A stretch of DNA of 32,000 nucleotides from Planctomycetales bacterium (GTDB lineage Bacteria > 4484-113 > JAFGCY01): contig CP060262.1 in the NCBI GenBank assembly GCA_022646745.1, forward strand, positions 1,260,001 through 1,292,000. Reading direction: 5' to 3'. Of this stretch, positions 1 to 32,000 are shown one piece after another. Positions within the stretch are counted from its first letter, which is position 1; each line of letters starts with the position of its first letter. Position numbers and translations under genes: made by a program. Under the pieces are notes generated by a model that was given only the letters and a program-made list of their open reading frames with translations, did not search any database and had not been told where the DNA came from.

Positions 1-84
1 GGCCTATGGTTCGGTGAACAGACCCGGGCCCGCTGGTTGCCTTCCGCAATGGTGGTGGCCGGAGCTGCCATGCTGCTTGCCTGA
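1..84 (+). CDS. 3' end of an upstream gene (partial, hydrophobic C-terminal tail)
   Basis: Frame 1 is open from the window edge to TGA at 82-84 (..GLWFGEQTRARWLPSAMVVAGAAMLLA*). Third positions are mostly G/C. Too short to assign a function. Confidence 0.3.
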   Translation, partial: GLWFGEQTRARWLPSAMVVAGAAMLLA

Positions 85-156
85 AATGGCAGATCTGGCC
101 TAAAATCAGGACAGGGAGTGTCGCATTGCGGCACAAGAGGAAGAACGGAGGCGCAC

Positions 157-1527
157 ATGACTGCACTGCGAGGCAGCCTGATCGGGGCGGCTATGGCCGC
201 GCTGCTGGCAACACCGGCACTGGCCGGCAATGGCATCGAGGACATCGGCACCACCATCCGTGAACTGGGGCGCGGCGGCACCTTCATCGGTGCCGAGGGC
301 GAGGTCGGTTCGATGATGGGCAACCCGGCCGCCCTGGCCTGGCTGCGGGAGTCCGAGTTCTACCTCGACGGCCGGCTCTGGCAGTCGCAGCTGGACTACA
401 GCGGAGCGCTCAACGGCATCGGGCAGAAGGAGAACTACGTAGTTCCCAACATCGGCTATGCCGCTCCGGTGGACTGCCGCCTGAGCTGGGGCCTTGGTGT
501 GTTCACCACCGTCAACTCATCCTTCAGGGTGACGGACTACGACCTGAGCCTGCTTGGTGCCCCGGCCGGGACCACGGACCGCAGCAGCACTAAGGTGCGC
601 TTCGCCGTGATCACCCCTTCCATAGCCTACAAGCTCAGTGACGACACTGCCATCGGCGCTTCGCTGCATTACACCAACGGCAGCGCGGACTTCCAGGGCT
701 ACAACATCCTCGGGGATACCCTGGGCTACAGCCTGAACGGCCCGAGTGGTTCCGGCCATATGCTGCGGCTTGGCCTGTCCCACCGTGCAGATGAGCAGAC
801 CACGCTCGGAGCCTATTGGCGCAGCCGCAGCCACCTCGACATCAGCGGTGGCGACCTCGCCTTCGGTGCGCTGACACCGACGCCGGGCGTTGTCATCCCG
901 GAGACGGGCATCGAGGGCTTCCAGTTCCCCGAGCAGTACGGTGTCGGCATCCGGCATGAGGCTGACGAGGAATGGACCTGGATGGCGGACTACCGCAGGC
1001 TGCTGTGGAGCGGCAGCGGTGAGACGATCAGCTTCGTGCCGTCGCAGGGACCGCCGCTTGGTCTTGCAATGGACTGGAGCGACCAGGATGTGTACGCGCT
1101 CGGCGCGGAGTACAGCCCGGGCTGCGGCGACGACACCTGGCGCTTCGGCCTGAATTACGCGGCCTCCCCGGTGCCGGACAGCACGCTCAGCCCGCTCTAT
1201 CCTGCTATCAGTGAATGGCATTACACGATGGGCTGGGAGGGTGAAGTCGCTGACAACCTGAGCCTGCTGACCGGCGCGGTCTATTCACCGTCCGTCAGCC
1301 GCAGCTCGGCAGTTGGCAATCCGTTCAATGACCTGCTGGGCATGGGCCAGCCGTTCCAGCTGAGCCTTGACAACCTGGAACTCGGCATCGGCCTGAGCTG
1401 GAAGCTGGGCAGCGGCGGTTCGGGCCGCAGCACGGTTGACAACGACTGCGATGGCTGCCATTGCAAGGAATGCTGCGACTGCGAATGCGGCTGCGGGGCG
1501 GAAGGCTACGCCGCACTGTCAGAGTAG
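157..1527 (+). CDS. FadL/OMPP1/TodX-like outer-membrane beta-barrel protein with a C-terminal Cys-rich extension
   Basis: ORF 118..1527. The ATG at 157 lies 5 nt after ACGGAGG (145-151). Signal peptide MTALRGSLIGAAMAALLATPALA. The N-terminal segment ..GRGGTFIGAEGEVGSMMGNPAALAWL resembles the NPA-containing hatch of FadL-family transporters. The body has an amphipathic beta-strand-like pattern and ends ..LGIGLSWKL before a Gly/Ser linker and a Cys cluster. Confidence 0.75.
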   Translation: MTALRGSLIGAAMAALLATPALAGNGIEDIGTTIRELGRGGTFIGAEGEVGSMMGNPAALAWLRESEFYLDGRLWQSQLDYSGALNGIGQKENYVVPNIGYAAPVDCRLSWGLGVFTTVNSSFRVTDYDLSLLGAPAGTTDRSSTKVRFAVITPSIAYKLSDDTAIGASLHYTNGSADFQGYNILGDTLGYSLNGPSGSGHMLRLGLSHRADEQTTLGAYWRSRSHLDISGGDLAFGALTPTPGVVIPETGIEGFQFPEQYGVGIRHEADEEWTWMADYRRLLWSGSGETISFVPSQGPPLGLAMDWSDQDVYALGAEYSPGCGDDTWRFGLNYAASPVPDSTLSPLYPAISEWHYTMGWEGEVADNLSLLTGAVYSPSVSRSSAVGNPFNDLLGMGQPFQLSLDNLELGIGLSWKLGSGGSGRSTVDNDCDGCHCKECCDCECGCGAEGYAALSE

Positions 1528-1646
1528 GGAAGCTGCGATCCCGCGGGGCGGGACTGTCGCACAATGGTCCTCTGACTCCGGCAGTAACTGAATCCGGCCA
1601 CTTATCAGGCAGGTAACATTCATGGCCGCTGCTGCATCCATTCAGC

Positions 1647-2039
1647 ATGGGTGACGCTGCGTGGATGCTGGGCACGACGGTGCTGCTGCAATACTTCATC
1701 TGGCTGGCAATTGAGCCGCGCACCCGCAGTTACGAGGGTTTCGTCTGGTCGATCCTGCACGCAATCCTGATCGGTGTGCTGAGCATGCCGTTGTACGGAT
1801 TCCTGTCATACACGGGGTGCTACTTCGGCCCGCCACCGGCGGCCTGGTGGGTGAATGCCAGCCTGCCGGCGATGTGCTTCAGCCTGTTCCTGGTGGCGAT
1901 GCTGGTCAGCGCATTCTCGCGTACACGCTGGGTCAGGCTGCAGGGGCTGATCCTTGGCCTGGCATGCTGCAGCTGGGCGGTGGTCTGGCACCTGCCCTTC
2001 CTGTACTTGTACCTCTTCGTTGAACCGCGCTTCAGGTGA
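1647..2039 (+). CDS. hypothetical integral membrane protein (about 4 TM segments)
   Basis: 130-aa ORF with strong G/C third-position bias and four hydrophobic stretches (e.g. WSILHAILIGVLSMPLYGFL, ASLPAMCFSLFLVAMLVSAF). No recognisable family. Confidence 0.6.
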   Translation: MGDAAWMLGTTVLLQYFIWLAIEPRTRSYEGFVWSILHAILIGVLSMPLYGFLSYTGCYFGPPPAAWWVNASLPAMCFSLFLVAMLVSAFSRTRWVRLQGLILGLACCSWAVVWHLPFLYLYLFVEPRFR

Positions 2040-2160
2040 GATGCCTGCCACAGCGATTGATGCGCTTGCCAATCAGATGCGAGAAGGCATTGCAGGCCGT
2101 GCGCAGGGGTATGTAGCTCCAAGAGCTACTTGGCCTTGTCGGTCATAGACCGACACACCG

Positions 2161-3516
2161 CTAAACCAGCTTGAAAACCTTGCGCTTGCCAACCTTCAGC
2201 ACGACGCCCGGCTTGTGCTCATACGTTGCCATCTTGTCTGTCACGGCTTCATCGTCAAGCTTGACGGCACCGCTTTCAATCAGGCGCTGGGCTTCCTTCT
2301 TGGACGGCGCGGCATCGAGGTGCACGATCAGGTCGGCGAGCTTTGCATCGGCCTTCATCTCAGCCGGGACTGCCACTTCGGGGATGTCCTCTTCGGCAAA
2401 GCTCTTCTCCTGCACGGTGCGCTGGAAGTGTGCGGCCGCTTCTTCAGCTGCCTCCTCGCCGTTGTACATCGCCGTGATCCGGGTTGCCACCCACTTCTTG
2501 ACTTCCATCGGCTCGCTGTCAATCCGCGCCTTCCACTCATCCTTGAGATCCTTCGGCCCCTCGAGTGCGATGTCGATGTAATGCGCGATCATTTCGTCGG
2601 TGATGCGCATCACCTTGCCGAACATATCCTCCGGCTTCTCCAGCACATCAATCGTATTGCCCCAGCTCTTGGACATCTTGCGTCCGTCGGTGCCCATCAG
2701 GAGCGGGAAGGTCAGCATCACATGCGGACCTTTCACGGCGGTGCCGGTCTGTGGCTGCTCCGCCGCCAGCGGATGTGGCTGGCCTGCGAGGATGTCTCCG
2801 CTGTCAGGGTGGTGCCGTTCGGCGAAGTACTTCTGCAGGATGCGTCCGGCCAGCAGGTTGAAGTGCTGGTCGTAACCGCCGACCTGCACATCGCAGTTCA
2901 GCGCGAAGGCGTCATAGCCCTGCATCAGCGAGTAGAAGCATTCGTGCAGGCGCACGCCGGCGCCGCTGTCGAGCCGGTCACGGAAATCCTGGCGGGCGAT
3001 GATCTGGCTCAGGGGGAACTGTGCGGCGATCTCCGTCGTCTCGGCGAAACTCAGCCTGCCGAGCCATTCACCGTTGAAGCGAATTTCAGTATTATCGGGG
3101 TCCAGCAGGCGGTGCGCCTGGCCGGTGTAGAACTTCGCCATCTCCATCACATCATCATGGGTAAGGCGCTTGCGCTCAGAACTCTGCCCGGTGGGGTCGC
3201 CGATCATCGCCGTGTAGTCACCGATCAGGAAGATGACCTGGTGCCCAAGCGTCTGGAAGCGGCGCAGCTTGACCACCGGCACCATATGGCCGATATGCAG
3301 GCTGGTGCGTGTCGGATCGGCACCGATATATATGCGCAGCGGTTCGCCGGTCTTAGCGCTGCGCTCCAGCTTCTTCTTCATCTCGCCACGCATCTGCGCG
3401 CGGATGCCGGATTCGCCGCTGTCCTGCCCCTGCCTGAGCGAGGCCTCATCTGCGAAGTAGCTGCCTTCGAAGAGGAAGTCCAGCTGCTGTTCGATTGTCA
3501 TGCCTGATGTATCCAT
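2161..3516 (-). CDS. tyrS: tyrosine--tRNA ligase
   Basis: Class I motifs HIGH (SLHIGHMVPV) and KMSKS (GRKMSKSWGN), GGYDQHFNLLAGR, and a C-terminal S4-like domain (KKEAQRLIESGAVKLDDEAV). The ORF track runs to 3756, but its first 80 aa are Arg-rich and overlap the divergent gene. I take the ATG at 3516 (MDTSGMTIEQQ); the ATG at 3501 is an alternative. Confidence 0.93.
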   Translation of the reverse strand: MDTSGMTIEQQLDFLFEGSYFADEASLRQGQDSGESGIRAQMRGEMKKKLERSAKTGEPLRIYIGADPTRTSLHIGHMVPVVKLRRFQTLGHQVIFLIGDYTAMIGDPTGQSSERKRLTHDDVMEMAKFYTGQAHRLLDPDNTEIRFNGEWLGRLSFAETTEIAAQFPLSQIIARQDFRDRLDSGAGVRLHECFYSLMQGYDAFALNCDVQVGGYDQHFNLLAGRILQKYFAERHHPDSGDILAGQPHPLAAEQPQTGTAVKGPHVMLTFPLLMGTDGRKMSKSWGNTIDVLEKPEDMFGKVMRITDEMIAHYIDIALEGPKDLKDEWKARIDSEPMEVKKWVATRITAMYNGEEAAEEAAAHFQRTVQEKSFAEEDIPEVAVPAEMKADAKLADLIVHLDAAPSKKEAQRLIESGAVKLDDEAVTDKMATYEHKPGVVLKVGKRKVFKLV

Positions 3517-3591
3517 AGTTGCCGTCCAGCGGATGCAGCCCGCATCCGTGCCGGATATGATACCGCCGGGTCTGCCCAGCTGCCGCTCCTT

Positions 3592-3597
3592 TATAAT
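3592..3597 (+). promoter_or_regulatory. candidate -10 box (TATAAT) for the 3630 lipoprotein gene
   Basis: Perfect TATAAT in the tyrS/lipoprotein divergent intergenic region, about 32 nt upstream of the ATG at 3630. No clear -35 element. Confidence 0.35.
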
Positions 3598-3629
3598 GGG
3601 TGAGGTTAAAGACCCGGAGTGTGCATCAG

Positions 3630-4220
3630 ATGAGATACCTTTCAGTATTGTGCCTGTTGTTGATTGCGCTTCTGGCCTCCGCCTGCCCCCAGGGAGCTGG
3701 CGACCAGGCTGGTTCGAGCGCTGCCCCTGCCGGTTCCGCATCCTCCGGTGCCGCATCCGTTGATGCCGATGATTCCAGCGCCGGGGATACGGTTTCCACT
3801 GAGAGCGATGCTGAGGCTATCGCCCGGGCGCATGGCACACCGGTAAATGGCAGTGACGATGCCGATGCGGACAAGCCTGTCAATCCCGCCGCCGTTGGCG
3901 AAGAGGCTGAAGCCGCCATGCAGGTGGTGCGCGACATGGCCAAGTACCTTGTCACGGGCGAGCGTGATTCCTTCATCGCCTGCTTCCACCCGGAATCCCC
4001 TGAACTGGAGGAGATGACCGGGATGTTTGACAGCAAGCAGGGCAGCATCACTGCCGTGCAGGTCGTCAACCTGGAGGTCAAGGAAGCAATGAAGGGCTTC
4101 GCAATGGTTGACTACGAATTCAGCATCTCGGAGAGCGGTAAGGAAGCAGAGACCGAGTCCGGCAGCATGGAGCTGCGCCAGGCCGAGGACGGCCATTGGC
4201 AGATCTACGACCTGGACTGA
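3630..4220 (+). CDS. lipoprotein, low-complexity linker plus small globular C-terminal domain (NTF2-like by guess)
   Basis: The ATG at 3630 gives MRYLSVLCLLLIALLASAC (signal peptide plus lipobox-like LASAC). An Ala/Ser/Asp-rich linker follows, then an ordered domain of about 110 aa. GGAG lies about 10 nt upstream. Confidence 0.7.
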   Translation: MRYLSVLCLLLIALLASACPQGAGDQAGSSAAPAGSASSGAASVDADDSSAGDTVSTESDAEAIARAHGTPVNGSDDADADKPVNPAAVGEEAEAAMQVVRDMAKYLVTGERDSFIACFHPESPELEEMTGMFDSKQGSITAVQVVNLEVKEAMKGFAMVDYEFSISESGKEAETESGSMELRQAEDGHWQIYDLD

Positions 4221-4259
4221 GTCCGGTCTGATCCTCAGTACTTTCCACAGGGACCAGTC

Positions 4260-5906
4260 ATGAGGTACTTACTTGCGTTGACAACGGCAATCGCCGTCTG
4301 CTGCTGTGCATCGTGTGCCGGGCGGACGGAGCTGGCTGCGGATTCCCAGCTGCCGCCCAACGCCCTGCAGGATGCCTGGCAGGACCAGCTGCCCCCGCTG
4401 CCCCCGCAGCGCTCCTCGAGTGGTACTTCCGTTTCCGAGCGTGTCGGCAGCAACTACCTCGTGAAGAGCAGCAATGCGATCGAGGATGGCAACCGGCTCG
4501 ACCTGCTGAGCGGGTCGAACAGCATGGCCTGGGCCTACTGGCAGTACACCGGCGGGCCGCGCGCCGTCACCAGCCTCGAGTTCGTGATGGACGTGCCGGC
4601 TGACAATCAATACTTTGTCGCAGTGCCTGACTACCGCAGTGGCCGCTGGCAGTTCCGCGGGCCATTCGACAGCGGCCGGATATTCCGGGCTGACAACTTC
4701 GACTTCTACTCACCTGGCGGGGACTTCTACGCGCTGGCGCTGACCGCCGGTGGCAACAAGGCCAGTGTGGCTGCCGTCAATGTGACCACGGAGGACAACT
4801 GGCAGTGCATCACCCTCCGTCCGGATGTGTCTGTCAACACGCAGCCCCTGGTGGAGATTGTGGATGGCAAACCGGTCGTGGTCTGGTATGACAAGGACAC
4901 GGATGCCTTCCGCATCCTGCGCAGCAGCACGATGTTCGGCGAGGACCCGTCGGACTGGAATGAGCAGATCTGGCTGTTCACTGGCGACAAGTTCGTGCGC
5001 TACACGGATATGGCAATCATCAACGGCAAGCCAGCCGTAACATTCAGTGATGGTGACAGCCACGACCTGAATTACTTCCGCGAGGGCATGGATGACTACA
5101 TCGTGCTCAGCGGCGACCTGAATGCATCGGGCGGCCGCAGCAGCCTGCTGGAAGTGGACGGGCACGCCGCGATCAGCTACCGAGATGGTTCCGGTGGTGA
5201 CAACAGCCAGGGCGCACTGGTATATATGCGCAGCGGCACTCCGAACGGCCTGCAGGGAGAGGACTGGGAAAGCCGCGTCACGGTCTACGGTGCCAACCAG
5301 GGCTTTGACAAACCGGACATGCAGATTGTCAGCGGCCATCCGGCGATCGCCGCATTCGACTACAGCTTCGAGAACGTGATGTACTGCTGGACCACGGACA
5401 CTGACGGTATGACAGCGGAGAACTGGAAGAACCGCACACTCTATACCAGCAATGACAACCCGGAGTTCATCAACCTGCATGTACTGGACCAGTATCCGGC
5501 AATCGCCTTCAAGGATGCCAAGAACGGTGAGGAGCTCTGGTTCCTGCAGGCTGCGGTGGCGGACCCCGGCGATGAGCTCAATGACTGGAACAGTCCCTTC
5601 GTGATTGACAGCACCGGCAACGTTGGCCAGGGCACAAGCCTGTCAAGCATCAACGGCCGGCCCTTCATCTCCTACCTGAAGGACGGAAGTGGCTCGGAAC
5701 TGCGCTATGCAATCTCCAACACGCTCAATGGCATCCAGGGCAGCTGGCAGAAAGGACTCGTCGAGGATGAGAATGTGCAGAGTTCCACGCTCTACACGAA
5801 AGCGCTGAGTATTGAAGGCCGGATGGTCATCTGCTTCCTGGAATACAACGGCAGTGACATCCGGAATATCAACTGGTGCTGGCGCGAGGCCGGCGGACTG
5901 GAGTAG
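4260..5906 (+). CDS. lipoprotein: shared N-terminal module plus seven-repeat beta-propeller-like domain
   Basis: MRYLLALTTAIAVCCCASCAG (signal/lipobox). aa 64-178 form the module shared with the 6040 and 12872 proteins (..MAWAYWQY..FVAVPDYRSGRWQF..YALALTAGG..). Seven repeats of the pattern x-G-x-P-x-I-x-[FY]-x-D-(n)-L-x-Y follow (GKPVVVWYDK, GKPAVTFSDG, GHAAISYRDG, GHPAIAAFDY, QYPAIAFKDA, GRPFISYLKD, GRMVICFLEY). Confidence 0.8.
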   Translation: MRYLLALTTAIAVCCCASCAGRTELAADSQLPPNALQDAWQDQLPPLPPQRSSSGTSVSERVGSNYLVKSSNAIEDGNRLDLLSGSNSMAWAYWQYTGGPRAVTSLEFVMDVPADNQYFVAVPDYRSGRWQFRGPFDSGRIFRADNFDFYSPGGDFYALALTAGGNKASVAAVNVTTEDNWQCITLRPDVSVNTQPLVEIVDGKPVVVWYDKDTDAFRILRSSTMFGEDPSDWNEQIWLFTGDKFVRYTDMAIINGKPAVTFSDGDSHDLNYFREGMDDYIVLSGDLNASGGRSSLLEVDGHAAISYRDGSGGDNSQGALVYMRSGTPNGLQGEDWESRVTVYGANQGFDKPDMQIVSGHPAIAAFDYSFENVMYCWTTDTDGMTAENWKNRTLYTSNDNPEFINLHVLDQYPAIAFKDAKNGEELWFLQAAVADPGDELNDWNSPFVIDSTGNVGQGTSLSSINGRPFISYLKDGSGSELRYAISNTLNGIQGSWQKGLVEDENVQSSTLYTKALSIEGRMVICFLEYNGSDIRNINWCWREAGGLE

Positions 5907-6039
5907 CGACTGGCAGATGGTTGAATCCGAATCAATCGACCCCATGCGCGGTCCTATTGGTTAGGATCTGAGCGGATGAAACTCCTCGGGCGAATGAGTG
6001 CTCAGATGATTACCGGGAGCCATCCGGCGGAGCAATGCA

Positions 6040-8100
6040 TTGTCCTATGTTCTGTTGTTCGGTCGAGTTCTGGCGACACTGGCCCTGATATGCCTGTCAT
6101 GCACTTGCGGGGATTCAGCATCTCTGCTGGCTGCGTCTGACGCGCCTCACGCAGAAAGCCTGCTGCCAGGATCAGTGGTCCTGCCTGCTCCTTCCGCCCT
6201 TGAATCAGTTGACGACGGGATTCTGGATCCGGCCGGCCGGCAGGCCAGCAATCTTGATCTGGAGTTGCTTGACGGAGCCCCCCTGATTGAAGCGAGCGGA
6301 GTTGCAAACTGGTCGGTTGGCAGCCTCAACCTTGAACCGGCAGGCGAACTGGACTTGGCATGGGCGATCTTCAGGGCATCCGGCCTGGACTCGGATGGAT
6401 CAGCGATCCCACTTTCCATCCAGCTTGAGACCGACAAGCCAGGCTGGCTTGCAATCAGCGATTATTCCCGCAATCGCTGGCGGATCATCTCCTTCAGCGG
6501 CAGTGGCGGAATACCTCTGGCGAATGGAGATGAACTGGTTTCCACGGCAGGGCATTGCCATGTTGCCGTGCTGGCATGGCAGGACGGACTGGACCTGACA
6601 TCCCTGGTACTGACCAGCAACCAGCAGCCTGCGGAGCCGTTGTTGAATGAAGGCGAGATGCTGGGCGTGAACATGGAGCGCATCGGTGACAGTGCCAGGG
6701 CATGGAGTTTTGTGGATGTGTTCAAATGTTCGCGGGCTTTTACTTCAACCACTGCCGGCGGGGCACCAGATGCACGCCCGCTTGACCTGGACGAGCATGG
6801 CTGGGTGAAGTCCCTGCAGTCCGGTCAGGCAGCGACTGCAATCTTCCTCAACTCACAGATGGGGAACTATCCTGCCGGACAGTTCATCTGCCTGTACGAG
6901 GGAAGTGGCAGCATCCTGGCGGTTGGCGATGTGAGCATTGCTTCGCAGACGCCGGGGCGCATCGTGCTGGACTATGCACCAACTGCCGGTGGTCGGGCTG
7001 CCCTGCGCGTTACCAGCACAGATCCGAAGGATTACATACGTGGGATCCATGTCGTGTTTCCCGAGTATGAAGTGGACTATGACAGCCAGATTTTCCATCC
7101 GGATTTCCTGTCAAAGTTCAGTCCATTCAAAGTGGTGCGCTTCCTGAACTGGACTCGTAGCAACAATTCTCCGCTTGTGGAATGGGAGGAGCGGGGCCAT
7201 CTGGATCACCAGACCCAGGACAGCAACTATGGCGTCGCCCCGGAATACATCTGTGCACTCTGCAACCGGCTGCAGGCAGATGCGTGGGTGAATATCCCGC
7301 ACCTCGCCAGTGATGACTATGTTGCGAGCTATGCGCAATTCCTGCGCGACAACCTTGATCCTGGGCTGCGGGTGTTCGTGGAGCACAGCAATGAATTGTG
7401 GGGCGGTTTTGCCCAGGGCGATTATGCAGAGGCACAGGGACTCGCCGCCCAGCTCAGCGATGACCCGTACACGGCACGCATCCGCTGGCACAGCCAGAGA
7501 AGCGTGCGGATATTTGAGATCTTCGAGGAGTCATTTGCCGGCAGCGCTAGGTTGGTCAGGGTGATGGGAGCAGCGCATCACGATCCATTCACTCTTACGG
7601 AGGCACTCGACTGGCAGGATGCCTGGCAGCATGTCGATGTTGTGGCGACAGCACCATACATTGGTGGACGCCTCGGTGCTCCGGCTAATGCCGAGAACAC
7701 CAAGCTGCTGGACATCGCCGGAGTGATCCAGGCGATGGATGACGACAGTGTGCTTTCCGCGGGAAAGACGCTGGCGAACAGGGCGATCTGCGATGCACAC
7801 GGAGTCGGGTATGTTGCATATGAAGGAGGACAGGCGCTGTATGGGCAGGGTGGCTATGAGAACGACCCCGTGCTGGCAGCTCTATTCATCGCCACCAACA
7901 GGGACCCGGGCATGCGGCAGCTGTATTTCGACCATCACAAGCGCTGGCATGACAATGGAGGAGGGTTGTTCATGGCCTTCACATACATCGGTCTGTACAG
8001 CGGAAGCGGATGCTGGGGCATCTTCGAGACCCAGCAGCAGGATACCCAATCCTCGTTCAAGTACCTTGGCCTGCTGGACTACGACGCAACATTGCCATGA
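6040..8100 (+). CDS. lipoprotein: shared N-terminal module plus putative clan-GH-A-like (TIM-barrel) glycoside hydrolase domain
   Basis: TTG start at 6040 (uncertain). Signal/lipobox ..LATLALICLSC. aa 70-192 form the shared module (..LAWAIFRA..WLAISDYSRNRWRI..HVAVLAWQ..). The C-terminal 450 aa contain VFVEHSNELWGG (Asn-Glu at 7390-7395, a typical acid/base strand) and YVAYEGGQ (Glu at 7822-7824, a candidate nucleophile). GH family not identified. Confidence 0.7.
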   Translation: MSYVLLFGRVLATLALICLSCTCGDSASLLAASDAPHAESLLPGSVVLPAPSALESVDDGILDPAGRQASNLDLELLDGAPLIEASGVANWSVGSLNLEPAGELDLAWAIFRASGLDSDGSAIPLSIQLETDKPGWLAISDYSRNRWRIISFSGSGGIPLANGDELVSTAGHCHVAVLAWQDGLDLTSLVLTSNQQPAEPLLNEGEMLGVNMERIGDSARAWSFVDVFKCSRAFTSTTAGGAPDARPLDLDEHGWVKSLQSGQAATAIFLNSQMGNYPAGQFICLYEGSGSILAVGDVSIASQTPGRIVLDYAPTAGGRAALRVTSTDPKDYIRGIHVVFPEYEVDYDSQIFHPDFLSKFSPFKVVRFLNWTRSNNSPLVEWEERGHLDHQTQDSNYGVAPEYICALCNRLQADAWVNIPHLASDDYVASYAQFLRDNLDPGLRVFVEHSNELWGGFAQGDYAEAQGLAAQLSDDPYTARIRWHSQRSVRIFEIFEESFAGSARLVRVMGAAHHDPFTLTEALDWQDAWQHVDVVATAPYIGGRLGAPANAENTKLLDIAGVIQAMDDDSVLSAGKTLANRAICDAHGVGYVAYEGGQALYGQGGYENDPVLAALFIATNRDPGMRQLYFDHHKRWHDNGGGLFMAFTYIGLYSGSGCWGIFETQQQDTQSSFKYLGLLDYDATLP

Positions 8101-8174
8101 GCTCTTGAATCCCCCAGTTTGACAGGCCGATTCCGCAGGGTCATAATCTGCCTGTACTGCTGAGGTGGGACACC

Positions 8175-9227
8175 ATGCACAAAGCTACATTTGGCCTGAT
8201 AGCAGCACTGCTGGTGCTGCTTGTATCCTGCAACGAGGGAAACCCCGACAGCCAGTCGGCGCAGCTGGCACAATCGACTGCGCCAACGGCTGCCGCAGAA
8301 CCGGATGCATCAGTCACACTGGCGGATTCCTCCAACTCAAAAGCTGCAGCTGGGCAGCCTGAGCACCTCGGTTACTGCGTTGAATACTGCGCTTCCTGCG
8401 GTGAACACCGTGGCGAGAACACCGCACCGCCCCGTGACGAACCGGTGCGGATCAATTTCGACTTCATGGCAGTGCACTACAACGATGCTCCGGACGCGGA
8501 CATGTCAAAGCTGGACTTCGTACTCGTCGGACAGTGGCGCAACCGTGAGCGGATGAAGACCCACCTCTCGATGGACCACCGCGAGCAGGACAACTTCCCG
8601 ATCGTGGATGTCGGGTTGTGCAAGCTGCATGTCGAGCCCATGCTGTCCGAGGTGGTGGAGACGGCGATCCGCAACCGCAGTGGCAACGATTACAAGACCT
8701 ACGGCGCCTACATGGTGACGGTCACCGACCCAGACGGTGTACTTGTGGGCGAGTTCCCGCTTGATGGCAACGGAGAAGCGGGAGAGGCACAATGGCAGAA
8801 CACGAAGGAAAGCGTCTACCACGTCGGCAAGGCCTACAAGCGTGACAGCGACGAATGGCGTTACGACATCCGCCGCATGTCAGAGTTCCGCGAGCAGGAG
8901 TATGAAGCACCTGTGCTGTTCGGGCTGGTGTTCCGCAATGAGGGCAAGCTCAGCCATTCGGATGTGGCCCCGGACCATGGCACGCATGAGTACGTATTCC
9001 CGGCCGCCGGCGTTGACATCTACACTCCCGAGGCGATCCGCGCCGCCGGGCTGGCGGCAATCGAGCGTGAGAAGGCGGAGCGTGACGTGAAGCTGACTGC
9101 GAATGCAGGGGAGCTGCCGAAGCTCGAGCCGGCATTCATCGCGCGGGGCATTGGCGATGGAAACAAGGATCCGGGCAATGGCTACAGTCCGCCGGTCTAC
9201 GGCGGTGGCTGCGGCGGTGGTGGTTGA
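8175..9227 (+). CDS. hypothetical lipoprotein
   Basis: MHKATFGLIAALLVLLVSC (lipobox LVSC). GAGGTG lies 7 nt upstream and CATAAT further upstream. Coding-type third-position bias. No recognisable domain. Gly/Cys tail ..VYGGGCGGGG. Confidence 0.75.
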   Translation: MHKATFGLIAALLVLLVSCNEGNPDSQSAQLAQSTAPTAAAEPDASVTLADSSNSKAAAGQPEHLGYCVEYCASCGEHRGENTAPPRDEPVRINFDFMAVHYNDAPDADMSKLDFVLVGQWRNRERMKTHLSMDHREQDNFPIVDVGLCKLHVEPMLSEVVETAIRNRSGNDYKTYGAYMVTVTDPDGVLVGEFPLDGNGEAGEAQWQNTKESVYHVGKAYKRDSDEWRYDIRRMSEFREQEYEAPVLFGLVFRNEGKLSHSDVAPDHGTHEYVFPAAGVDIYTPEAIRAAGLAAIEREKAERDVKLTANAGELPKLEPAFIARGIGDGNKDPGNGYSPPVYGGGCGGGG

Positions 9228-9261
9228 AACTGATCAGCCGCTCCCGTGTGGAGCAGTCCTG

Positions 9262-9864
9262 TTAATCGCCGCCGCCGATCACGAAGATCACATACAGGAT
9301 CTTGTCGAGGAACAGGCAGATCCAGCCGGCGATGTTCCATGCCGACATCGTGTCGTTGAACTGGTTGATGTCATTGAAGCGCCGGCCCTGCCAGGCCAGC
9401 TCCTTGCCCTTCTGGCCGATGTACAGCGCATAGAGTGTCGAAACGACGGGGATCCAGCAGACGATCAGTCCGACGATGCCCAGTGCCACCTGGCCATTGG
9501 CAAAAGCGAACAGCCCGAAGGGCACGCAGCCTGCGGCCGTGAAGCCCTGGGCATCCGCCGGTACTCCGGCCGCAGCTCCCATCCCACTGCTGTTTTCGCC
9601 ATAACCGCTCATGGTCTGCTGGCGGTAGTACTCCTGGGCCACTGCCGGGTCAAGGTTCTGGGCGCTGATCTGTGGTTCCTCCTGCCTCATCTCCGATGGC
9701 GAAGGGGCCACATAGCCGGGTCGCTTGCCGCTTTCCTCCGTCCAGGAACGGTACTTCGGTCCGCTGGAAGACTCGGCCTGGGCCTGGTTGCCAAGCGGCC
9801 GCATGCAGCTTGAACATGTGCTGCGGCCCGGTCCGTTACTGGCACCACAAGCAGGACACTTCAT
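9262..9864 (-). CDS. zinc-ribbon membrane protein (paralog A)
   Basis: N-terminal CxxC..CxxC ribbon (MKCPACGASNGPGRSTCSSC), a Pro/Gln/Ser-rich linker, and a C-terminal membrane domain GCVPFGLFAFANG..GKELAWQGRRFNDINQFNDTMSAWN.. that is homologous to the adjacent gene. Confidence 0.8.
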   Translation of the reverse strand: MKCPACGASNGPGRSTCSSCMRPLGNQAQAESSSGPKYRSWTEESGKRPGYVAPSPSEMRQEEPQISAQNLDPAVAQEYYRQQTMSGYGENSSGMGAAAGVPADAQGFTAAGCVPFGLFAFANGQVALGIVGLIVCWIPVVSTLYALYIGQKGKELAWQGRRFNDINQFNDTMSAWNIAGWICLFLDKILYVIFVIGGGD

Positions 9865-9897
9865 TTGCTTATCCCCCCGTCGCGGAATTAATACAGG

Positions 9898-10482
9898 CTA
9901 GAAATTACCACCGCTGCCTTCCATGCTGATGGCGAACACGATCAGGGCGACGTACAGGATGGCCCCGATCACTGACATGATGATGCTGAAGATCAGGTAG
10001 ACCTTGCCCCAGTAGTTCCAGGCATTCATGGTTTCGTTGTATTCCTGGCGGCTGTTGAAGCGCCGGTTCTGCCAGGCGAATTCATTGCCCTTGATCAGCA
10101 GGACCAGGTTGGCAAGGCTGCCGACGAAGCAGCTTGCGACCAGCACGATGATGCCCCACATCGCGGCCCCGTTGGCAAAGGCGAAGATCCCGCAGGGCAG
10201 GCAGCCACCCAAGTTCATGTTCTGGGTCTCTGGAGGCAGGGGATGACCGCTGCCCATCCCGCTGGTGTTCGGGATCTGCTCGTAGCTGCCGAAACTGGGC
10301 GGGACAGTGCCGGGTGCTATCGGGGGAGCCTGCGGCGGTGGCGGAATGCTGTGTGGCGGAGGGGCCTGGAAATGCTGTGGATCCGGCTGCGGCGACCCGG
10401 ACTGTTCTGCCAGCAGCTTGCCGCAGCTGATGCAGAACTTCGTCTGGTTGTCATTCTCCGCACCGCAGTGCCCGCAGAACAT
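9898..10482 (-). CDS. zinc-ribbon membrane protein (paralog B)
   Basis: MFCGHCGAENDNQTKFCISCG ribbon, a Pro-rich linker (PPPHSIPPPPQAPPIAPG), and a C-terminal domain GCLPCGIFAFANG..GNEFAWQNRRFNSRQEYNETMNAWN... GGAGGA lies 6 nt upstream of the ATG. Confidence 0.82.
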   Translation of the reverse strand: MFCGHCGAENDNQTKFCISCGKLLAEQSGSPQPDPQHFQAPPPHSIPPPPQAPPIAPGTVPPSFGSYEQIPNTSGMGSGHPLPPETQNMNLGGCLPCGIFAFANGAAMWGIIVLVASCFVGSLANLVLLIKGNEFAWQNRRFNSRQEYNETMNAWNYWGKVYLIFSIIMSVIGAILYVALIVFAISMEGSGGNF

Positions 10483-10537
10483 CCGGATTCCTCCGATCAG
10501 TGATCAGTTCCAGTATAGCAAGCCGGAGCTGCGTGGA

Positions 10538-10912
10538 TCAGTGGTACTCGTTGTGCTCAAGGAAGAAGCCGTTGCCTTCGGGGTCCACGCAGTCCACTAC
10601 GCGAACCCCGGGAGCCGGGTCGCGCACCTCACTGCACACTACGCCGGCTCCGAGCAGCCTCTCGCGCGCGGCGTCGATATCGTCAACGGCAAAACCGAAG
10701 CGCGGTTGCACCTGCTTGGGCATGAGTTCAAGGCCGCCATGCAGCGCCAGCGTGCATGCGCCTGAACTGAAGCTGACCCACATTTCATTTGAGTAATCGT
10801 CCTTGCCGGCCGGCCAGGCGATCTCAAGCCCCAGCCGGTCACGGTAGAACTCCACGGCGGCTGCCATGTCGCTTACATAGACAATGATCTCAGATATGCC
10901 CTTCAATGCCAT
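10538..10912 (-). CDS. VOC (glyoxalase/bleomycin-resistance/dioxygenase) family protein
   Basis: 124 aa. The N-terminus ISEIIVYVSDMAAAVEFYRDRLGLE is typical of a VOC beta-alpha-beta-beta-beta module. AGGAG lies 7 nt upstream. Confidence 0.85.
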   Translation of the reverse strand: MALKGISEIIVYVSDMAAAVEFYRDRLGLEIAWPAGKDDYSNEMWVSFSSGACTLALHGGLELMPKQVQPRFGFAVDDIDAARERLLGAGVVCSEVRDPAPGVRVVDCVDPEGNGFFLEHNEYH

Positions 10913-10967
10913 TTCGCAATCTCCTGGTCCCGTGCCGATGCAGGCATTCTAACTCGTGCAACGCGTA

Positions 10968-12872
10968 TCAGGGATTCAGGTAGTCATCCAGCGGGTAGCT
11001 TGCAAGCCGCCAGACCTGGAACTGCCGCTTGTGGATCGGCAGGCTGGGGTTGCCTGGCGGCATCGTGTCATTCTGGATGCGCGCATTACTGGCTGTGCCA
11101 GCGTTCTTCGTCTCCGTGTAATCTCGCAGGAAGGGGCTGACACTGGTCTGGCTGTCCGGACGATGGCAACTGCTGCAGGAATTGCCGACATAGCTGGCAG
11201 CGAAGTTCTGCCAGGTGGGACCGCCCGTCTTGAGCTGGATCGTTGCGGAAACGGACACATCAATGTCCGCCAGGGGGAAGCTCCAGCTCGCACCGCCATA
11301 TGCAACCTGGCTGTTGAACAGCTTGTAATTTCCCTGGTCGGCAGCCGGGAACTCAAAGTAACCGGTATTGTCAGTGTACGTTGAATAGCTGGCTGGATTG
11401 CCATTCTGTCCCTGCAGGGTCATCAGCAGGCCCGGGATGCCATACTTCTCGCTGGCGTCCCCCGGCACGAACCAGTCCATCTGGCCGGAAACCTTGCGGG
11501 TTGGCGGCGGGGCTGTTGCTGCGAAGTCGATACCGTTCTCATTGGCACTGCCGAGGTTGACCAGGCGCACGACGGGATTGAAGGTCCACTTGCCCAGCGT
11601 GGGCTTGAGGTTGTACTGCGAGGGTGCCAGGTTGGTGAAGCTGTAGTTGCCGTTCACATCAGTGAAGGCCAGCCGGAATCCCGGGGTCAGGGTGACGGCA
11701 ACGCCCGGCACAGGGCTGCCACCATCGTTGATGTTGCCGCTGATGGCGAAGGTCGGCTGCCCGCCGCTGGCTTCGAAATCCACGCCGTCCTCATCGGCGC
11801 CGCTCACGTTGACATTCTGCGAGCTGGGCGTGAAGCTGTAGCCGGCCTGCAGCGGGTCGACGGTATAGGCACCGTCCGCCACGCCCTCGAAGCTGTATTC
11901 GCCATCCGCCCCGGACACCGTTGTCATGATTGAACCGGGATTGAGCGTGAGCGAGATGCCGGGTACGCCGACTCCCTCCGCTGTTGCCACCCGGCCGCTG
12001 ATGTCGATTCGGGTGCCCGTGAAGTCGATGTTCTCCATCGTTCCGCTGACATTAACGTTCTGCGAGGCAGGCATGTAGGCCACATTCATGCTCTGCGGCT
12101 CGAAGCTGTACATCCCCGCTGTCGGCAGTCCGATGAAGTATGTGCCGTCAACATCCGTCACCAGGGTGACGCCATCAGGGTTTGGGTTGACGAAGATGTA
12201 CTGGCTGGCCAGCGGCTCGCCGTGCTCGTCGAGGATGGTGCCGCTCACGCTGTGGTCATACATCACATCGTTGTCAAAGCGCACGGACAGGGACTTGACC
12301 GTTGCCGCGCTGCCCCCGCTGGTCAGGATGGCCACGAAGAACTGTGAGGTGCTGTTCAGGTACAGGCTCGGCGGCATGTCATAGCTGGCCGGGCCACTCG
12401 TCGGGGCCTGCCACTGCCAGCGGCCGGACTGGTAGTCACTGTATGCAATGTAGGCCACACTGCCCGGGTTGCAGGTCAGGTCCACGCTCAGTCGCTCGGG
12501 CTGGTAGCCACCGGTGTTGAAGGCGTACAGCGCCCAGGCGGTTTCCGCCGTGCTGCTGGGCAGTACGATTGCGCTGTTCGGGTACAGGCAGTTCGGGCTG
12601 GAGCTGAAGATGCCGATGCCGTTGTAGCTCACGATGTTCGTGAAGCTCAGGTTGCGGTCCGGTCCTGCCGCCGGGTCCTGCGCAGGCAGGTCTGGCAGGG
12701 TGCTTCCCGGCAGCTGCCGGAGGTCCAGCCCTTCATGAGAGGCCAGCACGGCAGGGGTGGAAAGCATCTCCGCCTGTTGCTCACCACCACAGGCGGCGAG
12801 GCATAGCAGGGAGAGGGCCAGCAGGGCATTGACCATGGCGCGCATGGCAGTCGTGTCCAGCACAGGGCTCAT
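10968..12872 (-). CDS. lipoprotein: shared N-terminal module, four CarboxypepD_reg-like Ig repeats and a C-terminal c-type haem (CXXCH) domain
   Basis: GAGGAG lies 8 nt upstream of the ATG at 12872. Lipobox LCLAAC. Shared module at aa 74-199 (..TAWALYAF..YIAYSDYQSGRWQW..FVAILTSGG..). Four repeats of about 80 aa have the form ISGxV..G.PvpGv.vtL.....t.tD.nG.Y.F..l..g.Y. CSSCH lies at 11163..11177 and is followed by ..NDTMPPGNPSLP..QVW, resembling the PSCyt1-type cytochrome c domain. Confidence 0.85.
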   Translation of the reverse strand: MSPVLDTTAMRAMVNALLALSLLCLAACGGEQQAEMLSTPAVLASHEGLDLRQLPGSTLPDLPAQDPAAGPDRNLSFTNIVSYNGIGIFSSSPNCLYPNSAIVLPSSTAETAWALYAFNTGGYQPERLSVDLTCNPGSVAYIAYSDYQSGRWQWQAPTSGPASYDMPPSLYLNSTSQFFVAILTSGGSAATVKSLSVRFDNDVMYDHSVSGTILDEHGEPLASQYIFVNPNPDGVTLVTDVDGTYFIGLPTAGMYSFEPQSMNVAYMPASQNVNVSGTMENIDFTGTRIDISGRVATAEGVGVPGISLTLNPGSIMTTVSGADGEYSFEGVADGAYTVDPLQAGYSFTPSSQNVNVSGADEDGVDFEASGGQPTFAISGNINDGGSPVPGVAVTLTPGFRLAFTDVNGNYSFTNLAPSQYNLKPTLGKWTFNPVVRLVNLGSANENGIDFAATAPPPTRKVSGQMDWFVPGDASEKYGIPGLLMTLQGQNGNPASYSTYTDNTGYFEFPAADQGNYKLFNSQVAYGGASWSFPLADIDVSVSATIQLKTGGPTWQNFAASYVGNSCSSCHRPDSQTSVSPFLRDYTETKNAGTASNARIQNDTMPPGNPSLPIHKRQFQVWRLASYPLDDYLNP

Positions 12873-13008
12873 CGCAGATTCTCCTCAGGAAAGTGGTCCG
12901 GCAATGATTCCCGTCAGCACGTCCATGCACTGTTCCGGGCAAGAAAGCATACCAAAACCGTAACCGCAATTTATACCCGGATTTAATCCTTGCTATCAGC
13001 CCCTGAAA

Positions 13009-13326
13009 TCAATCCTCGACCAAGCGGGCCAGTTCATCCAGCTTGCCGGTCCAGTATCGCTCGTAGCGCCTGACCCACTGCTGCACGTCCCTTAGCGGGA
13101 TCGGGCGCACCTGCTGCCAGCGCTCGCGGCCCTTCGTGCGCTCCTCCAGCAGGCCGGCTTCACGGAGGATGCGCACATGCCGGCTGACCGCCGGGCGGCT
13201 GATCTCCGGAAAGTGCGCAGCGAGGTCCGTGGCCCTGAGCGGACCATGCTCCAGCAGGCAGTCGAGGATCTCACGGCGGGTTCCATCCGCCAATGCACGG
13301 TAGGTGTTGTCAACCTGGATGCTCAT
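13009..13326 (-). CDS. ArsR/SmtB-family winged-HTH transcriptional regulator
   Basis: YRALADGTRREILDCLLEHGPLRATDLAAHFPEISRPAVSRHVRILREAGLLE is the canonical ArsR HTH. Its ATG overlaps the upstream stop (ATGA). Confidence 0.9.
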   Translation of the reverse strand: MSIQVDNTYRALADGTRREILDCLLEHGPLRATDLAAHFPEISRPAVSRHVRILREAGLLEERTKGRERWQQVRPIPLRDVQQWVRRYERYWTGKLDELARLVED

Positions 13327-13814
13327 GCCTGTGCCCCTGGCTGGTCGTCCAGGCGCTTTAGGTAAGCTGCCTGCACCCAGCAGTGGTGGTAGACGGAGTA
13401 GGCCTGGCTGCGATGCTCCGCCAGTCGTTCAAAGCCGCTGTGCACCAGTCGCACGAGCGTGCCGCCCGACTCAGGCTCCAGGGAGATTGCCACTTCCGTA
13501 TCATCCGGCCACAGCCTGCCATCCTCATGCAGCACCCGCCAGCTCATCCGCACAAGCCGTGCCTCCTCGATCTCCAGCACACGCCCGAAGACGATGATGC
13601 GTTCGGCCTCGCTGGCGCCACTGACGTCCAGCAGCATCCGGCCACCAAGCCTTGGTTGCCAGTTGAGCATGTACATCCAGTCCCGCATGCCCTCCGCCGT
13701 CCCGATCACCTTCCAGATACGCTCCGGCGTGGCACGGATGCTGCGGCTAACGCTGACGGTGTACTGGTCCTGTGATTCGTCAATGTTCCCCGGATAGGGC
13801 TGGCCAGTACTCAT
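13323..13814 (-). CDS. SRPBCC (Aha1/AHSA1-like) domain protein
   Basis: True start is MSTGQPYPG at 13814; the ORF track extends to 14015 through Arg-rich junk. RSIRATPERIWKVIGTAEGMRDWMY..RMSWRV.. is a typical Aha1-like SRPBCC sequence. There are ATGA overlaps with both neighbours. Confidence 0.85.
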   Translation of the reverse strand: MSTGQPYPGNIDESQDQYTVSVSRSIRATPERIWKVIGTAEGMRDWMYMLNWQPRLGGRMLLDVSGASEAERIIVFGRVLEIEEARLVRMSWRVLHEDGRLWPDDTEVAISLEPESGGTLVRLVHSGFERLAEHRSQAYSVYHHCWVQAAYLKRLDDQPGAQA

Positions 13815-14575
13815 TGCGCAGCATTCCCGGCAAGTCCAAGCTCCTCGGCGCTTTTCGCACCATGCTTCCTCAGGATGGCAAGTACAGCCTGGTGCTCTCC
13901 GCGCTGCAGCGACCAGTCCAGCGCGGTCTTCTTCTGGCTGACATAGTTCGGGTCGGCTCCGCGGCCGAGCATCCATTCCACCATCTCGGGATGGTGCCAG
14001 CCCGCCGCCCCGCACAGGGCCCAGTCATAGTCCTGCCCGCCGCCGTACTGCTCAAGCAGCTCCGCCATCGGGATGCTGCCTGATATCGCGGCGTGGAACA
14101 TCATCGGGATCGTATGCGCCCCGGGACGCACCGCCTGTGCGGCATCAGCATCGAAGAAGCTGCGGGCCGCCTCAAGATGACCCATCATCACGCTGCAGTG
14201 CACAGTGTAAGGAGCACCGTTGCCAAGCAGGAACTTCGCGATGTCCGTCCGTCCCATGTGGCTGGCGGCTTCGATCGGTGCCTCATCGAAGTCGAAGTAG
14301 CGTGCATTCACCAGCCGGCTGTCCTGCTTCAGCACCTCGCGCGCCTGGTCCAGCCCGAAGTGGCAGGGCAGCACGAATGAGCGGATCAGCTCCTGGTTGT
14401 CCCTCTCCCATTCCGGGTCAACGGCAAAGCTGCCGCCGAGGTTTGCGCTGCCGCTGGTAGTGAATCCATCCGTTGTCATTTCATTCTCCTGCCCCCCGGC
14501 CCTGCCGGCGGCGAAAGGGATGGCGAGCATTGCCAACCCGAGTTTCGCGATGAAGCCGCGCCGGCTGTCCATCAC
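13811..14575 (-). CDS. Tat-signal ankyrin-repeat protein
   Basis: MMDSRRGFIAKLGLAMLAIPFAAGRAG has a twin-arginine motif (S-R-R-x-F-I-x-K). Ankyrin repeats are visible (ALCGAAGWHHPEMVEWMLGRGADPN, KKTALDWSLQRGEHQAVLAILRKHGA). Confidence 0.85.
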   Translation of the reverse strand: MMDSRRGFIAKLGLAMLAIPFAAGRAGGQENEMTTDGFTTSGSANLGGSFAVDPEWERDNQELIRSFVLPCHFGLDQAREVLKQDSRLVNARYFDFDEAPIEAASHMGRTDIAKFLLGNGAPYTVHCSVMMGHLEAARSFFDADAAQAVRPGAHTIPMMFHAAISGSIPMAELLEQYGGGQDYDWALCGAAGWHHPEMVEWMLGRGADPNYVSQKKTALDWSLQRGEHQAVLAILRKHGAKSAEELGLAGNAAQ

Positions 14576-15024
14576 TCCTGCTCCACGAGCGCGGCCAGCC
14601 CGGCCAGCACGTCACGGCTGGTCCAGCCGGTCACGTAACCTTCAAGCTCTGCTGCGGCATTCGGCAGCTTCTCGAATCCGCTGTGCCTGAGCTGCACATT
14701 GCAGCCGCCCTCGCGCTCCTCCAGCGTGACCGTCACGATGGTCGGATGCGGCCAGGCCACCAGTGTGCCCGTGTCAAACTCCTGCCAGCTGAAGCGGATG
14801 CGCCGGTTCTCGCTCAGTTCCAGCACATTGCCGAACATCAGCCAGCGCGTGCCATCGTGGGTCACGTCGAACAGCACCCGGCCGCCCTCGCGCGCCTCGA
14901 AGTTCTTCGGCCCGAGCCAGCTCTTCATCCCATCCTCGGTGGACAGGATGGACCAGACCCGGCTGGCGGGCGCCATCACCATGCGTTCCAGTTCAACCGT
15001 CATTTCCTGCATGCTGCTTTCCAT
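14572..15024 (-). CDS. SRPBCC (Aha1-like) domain protein
   Basis: The ATG at 15024 lies 5 nt after GGGAGA; the ORF track uses a TTG at 15039. APASRVWSILSTEDGMKSWLG..RIRFSWQEF.. is paralogous to 13323..13814. Confidence 0.85.
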   Translation of the reverse strand: MESSMQEMTVELERMVMAPASRVWSILSTEDGMKSWLGPKNFEAREGGRVLFDVTHDGTRWLMFGNVLELSENRRIRFSWQEFDTGTLVAWPHPTIVTVTLEEREGGCNVQLRHSGFEKLPNAAAELEGYVTGWTSRDVLAGLAALVEQE

Positions 15025-15043
15025 TTCCGTCTCCCGCAAATGT

Positions 15044-15065
15044 TATGTAACCATTATGTTACATA
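15044..15065. promoter_or_regulatory. candidate ArsR-type operator: perfect 8-bp inverted repeat TATGTAAC-N6-GTTACATA overlapping a -10-like CATAAT
   Basis: Read directly: TATGTAAC (15044-15051), cattat, GTTACATA (15058-15065). On the minus strand the spacer reads CATAAT. It sits 20-40 nt upstream of the first gene of the operon that ends in arsR. Confidence 0.5.
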
Positions 15066-15325
15066 TATTTTGCTGGAATGCAAGGGCCTGGGCACAATCT
15101 AGTCGGGTTATGTCATGAACCTACCTGCTGAGTGGAGGGGGAAGGCTACATCAGTTGCGCTTTCGCACTAGGCATCGCAATTGACACGACCTGAACATAG
15201 TGCTTTGATCAATGGTCTCGCTATTGACGGGTCCATCCAGAATGCGCTTGGGTCTTGAAAATCTGTTATATAGTTCGATGTAGAGTATTAACAGCAGGTG
15301 GGGAACCTGTGATGGGAGCTATGAA

Positions 15326-16921
15326 ATGGGAAGTTTAAACGCCAGATATGCATTGACTCTCCTGGTGCTGTTGGCAAGTGCAATGTTGGTCATTCCCGTA
15401 TATGCACAGGCAGCGCCAGAGGTACATCCAGCGACCGAACTGCGTCCGCTGGACGACCCGGCCAACCCATACCTCGGGCAGTATCAGGAATGGGATATCT
15501 GGACTTACGAGCATTTCCGTCCGGGAATGGATGGCAAGGCCATCATGGCAGAGCTGAGTGGTCCGGCCCCTGAACTGCCGAAGGTGCAGCTGGCGGGATT
15601 CATGCAGCTGGGCACTGACGAGGAAGGCCAGTTGCATTTGTGGACCTACCAGAAGGTTGATGCGGAAGGCTTCCTTGTGCCAGCCGGTCCTGCCGGGCCG
15701 AAGCTGCCAGGGCTAACCACCTACGCTTTCGCCAGCGGTCCGATTGAACAGGCAGTCTATGACGACTGGACTATGCAGGTCAATGCCGGCGTTGCCAGCA
15801 GGTACCCGCCGATTCCGGCCTTCATCGGGGAGCATGTGCCGCTTTGCCTGGTGTTCGTTCCAAATGGAGAGTTTGCGGTAAAGGGACCACTCGGGCTTGG
15901 CAACACGGAAAAGTATGACATGCAGGAAAACAGCAGTATGGCTGCACGGGAACGGTGGTACCGCTACAGCGTTGACGGCGAACTGCTCGGTATGACCGGC
16001 GTGGTCGGCCGCGGGTTTTATGACAACAGCTGGATACTTCTGTACTGGCCTGAGCTCCAGTCGAAGATTATGGAGATGGACCAAGAGGGGCTATCAGCCA
16101 GTTTCCGCCATGGGACGGTGAGTTTTTCCCCTTCCAATGCACGTCATTACAGCAATGAAGCTGATGCGCTGTGGGACAGGGAGAAGGTCTTCACGCGGAA
16201 TGCTGAAGCAGAAGTTGTCGAATGCTACGACTACTATGGCCAGCCAATTTCCGTTGAGGAAGCCTGGTCAGACTTCGATGATATGCCCCGCGTCGGCCAG
16301 CAGATTGATGCACCGATCATCAAGCTGTACTACGATGCGCAGCTTTCCGTAGGCTATACCCGGAGTGAAGCCAGCCCCTTCAGCGGCCTGTCAAATGGGC
16401 CCGTACTTGCCGGCGACGGATATGAGCCTCCGGTTGCAGCATACCCGCGCAAGGGGGGAAGTTATGAGTTCATTGAGAAACCGGTTGTCAGGGCACTGGA
16501 TGCACCAGGCAATCCATATGCAGGAATGTACAGTGAATGGGACAGGCTCTGCTTCGAGAATAACGGGCAGTATGTGAAGAAGCAGACGGAGATCCTGAAC
16601 AGCAACTGGCAGGCTCGCCAGAAGCTGGCGGATGATGCCAAGGCGGCAGGTAAGTCGCTCGAGCAGTTCAAGGAGGAGCATCCTGAGCTGGCCCAGGGTT
16701 TCCCGGATGAGAACTTTGAGGAGTTGGGCATTGTCACCTTGTTTGGCCACGTCGATGACAACGGTTATCTGATCCCGATGGCGAAGACGCGCATGTGGCC
16801 GGGTTCCCGCTCCGTCATTGACTACGCTACGGACTGGGTGATCTCTGCCACCCTGCAGTTCGATGAGGAAACGCTGAAGCGCTTTGAGGACTGGAAGGCC
16901 AGTCAGGAAGGTACCAACTAG
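15326..16921 (+). CDS. secreted hypothetical protein with an internal duplication
   Basis: Signal peptide MGSLNARYALTLLVLLASAMLVIPVYAQA. GGGAG lies 7 nt upstream. The N- and C-terminal halves share RPLDDPANPYLGQYQEWDIWTYE and RALDAPGNPYAGMYSEWDRLCFE. GC looks lower than in the neighbours. Confidence 0.75.
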   Translation: MGSLNARYALTLLVLLASAMLVIPVYAQAAPEVHPATELRPLDDPANPYLGQYQEWDIWTYEHFRPGMDGKAIMAELSGPAPELPKVQLAGFMQLGTDEEGQLHLWTYQKVDAEGFLVPAGPAGPKLPGLTTYAFASGPIEQAVYDDWTMQVNAGVASRYPPIPAFIGEHVPLCLVFVPNGEFAVKGPLGLGNTEKYDMQENSSMAARERWYRYSVDGELLGMTGVVGRGFYDNSWILLYWPELQSKIMEMDQEGLSASFRHGTVSFSPSNARHYSNEADALWDREKVFTRNAEAEVVECYDYYGQPISVEEAWSDFDDMPRVGQQIDAPIIKLYYDAQLSVGYTRSEASPFSGLSNGPVLAGDGYEPPVAAYPRKGGSYEFIEKPVVRALDAPGNPYAGMYSEWDRLCFENNGQYVKKQTEILNSNWQARQKLADDAKAAGKSLEQFKEEHPELAQGFPDENFEELGIVTLFGHVDDNGYLIPMAKTRMWPGSRSVIDYATDWVISATLQFDEETLKRFEDWKASQEGTN

Positions 16922-17823
16922 TTCAGCTGGCGGATGCTGGGCTTCAGGTCCAGCTTGTTGAGGTAGACCTCGTAGCTCTCCGGTGAGATGATGTCTCCCT
17001 GCTTGCGGATCAGCGCCATCAGGCAGCTTTCCAGCACGTTCATGCCGAAGCTGCGTCCCTCGATCACCGGCGTGGTGGTGATCAGCCAGCCCAGCCCCCG
17101 CTCCTTCAGCAGCGCTTCATCCTCCGCCGTGGTGGTGTTGGTGAGGATCACCTTGCCGTCGAGCCTGGGCGGGATATTGCGCCGAATGTAGTGGAAGTCG
17201 CCGCAGATCCAGTCCGCCCAGTTGAACAGCTCACTGTGCTTGGGCTTGTGCTCCTTCTGCTTGTCGCCCGTCGGGTAGATCAGCTGGAAGGGCAGGCGTG
17301 TGATCACCGGGGCCACCACGCAGGCGAAGTTGTAGACGGCCTGCAGGCGCCTGAGCGGGATCGGGATGTCGAGCGCGAAGATCAGGTCGCCGTAGATCAC
17401 CTCATCGCAGTACTGGCTGATGCCCTCGGCCATCCCCCAGCGGTCCACCGCGCTGACCACCAGCGCCTTGCTGCCCTGCATCGGGCGCTCCGTGAAGTTC
17501 TCGCTCAGCCAGTCCACCATCTGCCGCTCGAGCGTCAGCTTCAGCCCGCTGCCATCGGCGACAGGGGTGCTCTTCGCCTGGTCAGCCAGGCGCTTGGCAT
17601 CGCGGATCATCCAGCGCCTGCTGCGGGCGCAGAGCCAGAGGTCAATCCCGCCGAGCCCGATCGCGTCCACCTCGCCATCCAGCTCGGCGATCAGGCGCAT
17701 CGTCTCCTGGAAGTCGCCGTCGGTGCCCTTGCGCACCAGCTCCACATCCTCGCCGAGGAAGGTCGCGCGCGATGACTTGTCGCGTGAGCTGGAACCGAGG
17801 GAAACCGAGACTACTCGCAGCAT
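16918..17823 (-). CDS. conserved protein of unknown function (family often auto-annotated 'quinate 5-dehydrogenase')
   Basis: MLRVVSVSLGSSSRDKSS..FLGEDVELVRKGTDGDFQETMRLIAELDGEVDAIGLGGIDLWL matches my recollection of that conserved family. The function is not established. Confidence 0.75.
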   Translation of the reverse strand: MLRVVSVSLGSSSRDKSSRATFLGEDVELVRKGTDGDFQETMRLIAELDGEVDAIGLGGIDLWLCARSRRWMIRDAKRLADQAKSTPVADGSGLKLTLERQMVDWLSENFTERPMQGSKALVVSAVDRWGMAEGISQYCDEVIYGDLIFALDIPIPLRRLQAVYNFACVVAPVITRLPFQLIYPTGDKQKEHKPKHSELFNWADWICGDFHYIRRNIPPRLDGKVILTNTTTAEDEALLKERGLGWLITTTPVIEGRSFGMNVLESCLMALIRKQGDIISPESYEVYLNKLDLKPSIRQLN

Positions 17824-17829
17824 CGGCCG

Positions 17830-17835
17830 ATTATA
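17830..17835 (-). promoter_or_regulatory. -10 box TATAAT 6 nt upstream of the ATG (leaderless configuration)
   Basis: The minus strand reads gtcTATAATcggccgATG. There is no SD in the 6-nt spacer. Confidence 0.5.
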
Positions 17836-17906
17836 GACCCGGAATCCCCGTCGCGCTGCGCCGGATCAGCGGGGGACTTGGCTAATATATATGTGTGGAA
17901 GACCTG

Positions 17907-18497
17907 ATGAGCAGCAAGCCTGAAGCAGCGGAGGGAATTTCCCGCCGCGACATGATCACCCGCCTGCTGGGGGCGGGCTGCACGGCCTGCCTTGGCGCAC
18001 TGGCCAGCTCCTGCCCGGGCGGCAGCGACTGGGGCAAGCCGGAGAAGCACGCCAGCGGCATGCCTGAGCAGCTGGAGTTCAATGCCGCAGATGTGCCACT
18101 GAACGGGGTGCGCCCGGTGGTGATCGGTGGGGCGATGGCCTTCCTCGTGCATTACGAGATGGACGGCGCTGAGCAGTGGATCGCACTTGAGAACAAGTGC
18201 ACCCACAAGAAGAGCGCGCTCAACTTCGACGAGGCGGAGCATGTGTTCAAATGCCCGCTGCATGACAGCGAGTTCGCGCTGGACGGCAGCGTGCGTGAGC
18301 GTCCTGGTCCGAAGAACTGGCCGGCCAAGCGCGGGCTGTACCACTGGCCGGTGGAGGTCGACGGGGACAAGGTGCGCATCATGGCGGACGCCGGCAGTGA
18401 AGGCGGCGAGTTCGTATCAGCCGAATCTGGCGACGCAGCTGCTGGTGACAGCGCTGGCAACGACGCAGCCGGCGGCGAGCACGACGGCGACGAATAG
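17907..18497 (+). CDS. Tat-exported Rieske [2Fe-2S] domain (lipo)protein
   Basis: ISRRDMITRLLGAGCTACLGALASSC carries a twin-arginine motif and a lipobox-like LASSC. Rieske ligand motifs are C-T-H (NKCTHKKSA) and C-P-L-H (FKCPLHDSEF). Acidic low-complexity tail. The GTG at 17895 is an alternative start. Confidence 0.85.
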   Translation: MSSKPEAAEGISRRDMITRLLGAGCTACLGALASSCPGGSDWGKPEKHASGMPEQLEFNAADVPLNGVRPVVIGGAMAFLVHYEMDGAEQWIALENKCTHKKSALNFDEAEHVFKCPLHDSEFALDGSVRERPGPKNWPAKRGLYHWPVEVDGDKVRIMADAGSEGGEFVSAESGDAAAGDSAGNDAAGGEHDGDE

Positions 18498-18682
18498 ACG
18501 GAGGTGCGGCGCCAGCCGCACAACGGAGGTCAGACGAAAGTCTGACAATCGGGTTTCGGTTGTCGGGTTTCCGGTTTCGGCAAACGGAGGTGCGGCGCCA
18601 GTCGCACAACGGAGGTCCTGTGCCAGCTTGCATGGAGCTCAACCGTCAGGTTGACAACGGAGGTCAAACGAAAGTCTGACAA
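18498..18682 (+). repeat. array of five ACGGAGGT-plus-hairpin modules
   Basis: ACGGAGGT occurs at 18498, 18523, 18584, 18609 and 18657. Each runs into a GU..AC-closed hairpin: GTGCGGC-gcca-GCCGCAC (18504-18521), GTCAGAC-GAAA-GTCTGAC (18529-18546), GTGCGGC-gcca-GTCGCAC (18590-18607) and GTCAAAC-GAAA-GTCTGAC (18663-18680). The array starts 1 nt after the Rieske stop codon. Confidence 0.8.
18550..18580 (+). repeat. heptamer array (CGGGTTT)n
   Basis: CGGGTTT CGGTTGT CGGGTTT CCGGTTT CGG. The inverted partner AAACCCG AAACCCG ATCCCGG lies at 19777..19797. Confidence 0.75.
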
Positions 18683-18688
18683 CAATCC

Positions 18689-18774
18689 AAAGTCACAAAG
18701 TCACCTAGTCAATTAGTCACTGTGTGACATCTCTAACTTGCTCAATTGACTGCCTGACTTCGTGACTCAGTGAC
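18689..18774. repeat. inverted pair of octamer arrays (xxAGTCAC x4 / xxxGTGAC x4)
   Basis: AAAGTCAC AAAGTCAC CTAGTCA ATTAGTCAC (18689-18720) faces CAATTGAC TGCCTGAC TTCGTGAC TCAGTGAC (18743-18774). Confidence 0.75.
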
Positions 18775-18874
18775 TTTCTCCAACCTCCAAGGCACAAGGA
18801 CACCAAGAAGAATGTGTTGTCGCCACCTGTACAATCAAATTTACTCTTCATTTGCTCAGTAGGACACATTGATT

Positions 18875-19567
18875 ATGAGATGGTTGGAAGACGAAGACGA
18901 CGATCCAACATTGTCTGAGAATAGTTTGGCTGCATTTATTGTTTACTTGCATGCAGTCCTTGCAGACTTCAGATTGCAGATTCCGCCCGCAAGTGCGGGG
19001 GAAGAAACATTGCTGTTGTTTGAAGCAAGAGTTGAAGCTTTGGAACATGACTTCATTTTTCAGGCTTTCTACGCAGATGACTTCATTGATCGAATGCTGG
19101 CAGGGATAGTTTTTTTGTTTAGTTCAGATCCTGCTCATGGTAGTGGCAAGGGAGCACCGACTACTCAAACAATTGAGTGGAACCAGCTTGCGCATTTACT
19201 GGACGGAGGAAGATACTGGAACTATGGCGTAAGCAGACGAGGCTGGGATGAATCGCGTGTTGGCATACTGATGGGTGACCCGAAAATGGAGTTGCCATTT
19301 ACAAAGTTTGTATTATTACTTTTTCAAGGTGTGATTGAGGCAAAGAAGTGCAACCCATGGAGCGAAGATCACAAACCATGGCACACGGCAGATCCAAATC
19401 GAGAATGGACAGCCGACAGATTCCTGGCAAGAATGATTACAGCTTTCTCTGAACTGCTTGACGACGGGAGACTCTCTCCAGACTCATCTTTCATAAGTTT
19501 CGATCAACTTACCGAGATCATGCGGGAAATCTTTTGGTGGGATGGTCTTTCGGCAAAGTCGAAGTAA
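18875..19567 (+). CDS. hypothetical protein, visibly low-GC orphan ORF
   Basis: ATG at 18875; the ORF track uses a TTG at 18869. 230 aa. Codon usage is rich in TTG/AGA/TTT/GAT, unlike the neighbours. No recognisable domain. Confidence 0.65.
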   Translation: MRWLEDEDDDPTLSENSLAAFIVYLHAVLADFRLQIPPASAGEETLLLFEARVEALEHDFIFQAFYADDFIDRMLAGIVFLFSSDPAHGSGKGAPTTQTIEWNQLAHLLDGGRYWNYGVSRRGWDESRVGILMGDPKMELPFTKFVLLLFQGVIEAKKCNPWSEDHKPWHTADPNREWTADRFLARMITAFSELLDDGRLSPDSSFISFDQLTEIMREIFWWDGLSAKSK

Positions 19568-19597
19568 CACACTTGGTGACTTGGTGTTTTGGGTCCC

Positions 19598-19620
19598 CGG
19601 CGGAAAGGTACCGCCGCTAC
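19598..19620 (+). repeat. hairpin-plus-GCTAC element, copy A
   Basis: CGGCGG-aaaggta-CCGCCG-CTAC. It shares the 9-mer CGCCGCTAC with copies at 20846, 26683 and 25652 (reverse complement). Confidence 0.75.
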
Positions 19621-19776
19621 GGTCTAATTGTCAGCTTTACAGCTGACCTCCCTTTCCCAAACCCGAACAGGAAAATCTCTGCACCCCTGCGCCTCGCCGT
19701 TGAAAAAACCCAACCCTGACTGCCTCGTAGCCACTCGCGCGCATGCGCACCGTAAATGTTGGAATTGAGTCTGCTG

Positions 19777-19797
19777 AAACCCGAAACCCGATCCCGG
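19777..19797 (+). repeat. heptamer array (AAACCCG)n, inverted partner of 18550..18580
   Basis: AAACCCG AAACCCG ATCCCGG. The 12-mer CCGAAACCCGAT (19781-19792) is the exact reverse complement of ATCGGGTTTCGG (18548-18559). Confidence 0.75.
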
Positions 19798-19832
19798 ATA
19801 TCCTCAGCCAGGCTTACAGCCTGGCCTCCCTC

Positions 19833-20381
19833 CTAGTTCTCGCGGAAGTCGGAGGGGCTGATCTGGCGCAGGAATTCCTTGAAGGTCTCCGGGCTGGCCT
19901 CCAGCTCCATCTGCTCCTCGCTCGCGATGTCCTGCTCGGTGGAATCAGCGGCCTCTTCCTCGGCCTGCTCCGGGGCCAGCTCGACGAACTTGATGTTGCA
20001 CATCAGATCCTCGCTGACGTAGATCTTCACGTTCTTGCGCAGGGCGAGGGCGATCGCGTCCGTCGGGCGGCAGTCCACCTCGAGCGTGCGCCCGTCGCTG
20101 TCGAGGTACAGCTTGGCGTAGTAGGTGCTGCTCTCCAGGCGGTCGATCACCACGCGGGAGACATGCACGCCGAGCTGCCCGAGGATGGTGGACATCAGGT
20201 CATGGGTAAGCGGACGCGGCGGGACCTTGTTGTCAACCGCCAGTTCAATGCTGCTGGCCTCGAGCTCACCGATCCAGATCGGCAGGTACAGCTCCTTCTC
20301 CATGTCCTTCAGAAAGAGCACCGGCGCCTTCTGGCGGTGGTCGTAGCGCAGATCAAAGAAGTCTACCTTTGTGAGTGACAT
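19833..20381 (-). CDS. bifunctional nuclease family protein (DUF151/BFN domain)
   Basis: ..PVLFLKDMEKELYLPIWIGELEASSIELAVDNKVPPRPLTHDLM..YYAKLYLDSDGRTLEVDCRPTDAIALALR.. is the conserved BFN core. Acidic C-terminal tail. Confidence 0.85.
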   Translation of the reverse strand: MSLTKVDFFDLRYDHRQKAPVLFLKDMEKELYLPIWIGELEASSIELAVDNKVPPRPLTHDLMSTILGQLGVHVSRVVIDRLESSTYYAKLYLDSDGRTLEVDCRPTDAIALALRKNVKIYVSEDLMCNIKFVELAPEQAEEEAADSTEQDIASEEQMELEASPETFKEFLRQISPSDFREN

Positions 20382-20389
20382 CCATCTGG

Positions 20390-20395
20390 ATTATA
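20390..20395 (-). promoter_or_regulatory. -10 box TATAAT 8 nt upstream of the BFN ATG (leaderless configuration)
   Basis: The minus strand reads gtggTATAATccagatggATGtcactc. Confidence 0.5.
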
Positions 20396-20543
20396 CCACT
20401 TCAGGACCGGCGATAGTCCGCTCGCGCAATATCCAGCCAAGGCTCAGCGCCGGGGGCGGGGCGGGGCCAATAAGATATTACGGATCCAAAACGGGTAACA
20501 TAACTCGGAGGGTGACCTCCGGTACAAACCACGACAGGAGGCA

Positions 20544-20609
20544 ATGAGTATGGAGAATTCTCCGGCGCGTCAGGGACAGAGCGCCTGCGCCTGTCGGTAC
20601 CTGACCTAA
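20544..20609 (+). CDS. candidate 21-codon sORF (MSMENSPARQGQSACACRYLT)
   Basis: AGGAGG (20536-20541) lies 8 nt before the second ATG (20550) and 2 nt before the first (20544). TAA at 20607-20609. The sORF sits inside the structured unit. There is no homology evidence. Confidence 0.3.
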   Translation: MSMENSPARQGQSACACRYLT

Positions 20610-20669
20610 GCCGCCAACTATCCAATTTCCCGTTTTCCTAACCCCCCTTCGCCTCCTACGGAGGCAACG

Positions 20670-20706
20670 GCTGCCGGACCTTCCCGGGTCCGGCAGCTGC
20701 GTTTTT
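20670..20706 (+). terminator. rho-independent terminator
   Basis: Perfect 11-bp GC-rich stem GCTGCCGGACC / GGTCCGGCAGC with a 6-nt loop, followed by tgcgTTTTT (T-run at 20702-20706). Confidence 0.8.
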
Positions 20707-20845
20707 CTGCCGACTCGCCCCAAGGGCTCGTCGGTCTGCGCACCGGAGCGAAGCCAAGCTCCGCTCCTTCCGCAAGATGCATTGCCCCCTCCCGGTACGC
20801 CTTGGTGGATTGATTCCTTCCTTTATTCCACTTTCAAGATCACTC

Positions 20846-20868
20846 CGGCGGCAAGGTGCCGCCGCTAC
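20846..20868 (+). repeat. hairpin-plus-GCTAC element, copy B
   Basis: CGGCGG-caaggtg-CCGCCG-CTAC, immediately followed by a heptamer array. Confidence 0.75.
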
Positions 20869-20910
20869 TGATTACTGACCACTGACCACCGACCACTGCC
20901 CACTGACCAC
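20869..20910 (+). repeat. six in-phase tandem heptamers, consensus TGACCAC
   Basis: TGATTAC TGACCAC TGACCAC CGACCAC TGCCCAC TGACCAC. Confidence 0.85.
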
Positions 20911-20964
20911 TTCCGCCGATCCCACCCTGCACCCAGCAACCAGCACCCTGCTCCCCTCTCCTGT

Positions 20965-21858
20965 ATGATCTCAAAAGCGATGCAAGACGGGCGATCCAGT
21001 GCGAATCGAACGGGTGGTAAGGGCATAACGGCCGGCAGGCCAGGCCCAGCCGCCCGATTCCTGCAGCGTGTCCTCCATGTCTTCAGCTACGGCTGCCTGT
21101 CCGCGCTGGTGCTGCCTAGCCTGCTGCTGGTCAGCTGGCGCTACGTGCAGGAATCCCCTGTCGGCGACCCTGTCCAGCGGCCCGGCACAGCGGCTGGTCC
21201 ATCGCGCGAAGCGTCCCAGGGGCCGGCGCTGCCTGCGGAACTGGCCGACGACCTGACCCGCCGCAAGTTCGAGGACAGCCTGGCCGTGCAGAAGCCGAGC
21301 TTCCACGTCGAAAGCACGGACATCGAATTTGGCGACATGCCGGTGGAGCAGCTGGTGCTGGATGCCACGGAAGTGGAGCTGAACGTGCGCGAACTGCTCG
21401 CAGGAGAAAAGGCGCGGATCAGCTCCTTTGGCAGCGCGAAGGTCTCGCTGCGCATCTCCGGCGATGCGCTCAGGGCGCAGCTGCTGCCTATGCTCGAAGC
21501 CAAGGGCCTGCGCGAACCGCGCATCGACTTCGGCACGAACACGGTCAAGATCACCGGCAGGAAGAAGGTCAAGCTCTTGGGCAGCTTCAAGCTTTCCGCC
21601 TCGGCCCGCTTCCAGGTGGAGAATGGAAATGCGATCGGCCTGAAGATCACCGAGCTGGAAAGCGGCCAGCTCAACCTCGGCGTATCCAGCCTGAAGCTGG
21701 ACTTCCGCGAGGAAGTGCCGCCGCTCAACCTCGGCGCGAGCTACGCGAAGGTTGTGATTGACAGGCTGGAGTTCCGCGGGGGCTACCTGCACGTGGAGGC
21801 GCATGCCCTGCAGCTGCCGGCCGGTGCGATTCCGCGCGGGGCGTTGGACGTGCTGTAG
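20965..21858 (+). CDS. DUF2993/LmeA-like membrane-anchored protein (paralog 1)
   Basis: N-terminal TM segment (CLSALVLPSLLLVSW), then a domain homologous to the convergent neighbour (FHVESTDIEFGDMPVEQLVLDATEVELNVRELLAGEKARISSFGSAKVSLRISGDAL..). The start is uncertain; the ATG at 20980 is an alternative. Confidence 0.7.
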   Translation: MISKAMQDGRSSANRTGGKGITAGRPGPAARFLQRVLHVFSYGCLSALVLPSLLLVSWRYVQESPVGDPVQRPGTAAGPSREASQGPALPAELADDLTRRKFEDSLAVQKPSFHVESTDIEFGDMPVEQLVLDATEVELNVRELLAGEKARISSFGSAKVSLRISGDALRAQLLPMLEAKGLREPRIDFGTNTVKITGRKKVKLLGSFKLSASARFQVENGNAIGLKITELESGQLNLGVSSLKLDFREEVPPLNLGASYAKVVIDRLEFRGGYLHVEAHALQLPAGAIPRGALDVL

Positions 21859-21873
21859 GCCGGGATTGCCAGC

Positions 21874-22680
21874 CTAGAAGACCTCCATCAGGTCCCGGTC
21901 CAGCATCAGCGGGTCCAGTGAAATCGTGTGCGCCACGATCTCGATGTACTCACTCGTGCTGTGCAGCTCGTCCACCAGCACCTGCGCATACATCCCGCCG
22001 AGGTCCAGTGCCGGCAGGAAGTCGTCCAGCACGAGTGAGAGGTCGCTCACCGTGATGTTCAGCGTACTGAACTGGAAGTCCGTCAACGCAAACCCCACGC
22101 GCTGGTCATCCGTGACGTAGAACTGCCCGGTGGCCGCCATGCTGCGGTCCTGGCTGCCACTGACGCTGATCGAGTTGTTGTCAAACTGCACATGCACATC
22201 GCTGATGCCTTCCTCTTCCAGCATCGGCACCAGCCGGGCCGCCAGCTCGTCTGCGGACATCTTCAGCTTCAGCTGAGCCGAGCCGACCGCCGTGATCTGG
22301 GCCCGCTCACCGCGCAGGATCCGCCGCATGTTGAAGTCGACACCGCTGGCATCGAAGCGCAGTCCCTGGAAGGGGATGTCATCGAGCACGGCGCTGGGAC
22401 TGTCAACGTGGAACTCCGGCAGGTAGCCGGAGAGGGTCTGCCTGAGACTGCCAAGCTGCACCTCAACCATCGCTGCTTCAGGCAGTTTAAGCTCGCGACG
22501 CACGGCCTCGTCCAGCATCCGGCTCAGGCGCGGCAGCAGTACAAGGCTCGCGATCAGGTATCCCGCCAGCAGCAACCCGGCAAGTACGAGGATGTTGCCA
22601 AGCAGCCAGCGCATGACCCTTGCCAGCCTGCCTTTCCTGCTGCTGCTTATTCTGCCCCGGATCCGCTTGTCCGCTGTCAT
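21874..22680 (-). CDS. DUF2993/LmeA-like membrane-anchored protein (paralog 2)
   Basis: TM segment LLGNILVLAGLLLAGYLIASLVLL, then FHVDSPSAVLDDIPFQGLRFDASGVDFNMRRILRGERAQITAVGSAQLKLKMSADEL.., which aligns along its length with 20965..21858. Confidence 0.75.
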   Translation of the reverse strand: MTADKRIRGRISSSRKGRLARVMRWLLGNILVLAGLLLAGYLIASLVLLPRLSRMLDEAVRRELKLPEAAMVEVQLGSLRQTLSGYLPEFHVDSPSAVLDDIPFQGLRFDASGVDFNMRRILRGERAQITAVGSAQLKLKMSADELAARLVPMLEEEGISDVHVQFDNNSISVSGSQDRSMAATGQFYVTDDQRVGFALTDFQFSTLNITVSDLSLVLDDFLPALDLGGMYAQVLVDELHSTSEYIEIVAHTISLDPLMLDRDLMEVF

Positions 22681-22714
22681 TGAAAACCTATTGTGTCGTG
22701 CGGTTTAAACATTT

Positions 22715-22774
22715 AGCAACCTGCAACCTGCAACCAACCCCCTTCTCCAACCGCCCCACTCCTCACTCCTCACT
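22715..22774 (+). repeat. two heptamer arrays: (TGCAACC)x3 and (CCTCACT)x3
   Basis: AGCAACC TGCAACC TGCAACC (22715-22735). CCCCACT CCTCACT CCTCACT (22754-22774), which overlaps the last codons and stop of mutS. Confidence 0.75.
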
Positions 22775-25321
22775 TCTGAACAGTCCCATCTGCAGCGCCT
22801 TGCGCGCCTTCTCGCGGGATTCGCGGCGGGTTTCCTCCAGCTCGGCGAGGATGTTCTGTGCGCGCCTGACAACGCTGTCCGGCAGCCCGGCCAGGGCTGC
22901 GACCTCGATGCCGAAGCTGTCACTGGCCGCCCCTGCCGCAATCTTATACAGGAACACGAAGCGGCCACTGTCACGCTTCACGAGCACCTGGAAGTTCTTC
23001 AGGCGCGGCAGTACAAGTTCGAGGTCTGTCAGCTCGAAGAAGTGCGTGGCGAACAGGGTAAGTGGACGCTCGGGCATCTCATGCAGGTGCTCCAGCACCG
23101 CCTTGGCAATGCTGATCCCGTCGTAGGTGGAGGTGCCACGCCCGACCTCATCCAAGAGCACAAGGCTGCGCGGCCCGGCAGTGTTGAGGATCTCCGCCGT
23201 CTCCAGCATTTCCACCATGAATGTGCTCTGCCCGCTGGACTGCGCATCCTGCGCACCGACCCGGGTGTGGATGCGGGACAGCACCGGCAGCAGCGCGGAA
23301 CTCGCCGGTACGTAGCAGCCGCATTGCCCGAGCACGCAGATCGTTGCCACCATGCGCATGTAGGTGCTCTTGCCACCCATGTTGGGGCCCGTGATCAGCA
23401 TCACCTGCTGGTCCTCGCTGTCCAGCCAGCAGTCGTTCTTCGTGTAGTAGCGCTCGCCGGTGAGCTGCTCCACCAGCGGATGCCGTGCGCCCTTCAGCTC
23501 CATGCGCTGCACGTCGTCTGAGTCGGCAAGCTGCGGGCGGACCCACTTCAGGCGCTTCGAGGCCATTGCCATTGAGAGCTGCACATCGAGTGCGGCACTG
23601 GCGCGTGCTGCCTCTGACAGGCGCTGGCCTTCACCCAGCAGGCGTGCCACCAGCTCGTCATACAACTCACGCTCGCGCGCCTCAAGCCTGCCCTGCGCCC
23701 CGCGCACCTCACCTTCACGGCTGCTCAGCTCATCGGTCACGAAGCGCTCGGCGTTGACAAGGGTCTGCTTGCGCGTGTAATCATCAGGCACCAGCGCCAG
23801 GTTGGCCTTGCTGACCTCGATGAAGTAGCCGAAGGCATTGGTCTGCTTCACCTTCAGCGTACGGATGCCCGTGCGCCGGCGCTGCTCCTCCTCGTAGTCG
23901 GCAAACCACTGCTCGCCGCCACCCATCAGTGAGCGCAGCTCATCCACCAGCTCATCTGCCCCACTGCGCACCACGTTGCCATCGGACAGCTTGACCGGCG
24001 GTTCCTCTGACAGCAGTGTGTCAAGGTAGCCATGCAGCGCGGAGAACTCGCCGATCAGTTCCGCGAGCCTGAGCATCATGGGGTCCTCGCTGCCACTGAG
24101 CAGTACGCCCAGGTCAGACAGCGCAGGCAGGCTGTCCGCCAGGGCCCGCAGCTCGCGCGGGTTGCTGCGCCCGAGGCTGGCGCGCTGTACGATGCGCTCG
24201 ATGTCAACCACCAGCGACAGGCGCTGCCCGAGCTGTGTTGCCAGCGCCGGGTTGTCAAGCAGGCAGGCGATGCACTCATGCGAGGCGCTGACCTGCGTGG
24301 CTGCGGCGTATGGCGACAGCAGGCGGCGCTTCAGCTCACGGCGGCCGGCGCTGGTATGGCAGTGGTTCAGCAGGCCGTAGATCCCGCCGCTGGACTGCTC
24401 GCCGGGGGAAGCCGCATGTCCAAGCAGGTCGAGGTGCTCCACCGTGCGCGCGTCCAGGTGCAGGCTGTTGCCAAGTGGTACGAAGCGCGGGCTGAGCTGC
24501 AGCTCCTCGCTGCGGTAGGTCTCGCGCAGGTAGCGCACCAGTGCATACAGCGCGGTGCAGGCGGCCTGCCTGCCGGCCAGGCCATAGGCCTTAAGTGATG
24601 CCGCGCCCAGCAGGTGCTCGACGAAGTAACTTATGTCATTGTCACCGGGCAGCTCCGGGCAGCGCTGCAGGGCCGGGCCAGACTGGCCCGTGCCGCCGCG
24701 CAGCTGTGTTGTCAGCGCGGAGTCGGAGATCAGCTCGTCCGGCAGCATCAGCTCACTGGGCCTGAGGCGCAGCACCAGCTCGACCGCCATCCGGATCGAG
24801 CGCTCGTCACTGCCCAGCTCATGCAGGTCCACCCGCCCGGTGCCGCTGTCCAGGACGGCGATGCCAGTCTGTTTGCCGCGTGTCAGCAGCACCACGAGGT
24901 AGTTGTCAGAATCCTCGGAGAGGTATTCATCCTCGACGAGTGTCCCGGCTGTGATCACCCGGGTCACACCGCGCTCCACCAGCCCCTTGGCCTGCGCCGG
25001 GTCCTCTGTCTGCTCGCAGATCGCCACCACCTCGCCGTTGGCAACCAGGCGGCGGATGTAGCGCACGGCGGAGTGGTAGGGGATGCCGGCCATCGCCACG
25101 CGGTAGTCCTTCGAGGCATTGCGGGCAGTCAGTGTCAGGCCGAGGATGTCGGATGCCAGCACGGCGTCGGGGCCGAACATCTCATAAAAATCCCCGAGCC
25201 GGTAGAACAGGATGCCCTGCTGCTGGGAGTCCTTGATTGCCAGGTACTGGCGGAACAGCGGCGTGATGTTCTCCCGGTCCTGGGGATAGTCCTCATGCAC
25301 TCCGGGGGGCAGCACTGCCAT
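22763..25321 (-). CDS. mutS: DNA mismatch repair protein MutS
   Basis: 852 aa. N-terminal TPLFRQYLAIKDSQQQGILFYRLGDFYEMF, Walker A ITGPNMGGKSTYMR, and STFMVEMLETA / LVLLDEVGRGTSTYDG motifs. Confidence 0.95.
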   Translation of the reverse strand: MAVLPPGVHEDYPQDRENITPLFRQYLAIKDSQQQGILFYRLGDFYEMFGPDAVLASDILGLTLTARNASKDYRVAMAGIPYHSAVRYIRRLVANGEVVAICEQTEDPAQAKGLVERGVTRVITAGTLVEDEYLSEDSDNYLVVLLTRGKQTGIAVLDSGTGRVDLHELGSDERSIRMAVELVLRLRPSELMLPDELISDSALTTQLRGGTGQSGPALQRCPELPGDNDISYFVEHLLGAASLKAYGLAGRQAACTALYALVRYLRETYRSEELQLSPRFVPLGNSLHLDARTVEHLDLLGHAASPGEQSSGGIYGLLNHCHTSAGRRELKRRLLSPYAAATQVSASHECIACLLDNPALATQLGQRLSLVVDIERIVQRASLGRSNPRELRALADSLPALSDLGVLLSGSEDPMMLRLAELIGEFSALHGYLDTLLSEEPPVKLSDGNVVRSGADELVDELRSLMGGGEQWFADYEEEQRRRTGIRTLKVKQTNAFGYFIEVSKANLALVPDDYTRKQTLVNAERFVTDELSSREGEVRGAQGRLEARERELYDELVARLLGEGQRLSEAARASAALDVQLSMAMASKRLKWVRPQLADSDDVQRMELKGARHPLVEQLTGERYYTKNDCWLDSEDQQVMLITGPNMGGKSTYMRMVATICVLGQCGCYVPASSALLPVLSRIHTRVGAQDAQSSGQSTFMVEMLETAEILNTAGPRSLVLLDEVGRGTSTYDGISIAKAVLEHLHEMPERPLTLFATHFFELTDLELVLPRLKNFQVLVKRDSGRFVFLYKIAAGAASDSFGIEVAALAGLPDSVVRRAQNILAELEETRRESREKARKALQMGLFRSEE

Positions 25322-25329
25322 GGGAAGAC

Positions 25330-25335
25330 ATTATA
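25330..25335 (-). promoter_or_regulatory. -10 box TATAAT 8 nt upstream of the mutS ATG (leaderless configuration)
   Basis: The minus strand reads ccttaTATAATgtcttcccATG. Confidence 0.5.
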
Positions 25336-25341
25336 TAAGGG

Positions 25342-25424
25342 AGCAGAAAGCAGATAACAGAAAGCAGACTTGATTGAACGCACGACCGAGTCTGCTCTCG
25401 GCTTTCTGCTCTCAGCTTTCTACC
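25342..25424. repeat. inverted pair of heptamer arrays (AGCAGAA)x4 / (TTCTGCT-type)x5
   Basis: AGCAGAA AGCAGAT AACAGAA AGCAGAC (25342-25369), a 20-nt spacer, then GTCTGCT CTCGGCT TTCTGCT CTCAGCT TTCTACC (25390-25424). The inner 7 nt pair perfectly (AGCAGAC/GTCTGCT). Confidence 0.8.
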
Positions 25425-25602
25425 CCTTCGGAATGATCTGCTCCACATGCGCGATGCTCAGCAGGCGCGGGCCCTGGTTGTCCACATCGACCAGGAGGAA
25501 GCCGTTGTCGCTGCCCTTGATCACGCCGTGGATCGGCTGGCCGGAGACGGAGATGATCACGCCCTGGCCGGACTGGATGTACTCGTCAATGTAGCTGCTC
25601 AT
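25420..25602 (-). CDS. small (60 aa) protein with an Sm/Hfq-like sequence pattern (tentative)
   Basis: MSSYIDEYIQSGQGVIISVSGQPIHGVIKGSDNGFLLVDVDNQGPRLLSIAHVEQIIPKG. TATCAT lies 6 nt upstream of the ATG. The hydrophobic/Gly/Asp spacing resembles the Sm1 and Sm2 motifs. The ORF track extends to 25716 across repeat DNA. Confidence 0.45.
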   Translation of the reverse strand: MSSYIDEYIQSGQGVIISVSGQPIHGVIKGSDNGFLLVDVDNQGPRLLSIAHVEQIIPKG

Positions 25603-25623
25603 GCAGTGATGATAGCGCGAAAA

Positions 25624-25651
25624 GGGAACGGGGAATGGGGAACTGGGAACT
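25624..25651 (+). repeat. four tandem heptamers GGGAAC(G/T)
   Basis: GGGAACG GGGAATG GGGAACT GGGAACT, directly abutting hairpin-GCTAC copy D. Confidence 0.8.
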
Positions 25652-25674
25652 GTAGCGGCGACACTCATGTCGCT
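25652..25674 (-). repeat. hairpin-plus-GCTAC element, copy D (reverse orientation)
   Basis: GTAGCGGCGACACTCATGTCGCT matches the reverse complement of copy C (26683..26705) at 22 of 23 positions. Confidence 0.8.
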
Positions 25675-25685
25675 GGGAGTGTTTT

Positions 25686-25772
25686 GAGCAATGAAGAATG
25701 AGCAATGAGCCTGCATTGGTTCGAGGTTATCTCAGCCTGCTTTGGCTCATTGCTCCTCACTCACTCTTCATC
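25686..25772. repeat. inverted pair of heptamer arrays (GAGCAAT-type / GCTCATT-type) with a perfect 11-bp inverted repeat
   Basis: GAGCAAT GAAGAAT GAGCAAT GAGC (25686-25710) faces GCTCATT GCTCCTC ACTCACT CTTCATC (25745-25772). GAGCAATGAGC (25700-25710) pairs with GCTCATTGCTC (25745-25755). Confidence 0.8.
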
Positions 25773-25773
25773 G

Positions 25774-25998
25774 CTAGCTTCCCATCCCGCAGCCTGCCAG
25801 CACGAGCAGCAGCACTGCCAGCATCAGCGGGAGACTGCAGGGGAATGTGATGCAGGATGCGATCAGGCAGCCATCCGCCGCGAGGCTGCAGCACCAGCCG
25901 TCCGGGTCAATCCCGCTTCGTCCTGCGGATGTGCGTTTCGGCATCTCCTGCGAGCTTTCATCCATCCAGCTGGGTGGCTTCTGTGCGTAGTAGCCCAT
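25774..25998 (-). CDS. small Cys-rich protein with a C-terminal hydrophobic anchor (hypothetical)
   Basis: 74 aa. GAGGA lies 3 nt upstream of the ATG. G/C third-position bias is consistent with coding. Sequence ..DPDGWCCSLAADGCLIASCITFPCSLPLMLAVLLLVLAGCG. The overlapping plus-strand ORF is judged a shadow ORF. Confidence 0.45.
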   Translation of the reverse strand: MGYYAQKPPSWMDESSQEMPKRTSAGRSGIDPDGWCCSLAADGCLIASCITFPCSLPLMLAVLLLVLAGCGMGS

Positions 25999-26079
25999 GT
26001 TTCCTCACGTCCCATATGATGATACGCAGGAATGGACCCATGGATTTCAGGGAATGCCTTGGAGCCGCAACACTGCTCC

Positions 26080-26661
26080 CTACTTCTCCAGCCGGTATGT
26101 GGAGAACAGCATCCCGCTCTCACCCTGTTCGCTGGATGCAAGTTCGAGCCTGCTTTTCGGCAGGCCATGCTCAAACATTCGCTTGCCCTGGCCCAGTACG
26201 ACCGGGTAGATGAACATCCTGTACTCGTCCACCAGGCCCTCGGCGGTCAGGCTCTGCAGCAGCTCGCCGCTGCCCCAGATGTGGATCTCCGGGCCTTCCA
26301 TGGCCTTGATTTCCCGGATCCGCGTTGCCAGGTCGCGGGAGACTATCTCTGAGTTGTTCCAGCTGAGCTCGCTCAGCGTGTTCGTGGCAACGTACTTGCG
26401 TGCGGCGTTGAAGTTCCGGCCGATCAGGTTGTCATCATGCTTTGGCCAGTAATCGACCCAGATCTCATAGGTCCGCCGCCCCAGCAGCAAGTCAAGCTCG
26501 CCGCTGCACATCTGCAGGATCTGCCTGCCAATGCTTTCATCCCGGTATTCCCTGCTCCAGCCGCCATGCTCAAAGCCACCGCTGGGGTCCTCGTCCGGGC
26601 TGCCCGGCCCCTGCACCACGCCGTCAAGCGATACATGCATCAATGAAATGATTCGCCTCAT
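26080..26661 (-). CDS. dihydrofolate reductase-family protein (RibD C-terminal domain type)
   Basis: MRRIISLMHVSLDGVVQGPG..LLLGRRTYEIWVDYWP..IHIWGSGELLQSLTAEGLVDEYRMFIYPVVLGQGKRMF is the typical YyaP/RibD_C pattern. AAGGAG is the RBS. Confidence 0.85.
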   Translation of the reverse strand: MRRIISLMHVSLDGVVQGPGSPDEDPSGGFEHGGWSREYRDESIGRQILQMCSGELDLLLGRRTYEIWVDYWPKHDDNLIGRNFNAARKYVATNTLSELSWNNSEIVSRDLATRIREIKAMEGPEIHIWGSGELLQSLTAEGLVDEYRMFIYPVVLGQGKRMFEHGLPKSRLELASSEQGESGMLFSTYRLEK

Positions 26662-26682
26662 CGCGTTCTCCTTAGGTCATCC

Positions 26683-26705
26683 GGCGACATGAGTGTCGCC
26701 GCTAC
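26683..26705 (+). repeat. hairpin-plus-GCTAC element, copy C
   Basis: GGCGAC-atgagt-GTCGCC-GCTAC, followed by the heptamers TGCCCAC TGCCCAC TGACTTC TGATCGC TGACTAC (26706-26740). Confidence 0.8.
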
Positions 26706-26736
26706 TGCCCACTGCCCACTGACTTCTGATCGCTGA

Positions 26737-27183
26737 CTACTGGTTGATCTCCGGTTCGACGAGCAGGGCCAGCTTCTGCAGTGACTGCTGCCAGCCGAGG
26801 TAGCAGGCCTCCAGCGGAATCACGTCCGGCACTCCCTCCTGCACGATGTGCAGTTCAGTGCCGACGCTGACCTCGCGCAGCGTGACCGTGACCTTCATCT
26901 CGCCCGGCAGGTTGGTCTCGTCGTCAAACTTGTCCGTGTACACGAGGCGCTCATTGGGGACCACCTCGATGTAGCGGCCACCGAAGGAATGGCTGTGCCC
27001 GGTGGTGAAGTTGCGAAACGACATGTGGAAGCCGCCGCCGATCCTGACATCTATGTTGTCAACGGTGCAGAGGTAGCCATATGGCGGGTTCCAGCTTGCA
27101 ACGGCATCCGCTTCAGTGAAGGCGCGGTAGAGCTTTTCGGGGCTGGTGGCGATCACGCGGTGCAGCTTGACTGTGTTTGGCAT
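26737..27183 (-). CDS. SRPBCC (Aha1-like) domain protein
   Basis: ..HRVIATSPEKLYRAFTEADAVASWNPP..GGGFHMSFRNFTTGHSHSFGGRYIEVVPNERLVYTDKFDD... AGGAG lies 6 nt upstream. Confidence 0.85.
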   Translation of the reverse strand: MPNTVKLHRVIATSPEKLYRAFTEADAVASWNPPYGYLCTVDNIDVRIGGGFHMSFRNFTTGHSHSFGGRYIEVVPNERLVYTDKFDDETNLPGEMKVTVTLREVSVGTELHIVQEGVPDVIPLEACYLGWQQSLQKLALLVEPEINQ

Positions 27184-27219
27184 CTGATACTCCTGGTTGA
27201 CTGCCGCCTCGCTGTTTGG

Positions 27220-27828
27220 TCAGCGGGGGCTGAAAAGTAGTTCAATGTAGCGGCGCAGGTGCGCAATGCTGTCCGCGGCAATCGCTGTATCGCCGGTCGC
27301 CTTGGCGAGGATGAATGCGCCCTGGATCACGGCCTGGGTATGCAGCGCCACGCTTGCGGCAGTCCAGTCAGCTCTGTTGCCAGACTGCTCAATCGCCGCC
27401 TCAATGTCCGCCTCAAGCGTGCGGGCATGTGCCGTGATGCTGCGCTCGCAGGCCGCCACGAGGTCCGGCCGGGTGAGGTAGGCCTCCTGCGTGATCATGC
27501 CAGCGAAGCAGGTGTAGTCCGGCAGCTCCCCCTGCAGCAGCTCCCGGCGGAAGTCGATGTAGGCCAGCAGGCGCTCCAGCGGGTCCTCGATGCGGTGGTA
27601 CTCCGCGGATGCGAACAGTCCGCCGGTCAGCGCATCCCAGTGCGCCACGGCGGCCAGCGCAAGCTCATCCTTGCTCTTGAAATGGTGGAAGAAGCTGCCC
27701 TTCGTCACTCCGGCTTCAGCGCAGATATCTTCGATCCGCGTGGCGGTGTAACCCTTGGCGCGCACGATCTGCAGGGTGGCATTCAGCAGCCGTGTCCGTG
27801 AATCAACTTGTTTTGCTTCGTGTTCCAT
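27220..27828 (-). CDS. TetR/AcrR-family transcriptional regulator
   Basis: RTRLLNATLQIVRAKGYTATRIEDICAEAGVTKGSFFHHFKSKDELA is the TetR HTH. The ATG at 27828 is taken as the start; the GTG at 27834 is an alternative. The start lies inside the operator palindrome. Confidence 0.88.
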   Translation of the reverse strand: MEHEAKQVDSRTRLLNATLQIVRAKGYTATRIEDICAEAGVTKGSFFHHFKSKDELALAAVAHWDALTGGLFASAEYHRIEDPLERLLAYIDFRRELLQGELPDYTCFAGMITQEAYLTRPDLVAACERSITAHARTLEADIEAAIEQSGNRADWTAASVALHTQAVIQGAFILAKATGDTAIAADSIAHLRRYIELLFSPR

Positions 27829-27866
27829 ACCCACTGGTAGGTATGATTATACCGACCAGTGGGTAT
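27827..27866. promoter_or_regulatory. 40-bp near-perfect palindrome (candidate TetR operator) with an embedded TATAAT
   Basis: ATACCCACTGGT (27827-27838) and ACCAGTGGGTAT (27855-27866) are perfect 12-bp inverted arms. An inner pair GGTAT/ATACC is also present. The centre reads TATAAT on the minus strand (27851..27846). Confidence 0.7.
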
Positions 27867-28089
27867 GCTGTCAAGGGGCTTGGGGAAAACTGGAGTGCCG
27901 ATCGCCGAATCGGCAAAAGTAACGTTTATTGCAAAGCAGAAGTGGAGAGACGCAGAACTCAGACAAGAGGTAAAGATTGTGAGGAGCTGCGAAGCGCAGC
28001 TTTGCAGGCTTTGCGGAATCAACCAAGTAGTTGCCGAGCAAGCGAGGCTGCATCATGCCTGAGGCATGACGCCGCAACGCAACTCCTCT

Positions 28090-28145
28090 CTCATTGCTCA
28101 CTCTTCATTGCTCATTGCTGCTCCACACTCCAAACTCCCCACTCC
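28090..28145 (+). repeat. eight in-phase tandem heptamers (CTCATTG-type grading into xxACTCC-type)
   Basis: CTCATTG CTCACTC TTCATTG CTCATTG CTGCTCC ACACTCC AAACTCC CCACTCC. This is the same word family as 25745-25772. Confidence 0.8.
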
Positions 28146-28291
28146 GACCTGCTTCAGCCGGTATAACTATTCCGTGGAATGGATCCAGAACAACATCCTG
28201 TGTTGACCGACCCGCGTACTGGCCGTGTGCCTGGGTTTTGTGTTCCTGATCTCAATGGGCGTGGACGCACTAAAGAAGAAGCCGGGGCAGT

Positions 28292-28431
28292 CTGAATAGT
28301 TCCAATAGTCCGATAGTGAAATGAAGTGTTAGGGACAGCTGGCTCCGCCGCGAATGAATCCTGCCCTCCCGGTCTTTTTCCTCTCCACCATTCTTACTAT
28401 TCAGACTATTCGAACTTCTTCCACTTCTTCC
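28292..28431. repeat. inverted pair of 8-9-nt word arrays (xxAATAGT x3 / ACTATTxxx x2 plus ACTTCTTCC x2)
   Basis: CTGAATAGT TCCAATAGT CCGATAGT (28292-28317) faces ACTATTCAG ACTATTCGA ACTTCTTCC ACTTCTTCC (28396-28431). A hairpin plus T-run (about 28331-28379) lies between them. Confidence 0.75.
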
Positions 28432-28461
28432 ACTGACCAGCCGCAGGCCAGCTCTCTCCCT

Positions 28462-28467
28462 TACAAT
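28462..28467 (+). promoter_or_regulatory. -10-like TACAAT 7 nt upstream of the pyrB GTG
   Basis: cttTACAATattccccGTG. There is no SD in the spacer. Confidence 0.4.
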
Positions 28468-28474
28468 ATTCCCC

Positions 28475-29452
28475 GTGAGTTACCGCCACCTGGTTTCCAT
28501 CCGCGACCTGTCCGAACCGGACCTGCACCAGCTGCTCGACCTCTCCGAATGGTTCATGCCCCAGGTCGAGGCCGGCGGCTTCAAGATGGACACCCTGCGC
28601 GGCACCTCCTGCATCCTGCTGTTCTACGAAGCCTCGACCCGCACCCGCGCATCCTTCGAGGTGGCCGGCAAGATGCTCGGCAGCGACACCATCAATGTCG
28701 GCAGCAAGGGCAGCAGCACCGAAAAGGGCGAGACCGTCAAGGACACGGCGCTGACGCTGAACGCCATGGACCACAACTGCGTGGTGATGCGCCATGAGAC
28801 CGCTGATGCGATCAACATCTTCGCGCAGTATTTCGAGCGCGGGCTGGTCAACGCCGGCAGTGGGCTTGGCCAGCACCCGACCCAGGCCCTGCTGGACGCG
28901 CTCACCCTGCGCCGCGCCGGCCTGCTGGAGAAGGGCCGCCGTGTGGCAATCGTGGGTGACCTGCGCCACAGCCGCGTGATGCGCTCCAACCTGCAGCTCT
29001 GGGCCAGCCTCGGAATGGACACCGTGCTCGTCGCCCCGCCGCAGCTGATGCCGGACGGCTGGGAAGGCCTGCACCCTGAGCACTGGGCGGATGACACAAC
29101 GGGCTACGGCAGCGTGACCTGGGACACTGACATCGACCGCGTGCTGCCTGATGTGGACGCCGTGATGATGCTGCGCATGCAGCGCGAGCGGATGGACGGC
29201 GGCTACCTGACGAACTCCGATGAGTACTCCAAGCTGTACGGCCTGTTCGGGCACCGCATGAAGAAGCTGCCGCCACACGCGATCATCATGCACCCCGGAC
29301 CTGTCAACCGCGGCGTGGAAATCAGTGAGGAAGCCTTCCTCGACCCGCGCTGCCGGATCACCGAACAGGTGACCTGGGGCGTGGCCAGCCGCTGTGCACT
29401 TCTATGCTGGAGCTGCGGCCGGCTTCCGGTGGGATTCGCCGTCACGGCCTGA
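28475..29452 (+). CDS. pyrB: aspartate carbamoyltransferase catalytic subunit
   Basis: LFYEASTRTRASFE (S-T-R-T-R carbamoyl-phosphate site), LGQHPTQALLD (H-P-T-Q), HPGPVNRGVEI. GTG start. Confidence 0.93.
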   Translation: MSYRHLVSIRDLSEPDLHQLLDLSEWFMPQVEAGGFKMDTLRGTSCILLFYEASTRTRASFEVAGKMLGSDTINVGSKGSSTEKGETVKDTALTLNAMDHNCVVMRHETADAINIFAQYFERGLVNAGSGLGQHPTQALLDALTLRRAGLLEKGRRVAIVGDLRHSRVMRSNLQLWASLGMDTVLVAPPQLMPDGWEGLHPEHWADDTTGYGSVTWDTDIDRVLPDVDAVMMLRMQRERMDGGYLTNSDEYSKLYGLFGHRMKKLPPHAIIMHPGPVNRGVEISEEAFLDPRCRITEQVTWGVASRCALLCWSCGRLPVGFAVTA

Positions 29453-29504
29453 CCCGGAAGGCAGTCTGTGCAGGATCCCGGATAACAAGGAGGCTGCTTA
29501 CAGG

Positions 29505-29705
29505 ATGTCTGCGAAACTGATGGTCATTGTTGGCATCATCGGCCTGAACCTGCTGCTTTGCATCGCCATGGTGATTTACCAGTACGCAAGCGGGGTGAGA
29601 ATCAGAAGGGGTGACATCAGCTCCCCGATCCACAACGGTTTCTATCTGCTGGTGGCTGTCTCGGTTGTGATCATCGCCCTGGTTGAATACGGGTTTCCGG
29701 ACTGA
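29505..29705 (+). CDS. small (66 aa) two-TM membrane protein, hypothetical
   Basis: AAGGAGG (29487-29493) lies upstream of the ATG at 29505. MSAKLMVIVGIIGLNLLLCIAMVIY..FYLLVAVSVVIIALVEYGF. The ORF track start (29394) overlaps the pyrB 3' end. Confidence 0.6.
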   Translation: MSAKLMVIVGIIGLNLLLCIAMVIYQYASGVRIRRGDISSPIHNGFYLLVAVSVVIIALVEYGFPD

Positions 29706-29840
29706 ACTGATCCTCAGCCTGCCCGTCGTAAACATGATCATCTTATGTATGACAAGATTATTTCCGATTCCTGACTGTAAGTTACAATCATCGGGTCCCT
29801 GTGGACCCCCTGCGGGAACCGCCCGCCTGAAGGAATGTTG

Positions 29841-30524
29841 ATGAAGAAGCTCTTGATCGTGATGCTGCTGGCACTGGCGCTGCCCTTCGCCGCCCAGGCC
29901 CAGGAAGACGAAGCCGCTGCTCCCGAGGAGACCCCGGCTGCCCCTGCCATGGCCGCCGAGTATGCCCGCCAGAGCTTTGGCAACTTCAGCCTAGAGCTTC
30001 CCACGCATGGCACCCTCAAGCGCCCCGGCGATGCCGACTGGAAGGAGGAGGAGCAGGTCGTCTTCAACTGGTTCGGTGACAAGTCCGACCCGATTGTGCT
30101 GATCCAGTGCCGCGTTGACAGCTTCGAGGATGACCTCGAGCAGAGCGCCTACGACATCTTCTGCGACACCCTGCTTTCCAACTGGCTCAACTCAGATGAC
30201 AACTACACCGTGCTTGATCCGCCGCTGCCGCGCAGTGAGGGAGAACCGCGCCGCACGCGCAGCATGCTCGGCTCGCATACCTGGAACCTGATCCAGATTG
30301 ACGACCACTCCGATGCCAACGGCGGCAAGATCTACTACTCGATCTTCTGCACCTACAGCGGCAGGGACATCTACACCATCAGCTTCTACTACCTCAATCC
30401 GATGACCAAGGAAGACACCCGCGTCAAGGATTTCGGCAAGCCGCTGCTGGAGAGCTTCCGCATCGCCGGTGAGGGCAGTGCCGTGGAGGAGGATGAGATG
30501 GCGGCTGAGGACGGCGCTGCCTAG
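29841..30524 (+). CDS. secreted hypothetical protein
   Basis: MKKLLIVMLLALALPFAAQAQ signal peptide. AAGGAA lies 5 nt upstream of the ATG at 29841; the ATG at 29835 is an alternative. No recognisable domain. Confidence 0.7.
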   Translation: MKKLLIVMLLALALPFAAQAQEDEAAAPEETPAAPAMAAEYARQSFGNFSLELPTHGTLKRPGDADWKEEEQVVFNWFGDKSDPIVLIQCRVDSFEDDLEQSAYDIFCDTLLSNWLNSDDNYTVLDPPLPRSEGEPRRTRSMLGSHTWNLIQIDDHSDANGGKIYYSIFCTYSGRDIYTISFYYLNPMTKEDTRVKDFGKPLLESFRIAGEGSAVEEDEMAAEDGAA

Positions 30525-31153
30525 CGCAGGATCGTTGCCAGCCTCATTTCAAAGTCCTCACGGGTCATCTCCGTCGTGACGTAGCCGACAACCTTGCCGT
30601 CACGGTCAAGGAAGAAGGTGGATGGGAATGCGCTCAGGCCGAGCTTTTCCTTGACATCCACGCTGTGGTACATCGGGATCTCAAACCCCTTCTCCTTCCA
30701 GAAGTCCTCGGCGGCCTTGCTGTCAACGGAGACCGCGATCATGTCGAACTCGGCCTTGCGCTCCTTGTAGACCTCATTCAGAGCGGGCAGTTCGTCCACG
30801 CAGGGCGGGCACCAGTCACCCCAGAAGTTGACAACCAGCGGCCTGCCGTAGAAGGAGCTGATACCAAGCACCTCGCCGTCCGCACGGCGCACGCTGAATT
30901 CCGGCATCGAACGCGCTGAGGAAGCACCGTCTGATTCCGATCCACCGCCGGGATTGGCCTGCTCGCCTGCTGCATTCTCTTTGGATGCGGCTGCATCCTG
31001 CTCGAGCTTGTTTTCTGTGACGTAAGCCTGGCCTTCCTGATCTTGAGCGAGGGTTTTTGCATTGCCGGCCTGTTCTTCGGCGGTCTTGTTGCAGGAAACG
31101 GCCAGCAGCAGTATCGCTGCCAGGGAAAGGATAATCAGCTGGATGGCTTTCAT
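30521..31153 (-). CDS. TlpA/ResA-like thioredoxin-fold thiol:disulfide oxidoreductase lipoprotein (Cys form)
   Basis: MKAIQLIILSLAAILLLAVSC lipobox. Active site NFWGDWCPPC. The conserved downstream block is ..AFPSTFFLDRDGKVV... The ORF track start at 31234 is replaced by the ATG at 31153. Confidence 0.85.
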   Translation of the reverse strand: MKAIQLIILSLAAILLLAVSCNKTAEEQAGNAKTLAQDQEGQAYVTENKLEQDAAASKENAAGEQANPGGGSESDGASSARSMPEFSVRRADGEVLGISSFYGRPLVVNFWGDWCPPCVDELPALNEVYKERKAEFDMIAVSVDSKAAEDFWKEKGFEIPMYHSVDVKEKLGLSAFPSTFFLDRDGKVVGYVTTEMTREDFEMRLATILR

Positions 31154-31257
31154 GGTCAGTCGTCCACTCCGGGAATTACAGGTTTCAGATGATATCAGGC
31201 GCACGGTTCTGTGCCCCTGTCCTGATTGACGCAATCGAAGGCTGACTGTTCGTCGCT

Positions 31258-31854
31258 TCAGCGCGTGATTTCCGCCAGCTTGGCTTCGAACTCCTCAGCA
31301 CTGATCTCCCCGAGGTGCTCATCCACCACTTCACCCTCGCGGTTGATGAAGAAGGTATGCGGGATGCCATGCACGCCGTACATGTCACCCCAGTCGCCAT
31401 CCAGTCCCCACGGGAAGGTGTAGCCGCTCTGCTGCATCCAGGGAACCGGTTCCTTCGCGCGGTGCGAGGCCAGGGCCAGCAGCTCGAACTCGCCGCTGTG
31501 CTGCTTGTACATCTGCTCAAACACGGGAAACTCCCGCTTGCAGGGCTCTCACCACTCGCCCCAGAAGTTCAGCACCAGTGGCGTCCCGATGAAACGGGAT
31601 GCCTCCATCGGGCTGCCATCCGGGCTCGTGTATTTCGCTGTCAGCAGCGGGCTGCTCTCTGCCACTTCCGGCACCACTGGGCTGTCGCCGGGCGAGTCCT
31701 TGATAGGCTGGCCTGCAGCAGCTGCATCGTCCGCATTGCCTTGGACCGTGGAATGAACGCCATCCGCTGAGCCGGAAGAGTCCTGTGGCTGTTTATTGCA
31801 GGAAGCCAGAAGCAGCAATGCGATGCAAGGCAGCAATAGCTGGATGCGAATCAT
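31258..31854 (-). CDS. TlpA/ResA-like thioredoxin-fold lipoprotein with in-frame UGA (putative selenocysteine, U-E-P-C active site)
   Basis: ORFs 31549..31863 and 31258..31524 are in the same frame and are separated only by TGA at 31549-31551. Read-through gives ..[42 protein letters not shown].., which is colinear with the Cys paralog. Lipobox LLLLASC after the ATG at 31854. A SECIS-like hairpin follows the UGA. Confidence 0.75.
31513..31543 (-). promoter_or_regulatory. candidate bacterial SECIS hairpin
   Basis: The mRNA reads UGAGAGCC-CUGC-AA-GCGGGA-GUU-UCCCGU-GUUUGA-GCAG. Lower stem CUGC/GCAG, upper stem (G)CGGGA/UCCCG(U), and an apical loop GUU 18-20 nt after the UGA. Confidence 0.55.
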
Positions 31855-31884
31855 GTAATGCACTGCTCCTGTCGCGATCCGGGC

Positions 31885-32000
31885 TTACTTGATGAGCTTG
31901 GCCAGCTTAGCCTCAAACTCATCGTGTCCCATCATGCCGACCTGCTGGTCAACCAGGTTGCCCTCAGCATCGATGAAGAAGGTATGCGGAATGCCGCTCA
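31885..32000 (-). CDS. 3' end of a third TlpA/ResA-like paralog (partial)
   Basis: The minus-strand frame is open from the window edge to TAA (31885-31887) and reads ..[36 protein letters not shown]. This is homologous to the C-termini of the two preceding genes. Confidence 0.7.
   Translation of the reverse strand, partial: [37 protein letters not shown]

Follow-up and report, generated by a model that had tools for sequence, protein, structure and literature searches.

An N-terminal module with a predicted jelly-roll fold on three putative lipoproteins with unrelated C-terminal domains

Three putative lipoprotein genes and their shared module

The window, the whole 32,000-nucleotide stretch of DNA that was analysed, comes from an uncultured wastewater bacterium and contains three neighbouring open reading frames (A, B and C) whose products carry one N-terminal module behind a lipoprotein-type signal peptide. 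All three frames are present where an earlier note, made from the sequence alone, had placed them.

4260 to 5906, plus strand: protein A, lipoprotein reading frame carrying the module
4260 to 4316, plus strand: protein A signal peptide and lipobox region, Cys16 or Cys19 (sequence MRYLLALTTAIAVCCCASC; aligned to the family lipobox Cys column)
4317 to 4388, plus strand: protein A flexible linker from lipid anchor to module (family linker composition; low pLDDT)
4389 to 4793, plus strand: protein A module, LPPLPPQR motif and 10-strand β-sandwich, residues 44-178 (HMM 167 bits; AlphaFold2; Foldseek)
4794 to 5903, plus strand: protein A seven-bladed β-propeller without a Pfam model (seven ~50-residue repeats; AlphaFold2; Foldseek)
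6040 to 8100, plus strand: protein B, lipoprotein reading frame carrying the module
6040 to 6102, plus strand: protein B signal peptide and lipobox region, TTG start, Cys21 (GGAG 7 nt upstream of the TTG at 6040)
6181 to 6627, plus strand: protein B module, residues 48-196 (HMM 80.2 bits)
6628 to 8097, plus strand: protein B C-terminal domain of ~490 residues without a family match (motifs VEHSNELWG at 451 and VAYEGGQ at 592)
10968 to 12872, minus strand: protein C, lipoprotein reading frame carrying the module
12789 to 12872, minus strand: protein C signal peptide with canonical lipobox L-A-A-C, Cys28 (sequence)
12276 to 12698, minus strand: protein C module, LPDLP motif and β-sandwich, residues 59-199 (HMM 146.8 bits; BLASTP to A, 4e-10)
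11238 to 12251, minus strand: protein C, four CarboxypepD_reg (transthyretin-like) β-sandwich repeats (Pfam PF13620, E 7e-29, four stretches)
10971 to 11210, minus strand: protein C C-terminal mini-cytochrome c-like domain (CSSCH at 11163-11177, MPP downstream)

Among the three proteins only C fits the canonical lipobox pattern [LVI][ASTVI][GAS]-C, with L-A-A-C28. The lipoboxes of the other two, C-A-S-C19 or V-C-C-C16 in A and L-S-C21 in B, are Cys-rich and non-canonical, with a cysteine at position -3; their variant cysteines align to the lipobox column of the module family, which is Cys in 82% of 138 aligned homologues. The residues at +2 and +3 are small, with A, G, S or T at +2 in 92 of 100 sequences. 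The linker between this cysteine and the module is rich in Ala, Gly, Ser and Pro across the family, with a median length of 21.5 residues (range 10-31), and residues 17-32 of protein A have pLDDT values below 50 in the full-length AlphaFold2 model. The family-wide Cys column, together with A, B and C themselves, bears out the proposal that the module directly follows a lipoprotein signal and linker, and the match to the lipobox pattern suggests that these proteins are lipidated. The NCBI gene call for B begins at GTG 6175, which removes the signal peptide; the 686-residue product is also given by other gene callers (P0169).

Pairwise BLASTP relates the modules of A and C with an E-value of 4e-10 (26% identity over 146 residues), A and B with 1e-5 in an alignment that takes in the signal peptide, and B and C with 0.022. 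A profile HMM made from 133 homologues, among them neither A, B and C nor their nearest relatives, was scored against a search space of 1.8e9 sequences and matched A with 167.5 bits (E 2e-44), C with 146.8 bits (E 5e-38) and B with 80.2 bits (E 1.4e-17). B is thus the most divergent copy, its module sharing 20-28% identity with that of A. The other two lipoproteins of the cluster (3600-4220 and 8175-9227) gave no match to the module HMM and lack the module. The motifs quoted in the earlier note are confined to the A, B and C reading frames in a six-frame scan of the whole window. BLASTP and the independent HMM agree with that note on one common module, and its concern that the three similarities might fall below significance is answered by the HMM scores. 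A, B and C are best explained as paralogous envelope lipoproteins.

The weak B-C E-value and the signal peptide within the A-B alignment would fit a chance resemblance, arising from the composition of signal peptides and low-complexity linkers. However, the HMM match spans the whole 130-residue domain in all three proteins, 751 database clusters match the module and the fold is confidently modelled by AlphaFold2, so that chance similarity is ruled out, its probability being close to nil.

The limits first given for the module need revision at one end: its existence stands, but the true start lies ~20 residues further upstream, at an LPxLPxxR motif, corresponding to residue 44 (nt 4389) in A, residue 48 (nt 6181) in B and residue 59 (nt 12698) in C. 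The module therefore measures ~135 residues, comprising this motif and a β-sandwich of ~120 residues, with the family consensus W-[AG]-[ILM]-[YW]-x-F ... [AS]-[DN]-[YF]-x-x-G-x-W-x-x-x-G-P ... S-P-x-G-x-x-Y-x-A-V. The LPxLPxxR motif is proline-rich, lies outside the sandwich and is highly conserved (in A numbering, Leu44 in 91%, Pro45 in 96%, Pro48 in 82% and Arg, His or Lys at position 51 in 96% of the family). Within the sandwich, Ser70 is kept in 86%, Asp or Asn at 124 in 98%, Tyr or Phe at 125 in 99% and Ser151 in 91%; Trp91 is also conserved. Arg51, Ser70, Asp124, Tyr125 and Ser151 are polar or aromatic and lie within or beside loops. Many other conserved positions fall on Gly/Pro turns or on hydrophobic residues that alternate along strands, and their role may be purely structural.

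C-terminal partners and extent of the module family

The C-terminal region of A shows seven repeats of ~50 residues in the alignment consensus, and the full-length AlphaFold2 model (pLDDT 83.6) together with Foldseek confirms the suspected seven-repeat propeller. No Pfam family matched this domain; its best fold matches are the PHL lectin 5mxh (2e-11), GH145, PL24 lyases and sialidases. NanB-type sialidase (2vw0), in which a lectin/CBM40 domain precedes a propeller, has the same domain order and aligns to A over ~650 columns (E 5e-10), but with an RMSD of 17 Å and a TM score of 0.38, so that domain order is all the two proteins have in common. Protein A further differs from NanB in its seven blades, in being a putative lipoprotein and in that no sialidase motifs were found.

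The C-terminal domain of B has no Pfam, NCBIfam or PDB sequence match, with Pfam and PDB searched to E<=10, and resembles no other C-terminus among the top 150 module proteins. Judged by sequence, its motifs VEHSNELWG (451) and VAYEGGQ (592) are compatible with the catalytic motifs of clan GH-A (NE and E-G-G). The GH-A-like barrel suggested for B in the earlier note is a candidate reading drawn from these two motifs, and none of the databases searched gave a match in its favour. In C, the Ig-like repeats and haem domain of the earlier note resolve into four CarboxypepD_reg repeats and a mini-cytochrome whose CxxCH...MPP pattern is kept in 16 of 18 C-type homologues; the match of this C-terminus to Pfam Cytochrom_C is sub-threshold (E 0.044).

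A word-indexed homologue search with the module returned a single fragment. An exhaustive HMM search defined a family of 751 protein clusters at 50% identity (E<=1e-3), 153 of them at E<=1e-10. The module is N-terminal and single-copy in all 150 matches listed, lies directly behind anchor and linker in all 159 module proteins examined, and precedes at least nine C-terminal architectures among the matches listed. The partners are the seven-bladed propeller, PKD arrays, CarboxypepD_reg repeats with a c-type haem domain, PPC, NHL, fn3, PQQ-type propellers and the ~490-residue domain of B. PKD domains frequently come next after the module, and most partners appear to be non-enzymes (the propeller without a Pfam model, PKD, CarboxypepD_reg). 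The module thus serves, as had been suggested, as a common head on proteins with unrelated C-terminal domains. The A-type propeller also occurs without the module, in P0157 and P0158, and hence module and propeller are independent evolutionary units.

All sampled members bearing an NCBI name come from unclassified '[bacterium]' MAGs, which fits a lineage-restricted family, short of proof. P0157 is labelled Planctomycetota, but a planctomycetal origin of the family on that ground was rejected, as this protein has the propeller only. Copy numbers per genome are lower bounds, the genome scan having reached three close relatives. Gene B represents an insertion specific to the strain.

The module in A, B and C has no match above the curated cut-offs of Pfam-A (2025) or NCBIfam (release 20), and no Pfam or NCBIfam family covers the module region in 20 full-length homologues or 41 diverse isolated modules. 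No CBM family was found in A, B, C or the 41 modules in Pfam, even at E<=5. In PDB sequence and profile searches no match reached an E-value below 0.3; the noise-level sequence matches above that value were antibody V domains, C1q and the S-layer protein Sap. No account of the module was found in the literature on conserved N-terminal lipoprotein domains. The view that it belongs to no named family therefore holds across the Pfam, NCBIfam and PDB sequence models.

Predicted fold of the module

AlphaFold2 predicts an all-β structure for the module of A (pLDDT 90.3, pTM 0.81). The best PDB matches in Foldseek are the jelly-roll domains CBM6, CBM29, CBM86 and BT0996-C (2cdo, 1gwm, 6sgf and 7zvo), with E-values of 5e-4 to 1e-3, a probability of 1.0 and TM scores of 0.5-0.58; the RMSD of 4-5.5 Å and identity of 7-13% limit this likeness to the level of the fold. 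All of the top 23 PDB matches are CBMs or enzymes carrying one, including a mannanase with a CBM and a CE2 esterase. CBM16, CBM61, phloem lectin and chains of Cry/Vip3 toxins follow lower in the list. A search of BFVD retrieved generic jelly rolls only (tail fibres and uncharacterised phage proteins), none better than the PDB CBM matches. Jelly rolls have many roles unrelated to glycans.

The module resembles CBM6, CBM29, CBM86 and BT0996-C in size (~130-140 residues) and in the jelly-roll sandwich, and CBMs are likewise accessory domains of modular extracytoplasmic proteins. In contrast to CBMs, it has no detectable sequence relationship to them, is preceded by LPxLPxxR and is obligately N-terminal beside a lipid anchor. 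Its position is fixed and its partners appear to be mostly non-catalytic, whereas classical CBMs occur at various positions, usually together with catalytic domains. With high confidence, the module defines a genuine domain family that is unnamed and obligately N-terminal, and its predicted fold is a jelly roll closest to CBMs.

Candidate roles of the module

Anchoring, targeting and ligand binding had all been considered for the module. Its predicted jelly-roll/CBM-like fold favours ligand binding, and on this structural model it is probably a new lectin/CBM-like family that is restricted to the lipoprotein N-terminus and would dock varied ectodomains to a glycan. Glycan binding by the module is itself proposed tentatively. 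The lipid anchor and the ~20-residue linker would form a short leash holding the module near the membrane, from where a lectin/CBM-like head would keep the differing C-terminal domains at one glycan. A polymer of the cell's own envelope could be the target, which would provide secondary anchoring, or else the proteins could share a polysaccharide substrate; the envelope polymer is favoured because the anchor-adjacent position is invariant and most partners appear to be non-enzymes. Partner domains also point to glycans, the propeller of A being nearest to PHL lectin, GH145 and PL24 and the C-terminal domain of B having GH-A-like motifs.

A different function is that of a protein-docking or sorting tag, in which module and LPxLPxxR are read by an outer-membrane partner or a lipoprotein surface-export machinery, so as to mark lipoproteins for surface display or fix them to a common complex. 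Such a tag, here a folded N-terminal domain, would have functional counterparts in the Bacteroidota lipoprotein export signal, in Slam substrates and in the T9SS CTD. It would account for the invariant position right after anchor and linker in 159 module proteins, the conservation of a proline-rich motif outside the sandwich and the very diverse cargo, typical of sorting tags. The organism is moreover diderm, as judged from the gene for a FadL/TodX outer-membrane protein at 118-1527. Nevertheless, this function is rather unlikely: no secretion, sorting or other candidate machinery gene is conserved beside the module genes in any of four independent loci (the window, L011, L012 and L013), neither TbpB-like nor T9SS CTD structures are among the top Foldseek matches, and the lipoprotein export signals known so far consist of short peptides beside Cys+1, not folded domains of 135 residues. 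SLH, T9SS CTD and the Bacteroidota lipoprotein export signal share with the module the principle of one conserved terminal element on many unrelated functional domains, but the module has no sequence match to them, differs in terminus and fold and lacks linked machinery at the four loci. The broader notion that LPxLPxxR and the jelly roll form a folded N-terminal address tag peculiar to an uncultured bacterial lineage, which would send lipoproteins to the surface or lock them onto an envelope polymer or complex, is also unlikely.

The module may alternatively be a passive pedestal that lifts the C-terminal domain off the membrane, a role comparable to that of the N-terminal Ig-like domains in SusE/SusF. 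These Bacteroidota SGBPs are lipid-anchored, modular and all-β, as the module proteins would also be. SGBPs combine sandwich domains with glycan-binding modules, the membrane-proximal domain being an Ig-like spacer and the CBMs distal, and their genes lie within PULs beside SusC/SusD; no SusC/SusD neighbours were found beside the module genes. A β-sandwich adjoining the anchor, the PKD spacers often next in line and the many conserved turn and core positions suit a pedestal. PKD and Ig spacers, however, are interchangeable and repeated, whereas the module is always single and always first; its invariant polar and aromatic positions and LPxLPxxR across 751 clusters amount to excess constraint, and the sequence conservation of the polar and aromatic loop residues appears to be more than needed for a passive spacer. 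A pedestal role is improbable on these grounds. Trimerisation of jelly-roll heads, as in C1q/TNF, which would assemble the lipoproteins as multimers, is suggested by weak profile matches to C1q chains (E ~1) and by phage tail-fibre jelly rolls among the BFVD matches, but the C1q E-values are non-significant and the top fold matches are monomeric CBMs, which makes an oligomerisation domain highly improbable.

Were glycan binding by the module true, it would constitute a new CBM-like family, unusual in acting close to the lipid anchor. An address tag would represent a principle of lipoprotein sorting or anchoring not described in model bacteria, and a sorting or anchoring tag would reveal the organisation of the surface lipoproteome in a candidate lineage. 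The finding is an annotation gain that generates hypotheses and settles no long-standing question. The family can be defined directly from the present alignment, providing N-terminal annotation for at least 751 clusters of envelope proteins, to the benefit of poorly known wastewater and environmental bacteria. In NCBI these proteins are named 'hypothetical protein' or after a downstream PKD, CarboxypepD_reg or PQQ domain.

An unnamed N-terminal domain family

The earlier note proposed that three lipoproteins encoded in the window, A, B and C, share an N-terminal module of about 115 residues. A six-frame motif scan of the window showed AWA-x-[YF] and DY-x-x-x-RW co-occurring only in these three ORFs:

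4260-5906, plus strand: ORF A, 548 aa
6040-8100, plus strand: ORF B, 686 aa counted from a TTG start
10968-12872, minus strand: ORF C, 634 aa

BLASTP aligned A with C at E=4e-10 (26% identity across 146 residues), A with B at E=1e-5 and B with C at E=0.022. A test HMM was built from 133 database homologues, with A, B, C and the two proteins closest to them excluded to avoid circularity, and scored against a search space of 1.8e9 sequences. A, C and B obtained 167.5, 146.8 and 80.2 bits, respectively (E 1e-17 for B), with alignments that span the whole domain. The three-protein observation is thus confirmed by an independent profile, and B is, judged by its sequence, a true but divergent member.

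The anatomy was drawn from an alignment of 138 homologues, which share the order signal peptide, lipobox Cys, small residues at +2/+3, linker, LPxLPxxR motif and β-sandwich. Cys fills the lipobox column in 82% of the aligned sequences, and many of the rest are truncated at the N-terminus. The linker is rich in A, G, S and P and 10-31 residues long (median 21.5). The LPxLPxxR motif is strongly conserved (L 91%, P 96%, P 82%, R/H/K 96%), as are, in A numbering, the sandwich sites G63, S70, L80, L82, W91, aromatic 94, D/N124, Y/F125, W130 (99%), G134, P135, S151 and G154. The unit therefore begins about 20 residues before the coordinates given in the earlier note, at the LPxLPxxR motif. The homologue alignment places the modules as follows:

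4389-4793, plus strand: module of A
6181-6627, plus strand: module of B
12276-12698, minus strand: module of C

The lipobox of C is canonical (L-A-A-C) and those of A and B are Cys-rich variants, patterns from which all three proteins are predicted to be lipidated.

Pfam-A and NCBIfam gave no match over the module of A, B or C or over that of 20 full-length homologues, nor for 41 modules searched in isolation at a cut-off as loose as E<=5, and profile searches against all PDB sequences returned only noise. The absence of a named family, as first suspected, was borne out. Sampled members with an NCBI name all bear just the label '[bacterium]', with annotations as hypothetical, PKD, PQQ or CarboxypepD_reg proteins. 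The domain family is real and unnamed; its module is present in single copy, always as the first element behind the lipoprotein anchor and a short, flexible linker, and the extracytoplasmic domains joined to it are many and unrelated. Novel domains without an assigned function turn up often in candidate phyla.

Predicted fold and possible roles

AlphaFold2, run on the module with a 41-sequence alignment, yielded a confident model of ten β-strands and no helices (pLDDT 90.3, pTM 0.81), and these strands reappear in the full-length model of A. The first 23 Foldseek PDB matches are all carbohydrate-binding modules (CBMs) or CBM-bearing enzymes, among them BT0996-C, CBM86, CBM29, CBM6, a mannanase with a CBM and a CE2 esterase; lower matches include CBM16, CBM61, a phloem lectin, and Cry and Vip3 toxin chains. 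Match strength is E 5e-4 or weaker, the CBM matches having TM 0.5-0.58 and 7-13% identity, and a search of a viral structure library returned equally generic jelly rolls. The predicted fold class is a CBM-like jelly roll, at a level of similarity that does not establish family membership. By sequence the module forms a new family, inside a fold class that is well known. Modular lipoproteins with β-sandwich accessory domains are likewise a well-known design, which this family fits; its obligate N-terminal placement and LPxLPxxR motif are distinctive.

A lectin-like binding head is suggested, tentatively, by the structures nearest in fold, by polar and aromatic residues conserved in loops or close to them, and by the glycan-related look of several partners. 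The module differs from classical substrate-targeting CBMs in its fixed anchor-proximal position and mostly non-catalytic partners, and for these reasons we incline to the view that it would bind a glycan of the cell's own envelope and serve there as secondary anchor or organiser. These two properties also leave room for other roles. A protein-docking or sorting element is a less probable reading. The earlier note proposed to check for co-occurrence with a secretion or sorting system; in the window and at L011, L012 and L013, three other loci with module genes, the neighbouring genes include no recurrent ones of this kind. That the module is a mere pedestal seems unlikely, and that it is an oligomerisation domain very improbable, the position and partners being compatible with either.

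Partner domains and the slot of gene B

A word-indexed homologue search with the module gave almost no matches. An HMM search run exhaustively over 1.84 billion cluster representatives gave 751 proteins (E<=1e-3), of which 153 reached E<=1e-10. Every match listed has one module, close to the N-terminus, and a lipoprotein-type signal opens nearly all complete proteins. Clustering of the regions after the module, followed by Pfam scanning, distinguished at least nine C-terminal architectures. The seven-repeat propeller of A is the commonest partner (102 of ~133), often with 1-4 PKD domains intervening; CarboxypepD_reg repeats of the C type occur in 19 module proteins, the C-terminus of B is a singleton, and other partners are PKD only, PPC, NHL/SGL propellers, fn3 and PQQ/BamB-like propellers. 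Some proteins have the A-type propeller but no module, such as the database homologues P0157 (from a Planctomycetota MAG) and P0158; module and partner domains are therefore independent evolutionary units.

Two C-terminal domains were delimited in A and C:

4794-5903, plus strand: propeller of A, ~50-aa repeat, consensus G...SLA.V.G.PAI.Y......L.Y......G....DW
10971-11210, minus strand: small c-type cytochrome-like domain of C, C-terminal ~80 residues, CxxCH...MPP...W..G.P

The propeller-like domain noticed earlier in A is seven-bladed in the full-length AlphaFold2 model (pLDDT mostly >85). Pfam has no model for it, and in structure it comes closest to the Photorhabdus lectin PHL (2e-11), GH145 enzymes, PL24-type ulvan lyases and sialidases; over its full length, the A chain aligns loosely to NanB, which combines a lectin domain and a propeller. 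C contains four CarboxypepD_reg repeats (Pfam). Its proposed haem domain is supported by the CxxCH...MPP segment, kept in 16 of 18 C-type homologues, together with sub-threshold Pfam Cytochrom_C matches.

The C-terminal 490 residues of B, previously described as a GH-A-like barrel, had no match in Pfam or PDB searches. They contain VEHSNELWG and VAYEGGQ about 140 residues apart, which at the motif level are compatible with clan GH-A catalytic motifs. The public NCBI call starts B at GTG 6175 (641 aa) and loses the signal peptide. Within 6040-6177, a start at TTG 6040, which is preceded by GGAG at a distance of 7 nt, brings the lipoprotein signal back, and other gene callers also give 686 aa. 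The N-terminus of P0086, a homologue at L012, likewise seems truncated by its gene call. B occupies a variable slot:

5903-8117: slot in the window, holding B
1848-2640: slot in L006, a related strain locus (96-97% nucleotide identity)
11535-11552: slot in L007, a related locus

Between A and the next lipoprotein gene, L006 has an unrelated ORF for a polytopic membrane protein of 250 aa; in L007 and L008 (77-79% identity) the slot is empty, the next lipoprotein gene directly following A. Gene B was therefore acquired, or replaced another gene, in a strain-specific manner. A and B lie in a row of four lipoprotein-like genes (3600-9227, plus strand: 206-aa ORF, A, B, 350-aa ORF) and alone in it carry the module; the 206-aa ORF has a weak, sub-threshold NTF2-like match.

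Copies, lineage and neighbouring genes

The window was matched to GCA_020440665.1, contig JAGRNS010000015.1. Copy numbers of the module are lower bounds: the window's genome has at least three (those in the window), the 1.88-Mb AC1.30 contig at least four at scattered positions, and the unrelated contig L011 at least two, within 7 kb. Orthologues of A and C in L007 and L008 have ~77% protein identity and A and C are mutually ~26% identical; A and C are therefore old paralogues.

Close relatives of the window are HKST-UBA01/03, which carry the depositors' label UBP7, and AC1.30. Saline activated sludge of the Shatin plant, Hong Kong, is the reported source of three UBP7 MAGs (PMC8495973), and a 2024 review gives UBP7 genomes of 0.83-1.39 Mb and 36-53% GC (PMC11382960). 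The window has ~60% GC and a contig of 4.11 Mb carries its genes as well, a misfit because of which the label may be outdated and the phylum assignment needs rechecking. The organism is diderm, since a FadL/TodX outer-membrane protein is encoded at 118-1527.

Two adjacent, seemingly paralogous minus-strand ORFs (9262-9864, 200 aa; 9898-10482, 194 aa) share N-terminal CxxC pairs, a Pro-rich linker, a C-terminal hydrophobic segment and a FAFANG motif; only the second has a Pfam zinc ribbon. Read from the first start codon in frame, the tyrosyl-tRNA synthetase ORF (2161-3756, minus strand) has 531 aa; the public call has 446 aa, and the Pfam domain starts at residue 137 of the ORF. Translation probably does not include the long N-terminal extension, which is rich in Arg and Gly. 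In the AC1.30 genome (L013, 7984-9999), a gene for a 671-aa protein, whose propeller domain is of the hydrazine-synthase-alpha-like (HZS_alpha) type, abuts, directly upstream, the gene of the module-NHL protein P0165.

Follow-up and report, generated by a model that had tools for sequence, protein, structure and literature searches.

Organisation of the array downstream of the Rieske gene

What does a series of SD-like linkers alternating with hairpins do directly behind a stop codon, at a place where no start codon follows the SD-like tags at a usable distance? This question is raised by positions 18498-18682 of the window, by which we mean the whole 32-kb stretch of DNA that was analysed. 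The upstream gene encodes a Rieske [2Fe-2S] protein (17907-18497, + strand, TAG stop codon at 18495-18497) and its ORF contains the Pfam domain PF00355. As reported in the initial annotation, the linkers set in right after this stop codon, are separated by stable hairpins and have no start codon behind them. The motif ACGGAGGT is present in five exact copies, all of them on the + strand (at 18498, 18523, 18584, 18609 and 18657), and none was found in the remainder of the window. By chance 0.61 copies are expected, and at least five were obtained in 0 of 100 shuffles. The first copy begins with the base immediately following the stop codon. Compared to shuffled sequences, the fold of the whole region 18498-18682 reaches z = -3.9 on the + strand and z = -1.6 on the - strand.

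Repeat finding revealed a period of 25 nt, the start-to-start spacings of ACGGAGGT being 25, 61, 48 and 25 nt. The repeated unit of about 25 nt begins with the unpaired tag (A)ACGGAG. A stem of 7 bp with a closing G-C pair comes next, its tetraloop being mostly of the GNRA type, and AA concludes the unit. Instead of the two tandem super-units proposed earlier, the array comprises six such units (three strong ones, one with a 6-bp stem, one in which an A.C mismatch weakens the stem, and a decayed one) and a heptamer insert of 36 nt. Unit 1 (18498-18522, + strand) consists of ACGGAG, GUGCGGC-GCCA-GCCGCAC and A (-14.9 kcal/mol, 23.6 bits). Unit 2 (18523-18547, + strand) consists of ACGGAG, GUCAGAC-GAAA-GUCUGAC with its GNRA loop and A (-11.5 kcal/mol, 38.7 bits), and is separated from unit 3 by the insert (18548-18583, + strand), which is made up of CGGGTTT-type heptamer repeats. 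Unit 3 (18584-18608, + strand) is a copy of unit 1 in which a C-to-U exchange results in a G.U pair (GUGCGGC-GCCA-GUCGCAC; -12.2 kcal/mol, 36.2 bits). The two GTGCGGC/GCCGCAC stems, the second with a C-to-T change that keeps a G-U pair, had been recognised correctly.

Two other details of the earlier description have to be revised. What was taken for one longer variant is really two units, the decayed unit 4 (18609-18631, + strand), where the tag ACGGAGGU is intact and the hairpin is gone (84% to unit 1, -1.8 kcal/mol), and unit 5 (18632-18656, + strand), where AUGGAGC precedes the 6-bp hairpin UCAACC-GUCA-GGUUGA (-7.8 kcal/mol) and which is kept in the sister MAG (L028). Furthermore, only the first of the two copies described as GTCAGAC-GAAA-GTCTGAC, i.e. 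unit 2, has this sequence. The second one is GTCAAAC-GAAA-GTCTGAC and belongs to unit 6 (18657-18682, + strand; ACGGAG, GUCAAAC-GAAA-GUCUGAC and AA; 29.3 bits), whose stem is weakened to -5.1 kcal/mol by an A.C mismatch. The counterpart of unit 6 in the sister genome has GUCAGAC and is free of this mismatch.

We rejected a translation of the array, as its period of 25 nt is not divisible by 3 and an extension by read-through would be 15 codons long and unconserved among orthologues. A function as leader or RBS of the downstream ORF was rejected, too. This low-GC ORF was inserted recently and is missing from two related loci (L028, L051), and it gave no match in PADLOC and Pfam. The ancestral next gene after the Rieske gene is a convergent one. 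Consensus scans detected neither a promoter-like nor a terminator-like site of the array's own. The units are followed by AA(C/U)(G/A)G and a U-tract is absent, indicating that they are no canonical intrinsic terminators. A canonical terminator is located near the array at 20668-20705, and such terminators are present elsewhere in these genomes. The Rfam comparison suggested in the initial annotation yielded nothing relevant, either in a gathering-threshold scan of the window or in a scan of 18300-19900 at E <= 10.

The heptamer ACGGAGG at 145-151, named earlier as the RBS of an OMP gene, is indeed located 5 nt in front of the ATG of a FadL-like gene, and its recurrence at 20658 was confirmed. 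Many genes here seem to be leaderless, a TATAAT-like box being located 7-10 nt in front of their ATG.

Convergent to the Rieske gene is a BFN-domain gene (19833-20381, - strand, TAG stop codon at 19833-19835), which carries units of the same kind. Directly behind its stop codon we detected a unit (19805-19832, - strand) with GAGGGAG in front of GCCAGGCU-GUA-AGCCUGGC (-15.9 kcal/mol, 19.6 bits). A solo unit in the 3' region of this gene (19628-19654, - strand) consists of AAGGGAG, GUCAGCU-GUAA-AGCUGAC and AA (-11.6 kcal/mol, 37.5 bits) and is conserved at the orthologous locus L051. It is followed on the same strand by a GTAG-tagged hairpin (19596-19622, - strand). CGGGTTT-type heptamers, as in the insert of the Rieske array, are found in sense orientation in the same 3' region (19776-19791, - strand).

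A dispersed family of units in related genomes

A scan of the genome collection for two adjacent linkers returned 40 loci, only 3 of which are members of the family (L011, L024 and L028), the remaining ones being coding Asn-Gly-Gly repeats or unrelated tandem repeats. The corresponding metagenome scan returned 76 loci with only 1 family member (L080); the other 25-nt tandem repeats with AACGGAGG seen there were discarded as a selection artefact of the periodic pattern. In an unclassified MAG (AC1.30, L011) arrays follow the genes of a MoxR-like ATPase and of a 577-aa protein within one 8-kb locus, and in L024 an array follows the gene of a HslU-like ATPase. When the related loci were scanned for hairpins with GAG in front of them, further units became apparent in L054 and L055 downstream of the genes encoding OTCase, a 301-aa protein, a BFN-domain protein, TetR and TyrRS. 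The Rieske gene is a further host gene. The search for further arrays recommended in the initial annotation has accordingly uncovered the same unit family behind many different genes.

The covariance model R1 was built from an alignment (A1) of 28 distinct units and run with filters off. In about 250 kb of DNA from this and related genomes, including several MAGs, R1 gave 33 matches of at least 18 bits at about 16 sites, all of them intergenic. The best score in 212 kb of unrelated control loci was 14.5 bits. A limited set of unit types is common to different loci and genomes.

More distant relatives found via MutS (56-84% identical, L133-L138) are essentially free of units, the exceptions being one antisense copy in L133 and one GTAG-type match in L134. 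Because of this near absence, the family is restricted to a narrow clade, with a very uneven abundance between the genomes. Within the 42 kb of the source genome that were covered, every unit belongs to the single intergenic region described above, and the 10 kb located further upstream on the source contig (L139) yielded none.

The orthologous Rieske loci differ in their unit content, even between close relatives. Contig JAGRNS010000015 of MAG GCA_020440665.1 encodes the exact Rieske protein, as do several metagenome contigs, and the same five motifs are present in every case. In the sister assembly JAGRNR01 (HKST-UBA01, L028) the orthologous locus has only four units and lacks 86 nt of the window array (18498-18583), i.e. 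exactly the stretch formerly regarded as the first super-unit. A relative (L051, Rieske protein 87% identical) has an array starting from the stop codon with other unit types, namely GCCCGGA-GCAA-, GUCAGCU-GUAA-, GUCAACC-GUGA- and GUCAGAA-UUCA-. In L054 and L055 (Rieske proteins about 60% identical) no such units follow the Rieske gene and heptamer repeats and GTAG-tagged hairpins are present instead. As the units differ, are fewer or are missing in the relatives, the array evolves rapidly and cannot count as a conserved companion of the Rieske gene.

Orientation and position relative to the stop codon

Compared with the gene calls, 32 of the 33 R1 matches, one of these 32 being the GTAG-type unit of L134, are located 3' of a co-directional gene, a count that derives from about 15 arrays, among which there are orthologous ones. 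Grouping of the GGAG units resulted in 15 sense arrays and one antisense unit. Informative with regard to orientation are co-directional gene pairs, where 8-9 arrays are sense and one unit (L133, 8114-8140) is antisense. Both convergent genes of the window, Rieske (+) and BFN-domain (-), have units on their own strand, and a replication-strand bias is therefore ruled out as the cause of this orientation. A scatter in both orientations, considered in the initial annotation to be the sign of a DNA-level REP, was not observed.

Of the 15 arrays, 7 have the start of their first unit at -2 to 0 nt from the stop codon and 3 more at 9-11 nt. Abutting the stop codon in this way, the first stem begins 5-7 nt past it. 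The junctions of stop codon and tag are diverse and include TAG-ACGGAG, TAA-CGGAG, TGA-ACGGAG, TGA-CGGAG, TGA-AUGGAG, TGA-GCGGAG and TGA-GAGAG.

Strand-specific pairing and loops

The association between tag and hairpin is genuine, with GAG found immediately 5' of the stem in about 40 of 45 family-type hairpins vs. about 1.8% of other hairpins. About 4 nt of the tag are constant, the variants including AUGGAG, UUGGAG, GCGGAG, GAGAG and ACAGAG.

For the analysis of the stems we used an unbiased list of all hairpins with 7 bp, a loop of 4 nt and no more than one non-Watson-Crick pair. Among the family members in this list, about 9 distinct unit types have a G.U or U.G pair on the tagged strand and a single one has A.C, namely unit 6 of the window. 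The probability of finding at most one A.C in 10 is about 0.01, counted over the same set of about 15 partly orthologous arrays. This imbalance counts against neutral decay at the DNA level, because such decay would lead to equal numbers of both. The loops point in the same direction. GNRA loops occur on the tagged strand in 20 of the 28 distinct units, while 1 in 32 is expected, and the last base of the loop is always A, also in the other loops UUCA and GCCA. Double-sided changes between unit types are found at all 7 stem positions, the fact that 100% of them are paired being circular here, since pairing was a selection criterion. The informative point of the covariation is the diversity of the stems under a constant linker.

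Relationship to REP elements and other known systems

REPs are mostly located downstream of ORFs, their GTAG tag often furnishes the stop codon, many of them are thought to act as RNA, and they are grouped head-head, tail-tail or head-tail (PMC3733652). In several REPs of Pseudomonas and Xanthomonas the stem is preceded by GT[A/G]GGAG (PMC2817692). According to a further article (PMC12306157, citing Newbury 1987 and Liang 2015), REP hairpins stabilise the upstream mRNA and attenuate transcription, and they cause ribosome stalling if they are less than 15 nt away from the stop codon.

The units described here resemble the GTAG-tagged REP/BIME elements (Di Nocera et al. 2013, Nunvar et al. 2010) in their short palindrome, in which an unpaired 5' tag of 4 nt precedes a roughly 7-bp stem with a small loop; the values for our family are 25 nt per unit, a 7-bp stem, a 4-nt loop and -11 to -15 kcal/mol. 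Both are intergenic, mainly downstream of ORFs and often at the stop codon, and both have several subtypes per genome, a clustering in arrays and a very variable copy number. In contrast to REP/BIME the tag is GGAG and not GTAG or CGTC, the copies are almost all sense to the upstream gene, adjacent units differ in the stem and share the linker, and no RAYT is linked to the GGAG units. Unlike REPIN/BIME, the arrays are head-to-tail with a 25-nt period and contain neither inverted pairs nor alternating orientations. Being head-to-tail, nearly sense-only and abutting the stop codon, the family is more orderly than classical REPs. A similarity also exists to the stop-proximal REPs of E. coli (Liang, Rudd & Deutscher 2015, summarised in PMC12306157), which are hairpins within 15 nt of the stop codon that the terminating ribosome must unwind. 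The hairpins found here are at 5-7 nt, but differ from the E. coli ones in having an SD-like tag before them and more units behind.

Further systems were compared as well. From a Rho-independent terminator the units are distinguished by the missing U-tract directly after the hairpins. MIRUs of mycobacteria are head-to-tail intergenic repeats, too, which are oriented with transcription and abut the upstream stop codon. They are, however, 46-100 bp in length and contain no hairpin units, and short ORFs in them couple translation, in contrast to units of 25 nt, which is not a multiple of 3, with hairpins and without ORF. STAB-SD protects Bacillus mRNAs via binding of the 30S subunit at a single site in the 5' UTR, directed against a 5' exonuclease. 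It shares with our array an SD-like sequence without start codon in an untranslated region, whereas here multiple sites are interleaved with hairpins in a 3' UTR.

Possible functions of the array

We favour, with moderate confidence, the explanation that the array is a lineage-specific GGAG-tagged REP/BIME-like repeat which serves, at the level of the transcript, as a hairpin module of the 3' end. Two suggestions of the initial annotation are hereby combined. A REP/BIME-like element is supported with respect to the dispersed, tagged palindromic repeat, and the orientation of the copies argues against a purely DNA-level element. The second suggestion, a 3'-UTR stability element, is best supported jointly with the first, and the function as stabiliser is one that we infer. 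Units of this family have reached the 3' ends of numerous genes within a narrow group of uncultured bacteria, and nearly all are retained in the orientation that puts tag and hairpin on the mRNA of the 5' gene. An action in the transcript is proposed because the sense orientation was kept, and by analogy to REP/BIME of enterobacteria. Stacked stable hairpins at the 3' end might block 3'-to-5' exonucleases and attenuate read-through. With its first stem 5-7 nt from the stop codon, the array is therefore probably a modulator of termination, too; a terminating ribosome would need to open the hairpin next to the stop codon, which could tune termination or the expression of the upstream gene. Some observations do not fit this explanation easily. 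One clear antisense unit exists in L133 (8114-8140), and the units, having no U-tract, cannot serve as canonical intrinsic terminators. The strictly head-to-tail arrays and the tag GGAG instead of GTAG are unlike classical REP/BIME. The sparse occurrence in the source genome speaks against a general function that is indispensable and is in keeping with a selfish repeat.

Alternatively it might be that the units are just such selfish repeats of the REP type, whose GGAG tag and hairpin are recognised in single-stranded DNA by a RAYT-like enzyme (IS200/IS605 Y1) and which have no function as RNA. The bias towards sense and the adjacency to stop codons would then reflect target choice or the purging of harmful insertions. 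Such an origin would account for the tagged-REP design of 4-nt tag, 7-bp stem and tetraloop and for a tag only one base off GTAG. Indeed, G and T occasionally alternate at the second base of the tag, namely where the L011 array ends (AACGTAG) and within unrelated arrays of Dysgonamonadaceae, GGAG units and GTAG-tagged hairpins stand head-to-tail on the same strand in the window (19596-19654, - strand) and in L080, and classical inverted GTAG pairs are present in the relatives. The uneven abundance, the fast turnover of the unit content and the few unit types common to loci and genomes would be in accordance with selfish spread as well. We nevertheless regard this alternative as unlikely, if still to be reckoned with. 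The excess of G.U over A.C and the dominance of GNRA loops on the tagged strand indicate selection on the transcript, and where an intergenic region has units on both strands, those of either strand agree in orientation with the gene they belong to, which a replication-strand bias of insertion cannot explain. Moreover, no Y1 transposase is among the called genes of the loci examined, where a single-copy gene would easily be missed.

Another possibility, mentioned in the initial annotation as a ribosome/anti-SD decoy and quite improbable in our view, takes the tags literally as SD mimics. The GGAGG tags behind the stop codon, kept single-stranded by the hairpins on either side, would pair with the anti-SD of the 16S rRNA and capture post-termination 30S/70S or free 30S ribosomes, leading to a shielding of the 3' end, to the prevention of downstream scanning and re-initiation, or to a local ribosome reservoir. 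The core GGAGG(U) is identical to real RBSs of the lineage, the FadL-like gene with ACGGAGG-N5-ATG being one example, and many other genes are preceded by SDs of the GGAG type; in addition, the first tag is located 0-3 nt past the stop codon in many arrays, and the tags have no usable start codon behind them. With many genes apparently leaderless, SD-led binding of 30S may be a limited and regulated resource. However, the last G and the U/C of GGAGG(U/C) are part of the stem and would compete with the pairing to the anti-SD, and of the variable tags only about 4 nt are constant. As GGAG is one mutation away from the REP tag GTAG, the likeness to SD sequences may be coincidental. We know of no precedent for SD arrays in a 3' UTR, and a literature search for SD-like repeats in 3' UTRs gave no result.

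The initial annotation had also drawn a parallel to CsrB/RsmZ. In a sponge or platform of this type the A(N)GGA motifs between hairpins would titrate a CsrA-like or another GGA/GGAG-binding protein. The consensus of CsrA/RsmE is A/U-CA-NGGA-NG-U/A. Despite the alternation of repeated GGA with stem-loops, the five to six ACGGA motifs in single-stranded linkers and the similarity of the linker ACAACGGAGGU to this consensus, a sponge is not supported and appears highly improbable, as most of the hallmarks looked for are missing: the GGA motifs reside in 7-nt linkers and never in hairpin loops, no Rfam family matches even at E <= 10, the array is no separate gene, starting at a stop codon without a promoter-like or terminator-like site, single units and arrays follow many unrelated genes at many loci, and in close relatives a shorter array or other elements take its place.

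Significance

On present evidence the array is not a new class of regulator, and such arrays should not be labelled as sRNA or sponge genes in annotations. The family extends the tagged palindromic repeats to an uncultured candidate phylum, with the peculiarities of an SD-like GGAG tag, a strict head-to-tail arrangement, a near-exclusive sense orientation and the abutment to stop codons. For repeats of this type, the strand-specific G.U pairs together with the GNRA loops provide rare and clean sequence-level evidence of selection on the transcript. If the tag engages ribosomes, this would be a new kind of interaction between 3' UTR and ribosome. If it acts as an SD mimic in this lineage rich in leaderless genes, the arrays would represent an undescribed genome-wide coupling of termination to mRNA protection, ribosome recycling or buffering.

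Region between the convergent genes

The Rieske gene and the convergently oriented BFN-domain gene (minus strand) are separated by an ORF of about 227 aa on the plus strand (18884-19567) with a low GC content (43-47%), for which neither Pfam nor PADLOC gave a match. This ORF is missing from the locus of the sister MAG (L028) as well as from L051, a relative with an 87% identical Rieske protein, and is therefore part of an insertion of about 0.8 kb. The insertion site is flanked by the Rieske array and by the BFN-domain gene's 3' region.

The insertion lies directly past a long imperfect hairpin of GTCAC-containing 8-mers (18689-18777), in which (A)AAGTCAC repeats in one arm lie opposite GTGACT repeats (-32.4 kcal/mol, z = -5.6). 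This hairpin is kept in L028 and L051. It is located halfway between the convergent genes, where it might terminate transcription in both directions or serve as a binding site for a protein. Furthermore, the 3' regions of both genes contain CGGGTTT heptamer repeats, each in sense orientation (18549-18580, plus strand; 19776-19791, minus-strand sense), which were found in the L051 orthologue, too. The motif CTCTGCACCCCTGCGCCTCGCCGTTGAAAAAACCC (19676-19712, plus strand) occurs in variant copies in the equivalent intergenic region of L051 and of L054 and L055, relatives whose Rieske proteins are about 60% identical; a strict pattern search with this motif matched same-species contigs only.

Further repeat families

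A second repeat family in the window consists of heptamer tandem repeats (ACTGACC, GGGAACG, ACTGCCC), each adjoining a GTAG-tagged hairpin of the sequence GTAGCGGCG[A/G]CA...TG[T/C]CGCCG. Its copies, at 19596-19622, 20857-20911 and 26683-26721 on the minus strand and at 25624-25680 on the plus strand, occur in either orientation relative to genes, and inverted REPIN-like pairs of the GTAG type are present in relatives (L134, 12633-12720). This family looks like classical GTAG REPs fused to STRR-like heptamers. In L133, a relative with an 84% identical MutS, Mu-like phage genes (portal, terminase, repressor; 1-4555) adjoin the thioredoxin/OTCase cluster.

Head-to-tail 23-nt arrays, ATTACAACG[G/T]AGGTTGCAATGAG, were detected in the Dysgonamonadaceae MAG Ct408_bin100 (L029, L047, L050). 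They share the tag-plus-hairpin design of the Rieske array and exhibit GGAG/GTAG alternation; the phylum is unrelated. Several other intergenic 24-25-nt tandem repeats containing AACGGAGG (Rubripirellula L032; L101, L115, L096) came from a scan whose search pattern itself selected for them.

Gene starts and a small ORF

The plus-strand segment 20540-20705 contains a 21-codon ORF with CAGGAGG in front of it. Behind the ORF come ACGGAGG (20658) and a canonical hairpin (20668-20705) with a G+C-rich stem of 14 bp and a T-run. No Rfam match was obtained for 20540-20705. This segment lies in the divergent promoter region and possibly encodes a small protein or an sRNA.

GGAG-type SDs precede some genes in the window and in L054/L055. 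Many others there exhibit a TATAAT-like box 7-10 nt before the ATG/GTG and no SD (e.g. in the 17823, 20381 and 27828 regions of the window). This start architecture suggests that leaderless mRNAs are widespread in the window and in L054/L055.

Follow-up and report, generated by a model that had tools for sequence, protein, structure and literature searches.

Tandem arrays of 7-9-base words occupy the intergenic spacers of the window (the whole 32,000-nucleotide stretch analysed here) past 18 kb, often as mirror pairs able to fold, as the original prediction had described. They belong to the class of heptameric simple sequence repeats found in cyanobacteria, Xanthomonas, and Beggiatoaceae, that is, they are of STRR type, and they form dispersed word families that make up about 10% of intergenic DNA in this uncultured lineage, interleaved with GTAG-tagged REP-like hairpins; both assignments are well supported. 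Tentatively, with a probability of about 0.45, we read them as dispersed, fast-turnover repeats whose hairpins may mark the boundaries between genes without leaders.

Each predicted array was found at, or a few bases off, its predicted position by reads of the sequence and TRF. In a lag scan, the window contained 6 strong period-7 segments versus 0 in each of 30 dinucleotide shuffles, and zero strong segments at periods 3-6, 10, 11, and 13; periods 8 and 9 are also represented among the arrays. Self-identity at lags 7, 14, and 21 is 0.314, 0.301, and 0.286 in intergenic DNA past 18 kb; both coding DNA and the intergenic DNA of the first 18 kb stay at about 0.25. The first 18 kb had been described as array-free, and its 1316 nt of intergenic DNA indeed hold 0 comparable arrays with about 7.4 expected (Poisson P = 6e-4). 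Two other assemblies (L082 and L083) are 100% identical to the window over the arrays flanking mutS, and syntenic relatives carry arrays at the corresponding spacers, so the arrays are not an assembly artefact. The arrays and REP-like elements are as follows.

18549..18580, + strand: imperfect (CGGGTTT)4, sense strand G/T-rich, 52 nt past the stop of the Rieske gene
18688..18777, unstranded: octamer inverted pair, (AAAGTCAC-type)4 opposite (GTGACTTT-type)4; predicted fold of 6-bp helices with 2x2 internal loops between them, z -5.4 / -4.0
19571..19586, + strand: (ACTTGGTG)2, beginning 4 nt beyond the stop of ORF 18869-19567
19598..19620, - strand: REP-like element, GTAG then hairpin CGGCGGTACCTTTCCGCCGG
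19776..19791, - strand: sense-strand (GGGTTTC)2.3, 42 nt past the stop of the gene with a BFN (bifunctional nuclease) domain
20846..20868, - strand: REP-like element, GTAG then hairpin CGGCGGCACCTTGCCGCCGGA, abutting the next array
20866..20955, + strand: (TACTGAY/CACTGAC)6.5 then (CACCCTG-type)4.7, sense strand C-rich, stopping just short of the -10 hexamer (TATGAT) of gene 20980-21858, on its upstream side
22716..22735, - strand: (GGTTGCA)2.9 when read on the sense strand, in the spacer separating mutS from the next gene
22757..22774, - strand: (AGTGAGG)2.6 on the sense strand, encoding the final MutS codons and TGA stop
25342..25421, unstranded: inverted pair (AGCAGAA)4 / (TTCTGCT-type)5, between the 60-aa ORF stop and the mutS -10 hexamer; z -5.1 to -5.3 by folding; paralogous copy beyond the window (L081 2085-2170)
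25624..25650, + strand: (GGGAACN)4; the sense strand is C-rich CAGTTCC-type, just upstream of the 60-aa ORF promoter
25652..25676, + strand: REP-like element, GTAG then hairpin CGGCGACACTCATGTCGC, core identical to the copy at 26684-26699
25685..25770, unstranded: inverted pair, GAGCAAT-type heptamers opposite GCTCATT-type heptamers, its core perfect over 12 bp, z -4.5 / -5.7
26681..26705, - strand: REP-like element, GTAG then hairpin CGGCGACACTCATGTCGCCGGA, lying between the next array and the RibD_C-domain gene's ribosome-binding site
26701..26742, + strand: six in-phase (NNNNCTG) heptamers extending into the AHSA1 stop codon (gene with Pfam domain PF08327); in comparison with L172 the CAG/CTG core is kept and spacer positions are changed
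28086..28145, + strand: eight in-phase pyrimidine-rich heptamers, CTCATTG-type then CTCCACA-type, followed downstream by a -10-like hexamer, TATAAC, and a conserved micro-ORF
28275..28434, unstranded: inverted pair, GAAGAAG/AATAGT words opposite ACTATT words and (ACTTCTTCC)2.3 nonamers; its end lies 41 nt ahead of the pyrB start codon, and L084 carries the same word family at this place

The inverted pairing that had been predicted was found at 18689-18777, 25342-25417, 25685-25770, and 28275-28430. The first three pairs give long imperfect hairpins with z = -4.0 to -5.7 on either strand, while the fourth, upstream of pyrB, folds less strongly (z = -2.1 and -2.5). The perfect inverted repeat reported within the third pair is real, although it spans 12 bp (GAGCAATGAGCC / GGCTCATTGCTC) and not 11. 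The arrays at 20866, 22716, and 26701 have no partner arm. Reads of the sequence also bear out that arrays run into stop codons, namely that of mutS and those of the ORFs that end at 25420, 25774, and 26737. The spacer between the 60-aa ORF and mutS carries a hairpin in the window, L173, L084, and L085 (z = -3 to -5), built from four unrelated word families, across which the hairpin architecture persists. In all three relatives with the 60-aa ORF, the arm begins at the stop codon of this ORF and extends to a conserved TATAAT located 6-8 nt ahead of the mutS ATG. A perfect sigma-70 promoter lies upstream of the TetR gene and shows that a conventional reading of -10 hexamers is possible. A canonical terminator of hairpin plus T-run occurs just once in the intergenic DNA by these genes (20668-20699), and the total of hairpin-plus-T-run matches over these 10.4 kb is not above that of shuffles.

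Orientation relative to genes, for which a test had been proposed, is biased: the G/purine-rich strand runs 5' to 3' from the flanking gene into the spacer. The sense strand has G>C in 11 of 12 arrays lying ≤100 nt after a stop, and C≥G in 10 of 11 lying ≤100 nt before a start (Fisher p = 1e-4 between the two groups). This sample takes in orthologous loci and counts paired arrays arm by arm, which leaves the data points less than fully independent. This fixed polarity is a new observation here. Heptamer arrays of Xanthomonas and Nostoc are biased in the same way with respect to ORF strand (PMC4692102). When arm polarity was tested automatically over all phyla sampled, the result was only marginal (19 vs 8, p = 0.05), and a crude gene-end test at unrelated loci found a bias at 3' ends only.

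With the purine-rich strand leading from gene into spacer and the pyrimidine-rich arm second, any transcript crossing the spacer, in either direction, would present a purine-rich arm and then its pyrimidine-rich complement. The resulting RNA would be a 25-35-bp imperfect hairpin beginning at the stop codon. Such hairpins could serve as boundary elements, whether as terminators lacking a U-tract, as 3'-end stabilisers, or as insulators, between tightly packed transcription units, many of them apparently leaderless, as enterobacterial REP/BIME do. In favour of this reading are the polarity, the folding of the pairs, and the constraint on cores and hairpin arms described below. Several observations speak against a boundary role: the array hairpins have no U-tracts, some arrays are unpaired, the first 18 kb manages without arrays, and arrays are dispensable, since L167 and L169, two of three relatives at greater distance, have similar gene density and 0% of their intergenic DNA in arrays.

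Comparison with L172 showed substitutions at 3 of 38 core positions versus 15 of 32 non-core (spacer) positions (p = 3e-4); each unit holds a constrained 3-4-nt core, which we count as new. In the hairpin at 25685-25770 the arms differ from L172 at 2 of 56 positions and the loop at 14 of 33 (p = 7.5e-6), and the genes flanking it are about 80% identical. As for the suggested hypervariability, copy number is unchanged among near-identical strains, with no differences among three assemblies of the window strain or between L170 and L171 (99.96% identical), whereas whole hairpins are replaced between genomes about 96% identical. One such replacement put an unrelated word family upstream of mutS, and this swap is as compatible with a selfish or mobile element as with selection. 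As shown by comparison of the sequences, the arrays change by gain or loss of single units, by point substitutions that spare the core, and by replacement or insertion of an entire array hairpin. Arrays account for 7-10% of the intergenic DNA of close relatives and for 36% in L086, which has 32 copies of TCTGATG upstream of mutS. Identical word families recur at unlinked loci, and an ACTGACC-type array recurs at L170 313-356, L170 being a relative whose MutS is only 58% identical. Separately, an IS element and REP-like elements are inserted in hairpin loops, two related species tolerate an in-frame heptamer pair within mutS, and strain-specific indel breakpoints coincide with arrays.

The alternative that survives best, though we consider it less likely than a boundary role, is that the arrays are neutral or selfish by-products of replication slippage that prefers about 7 nt, their inverted arms coming from template switching or palindromic insertion. 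They would persist where harmless, and the polarity would reflect purging of harmful orientations and not function. Lineage-specific abundance (from 0% to 10%, and 36% in L086), rapid hairpin replacement and unit gain, the loop insertions, the heptamer pair inside mutS, and the indel breakpoints are all consistent with this, as is the over-representation of heptamers among prokaryotic simple sequence repeats, ascribed to polymerase slippage (PMC4692102). It accounts less well for the constraint on the periodic core, for arms far better conserved than the loop or flanking genes, for the strict polarity, and for word families shared by unlinked loci and by L170.

Considerably less probable are periodic binding arrays, in which unit cores (CAG/CTG, TTCC, AGTCA, etc.) spaced every 7-8 nt would dock a single-strand nucleic-acid binder such as a cold-shock domain protein, S1, CsrA, or Rho. 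RNAs running from spacer into genes would be C-rich and G-poor, ideal for Rho loading; the unit cores are conserved and the spacer positions vary freely, and the octamer hairpin pairs through its cores only. Those same proteins have been proposed for TAACTGA repeats (PMC4679880), and unit words across phyla are enriched for TGA, ACT, CAG, and GCAG. The presence of at least 10 different cores in 10 kb is hard to square with one sequence-specific binder.

Several arrays abut GTAG-tagged REP-like hairpins, which the first reading of the sequence had missed. In this genome 4 of 6 REP-like heads have at least 2 tandem heptamers directly 5' of GTAG, the last unit overlapping the GTAG (..CAGTGGGCAGTAGCGG..), and L085 has the same arrangement. 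The REP family is common to the window genome, L170, and L173. The arrays might have been seeded in the sequence 5' of REP heads, either through slippage or through rounds of cleavage and rejoining, and have spread with REPs as by-products of the GTAG-REP/RAYT system (RAYT being the REP-associated transposase). This seems improbable, as about 12 of 16 arrays have no REP head nearby and the REP heads of L170 have no adjacent arrays.

Phase variation, with copy number tuning promoter spacing (mutS included), is very improbable in spite of arrays immediately upstream of -10 hexamers and the long L086 array: copy number is constant among near-identical strains, and the arrays are imperfect, lie beside housekeeping genes of every kind, and fall outside the -10-to-start interval. 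G-quadruplex regulatory elements, as proposed for GGGAATC repeats, are equally improbable, since (GGGAACN)4 at 25624 and (GGGATGA)4.7 of L173 match the G3N4 pattern but most words have no G-runs (AGCAGAA, AGTCAC, GAGCAAT, ACTTCTTCC, and ACTGACC, for example), leaving most arrays uncovered.

Among known systems, the GTAG-tagged REP/BIME (Di Nocera et al. 2013, PMC3733652) resemble four window sites, each GTAG plus a GC-rich hairpin whose stem measures about 7 bp; elements of this type are likewise extragenic, in either orientation, and sometimes paired (L081 1323/1500). REPs insert within larger palindromes, even in repair genes, with proposed roles in termination and mRNA stabilisation (PMC3733652). 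Unlike them, the tandem word arrays proper lack a GTAG tag and none is a single palindrome, and we found no description of a direct array-to-REP junction in the literature. The TAACTGA repeats of Beggiatoaceae, Cyanobacteria, and Bacteroidetes (MacGregor 2015, PMC4679880) are also heptamer direct repeats just upstream of start codons, share the ACTGA core with TACTGAT/TACTGAC at 20866, and are similarly patchy in phylogenetic spread. However, they use a single word, are almost never inverted (1 indirect repeat in 170 sets) (PMC4679880), and lie in 5' leaders, whereas the window arrays lie upstream of the -10 hexamers of apparently leaderless genes.

The original prediction compared the arrays to the STRR of heterocystous cyanobacteria (Calothrix, Nostoc, Anabaena), and the likeness in kind holds: both are intergenic tandem heptanucleotides in several word families dispersed over many loci. 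The reverse complements of STRR1 and STRR2 are ACTGGGG and TGACCAA, and they nearly match the window words ACTGGGA and TGACCAC. The window host differs in that it is not a cyanobacterium (none of the best MutS hits was cyanobacterial), its DNA is 61% GC, octamers and nonamers occur too, and inverted pairing is the rule. The further claim, that high GC, the words, and inverted pairing set these arrays apart, is not supported: Xanthomonas, also a high-GC host, has about 185 GGGAATC-type arrays per genome with 70-75 cases of convergent inverted pairs (PMC4692102). The Xanthomonas/Nostoc GGGAATC / GGGGA(C/T)T arrays (Rehm et al. 2015, PMC4692102) again consist of heterogeneous units, (GGGANTN)n, with conserved and free positions, and occupy the equivalent spacer in related species with varying length and sequence; the window (GGGAACN)4 is nearly the same word as GGGAATC. 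Xanthomonas has one dominant G-rich word, while the window has at least 10 unrelated words, most without G-quadruplex potential, and hairpins of the window type are exchanged whole for another word family. Nor do other phyla support the claim: in a sample of about 150 unrelated MutS loci, arrays of period 7/8 and inverted pairs occur in, for example, Ignavibacteria, Spirochaetia, and Verrucomicrobia.

The arrays of 7-9-nt words named in the original prediction all appear in the output of Tandem Repeats Finder, and direct reading of the sequence concurs. In a lag-identity scan the window contained 6 strong period-7 segments, compared with 0 in each of 30 dinucleotide shuffles, and zero strong segments at periods 3-6, 10, and 11. 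Self-identity at lags 7, 14, and 21 was 0.314, 0.301, and 0.286, respectively, in the intergenic DNA beyond 18 kb, and ~0.25 elsewhere. Four inverted pairs, i.e., facing arrays able to form a hairpin, were confirmed. Three of them fold on either strand with z = -4.0 to -5.7 relative to shuffled sequences, and the fourth, upstream of pyrB, folds more weakly (z ~ -2). The reported absence of arrays from the first 18 kb also stands, with 0 found in 1316 nt of intergenic DNA where ~7 were expected (P = 6e-4). An assembly artefact, put forward as what might undo the observation, can be rejected because the window and two further matching assemblies (L082 and L083) are 100% identical across the arrays flanking mutS, and the relatives are syntenic. 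The window sequence belongs to a 91-kb contig of MAG GCA_020440665.1. The feature is real and was observed with care.

In a locus of the same genome that reaches beyond the window end (L081), (AGTAGTC)3.3 faces (CCACTGA)5.7 with (CTTCTGC)8 in between, at 697-896 (~2.4-2.6 kb past the window end) and after a canonical terminator; the array-rich zone therefore extends past 32 kb. Words recur within ~35 kb of this genome, each at 2-4 loci:

20866, 26701, and L081 855: ACTGMCC word
25685, 25745, and 28090: GAGCAAT/CTCATTG word
25342 and L081 2085 (~1.2 kb past the window end): AGCAGAA hairpin and its paralog

A check for orientation bias relative to genes, suggested when the arrays were first noticed, revealed one. 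Of the arrays lying up to 100 nt downstream of a stop codon, 11 of 12 have G>C on the sense strand, and of those lying up to 100 nt upstream of a start codon, 10 of 11 have C>=G on the sense strand (Fisher p = 1e-4 for the two sets together). One rule, kept by 21 of the 23 arrays that lie no more than 100 nt from a gene end, holds independently of gene orientation: the strand running 5' to 3' from the gene into the spacer is G/purine-rich. Since it is this strand that leaves the gene, each inverted pair reads purine arm, then pyrimidine arm, on both strands. A replication-strand bias is ruled out, as the polarity tracks the local gene end whichever strand the gene is on. When all fetched loci were tested without gene calls, the count was 19 versus 8 (p = 0.05), and at the gene ends of ~150 unrelated loci, called with a crude and noisy gene caller, the bias was seen at 3' ends only. 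The arrays of Xanthomonas and Nostoc show the same strand bias relative to genes (Rehm et al., PMC4692102).

The genes bordering arrays are a Rieske-domain gene, a strain-specific low-GC ORF, a BFN-domain (bifunctional nuclease) gene, two LmeA-like genes, mutS, the 60-aa ORF beside it, a 74-aa ORF, a RibD_C-domain gene, an AHSA1-domain gene, a TetR gene, and pyrB. In all relatives examined, a -10 hexamer lies 6-8 nt ahead of the start codons of mutS, the 60-aa ORF, and pyrB, so that these genes look leaderless, and the arrays stop right at these -10 elements. Judged from sequence, leaderless mRNAs appear to be widely used in the lineage. Hexamers resembling -10 elements, 6-11 nt ahead of the starts of mutS, the 60-aa ORF, pyrB, gene 20980, and the TetR gene, lie in these window regions:

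25322-25345
25604-25620
28455-28477
20960-20982
27835-27851

Upstream of the TetR gene, at 27826-27874 (-), lies a perfect TTGACA-17-TATAAT promoter, overlapped by a 19-nt palindrome (95% complementary) that is probably the operator. The intergenic DNA adjoining the array-zone genes contains only one canonical hairpin-plus-T-run terminator (20668-20699). An intrinsic-terminator scan, in which 6 terminator-like sites were observed versus 6.6 expected from shuffles, reported no array hairpin as a hairpin plus T-run.

Relatives were found through exact-protein and protein-cluster look-ups; a metagenome scan with universal MutS peptide patterns gave at most 42% identity among the matches listed.

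Loci of relatives: identity to the window; share of intergenic DNA in period 7-9 arrays; content of the spacer between the 60-aa ORF and mutS
Window: 7-10%; AGCAGAA-type hairpin
L173: ~96% DNA identity; 7-10%; GGTCAGT/ACTGACC-type hairpin, flanks identical to the window
L172: ~80-90% DNA identity; 7-10%; GAAGAAGT/ACTTCTTC nonamer hairpin, IS element in loop
L084: 84% MutS identity; 7-10%; GAAGAAGT/ACTTCTTC nonamer hairpin
L085: 77% MutS identity; 7-10%; CAGTGAG/ACTCACT hairpin, REP-like element in loop
L086: 76% MutS identity; 36%; (TCTGATG)32 upstream of mutS, 60-aa ORF missing
L170: 56-60% MutS identity; 2.5%
L167 and L169: 56-60% MutS identity; zero
L001: 51% MutS identity

Orthologous arrays can be aligned between relatives; the comparison took in L173, L172, L084, L085, and L086 and the spacers preceding mutS, pyrB, and the 60-aa ORF. 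In the alignment of the window with L172, 15 of 32 spacer positions of the units carry substitutions, as against 3 of 38 core positions (e.g., CAG, TTCC; p = 3e-4), and one array gained a unit. The arms of the hairpin at 25685-25770 differ at 2 of 56 positions and its loop at 14 of 33 (p = 7.5e-6), the flanking genes being ~80% identical. In the spacer between the 60-aa ORF and mutS, whole hairpins have been exchanged between relatives for others of different word families, and long-hairpin folding is retained in the window, L173, L084, and L085. In the window and in L173 the final codons of MutS and its stop codon come from arrays.

From these patterns we infer that the array hairpins may act as boundary elements, as terminators without a U-tract, 3'-end stabilisers, or insulators. 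This reading is suggested by the fixed polarity, by hairpins that run from stop codons to promoters, by the conservation of arms and cores, and by a hairpin architecture kept through replacement of the sequence. If true, it would explain how tightly packed, leaderless-looking genes are kept insulated in the absence of classical terminators.

A selfish or neutral origin of the arrays is nearly as likely. It is favored by an abundance specific to the lineage, by the rapid replacement of arrays, by the attraction of IS elements and REPs to them, and by the tolerance of an in-frame copy inside mutS in L001 and in protein P0020. That copy is an inverted pair, (CGAGTCC)4 ... (CAGGACT)4, at L001 4640-4790 within the mutS ORF (2753-5593); it adds ~45-80 residues between conserved domains and is common to two related species with differing lengths (proteins P0021 and P0020). 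In L172 the loop of the nonamer hairpin ahead of mutS has taken in an IS element of the rve family (8517-9985, 409-aa transposase), an arrangement that recalls the known IS elements that target REP loops. The longest array seen by far, the 228-bp (TCTGATG)32 at L086 264-491, lies directly upstream of the mutS promoter. MITEs have terminal inverted repeats and a target-site duplication, with empty sites in relatives. Filled or replaced array sites were found upstream of mutS (window versus L173), and an 85-bp hairpin has been inserted upstream of pyrB in L173; no clear target-site duplication was found at these sites. Even if the arrays are not boundary elements, they offer a clean system for the turnover of non-coding repeats and their attraction of insertions.

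Four further explanations, namely periodic protein binding, a REP/RAYT origin (RAYT, REP-associated transposase), G-quadruplexes, and phase variation, would each account for at most part of the data. In each of four window spacers GTAG precedes a GC-rich hairpin, GTAG-CGGCGRC...GYCGCCGGA, with a core identical in two copies:

19598-19620: REP-like head
20846-20868: REP-like head
25652-25676: REP-like head
26681-26705: REP-like head

This arrangement is characteristic of GTAG-tagged REP elements (PMC3733652), and the four heads are extragenic imperfect palindromes of the 20-40-bp kind with an unpaired GTAG at one end; the tandem arrays themselves are not. Such REPs are also marked by a high copy number and by an accompanying RAYT (Y1 transposase) gene. 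The same head family is present in L085, L170, L172, and L173. Of 6 heads in the window genome, 4 are immediately preceded, on the 5' side of GTAG, by tandem heptamers whose last unit overlaps the tag. The G-quadruplex explanation draws on the Xanthomonas/Nostoc unit GGGANTN/GGGGAYT, which has G-quadruplex potential; one of ~16 window arrays, (GGGAACN)4 at 25624-25650, fits this unit, and as a set the window arrays lack the G-rich unit. As for phase variation, the hypervariability for which a test was suggested originally is borne out only in part: whole hairpins are exchanged between relatives, but copy number does not change among near-identical strains, since the window, L082, and L083 are identical. 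A contingency locus is recognized by copy-number polymorphism among near-identical strains, and none was seen; over 21 kb, L170 and L171 are separated by 9 SNPs and 0 indels.

Other candidates fall away. CRISPR arrays have 25-40-nt repeats and unique spacers, and the window units are 7-9 nt, head to tail, and spacerless. Integron attC sites are ruled out by the gene map, with its mixed orientations and housekeeping genes, and by the lack of a GTTRRRY core. A three-frame stop signal fails on inspection, as only about half of the arrays carry a stop codon within the heptamer, and neither a scan nor reading of the sequence gave a general match to the sigma-70 -35 element. No known RNA family or tRNA was found.

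To our knowledge, heptameric tandem repeats have been on record for decades in cyanobacteria, xanthomonads, and sulfur bacteria with no accepted function or origin. The STRR word family is dispersed over many loci, with ~100 copies per genome. The analogy with STRR drawn at the outset holds for the repeats, which by Tandem Repeats Finder and the lag scan are head-to-tail heptanucleotide units in non-coding DNA, but not for the host, which its MutS neighbours show not to be a heterocystous cyanobacterium. Outside the window clade, the closest MutS proteins (~40% identical) belong to Armatimonadota, Zixibacteria, Nitrospirae, and Halanaerobium, with none of cyanobacterial origin among the nearest. 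Assignment of the feature to an STRR-like heptamer-array family with GTAG-tagged REP-like elements, in a new uncultured lineage, seems secure. With the simple sequence repeats of Xanthomonas and Nostoc the window shares inverted pairs (4) and strand polarity, and its clade shares an intergenic position kept among relatives while length and sequence vary. Xanthomonas has ~185 GGGAATC-type arrays per genome, 70-75 cases being convergent inverted pairs, conserved in position and variable in sequence with no function known, and heptamers are over-represented among prokaryotic simple sequence repeats (PMC4692102). In Beggiatoaceae, Cyanobacteria, and Bacteroidetes, TAACTGA repeats lie a short way ahead of start codons (PMC4679880).

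A control set of ~150 unrelated MutS loci (2.36 Mb) contained 1.8 period-7 arrays per 100 kb, compared with 9.9 in the window clade; in the same survey periods 4, 5, 10, and 11 each occurred at ~0.1 per 100 kb. Unit words across the sampled phyla are modestly enriched for TGA, ACT, CAG, and GCAG. Inverted heptamer or octamer pairs occur in MAGs of other phyla, e.g., Ignavibacteria, Zixibacteria, Spirochaetia, and Verrucomicrobia (unrelated MutS loci L020, L004/L007/L091, L046, L058, L105, L120, L146, and L158), and words near the window's own, AAGTCATT/AATGACTT, CAGATAA, and TAACTGA, are found in unrelated loci.

A further reading would see the arrays as an organised punctuation system rather than slippage debris, one in which dedicated machinery writes and rewrites arrays at gene boundaries. 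Their purine-then-pyrimidine polarity would be fixed, and a 3-4-nt core, repeated every 7-8 nt, would be recognised. The arrays would serve as U-tract-free bidirectional terminators or insulators, or as loading arrays for Rho or cold-shock proteins, and the same system would operate in many phyla. We regard this as unlikely, at a probability of roughly 15%. A link to REP/RAYT, or action on single-stranded DNA, is conceivable for such machinery.

Heptamer arrays in many phyla have been unexplained since 1990. The repeat kind seen here is known and unexplained, and some of its regularities in this lineage are new and testable. The lineage offers a dense multi-word array set with a graded series of relatives, and three regularities can be put to test: strand polarity at gene boundaries, a constrained periodic core in each unit, and a hairpin architecture that outlives full replacement of its sequence.

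Several other features were observed in the array-bearing spacers and their surroundings:

~20478-20700 (+): conserved non-coding stretch ending in the terminator 20668-20699, with counterparts at L173 14495-14720 (~99% identical) and L085 3100-3330 (recognisable)
18490-18685 (+): a motif, ACAACGGAGGT with a short GC hairpin after it, that occurs five times downstream of the Rieske gene and three times at L173 15545-15650
18776-19832, L173 15369-15465 and 6430-7413, L084 9103-9633: strain-specific gene insertions at array-bearing spacers
28163-28296 (+), L084 9290-9400 (-), L173 6165-6330 (-): conserved micro-ORFs upstream of pyrB

The stretch at ~20478-20700, for which Rfam has no family, may be a small RNA or micro-gene that has escaped annotation. 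The GGA-rich layout of the ACAACGGAGGT repeats, likewise without an Rfam match, resembles CsrA/RsmA sponge RNAs. Among the variable genes, a low-GC 232-aa ORF (18869-19567) is missing from L173, which has another low-GC gene (195 aa) beside a CTCATTG array, and the four-gene block of TetR, AHSA1, RibD_C, and the 74-aa ORF is missing from L084. Upstream of pyrB, the first micro-ORF encodes a leaderless-looking peptide, M-EW(I/F)QNNI(L/M)C, closing at a conserved TGA, after which the conserved frame resumes as ..LAVxLG...GVDALKKK. The region is partially duplicated in L173. The 3' end of the resumed part forms the first arm of the hairpin upstream of pyrB, which could be an attenuator.

Follow-up and report, generated by a model that had tools for sequence, protein, structure and literature searches.

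A probable selenocysteine-containing ResA/TlpA-like lipoprotein, split by gene callers, in a tandem array of an uncultured activated-sludge bacterium

Introduction

Bacterial selenoproteins resembling thiol-disulfide isomerases, with a TlpA-like domain (cd02966) and a UxxC active site, were first recovered from the Sargasso Sea metagenome in 2005 (PMC1088965), and the same class is listed in Table 1 of PMC13188914. That table also holds a Prx-like thiol:disulfide oxidoreductase selenoprotein (PF00578, UxxC/UxxU) and a thiol:disulfide interchange selenoprotein (PF13098, UxxC). Here we describe a candidate for this group in the window, by which we mean the whole 32,000-nucleotide stretch of bacterial DNA analyzed. 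The gene, which we call copy 2, lies in tandem between two paralogs. NCBI labels the source lineage 'Planctomycetales bacterium', and a sibling metagenome-assembled genome (MAG) carries the label UBP7.

Copy 2 shares with the Sargasso-type protein a TlpA-like fold, a putative Sec in the first position of UxxC, widespread Cys homologs and a small SECIS hairpin directly past the UGA with a G in its apical loop. It differs from that protein, which we compared by its description, in being a predicted lipoprotein, in lying within a tandem Sec-Sec-Cys array and in belonging to an uncultured lineage of saline activated sludge. The W-C-E-P-C-K-x-E-F-P context of the active site and the membrane-tethered, outward-facing arrangement, which for copy 2 is predicted, are likewise those of ResA from B. 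subtilis and B. anthracis and of CcmG/DsbE/TlpA; copy 2, however, would carry Sec in place of the nucleophilic Cys and a lipobox anchor in place of the transmembrane helix of the ResA group. The PF00578 and PF13098 selenoprotein labels also touch copy 2, which has AhpC-TSA and Thioredoxin_2 matches and a UxxC motif, but these labels derive from overlapping Pfam models. Finally, the upstream paralog, copy 3 (W-A-D-W-U-G-Y-C), resembles the ResA-like selenoprotein of model NF041054 in its W-A-x-x-U-G context; that model spans 354 positions and has the motif U-G-C, whereas the copies described here have UxxC, score 27-40 bits and are not members.

Two annotated open reading frames almost certainly form one gene in a tandem array

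The features of the locus are as follows.

31258..31854, minus strand: copy 2, a complete probable selenoprotein gene; one frame, with domain matches across the UGA
31549..31551, minus strand: UGA, putative selenocysteine codon; opposite TGC in the Cys paralogs
31540..31542, minus strand: predicted resolving Cys of UxxC, codon TGC; column invariant in all paralogs and orthologs
31798..31854, minus strand: predicted signal peptide and lipobox (MIRIQLLLPCIALLLLAS-C), from sequence alone
31513..31543, minus strand: SECIS-like stem-loop, from bSECIS criteria and covariation
30521..31153, minus strand: copy 1, downstream tandem paralog with WCPPC, annotated as TlpA family protein disulfide reductase
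31885..32000, minus strand: copy 3, upstream tandem paralog, of which the window holds only the C-terminal end
29835..30524, plus strand: 229-aa secreted protein (p229), convergent; link to the array suggested by synteny

An initial sequence-only reading had proposed that the open reading frames at 31863..31549 and 31524..31258 (minus strand) belong together, and they do share one frame whose sole interruption is the TGA at 31551..31549. The joined product has 198 residues, with the UGA at residue 102 in a U-E-P-C active site; 96 codons follow it up to the real stop, TGA 31260..31258, giving the C-terminus ITR. The likely start is ATG 31854 rather than GTG 31863: AGGAG lies 11 nt upstream of this ATG, and gene calls made independently place the start of a 101-aa product there. 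The protein comprises a lipobox signal peptide, a low-complexity tether of about 55 aa and a ResA/TlpA-like thioredoxin domain. Compared by eye with the lipobox [LVI][ASTVI][GAS]-C, residues 14-19 read LLLAS-C, with the codon of the lipidated Cys at 31800..31798, and an L-x-[GAS]-C lipobox is present in all paralogs and orthologs. Copy 2 is accordingly predicted to be a membrane-anchored bacterial lipoprotein.

Gene callers split copy 2, as had been anticipated. GenBank holds 'hypothetical protein' entries of 101 aa and 88 aa, and the two halves appear in public records as MCB1220800/MCB1220801 and as UNM09448/UNM09449, the latter within UNM09427-UNM09449 of a closed 4.11-Mb genome, which map to the locus. 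In that genome the halves carry the locus tags H7A35_05170 and H7A35_05175. A correctly joined copy 2 is absent from a collection of 5.8 billion proteins, in which a full-length query with Sec changed to Cys retrieved only 3 distant proteins. The other TGA-interrupted coding frames in the window were only neighboring genes that share a frame by chance. Almost certainly, the two 'hypothetical' entries together encode a single thioredoxin-like redox protein that is anchored in the membrane and has Sec in place of the catalytic Cys.

All three paralogs lie on one strand, in the order Sec copy 3, Sec copy 2 and Cys copy 1. The W-UGA-EPC of copy 2 aligns column for column with NFWGDW-C-PPC of copy 1, as first proposed, and the partial copy 3 aligns too. 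The homology claimed for this third copy stands, but it is more than a homolog, since it carries a TGA of its own at the same column. Its active site, NFWADW-TGA-GYC, falls outside the window and was seen in the identical metagenome contigs L001-L006 (in L001, copy 3 occupies 4002..4538, with the UGA at 4242).

Copy 2 carries a TlpA-like thioredoxin domain that spans the UGA

Pfam searches with copy 2 gave matches above the gathering score to AhpC-TSA (53 bits, 4e-14) and Redoxin (48.5 bits, 1e-12), both spanning the UGA and covering residues 69-187. Thioredoxin_2 also matched, and the NCBIfam matches likewise run through the UGA. Among solved structures the best matches were ResA 4nmu and 1st9, with E-values of about 1e-17 (8e-18 over 122 residues). 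The WCEPCKKEFP of B. subtilis ResA aligns across the active site, with CEPC opposite UEPC, and the cis-Pro segment GIPHTFFI lies opposite LPTSFLI / LPTTFLI of ResA. Domain coverage, the W-U-E-P-C motif and the cis-Pro segment, all of which are present, place copy 2 by sequence in the TlpA-like thioredoxin superfamily (cd02966).

Narrower assignments were rejected. Against the NCBIfam equivalogs, copy 2 scored 76.8 versus 170 for ResA, 64 versus 210 for StoA, 45 versus 123 for DsbE and 44 versus 230 for TlpA. NF041054, the ResA-like WAxxUGC selenoprotein, was rejected at 26.6 bits (40 for copy 3) against a cut-off of 300, the motif being UxxC and not U-G-C. No cytochrome c maturation genes were found near copy 2 in the window and its flanks.

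The UGA is conserved and is followed by coding sequence

Genes with NFWAxW-TGA-xxC occur in the genomes of five GTDB species (L007-L011), in metagenome contigs L118 and L149 and in the relatives L215 and L216, and the Sec copies in all close loci continue for 95-97 codons after the UGA with their frame intact. One TGA copy lies beside Cys copies in seven of these genomes or contigs (L007-L011, L215 and L216, a count that leaves out L118 and L149). Copy 3 has orthologs with UGA in seven further genomes or contigs, including L007, L008, L010, L149, L215 and L216. Copy 2, whose branch is long and which is specific to the lineage, has an ortholog in one closely related genome only, the sister L210, where the UGA is kept. 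A metagenome scan for NFW[GA]xW-TGA-xxC returned at least 121 matches in at least 120 stretches; the loci gathered by all routes contained at least 99 distinct TGA genes that run on for 80 codons or more past the TGA, the majority of which came from the scan. Among paralogs and orthologs alike, Sec and Cys alternate exactly at the catalytic column, the pattern that the sequence-only reading had suggested looking for.

The sequence past the UGA evolves as coding sequence, with synonymous change dominating. Between the source genome and L210, copy 3 differs by 7 synonymous and 0 nonsynonymous codons, all of them past the UGA. Over the same part of copy 2, 4 differences are synonymous, 3 are nonsynonymous but conservative, and there are no indels, a record comparable to that of the intact Cys paralog; the dN/dS of copy 2 is a matter of 7 codon differences from one sister genome.

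These data bear on whether copy 2 might be a pseudogene, that is, a TlpA paralog with a nonsense mutation at its active-site codon and a decaying downstream part. It is annotated by GenBank and gene callers as two hypothetical proteins, as a pseudogene might be, it is long-branched and lineage-specific, and its nonsynonymous-to-synonymous ratio exceeds that of copy 3. Yet a second tandem paralog has this codon at the catalytic column too, as do nine further loci from other genomes and contigs of the lineage and the mostly metagenomic set of at least 99 genes; the 96 downstream codons contain neither a frameshift nor a second stop in the source or the sister genome; the 4 synonymous and 3 conservative changes resemble those of the intact Cys paralog; and a conserved, covarying hairpin (below) occupies the very place expected of a SECIS. 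Degraded downstream sequence, which had been named beforehand as the mark of a pseudogene, is excluded, and we regard decay of copy 2 as very improbable.

The source being a MAG, the TGA could also be an assembly or sequencing error for TGC or TGT, or UGA could be reassigned to sense throughout the genome. However, the NCBI MAG, the closed 4.11-Mb MAG and several ENA and Logan assemblies, made independently and drawn from several samples, all have the identical TGA in copy 2, which excludes the assembly error raised at the outset. In the window, TGA ends 8 of 21 long high-GC3 open reading frames, including mutS and pyrB, and it also ends copy 2; the genetic code is therefore not reassigned, and long table-11 frames such as that of the 852-aa MutS are intact. 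The chance that either error or reassignment accounts for this codon is negligible.

A SECIS-like hairpin follows the UGA in Sec copies

The hairpin that had been noted at 31513..31543 is present (CUGC..GCGGGA-GUU-UCCCGU......GCAG). Its lower stem is CUGC/GCAG, its upper stem GCGGGA/UCCCGU pairs 31537..31532 with 31528..31523, and its apical loop is GUU at 31531..31529. It begins 5 nt past the UGA rather than the 6 first given, and the G/U loop with its bSECIS-like geometry was likewise recovered, beginning 17 nt past the UGA where about 20 had been stated. We applied the bSECIS criteria of PMC13188914 Fig. 2 in our own implementation (not bSECISearch), with an energy criterion of -7.5 kcal/mol. 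Copy 2 agrees with all four: its loop has 3 nt and begins with G-U, its upper stem has 6 bp, the spacing is 17 nt and the energy is -11.2 kcal/mol. The hairpin thus fits the published bacterial SECIS model. That of copy 3 is borderline, at -6.7 kcal/mol taken alone, just short of -7.5. Across the loci gathered, 79% of 99 Sec forms conform to the criteria versus 21% of 77 Cys forms.

The hairpin is small, and its stability is only moderately better than that of dinucleotide shuffles: a 43-nt region gave a minimum free energy of -12.7 kcal/mol (z -1.78), and 81 nt gave z +0.32. Comparative evidence came from 9 orthologs, in which 82% of the structure is paired; sliding the pairing partners lowers this to 28-50%. 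Compensatory change is seen in seven pairs, and the observed value was reached by 0 of 500 shuffles on four of five measures and by 1 of 500 on the fifth. Paired cells make up 81% in Sec copies versus 33% in Cys paralogs of the same loci, and no SECIS-like hairpin was found at the equivalent position of copy 1 or of the other Cys paralogs. With model R1, Sec copies scored at least 49 bits (copy 2: 49), these being training sequences, about 80 Cys loci scored at most 21.7 bits, and about 35 untrained Sec genes scored 24-34 bits at the UGA. Rfam returned no SECIS or other family at gathering score, and a permissive scan of 31440..31620 gave noise. The hairpin also encodes the conserved E-[FL]-P peptide, and this constrains part of its sequence.

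Selenium machinery and the residue inserted at the UGA

ARAGORN found no tRNA, tRNA-Sec included, in the window or in 8 loci, and a local scan of 210 related sequences found no tRNA-Sec. No selA, selB or selD was found in the window, in its flanks (-10 kb to +7 kb) or in the array-bearing loci of the lineage. In the Planctomycetota contig L150, selB-selA lies directly beside a Sec-TlpA gene. Approximate E. coli SelA, SelB and SelD queries were run by tblastn against the related sequences and matched L150 and nothing else, and the SelA and SelB queries are therefore validated. A database search with the L150 SelA did not place the closed 4.11-Mb genome among the best 120 of 8000 matches.

A tRNA(Sec)-like, selC-like tRNA charged with Cys has been described in some bacteria. 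The UGA could thus be recoded to something other than Sec, either by such a SelB/SECIS-dependent tRNA-Cys or by near-cognate read-through as Trp or Cys. The sequence evidence, namely the UGA/Cys alignment and the SECIS, would look identical in that case, and tRNA-Sec, SelA and SelD were not found in the window, flanks and related loci searched. Such systems are nevertheless rare beside canonical Sec decoding, both PMC13188914 (Table 1) and PMC1088965 list the UxxC TlpA-like class among selenoproteins, and in L150 the homologous UGA gene adjoins selA, which encodes the enzyme that makes Sec-tRNA. Read-through as Trp would place Trp at the catalytic CxxC position and inactivate the enzyme, in conflict with the observed purifying selection. 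We judge insertion of a residue other than Sec to be very unlikely.

Variation of the array among relatives

The source genome has two Sec copies and its relatives one. The Sec and Cys copies that adjoin each other in L011 share 70% identity, and both copy number and Sec/Cys state vary among close relatives whose pyrB genes are 95-97% identical. Homologs of p229 adjoin TlpA arrays in L007, L008, L009, L010, L011, L215 and L216; p229 has no Pfam match and only 9 homologs among 5.8 billion proteins. From its position, p229 appears to be a conserved neighbor of the TlpA array and may act together with it. A bolder reading, which we put forward tentatively and consider rather doubtful, is that the locus forms a selenium-dependent redox module outside the cytoplasm, specific to the lineage and evolving fast, in which Sec and Cys TlpA-like lipoproteins have been repeatedly duplicated and interconverted and p229, lineage-restricted and always paired with the array, serves as a dedicated client or partner.

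Discussion

The conserved UGA, the intact downstream frame, the alternation of Sec and Cys, the SECIS-like hairpin and the use of UGA as a stop elsewhere bear out the selenoprotein proposed by the sequence-only reading. The interval 31854..31258 (minus strand) is very probably one gene for a lipid-anchored, extracytoplasmic ResA/TlpA-like thiol-disulfide oxidoreductase in which UGA is decoded as Sec.

From these features and the known relatives we infer a SelB mechanism, a localization, a substrate and an electron donor. The hairpin just 3' of the UGA in the mRNA, with its GUU loop, would act as a bacterial SECIS and recruit SelB-GTP-Sec-tRNA(Sec) to the ribosome, so that translation would continue for 96 more codons to the TGA at 31260..31258. 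The mature protein would be held at the membrane by its N-terminal lipid and would act on periplasmic client proteins by reducing their disulfides. The Sec selenolate would be the attacking nucleophile and the downstream Cys would resolve the selenenylsulfide, with re-reduction presumably by a membrane electron carrier of the CcdA/DsbD type.

Bacterial selenoproteins of this class have been described before and are routinely split by gene callers; copy 2 is a further member and brings no new mechanism or family. For annotation, MCB1220800/MCB1220801 and UNM09448/UNM09449 should each be merged into one selenoprotein, and the upstream pair likewise. The physiology implied is selenium use in the cell envelope of an uncultured activated-sludge lineage, whose array would hold Sec and Cys versions of one enzyme side by side. 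With copy number and Sec/Cys state changing from one close relative to the next, the array may serve as a small natural test bed for the question why thiol-disulfide reductases use Sec over Cys.

A selenocysteine candidate within a tandem TlpA-like array

Three TlpA-like copies, separated by gaps of 27 and 104 nt, form a head-to-tail minus-strand array, and we infer that they are co-transcribed; a scan for consensus promoters and terminators at the array gave uninformative output.

29835..30524, plus strand: p229, whose 229-aa secreted product has a signal peptide, three Cys and no Pfam match
31153..30521, minus strand: copy 1, the Cys paralog
31854..31258, minus strand: copy 2, with an in-frame TGA at 31551..31549
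31543..31513, minus strand: copy 2 hairpin, CUGC-AA-GCGGGA-GUU-UCCCGU-GUUUGA-GCAG
31885..32000, minus strand: copy 3, cut by the window edge (4002..4538 in locus L001)

The sequence-only reading held that two ORFs, 31549..31863 and 31258..31524, share one frame broken only by this TGA. The ORF list places both halves in the same frame, and translation of 31863..31258 in that frame confirmed the claim, with TGA 31551..31549 as the sole internal stop and TGA 31260..31258 as the terminal one. The minus-strand sequence around this TGA is CCA CTG GTG CTG AAC TTC TGG GGC GAG TGG TGA GAG CCC TGC AAG CGG GAG TTT CCC GTG TTT GAG. The likely start is the ATG at 31854, where independent gene calls begin a 101-aa product and which has AGGAG 11 nt upstream. 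Alignment with copy 1 placed the TGA on the first Cys of WCPPC, with similarity extending to the C-terminus, as had been proposed.

With Cys put for the stop, the 198-aa product scored above the gathering thresholds of Pfam AhpC-TSA, Redoxin and Thioredoxin_8, all spanning the UGA. The best matches among solved structures were ResA of B. anthracis (E 8e-18) and B. subtilis (E 2e-17), and the ResA motif NFWGTWCEPCKKEFP aligns with the active-site segment of copy 2. The N-terminus carries a putative lipobox, MIRIQLLLPCIALLLLAS-C (Cys codon 31800..31798), followed by a Ser/Gly/Asp/Pro-rich tether of about 55 residues and then the thioredoxin domain, a build common to all paralogs and orthologs. 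Scores against the equivalog models for ResA, DsbE, TlpA and StoA fell far below their cut-offs, and the surroundings of the array hold neither cytochrome c maturation genes nor a CcdA/DsbD gene. Given this build, these neighbors and the equivalog scores, we label copy 2 a putative TlpA-like extracytoplasmic thiol-disulfide reductase, in which the selenolate would be the attacking nucleophile and Cys105 (precursor numbering) would resolve.

A covarying SECIS-like hairpin follows the UGA

The bacterial SECIS model has an apical loop of 3-9 nt with a G at position 1 or 2, usually as N-G-[G/U]-N-N in which the flanking N's pair, an upper stem of 4-16 bp, a UGA-to-loop distance of 16-37 nt and a minimum free energy (MFE) of -7.5 kcal/mol or lower (PMC13188914 Fig. 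2). The hairpin noticed at 31513..31543 fits this model throughout: its upper stem has 6 bp, its loop is GUU, the spacing is 17 nt and the energy -11.2 kcal/mol. The 43-nt region containing it had an MFE of -12.7 (z = -1.78 against shuffles); the corresponding stretch of the Cys paralog had no stable structure (z +0.73), and the stability of the 81-nt context of copy 2 was not unusual. Rfam held no family matching the hairpin region.

All close Sec orthologs carry the element at the same codons as C[A/G]GG-AGUU[U/A/G]-CC[U/C]G, or as GCGG-AGUUU-CCGC in locus L011, a sequence that is partly fixed by the encoded E-[FL]-P peptide. Copy 3 has a SECIS-like hairpin, UCAGG-AGUUA-CCUGA, of -6.7 kcal/mol in isolation, which falls short of the energy limit of the model. 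RNAalifold on seven sequences gave a three-part helix that begins at the A of the UGA and ends at +40, with compensatory change at six pairs. Across nine sequences, 82% of cells were paired, against 28-50% with partners slid, and there were seven compensatory pairs; the observed value was reached by 0 of 500 shuffles for four of five measures and by 1 of 500 for the fifth, statistics that concern a short hairpin whose structure was derived from the same sequences. Imposed on nine Cys paralogs from the same loci, the structure was 33% paired with positive energies. More broadly, bSECIS criteria fitted 79% of 99 distinct Sec forms versus 21% of 77 Cys forms in the NFWxxW context. A covariance model trained on Sec-copy hairpins, R1, scored at most 21.7 bits over about 80 Cys-type loci (1.4 Mb) and 24-34 bits, exactly at the UGAs, in about 35 Sec genes outside the training set; apart from the copy 2 hairpin, it had no match across the window.

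The UGA is retained in relatives

Copy 3 has a TGA at the same active-site column (NFWADW-TGA-GYC), which splits that gene as well. Scanning one genome per GTDB species yielded no close match to the source organism; the five best loci (L007-L011) showed 33-41% identity. In each, a tandem TlpA-like array comprises a single TGA copy, with the TGA at the active-site column and 96-97 codons after it, and one or two Cys copies; two further relatives (L215 and L216) share this arrangement. Alternation of Cys and Sec at this column, which the earlier reading had suggested looking for, is seen among paralogs and orthologs.

When metagenome contigs were scanned for NFW[GA]xW-TGA-xxC, at least 120 stretches were found. 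Among the 121 matches listed, about 100 keep an intact downstream frame, either of some 95-120 codons with a TlpA-like C-terminus or, where the gene is a fusion, longer, and only about 10 resemble chance matches. Many metagenome loci (L094, L104, L111, L117, L119, L133, L142, L143, L146, L148, L165 and others) hold NFWASW-TGA-xxCREELPRLQKL genes with 590-700 open codons before the UGA, which suggests large multidomain proteins with a putative C-terminal Sec-TlpA domain. At L093 (2104..2133), one of two NFWATW-TGA-TYC genes has 24 codons after the TGA and the other 116; the short one may be a decayed duplicate.

An assembly or sequencing error is ruled out by the same TGA in six independent metagenome contigs and in the sister genome, L210. 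Decay into a pseudogene would leave degraded sequence behind the stop. Orthologs instead keep the UGA and intact downstream frames, and change relative to the sister genome is of coding type: after the UGA, copy 2 shows four synonymous and three conservative nonsynonymous differences with no indels, similar to the intact Cys paralog (five and six), and copy 3 differs at seven synonymous and no nonsynonymous codons, all 3' of the UGA. These observations make a pseudogene very unlikely. Reassignment of UGA is ruled out: of the window's 21 long high-GC3 ORFs, 8 end in TGA, mutS and pyrB among them, so UGA serves this genome as an ordinary stop. Two other pairs of long high-GC3 frames joined by one TGA, at 26741..27834 (minus strand, TGA 27222) and 3600..5906 (plus strand, TGA 4218), are adjacent same-frame genes and not recoding; TetR followed by AHSA1 exemplifies such an arrangement.

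The conserved UGA, the intact downstream frame and the covarying SECIS-like hairpin support the original proposal, and copy 2 is very probably a selenoprotein. It is unannotated as such, since both available records split it and no close full-length entry for the joined protein was found among 5.8 billion proteins. The window corresponds to positions 52063..84062 of JAGRNS010000015.1 (MAG GCA_020440665.1), and a closed MAG of 4,112,261 bp, labelled 'Planctomycetales bacterium', encodes the same proteins. The window's MAG probably stems from work on saline activated sludge that reported three UBP7 MAGs (PMC8495973). The halves appear as separate 'hypothetical proteins', MCB1220800/MCB1220801 and UNM09448/UNM09449 (locus tags H7A35_05170/05175).

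No tRNA-Sec or sel gene was found in the window, 10 kb upstream, 7 kb downstream or in related loci. On the Planctomycetota-like metagenome contig L150, selB and selA directly adjoin a Sec-TlpA gene.

7500..8363, minus strand: N-terminal part of the UGA-containing TlpA-domain gene
about 8136..10406: selB, beside and divergent from that gene
10540..11997: selA, beside and divergent from that gene

Among the best 120 of 8000 matches, those nearest to the SelA of this contig bear names from Phycisphaerales and Planctomycetota MAGs.

The array changes faster than its surroundings

Genes of L007, L008, L010 and L149 are clear orthologs of copy 3 (U-G-Y-C), at 66-71% identity; those of L215 and L216 were placed with them on the basis of their active-site motif, their SECIS sequence and their place in the array. 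Copy 3 has UGA-bearing orthologs in all six loci, unlike copy 2, a long-branch paralog (best match 47%) found only in the source species and its sister; copy 1 groups with 'CysB' genes (67-76%). Because its SECIS matches that of copy 3 in position and structure, copy 2 appears to derive from duplication of a Sec gene and not from an independent Cys-to-Sec change. In L011 (active-site codons 10082 and 10599), domain identity between the Sec copy and the Cys copy next to it reaches 70%, well above that of every other Sec/Cys pair, which points to a duplication and Cys/Sec switch of recent date.

Copy 3 is 69-71% identical to its L007 and L010 counterparts, and the TlpA copies near pyrB 69-76%, whereas pyrB itself is 95-97% identical (28475..31854 comparison). 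Array make-up is Sec-Sec-Cys in the source genome versus Cys-Sec-Cys in L007 and L010. The array stands out as a local hot spot, evolving much faster than its surroundings.

The p229 gene is convergent to the array in every related lineage examined, with identities of 80-85% (L007, L008, L010) and 37-42% (L009, L011). A collection of 5.8 billion proteins contains only nine homologs, and p229 may serve the array as client or partner. Upstream, TetR and DinB genes are present in the source genome, L007, L010, L210, L215 and L216.

Relation to known selenoprotein families

Several TlpA/Trx-like selenoprotein families with UxxC are catalogued in a 2026 review, including 'Prx-like thiol:disulfide oxidoreductase' and 'Thiol:disulfide interchange protein' (PMC13188914 Table 1), together with a 'UGC-containing TlpA' family (PMC13188914) to which NCBIfam NF041054 (WAxxUGC) appears to correspond; the copy 2 protein falls outside the NF041054 model. 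The class of copy 2 is already known, and the tandem Sec-Sec-Cys layout and conserved p229 neighbor are modest local novelties. The value of the finding lies in an annotation correction and in a convenient natural setting for comparing Sec with Cys; it brings no new biology.
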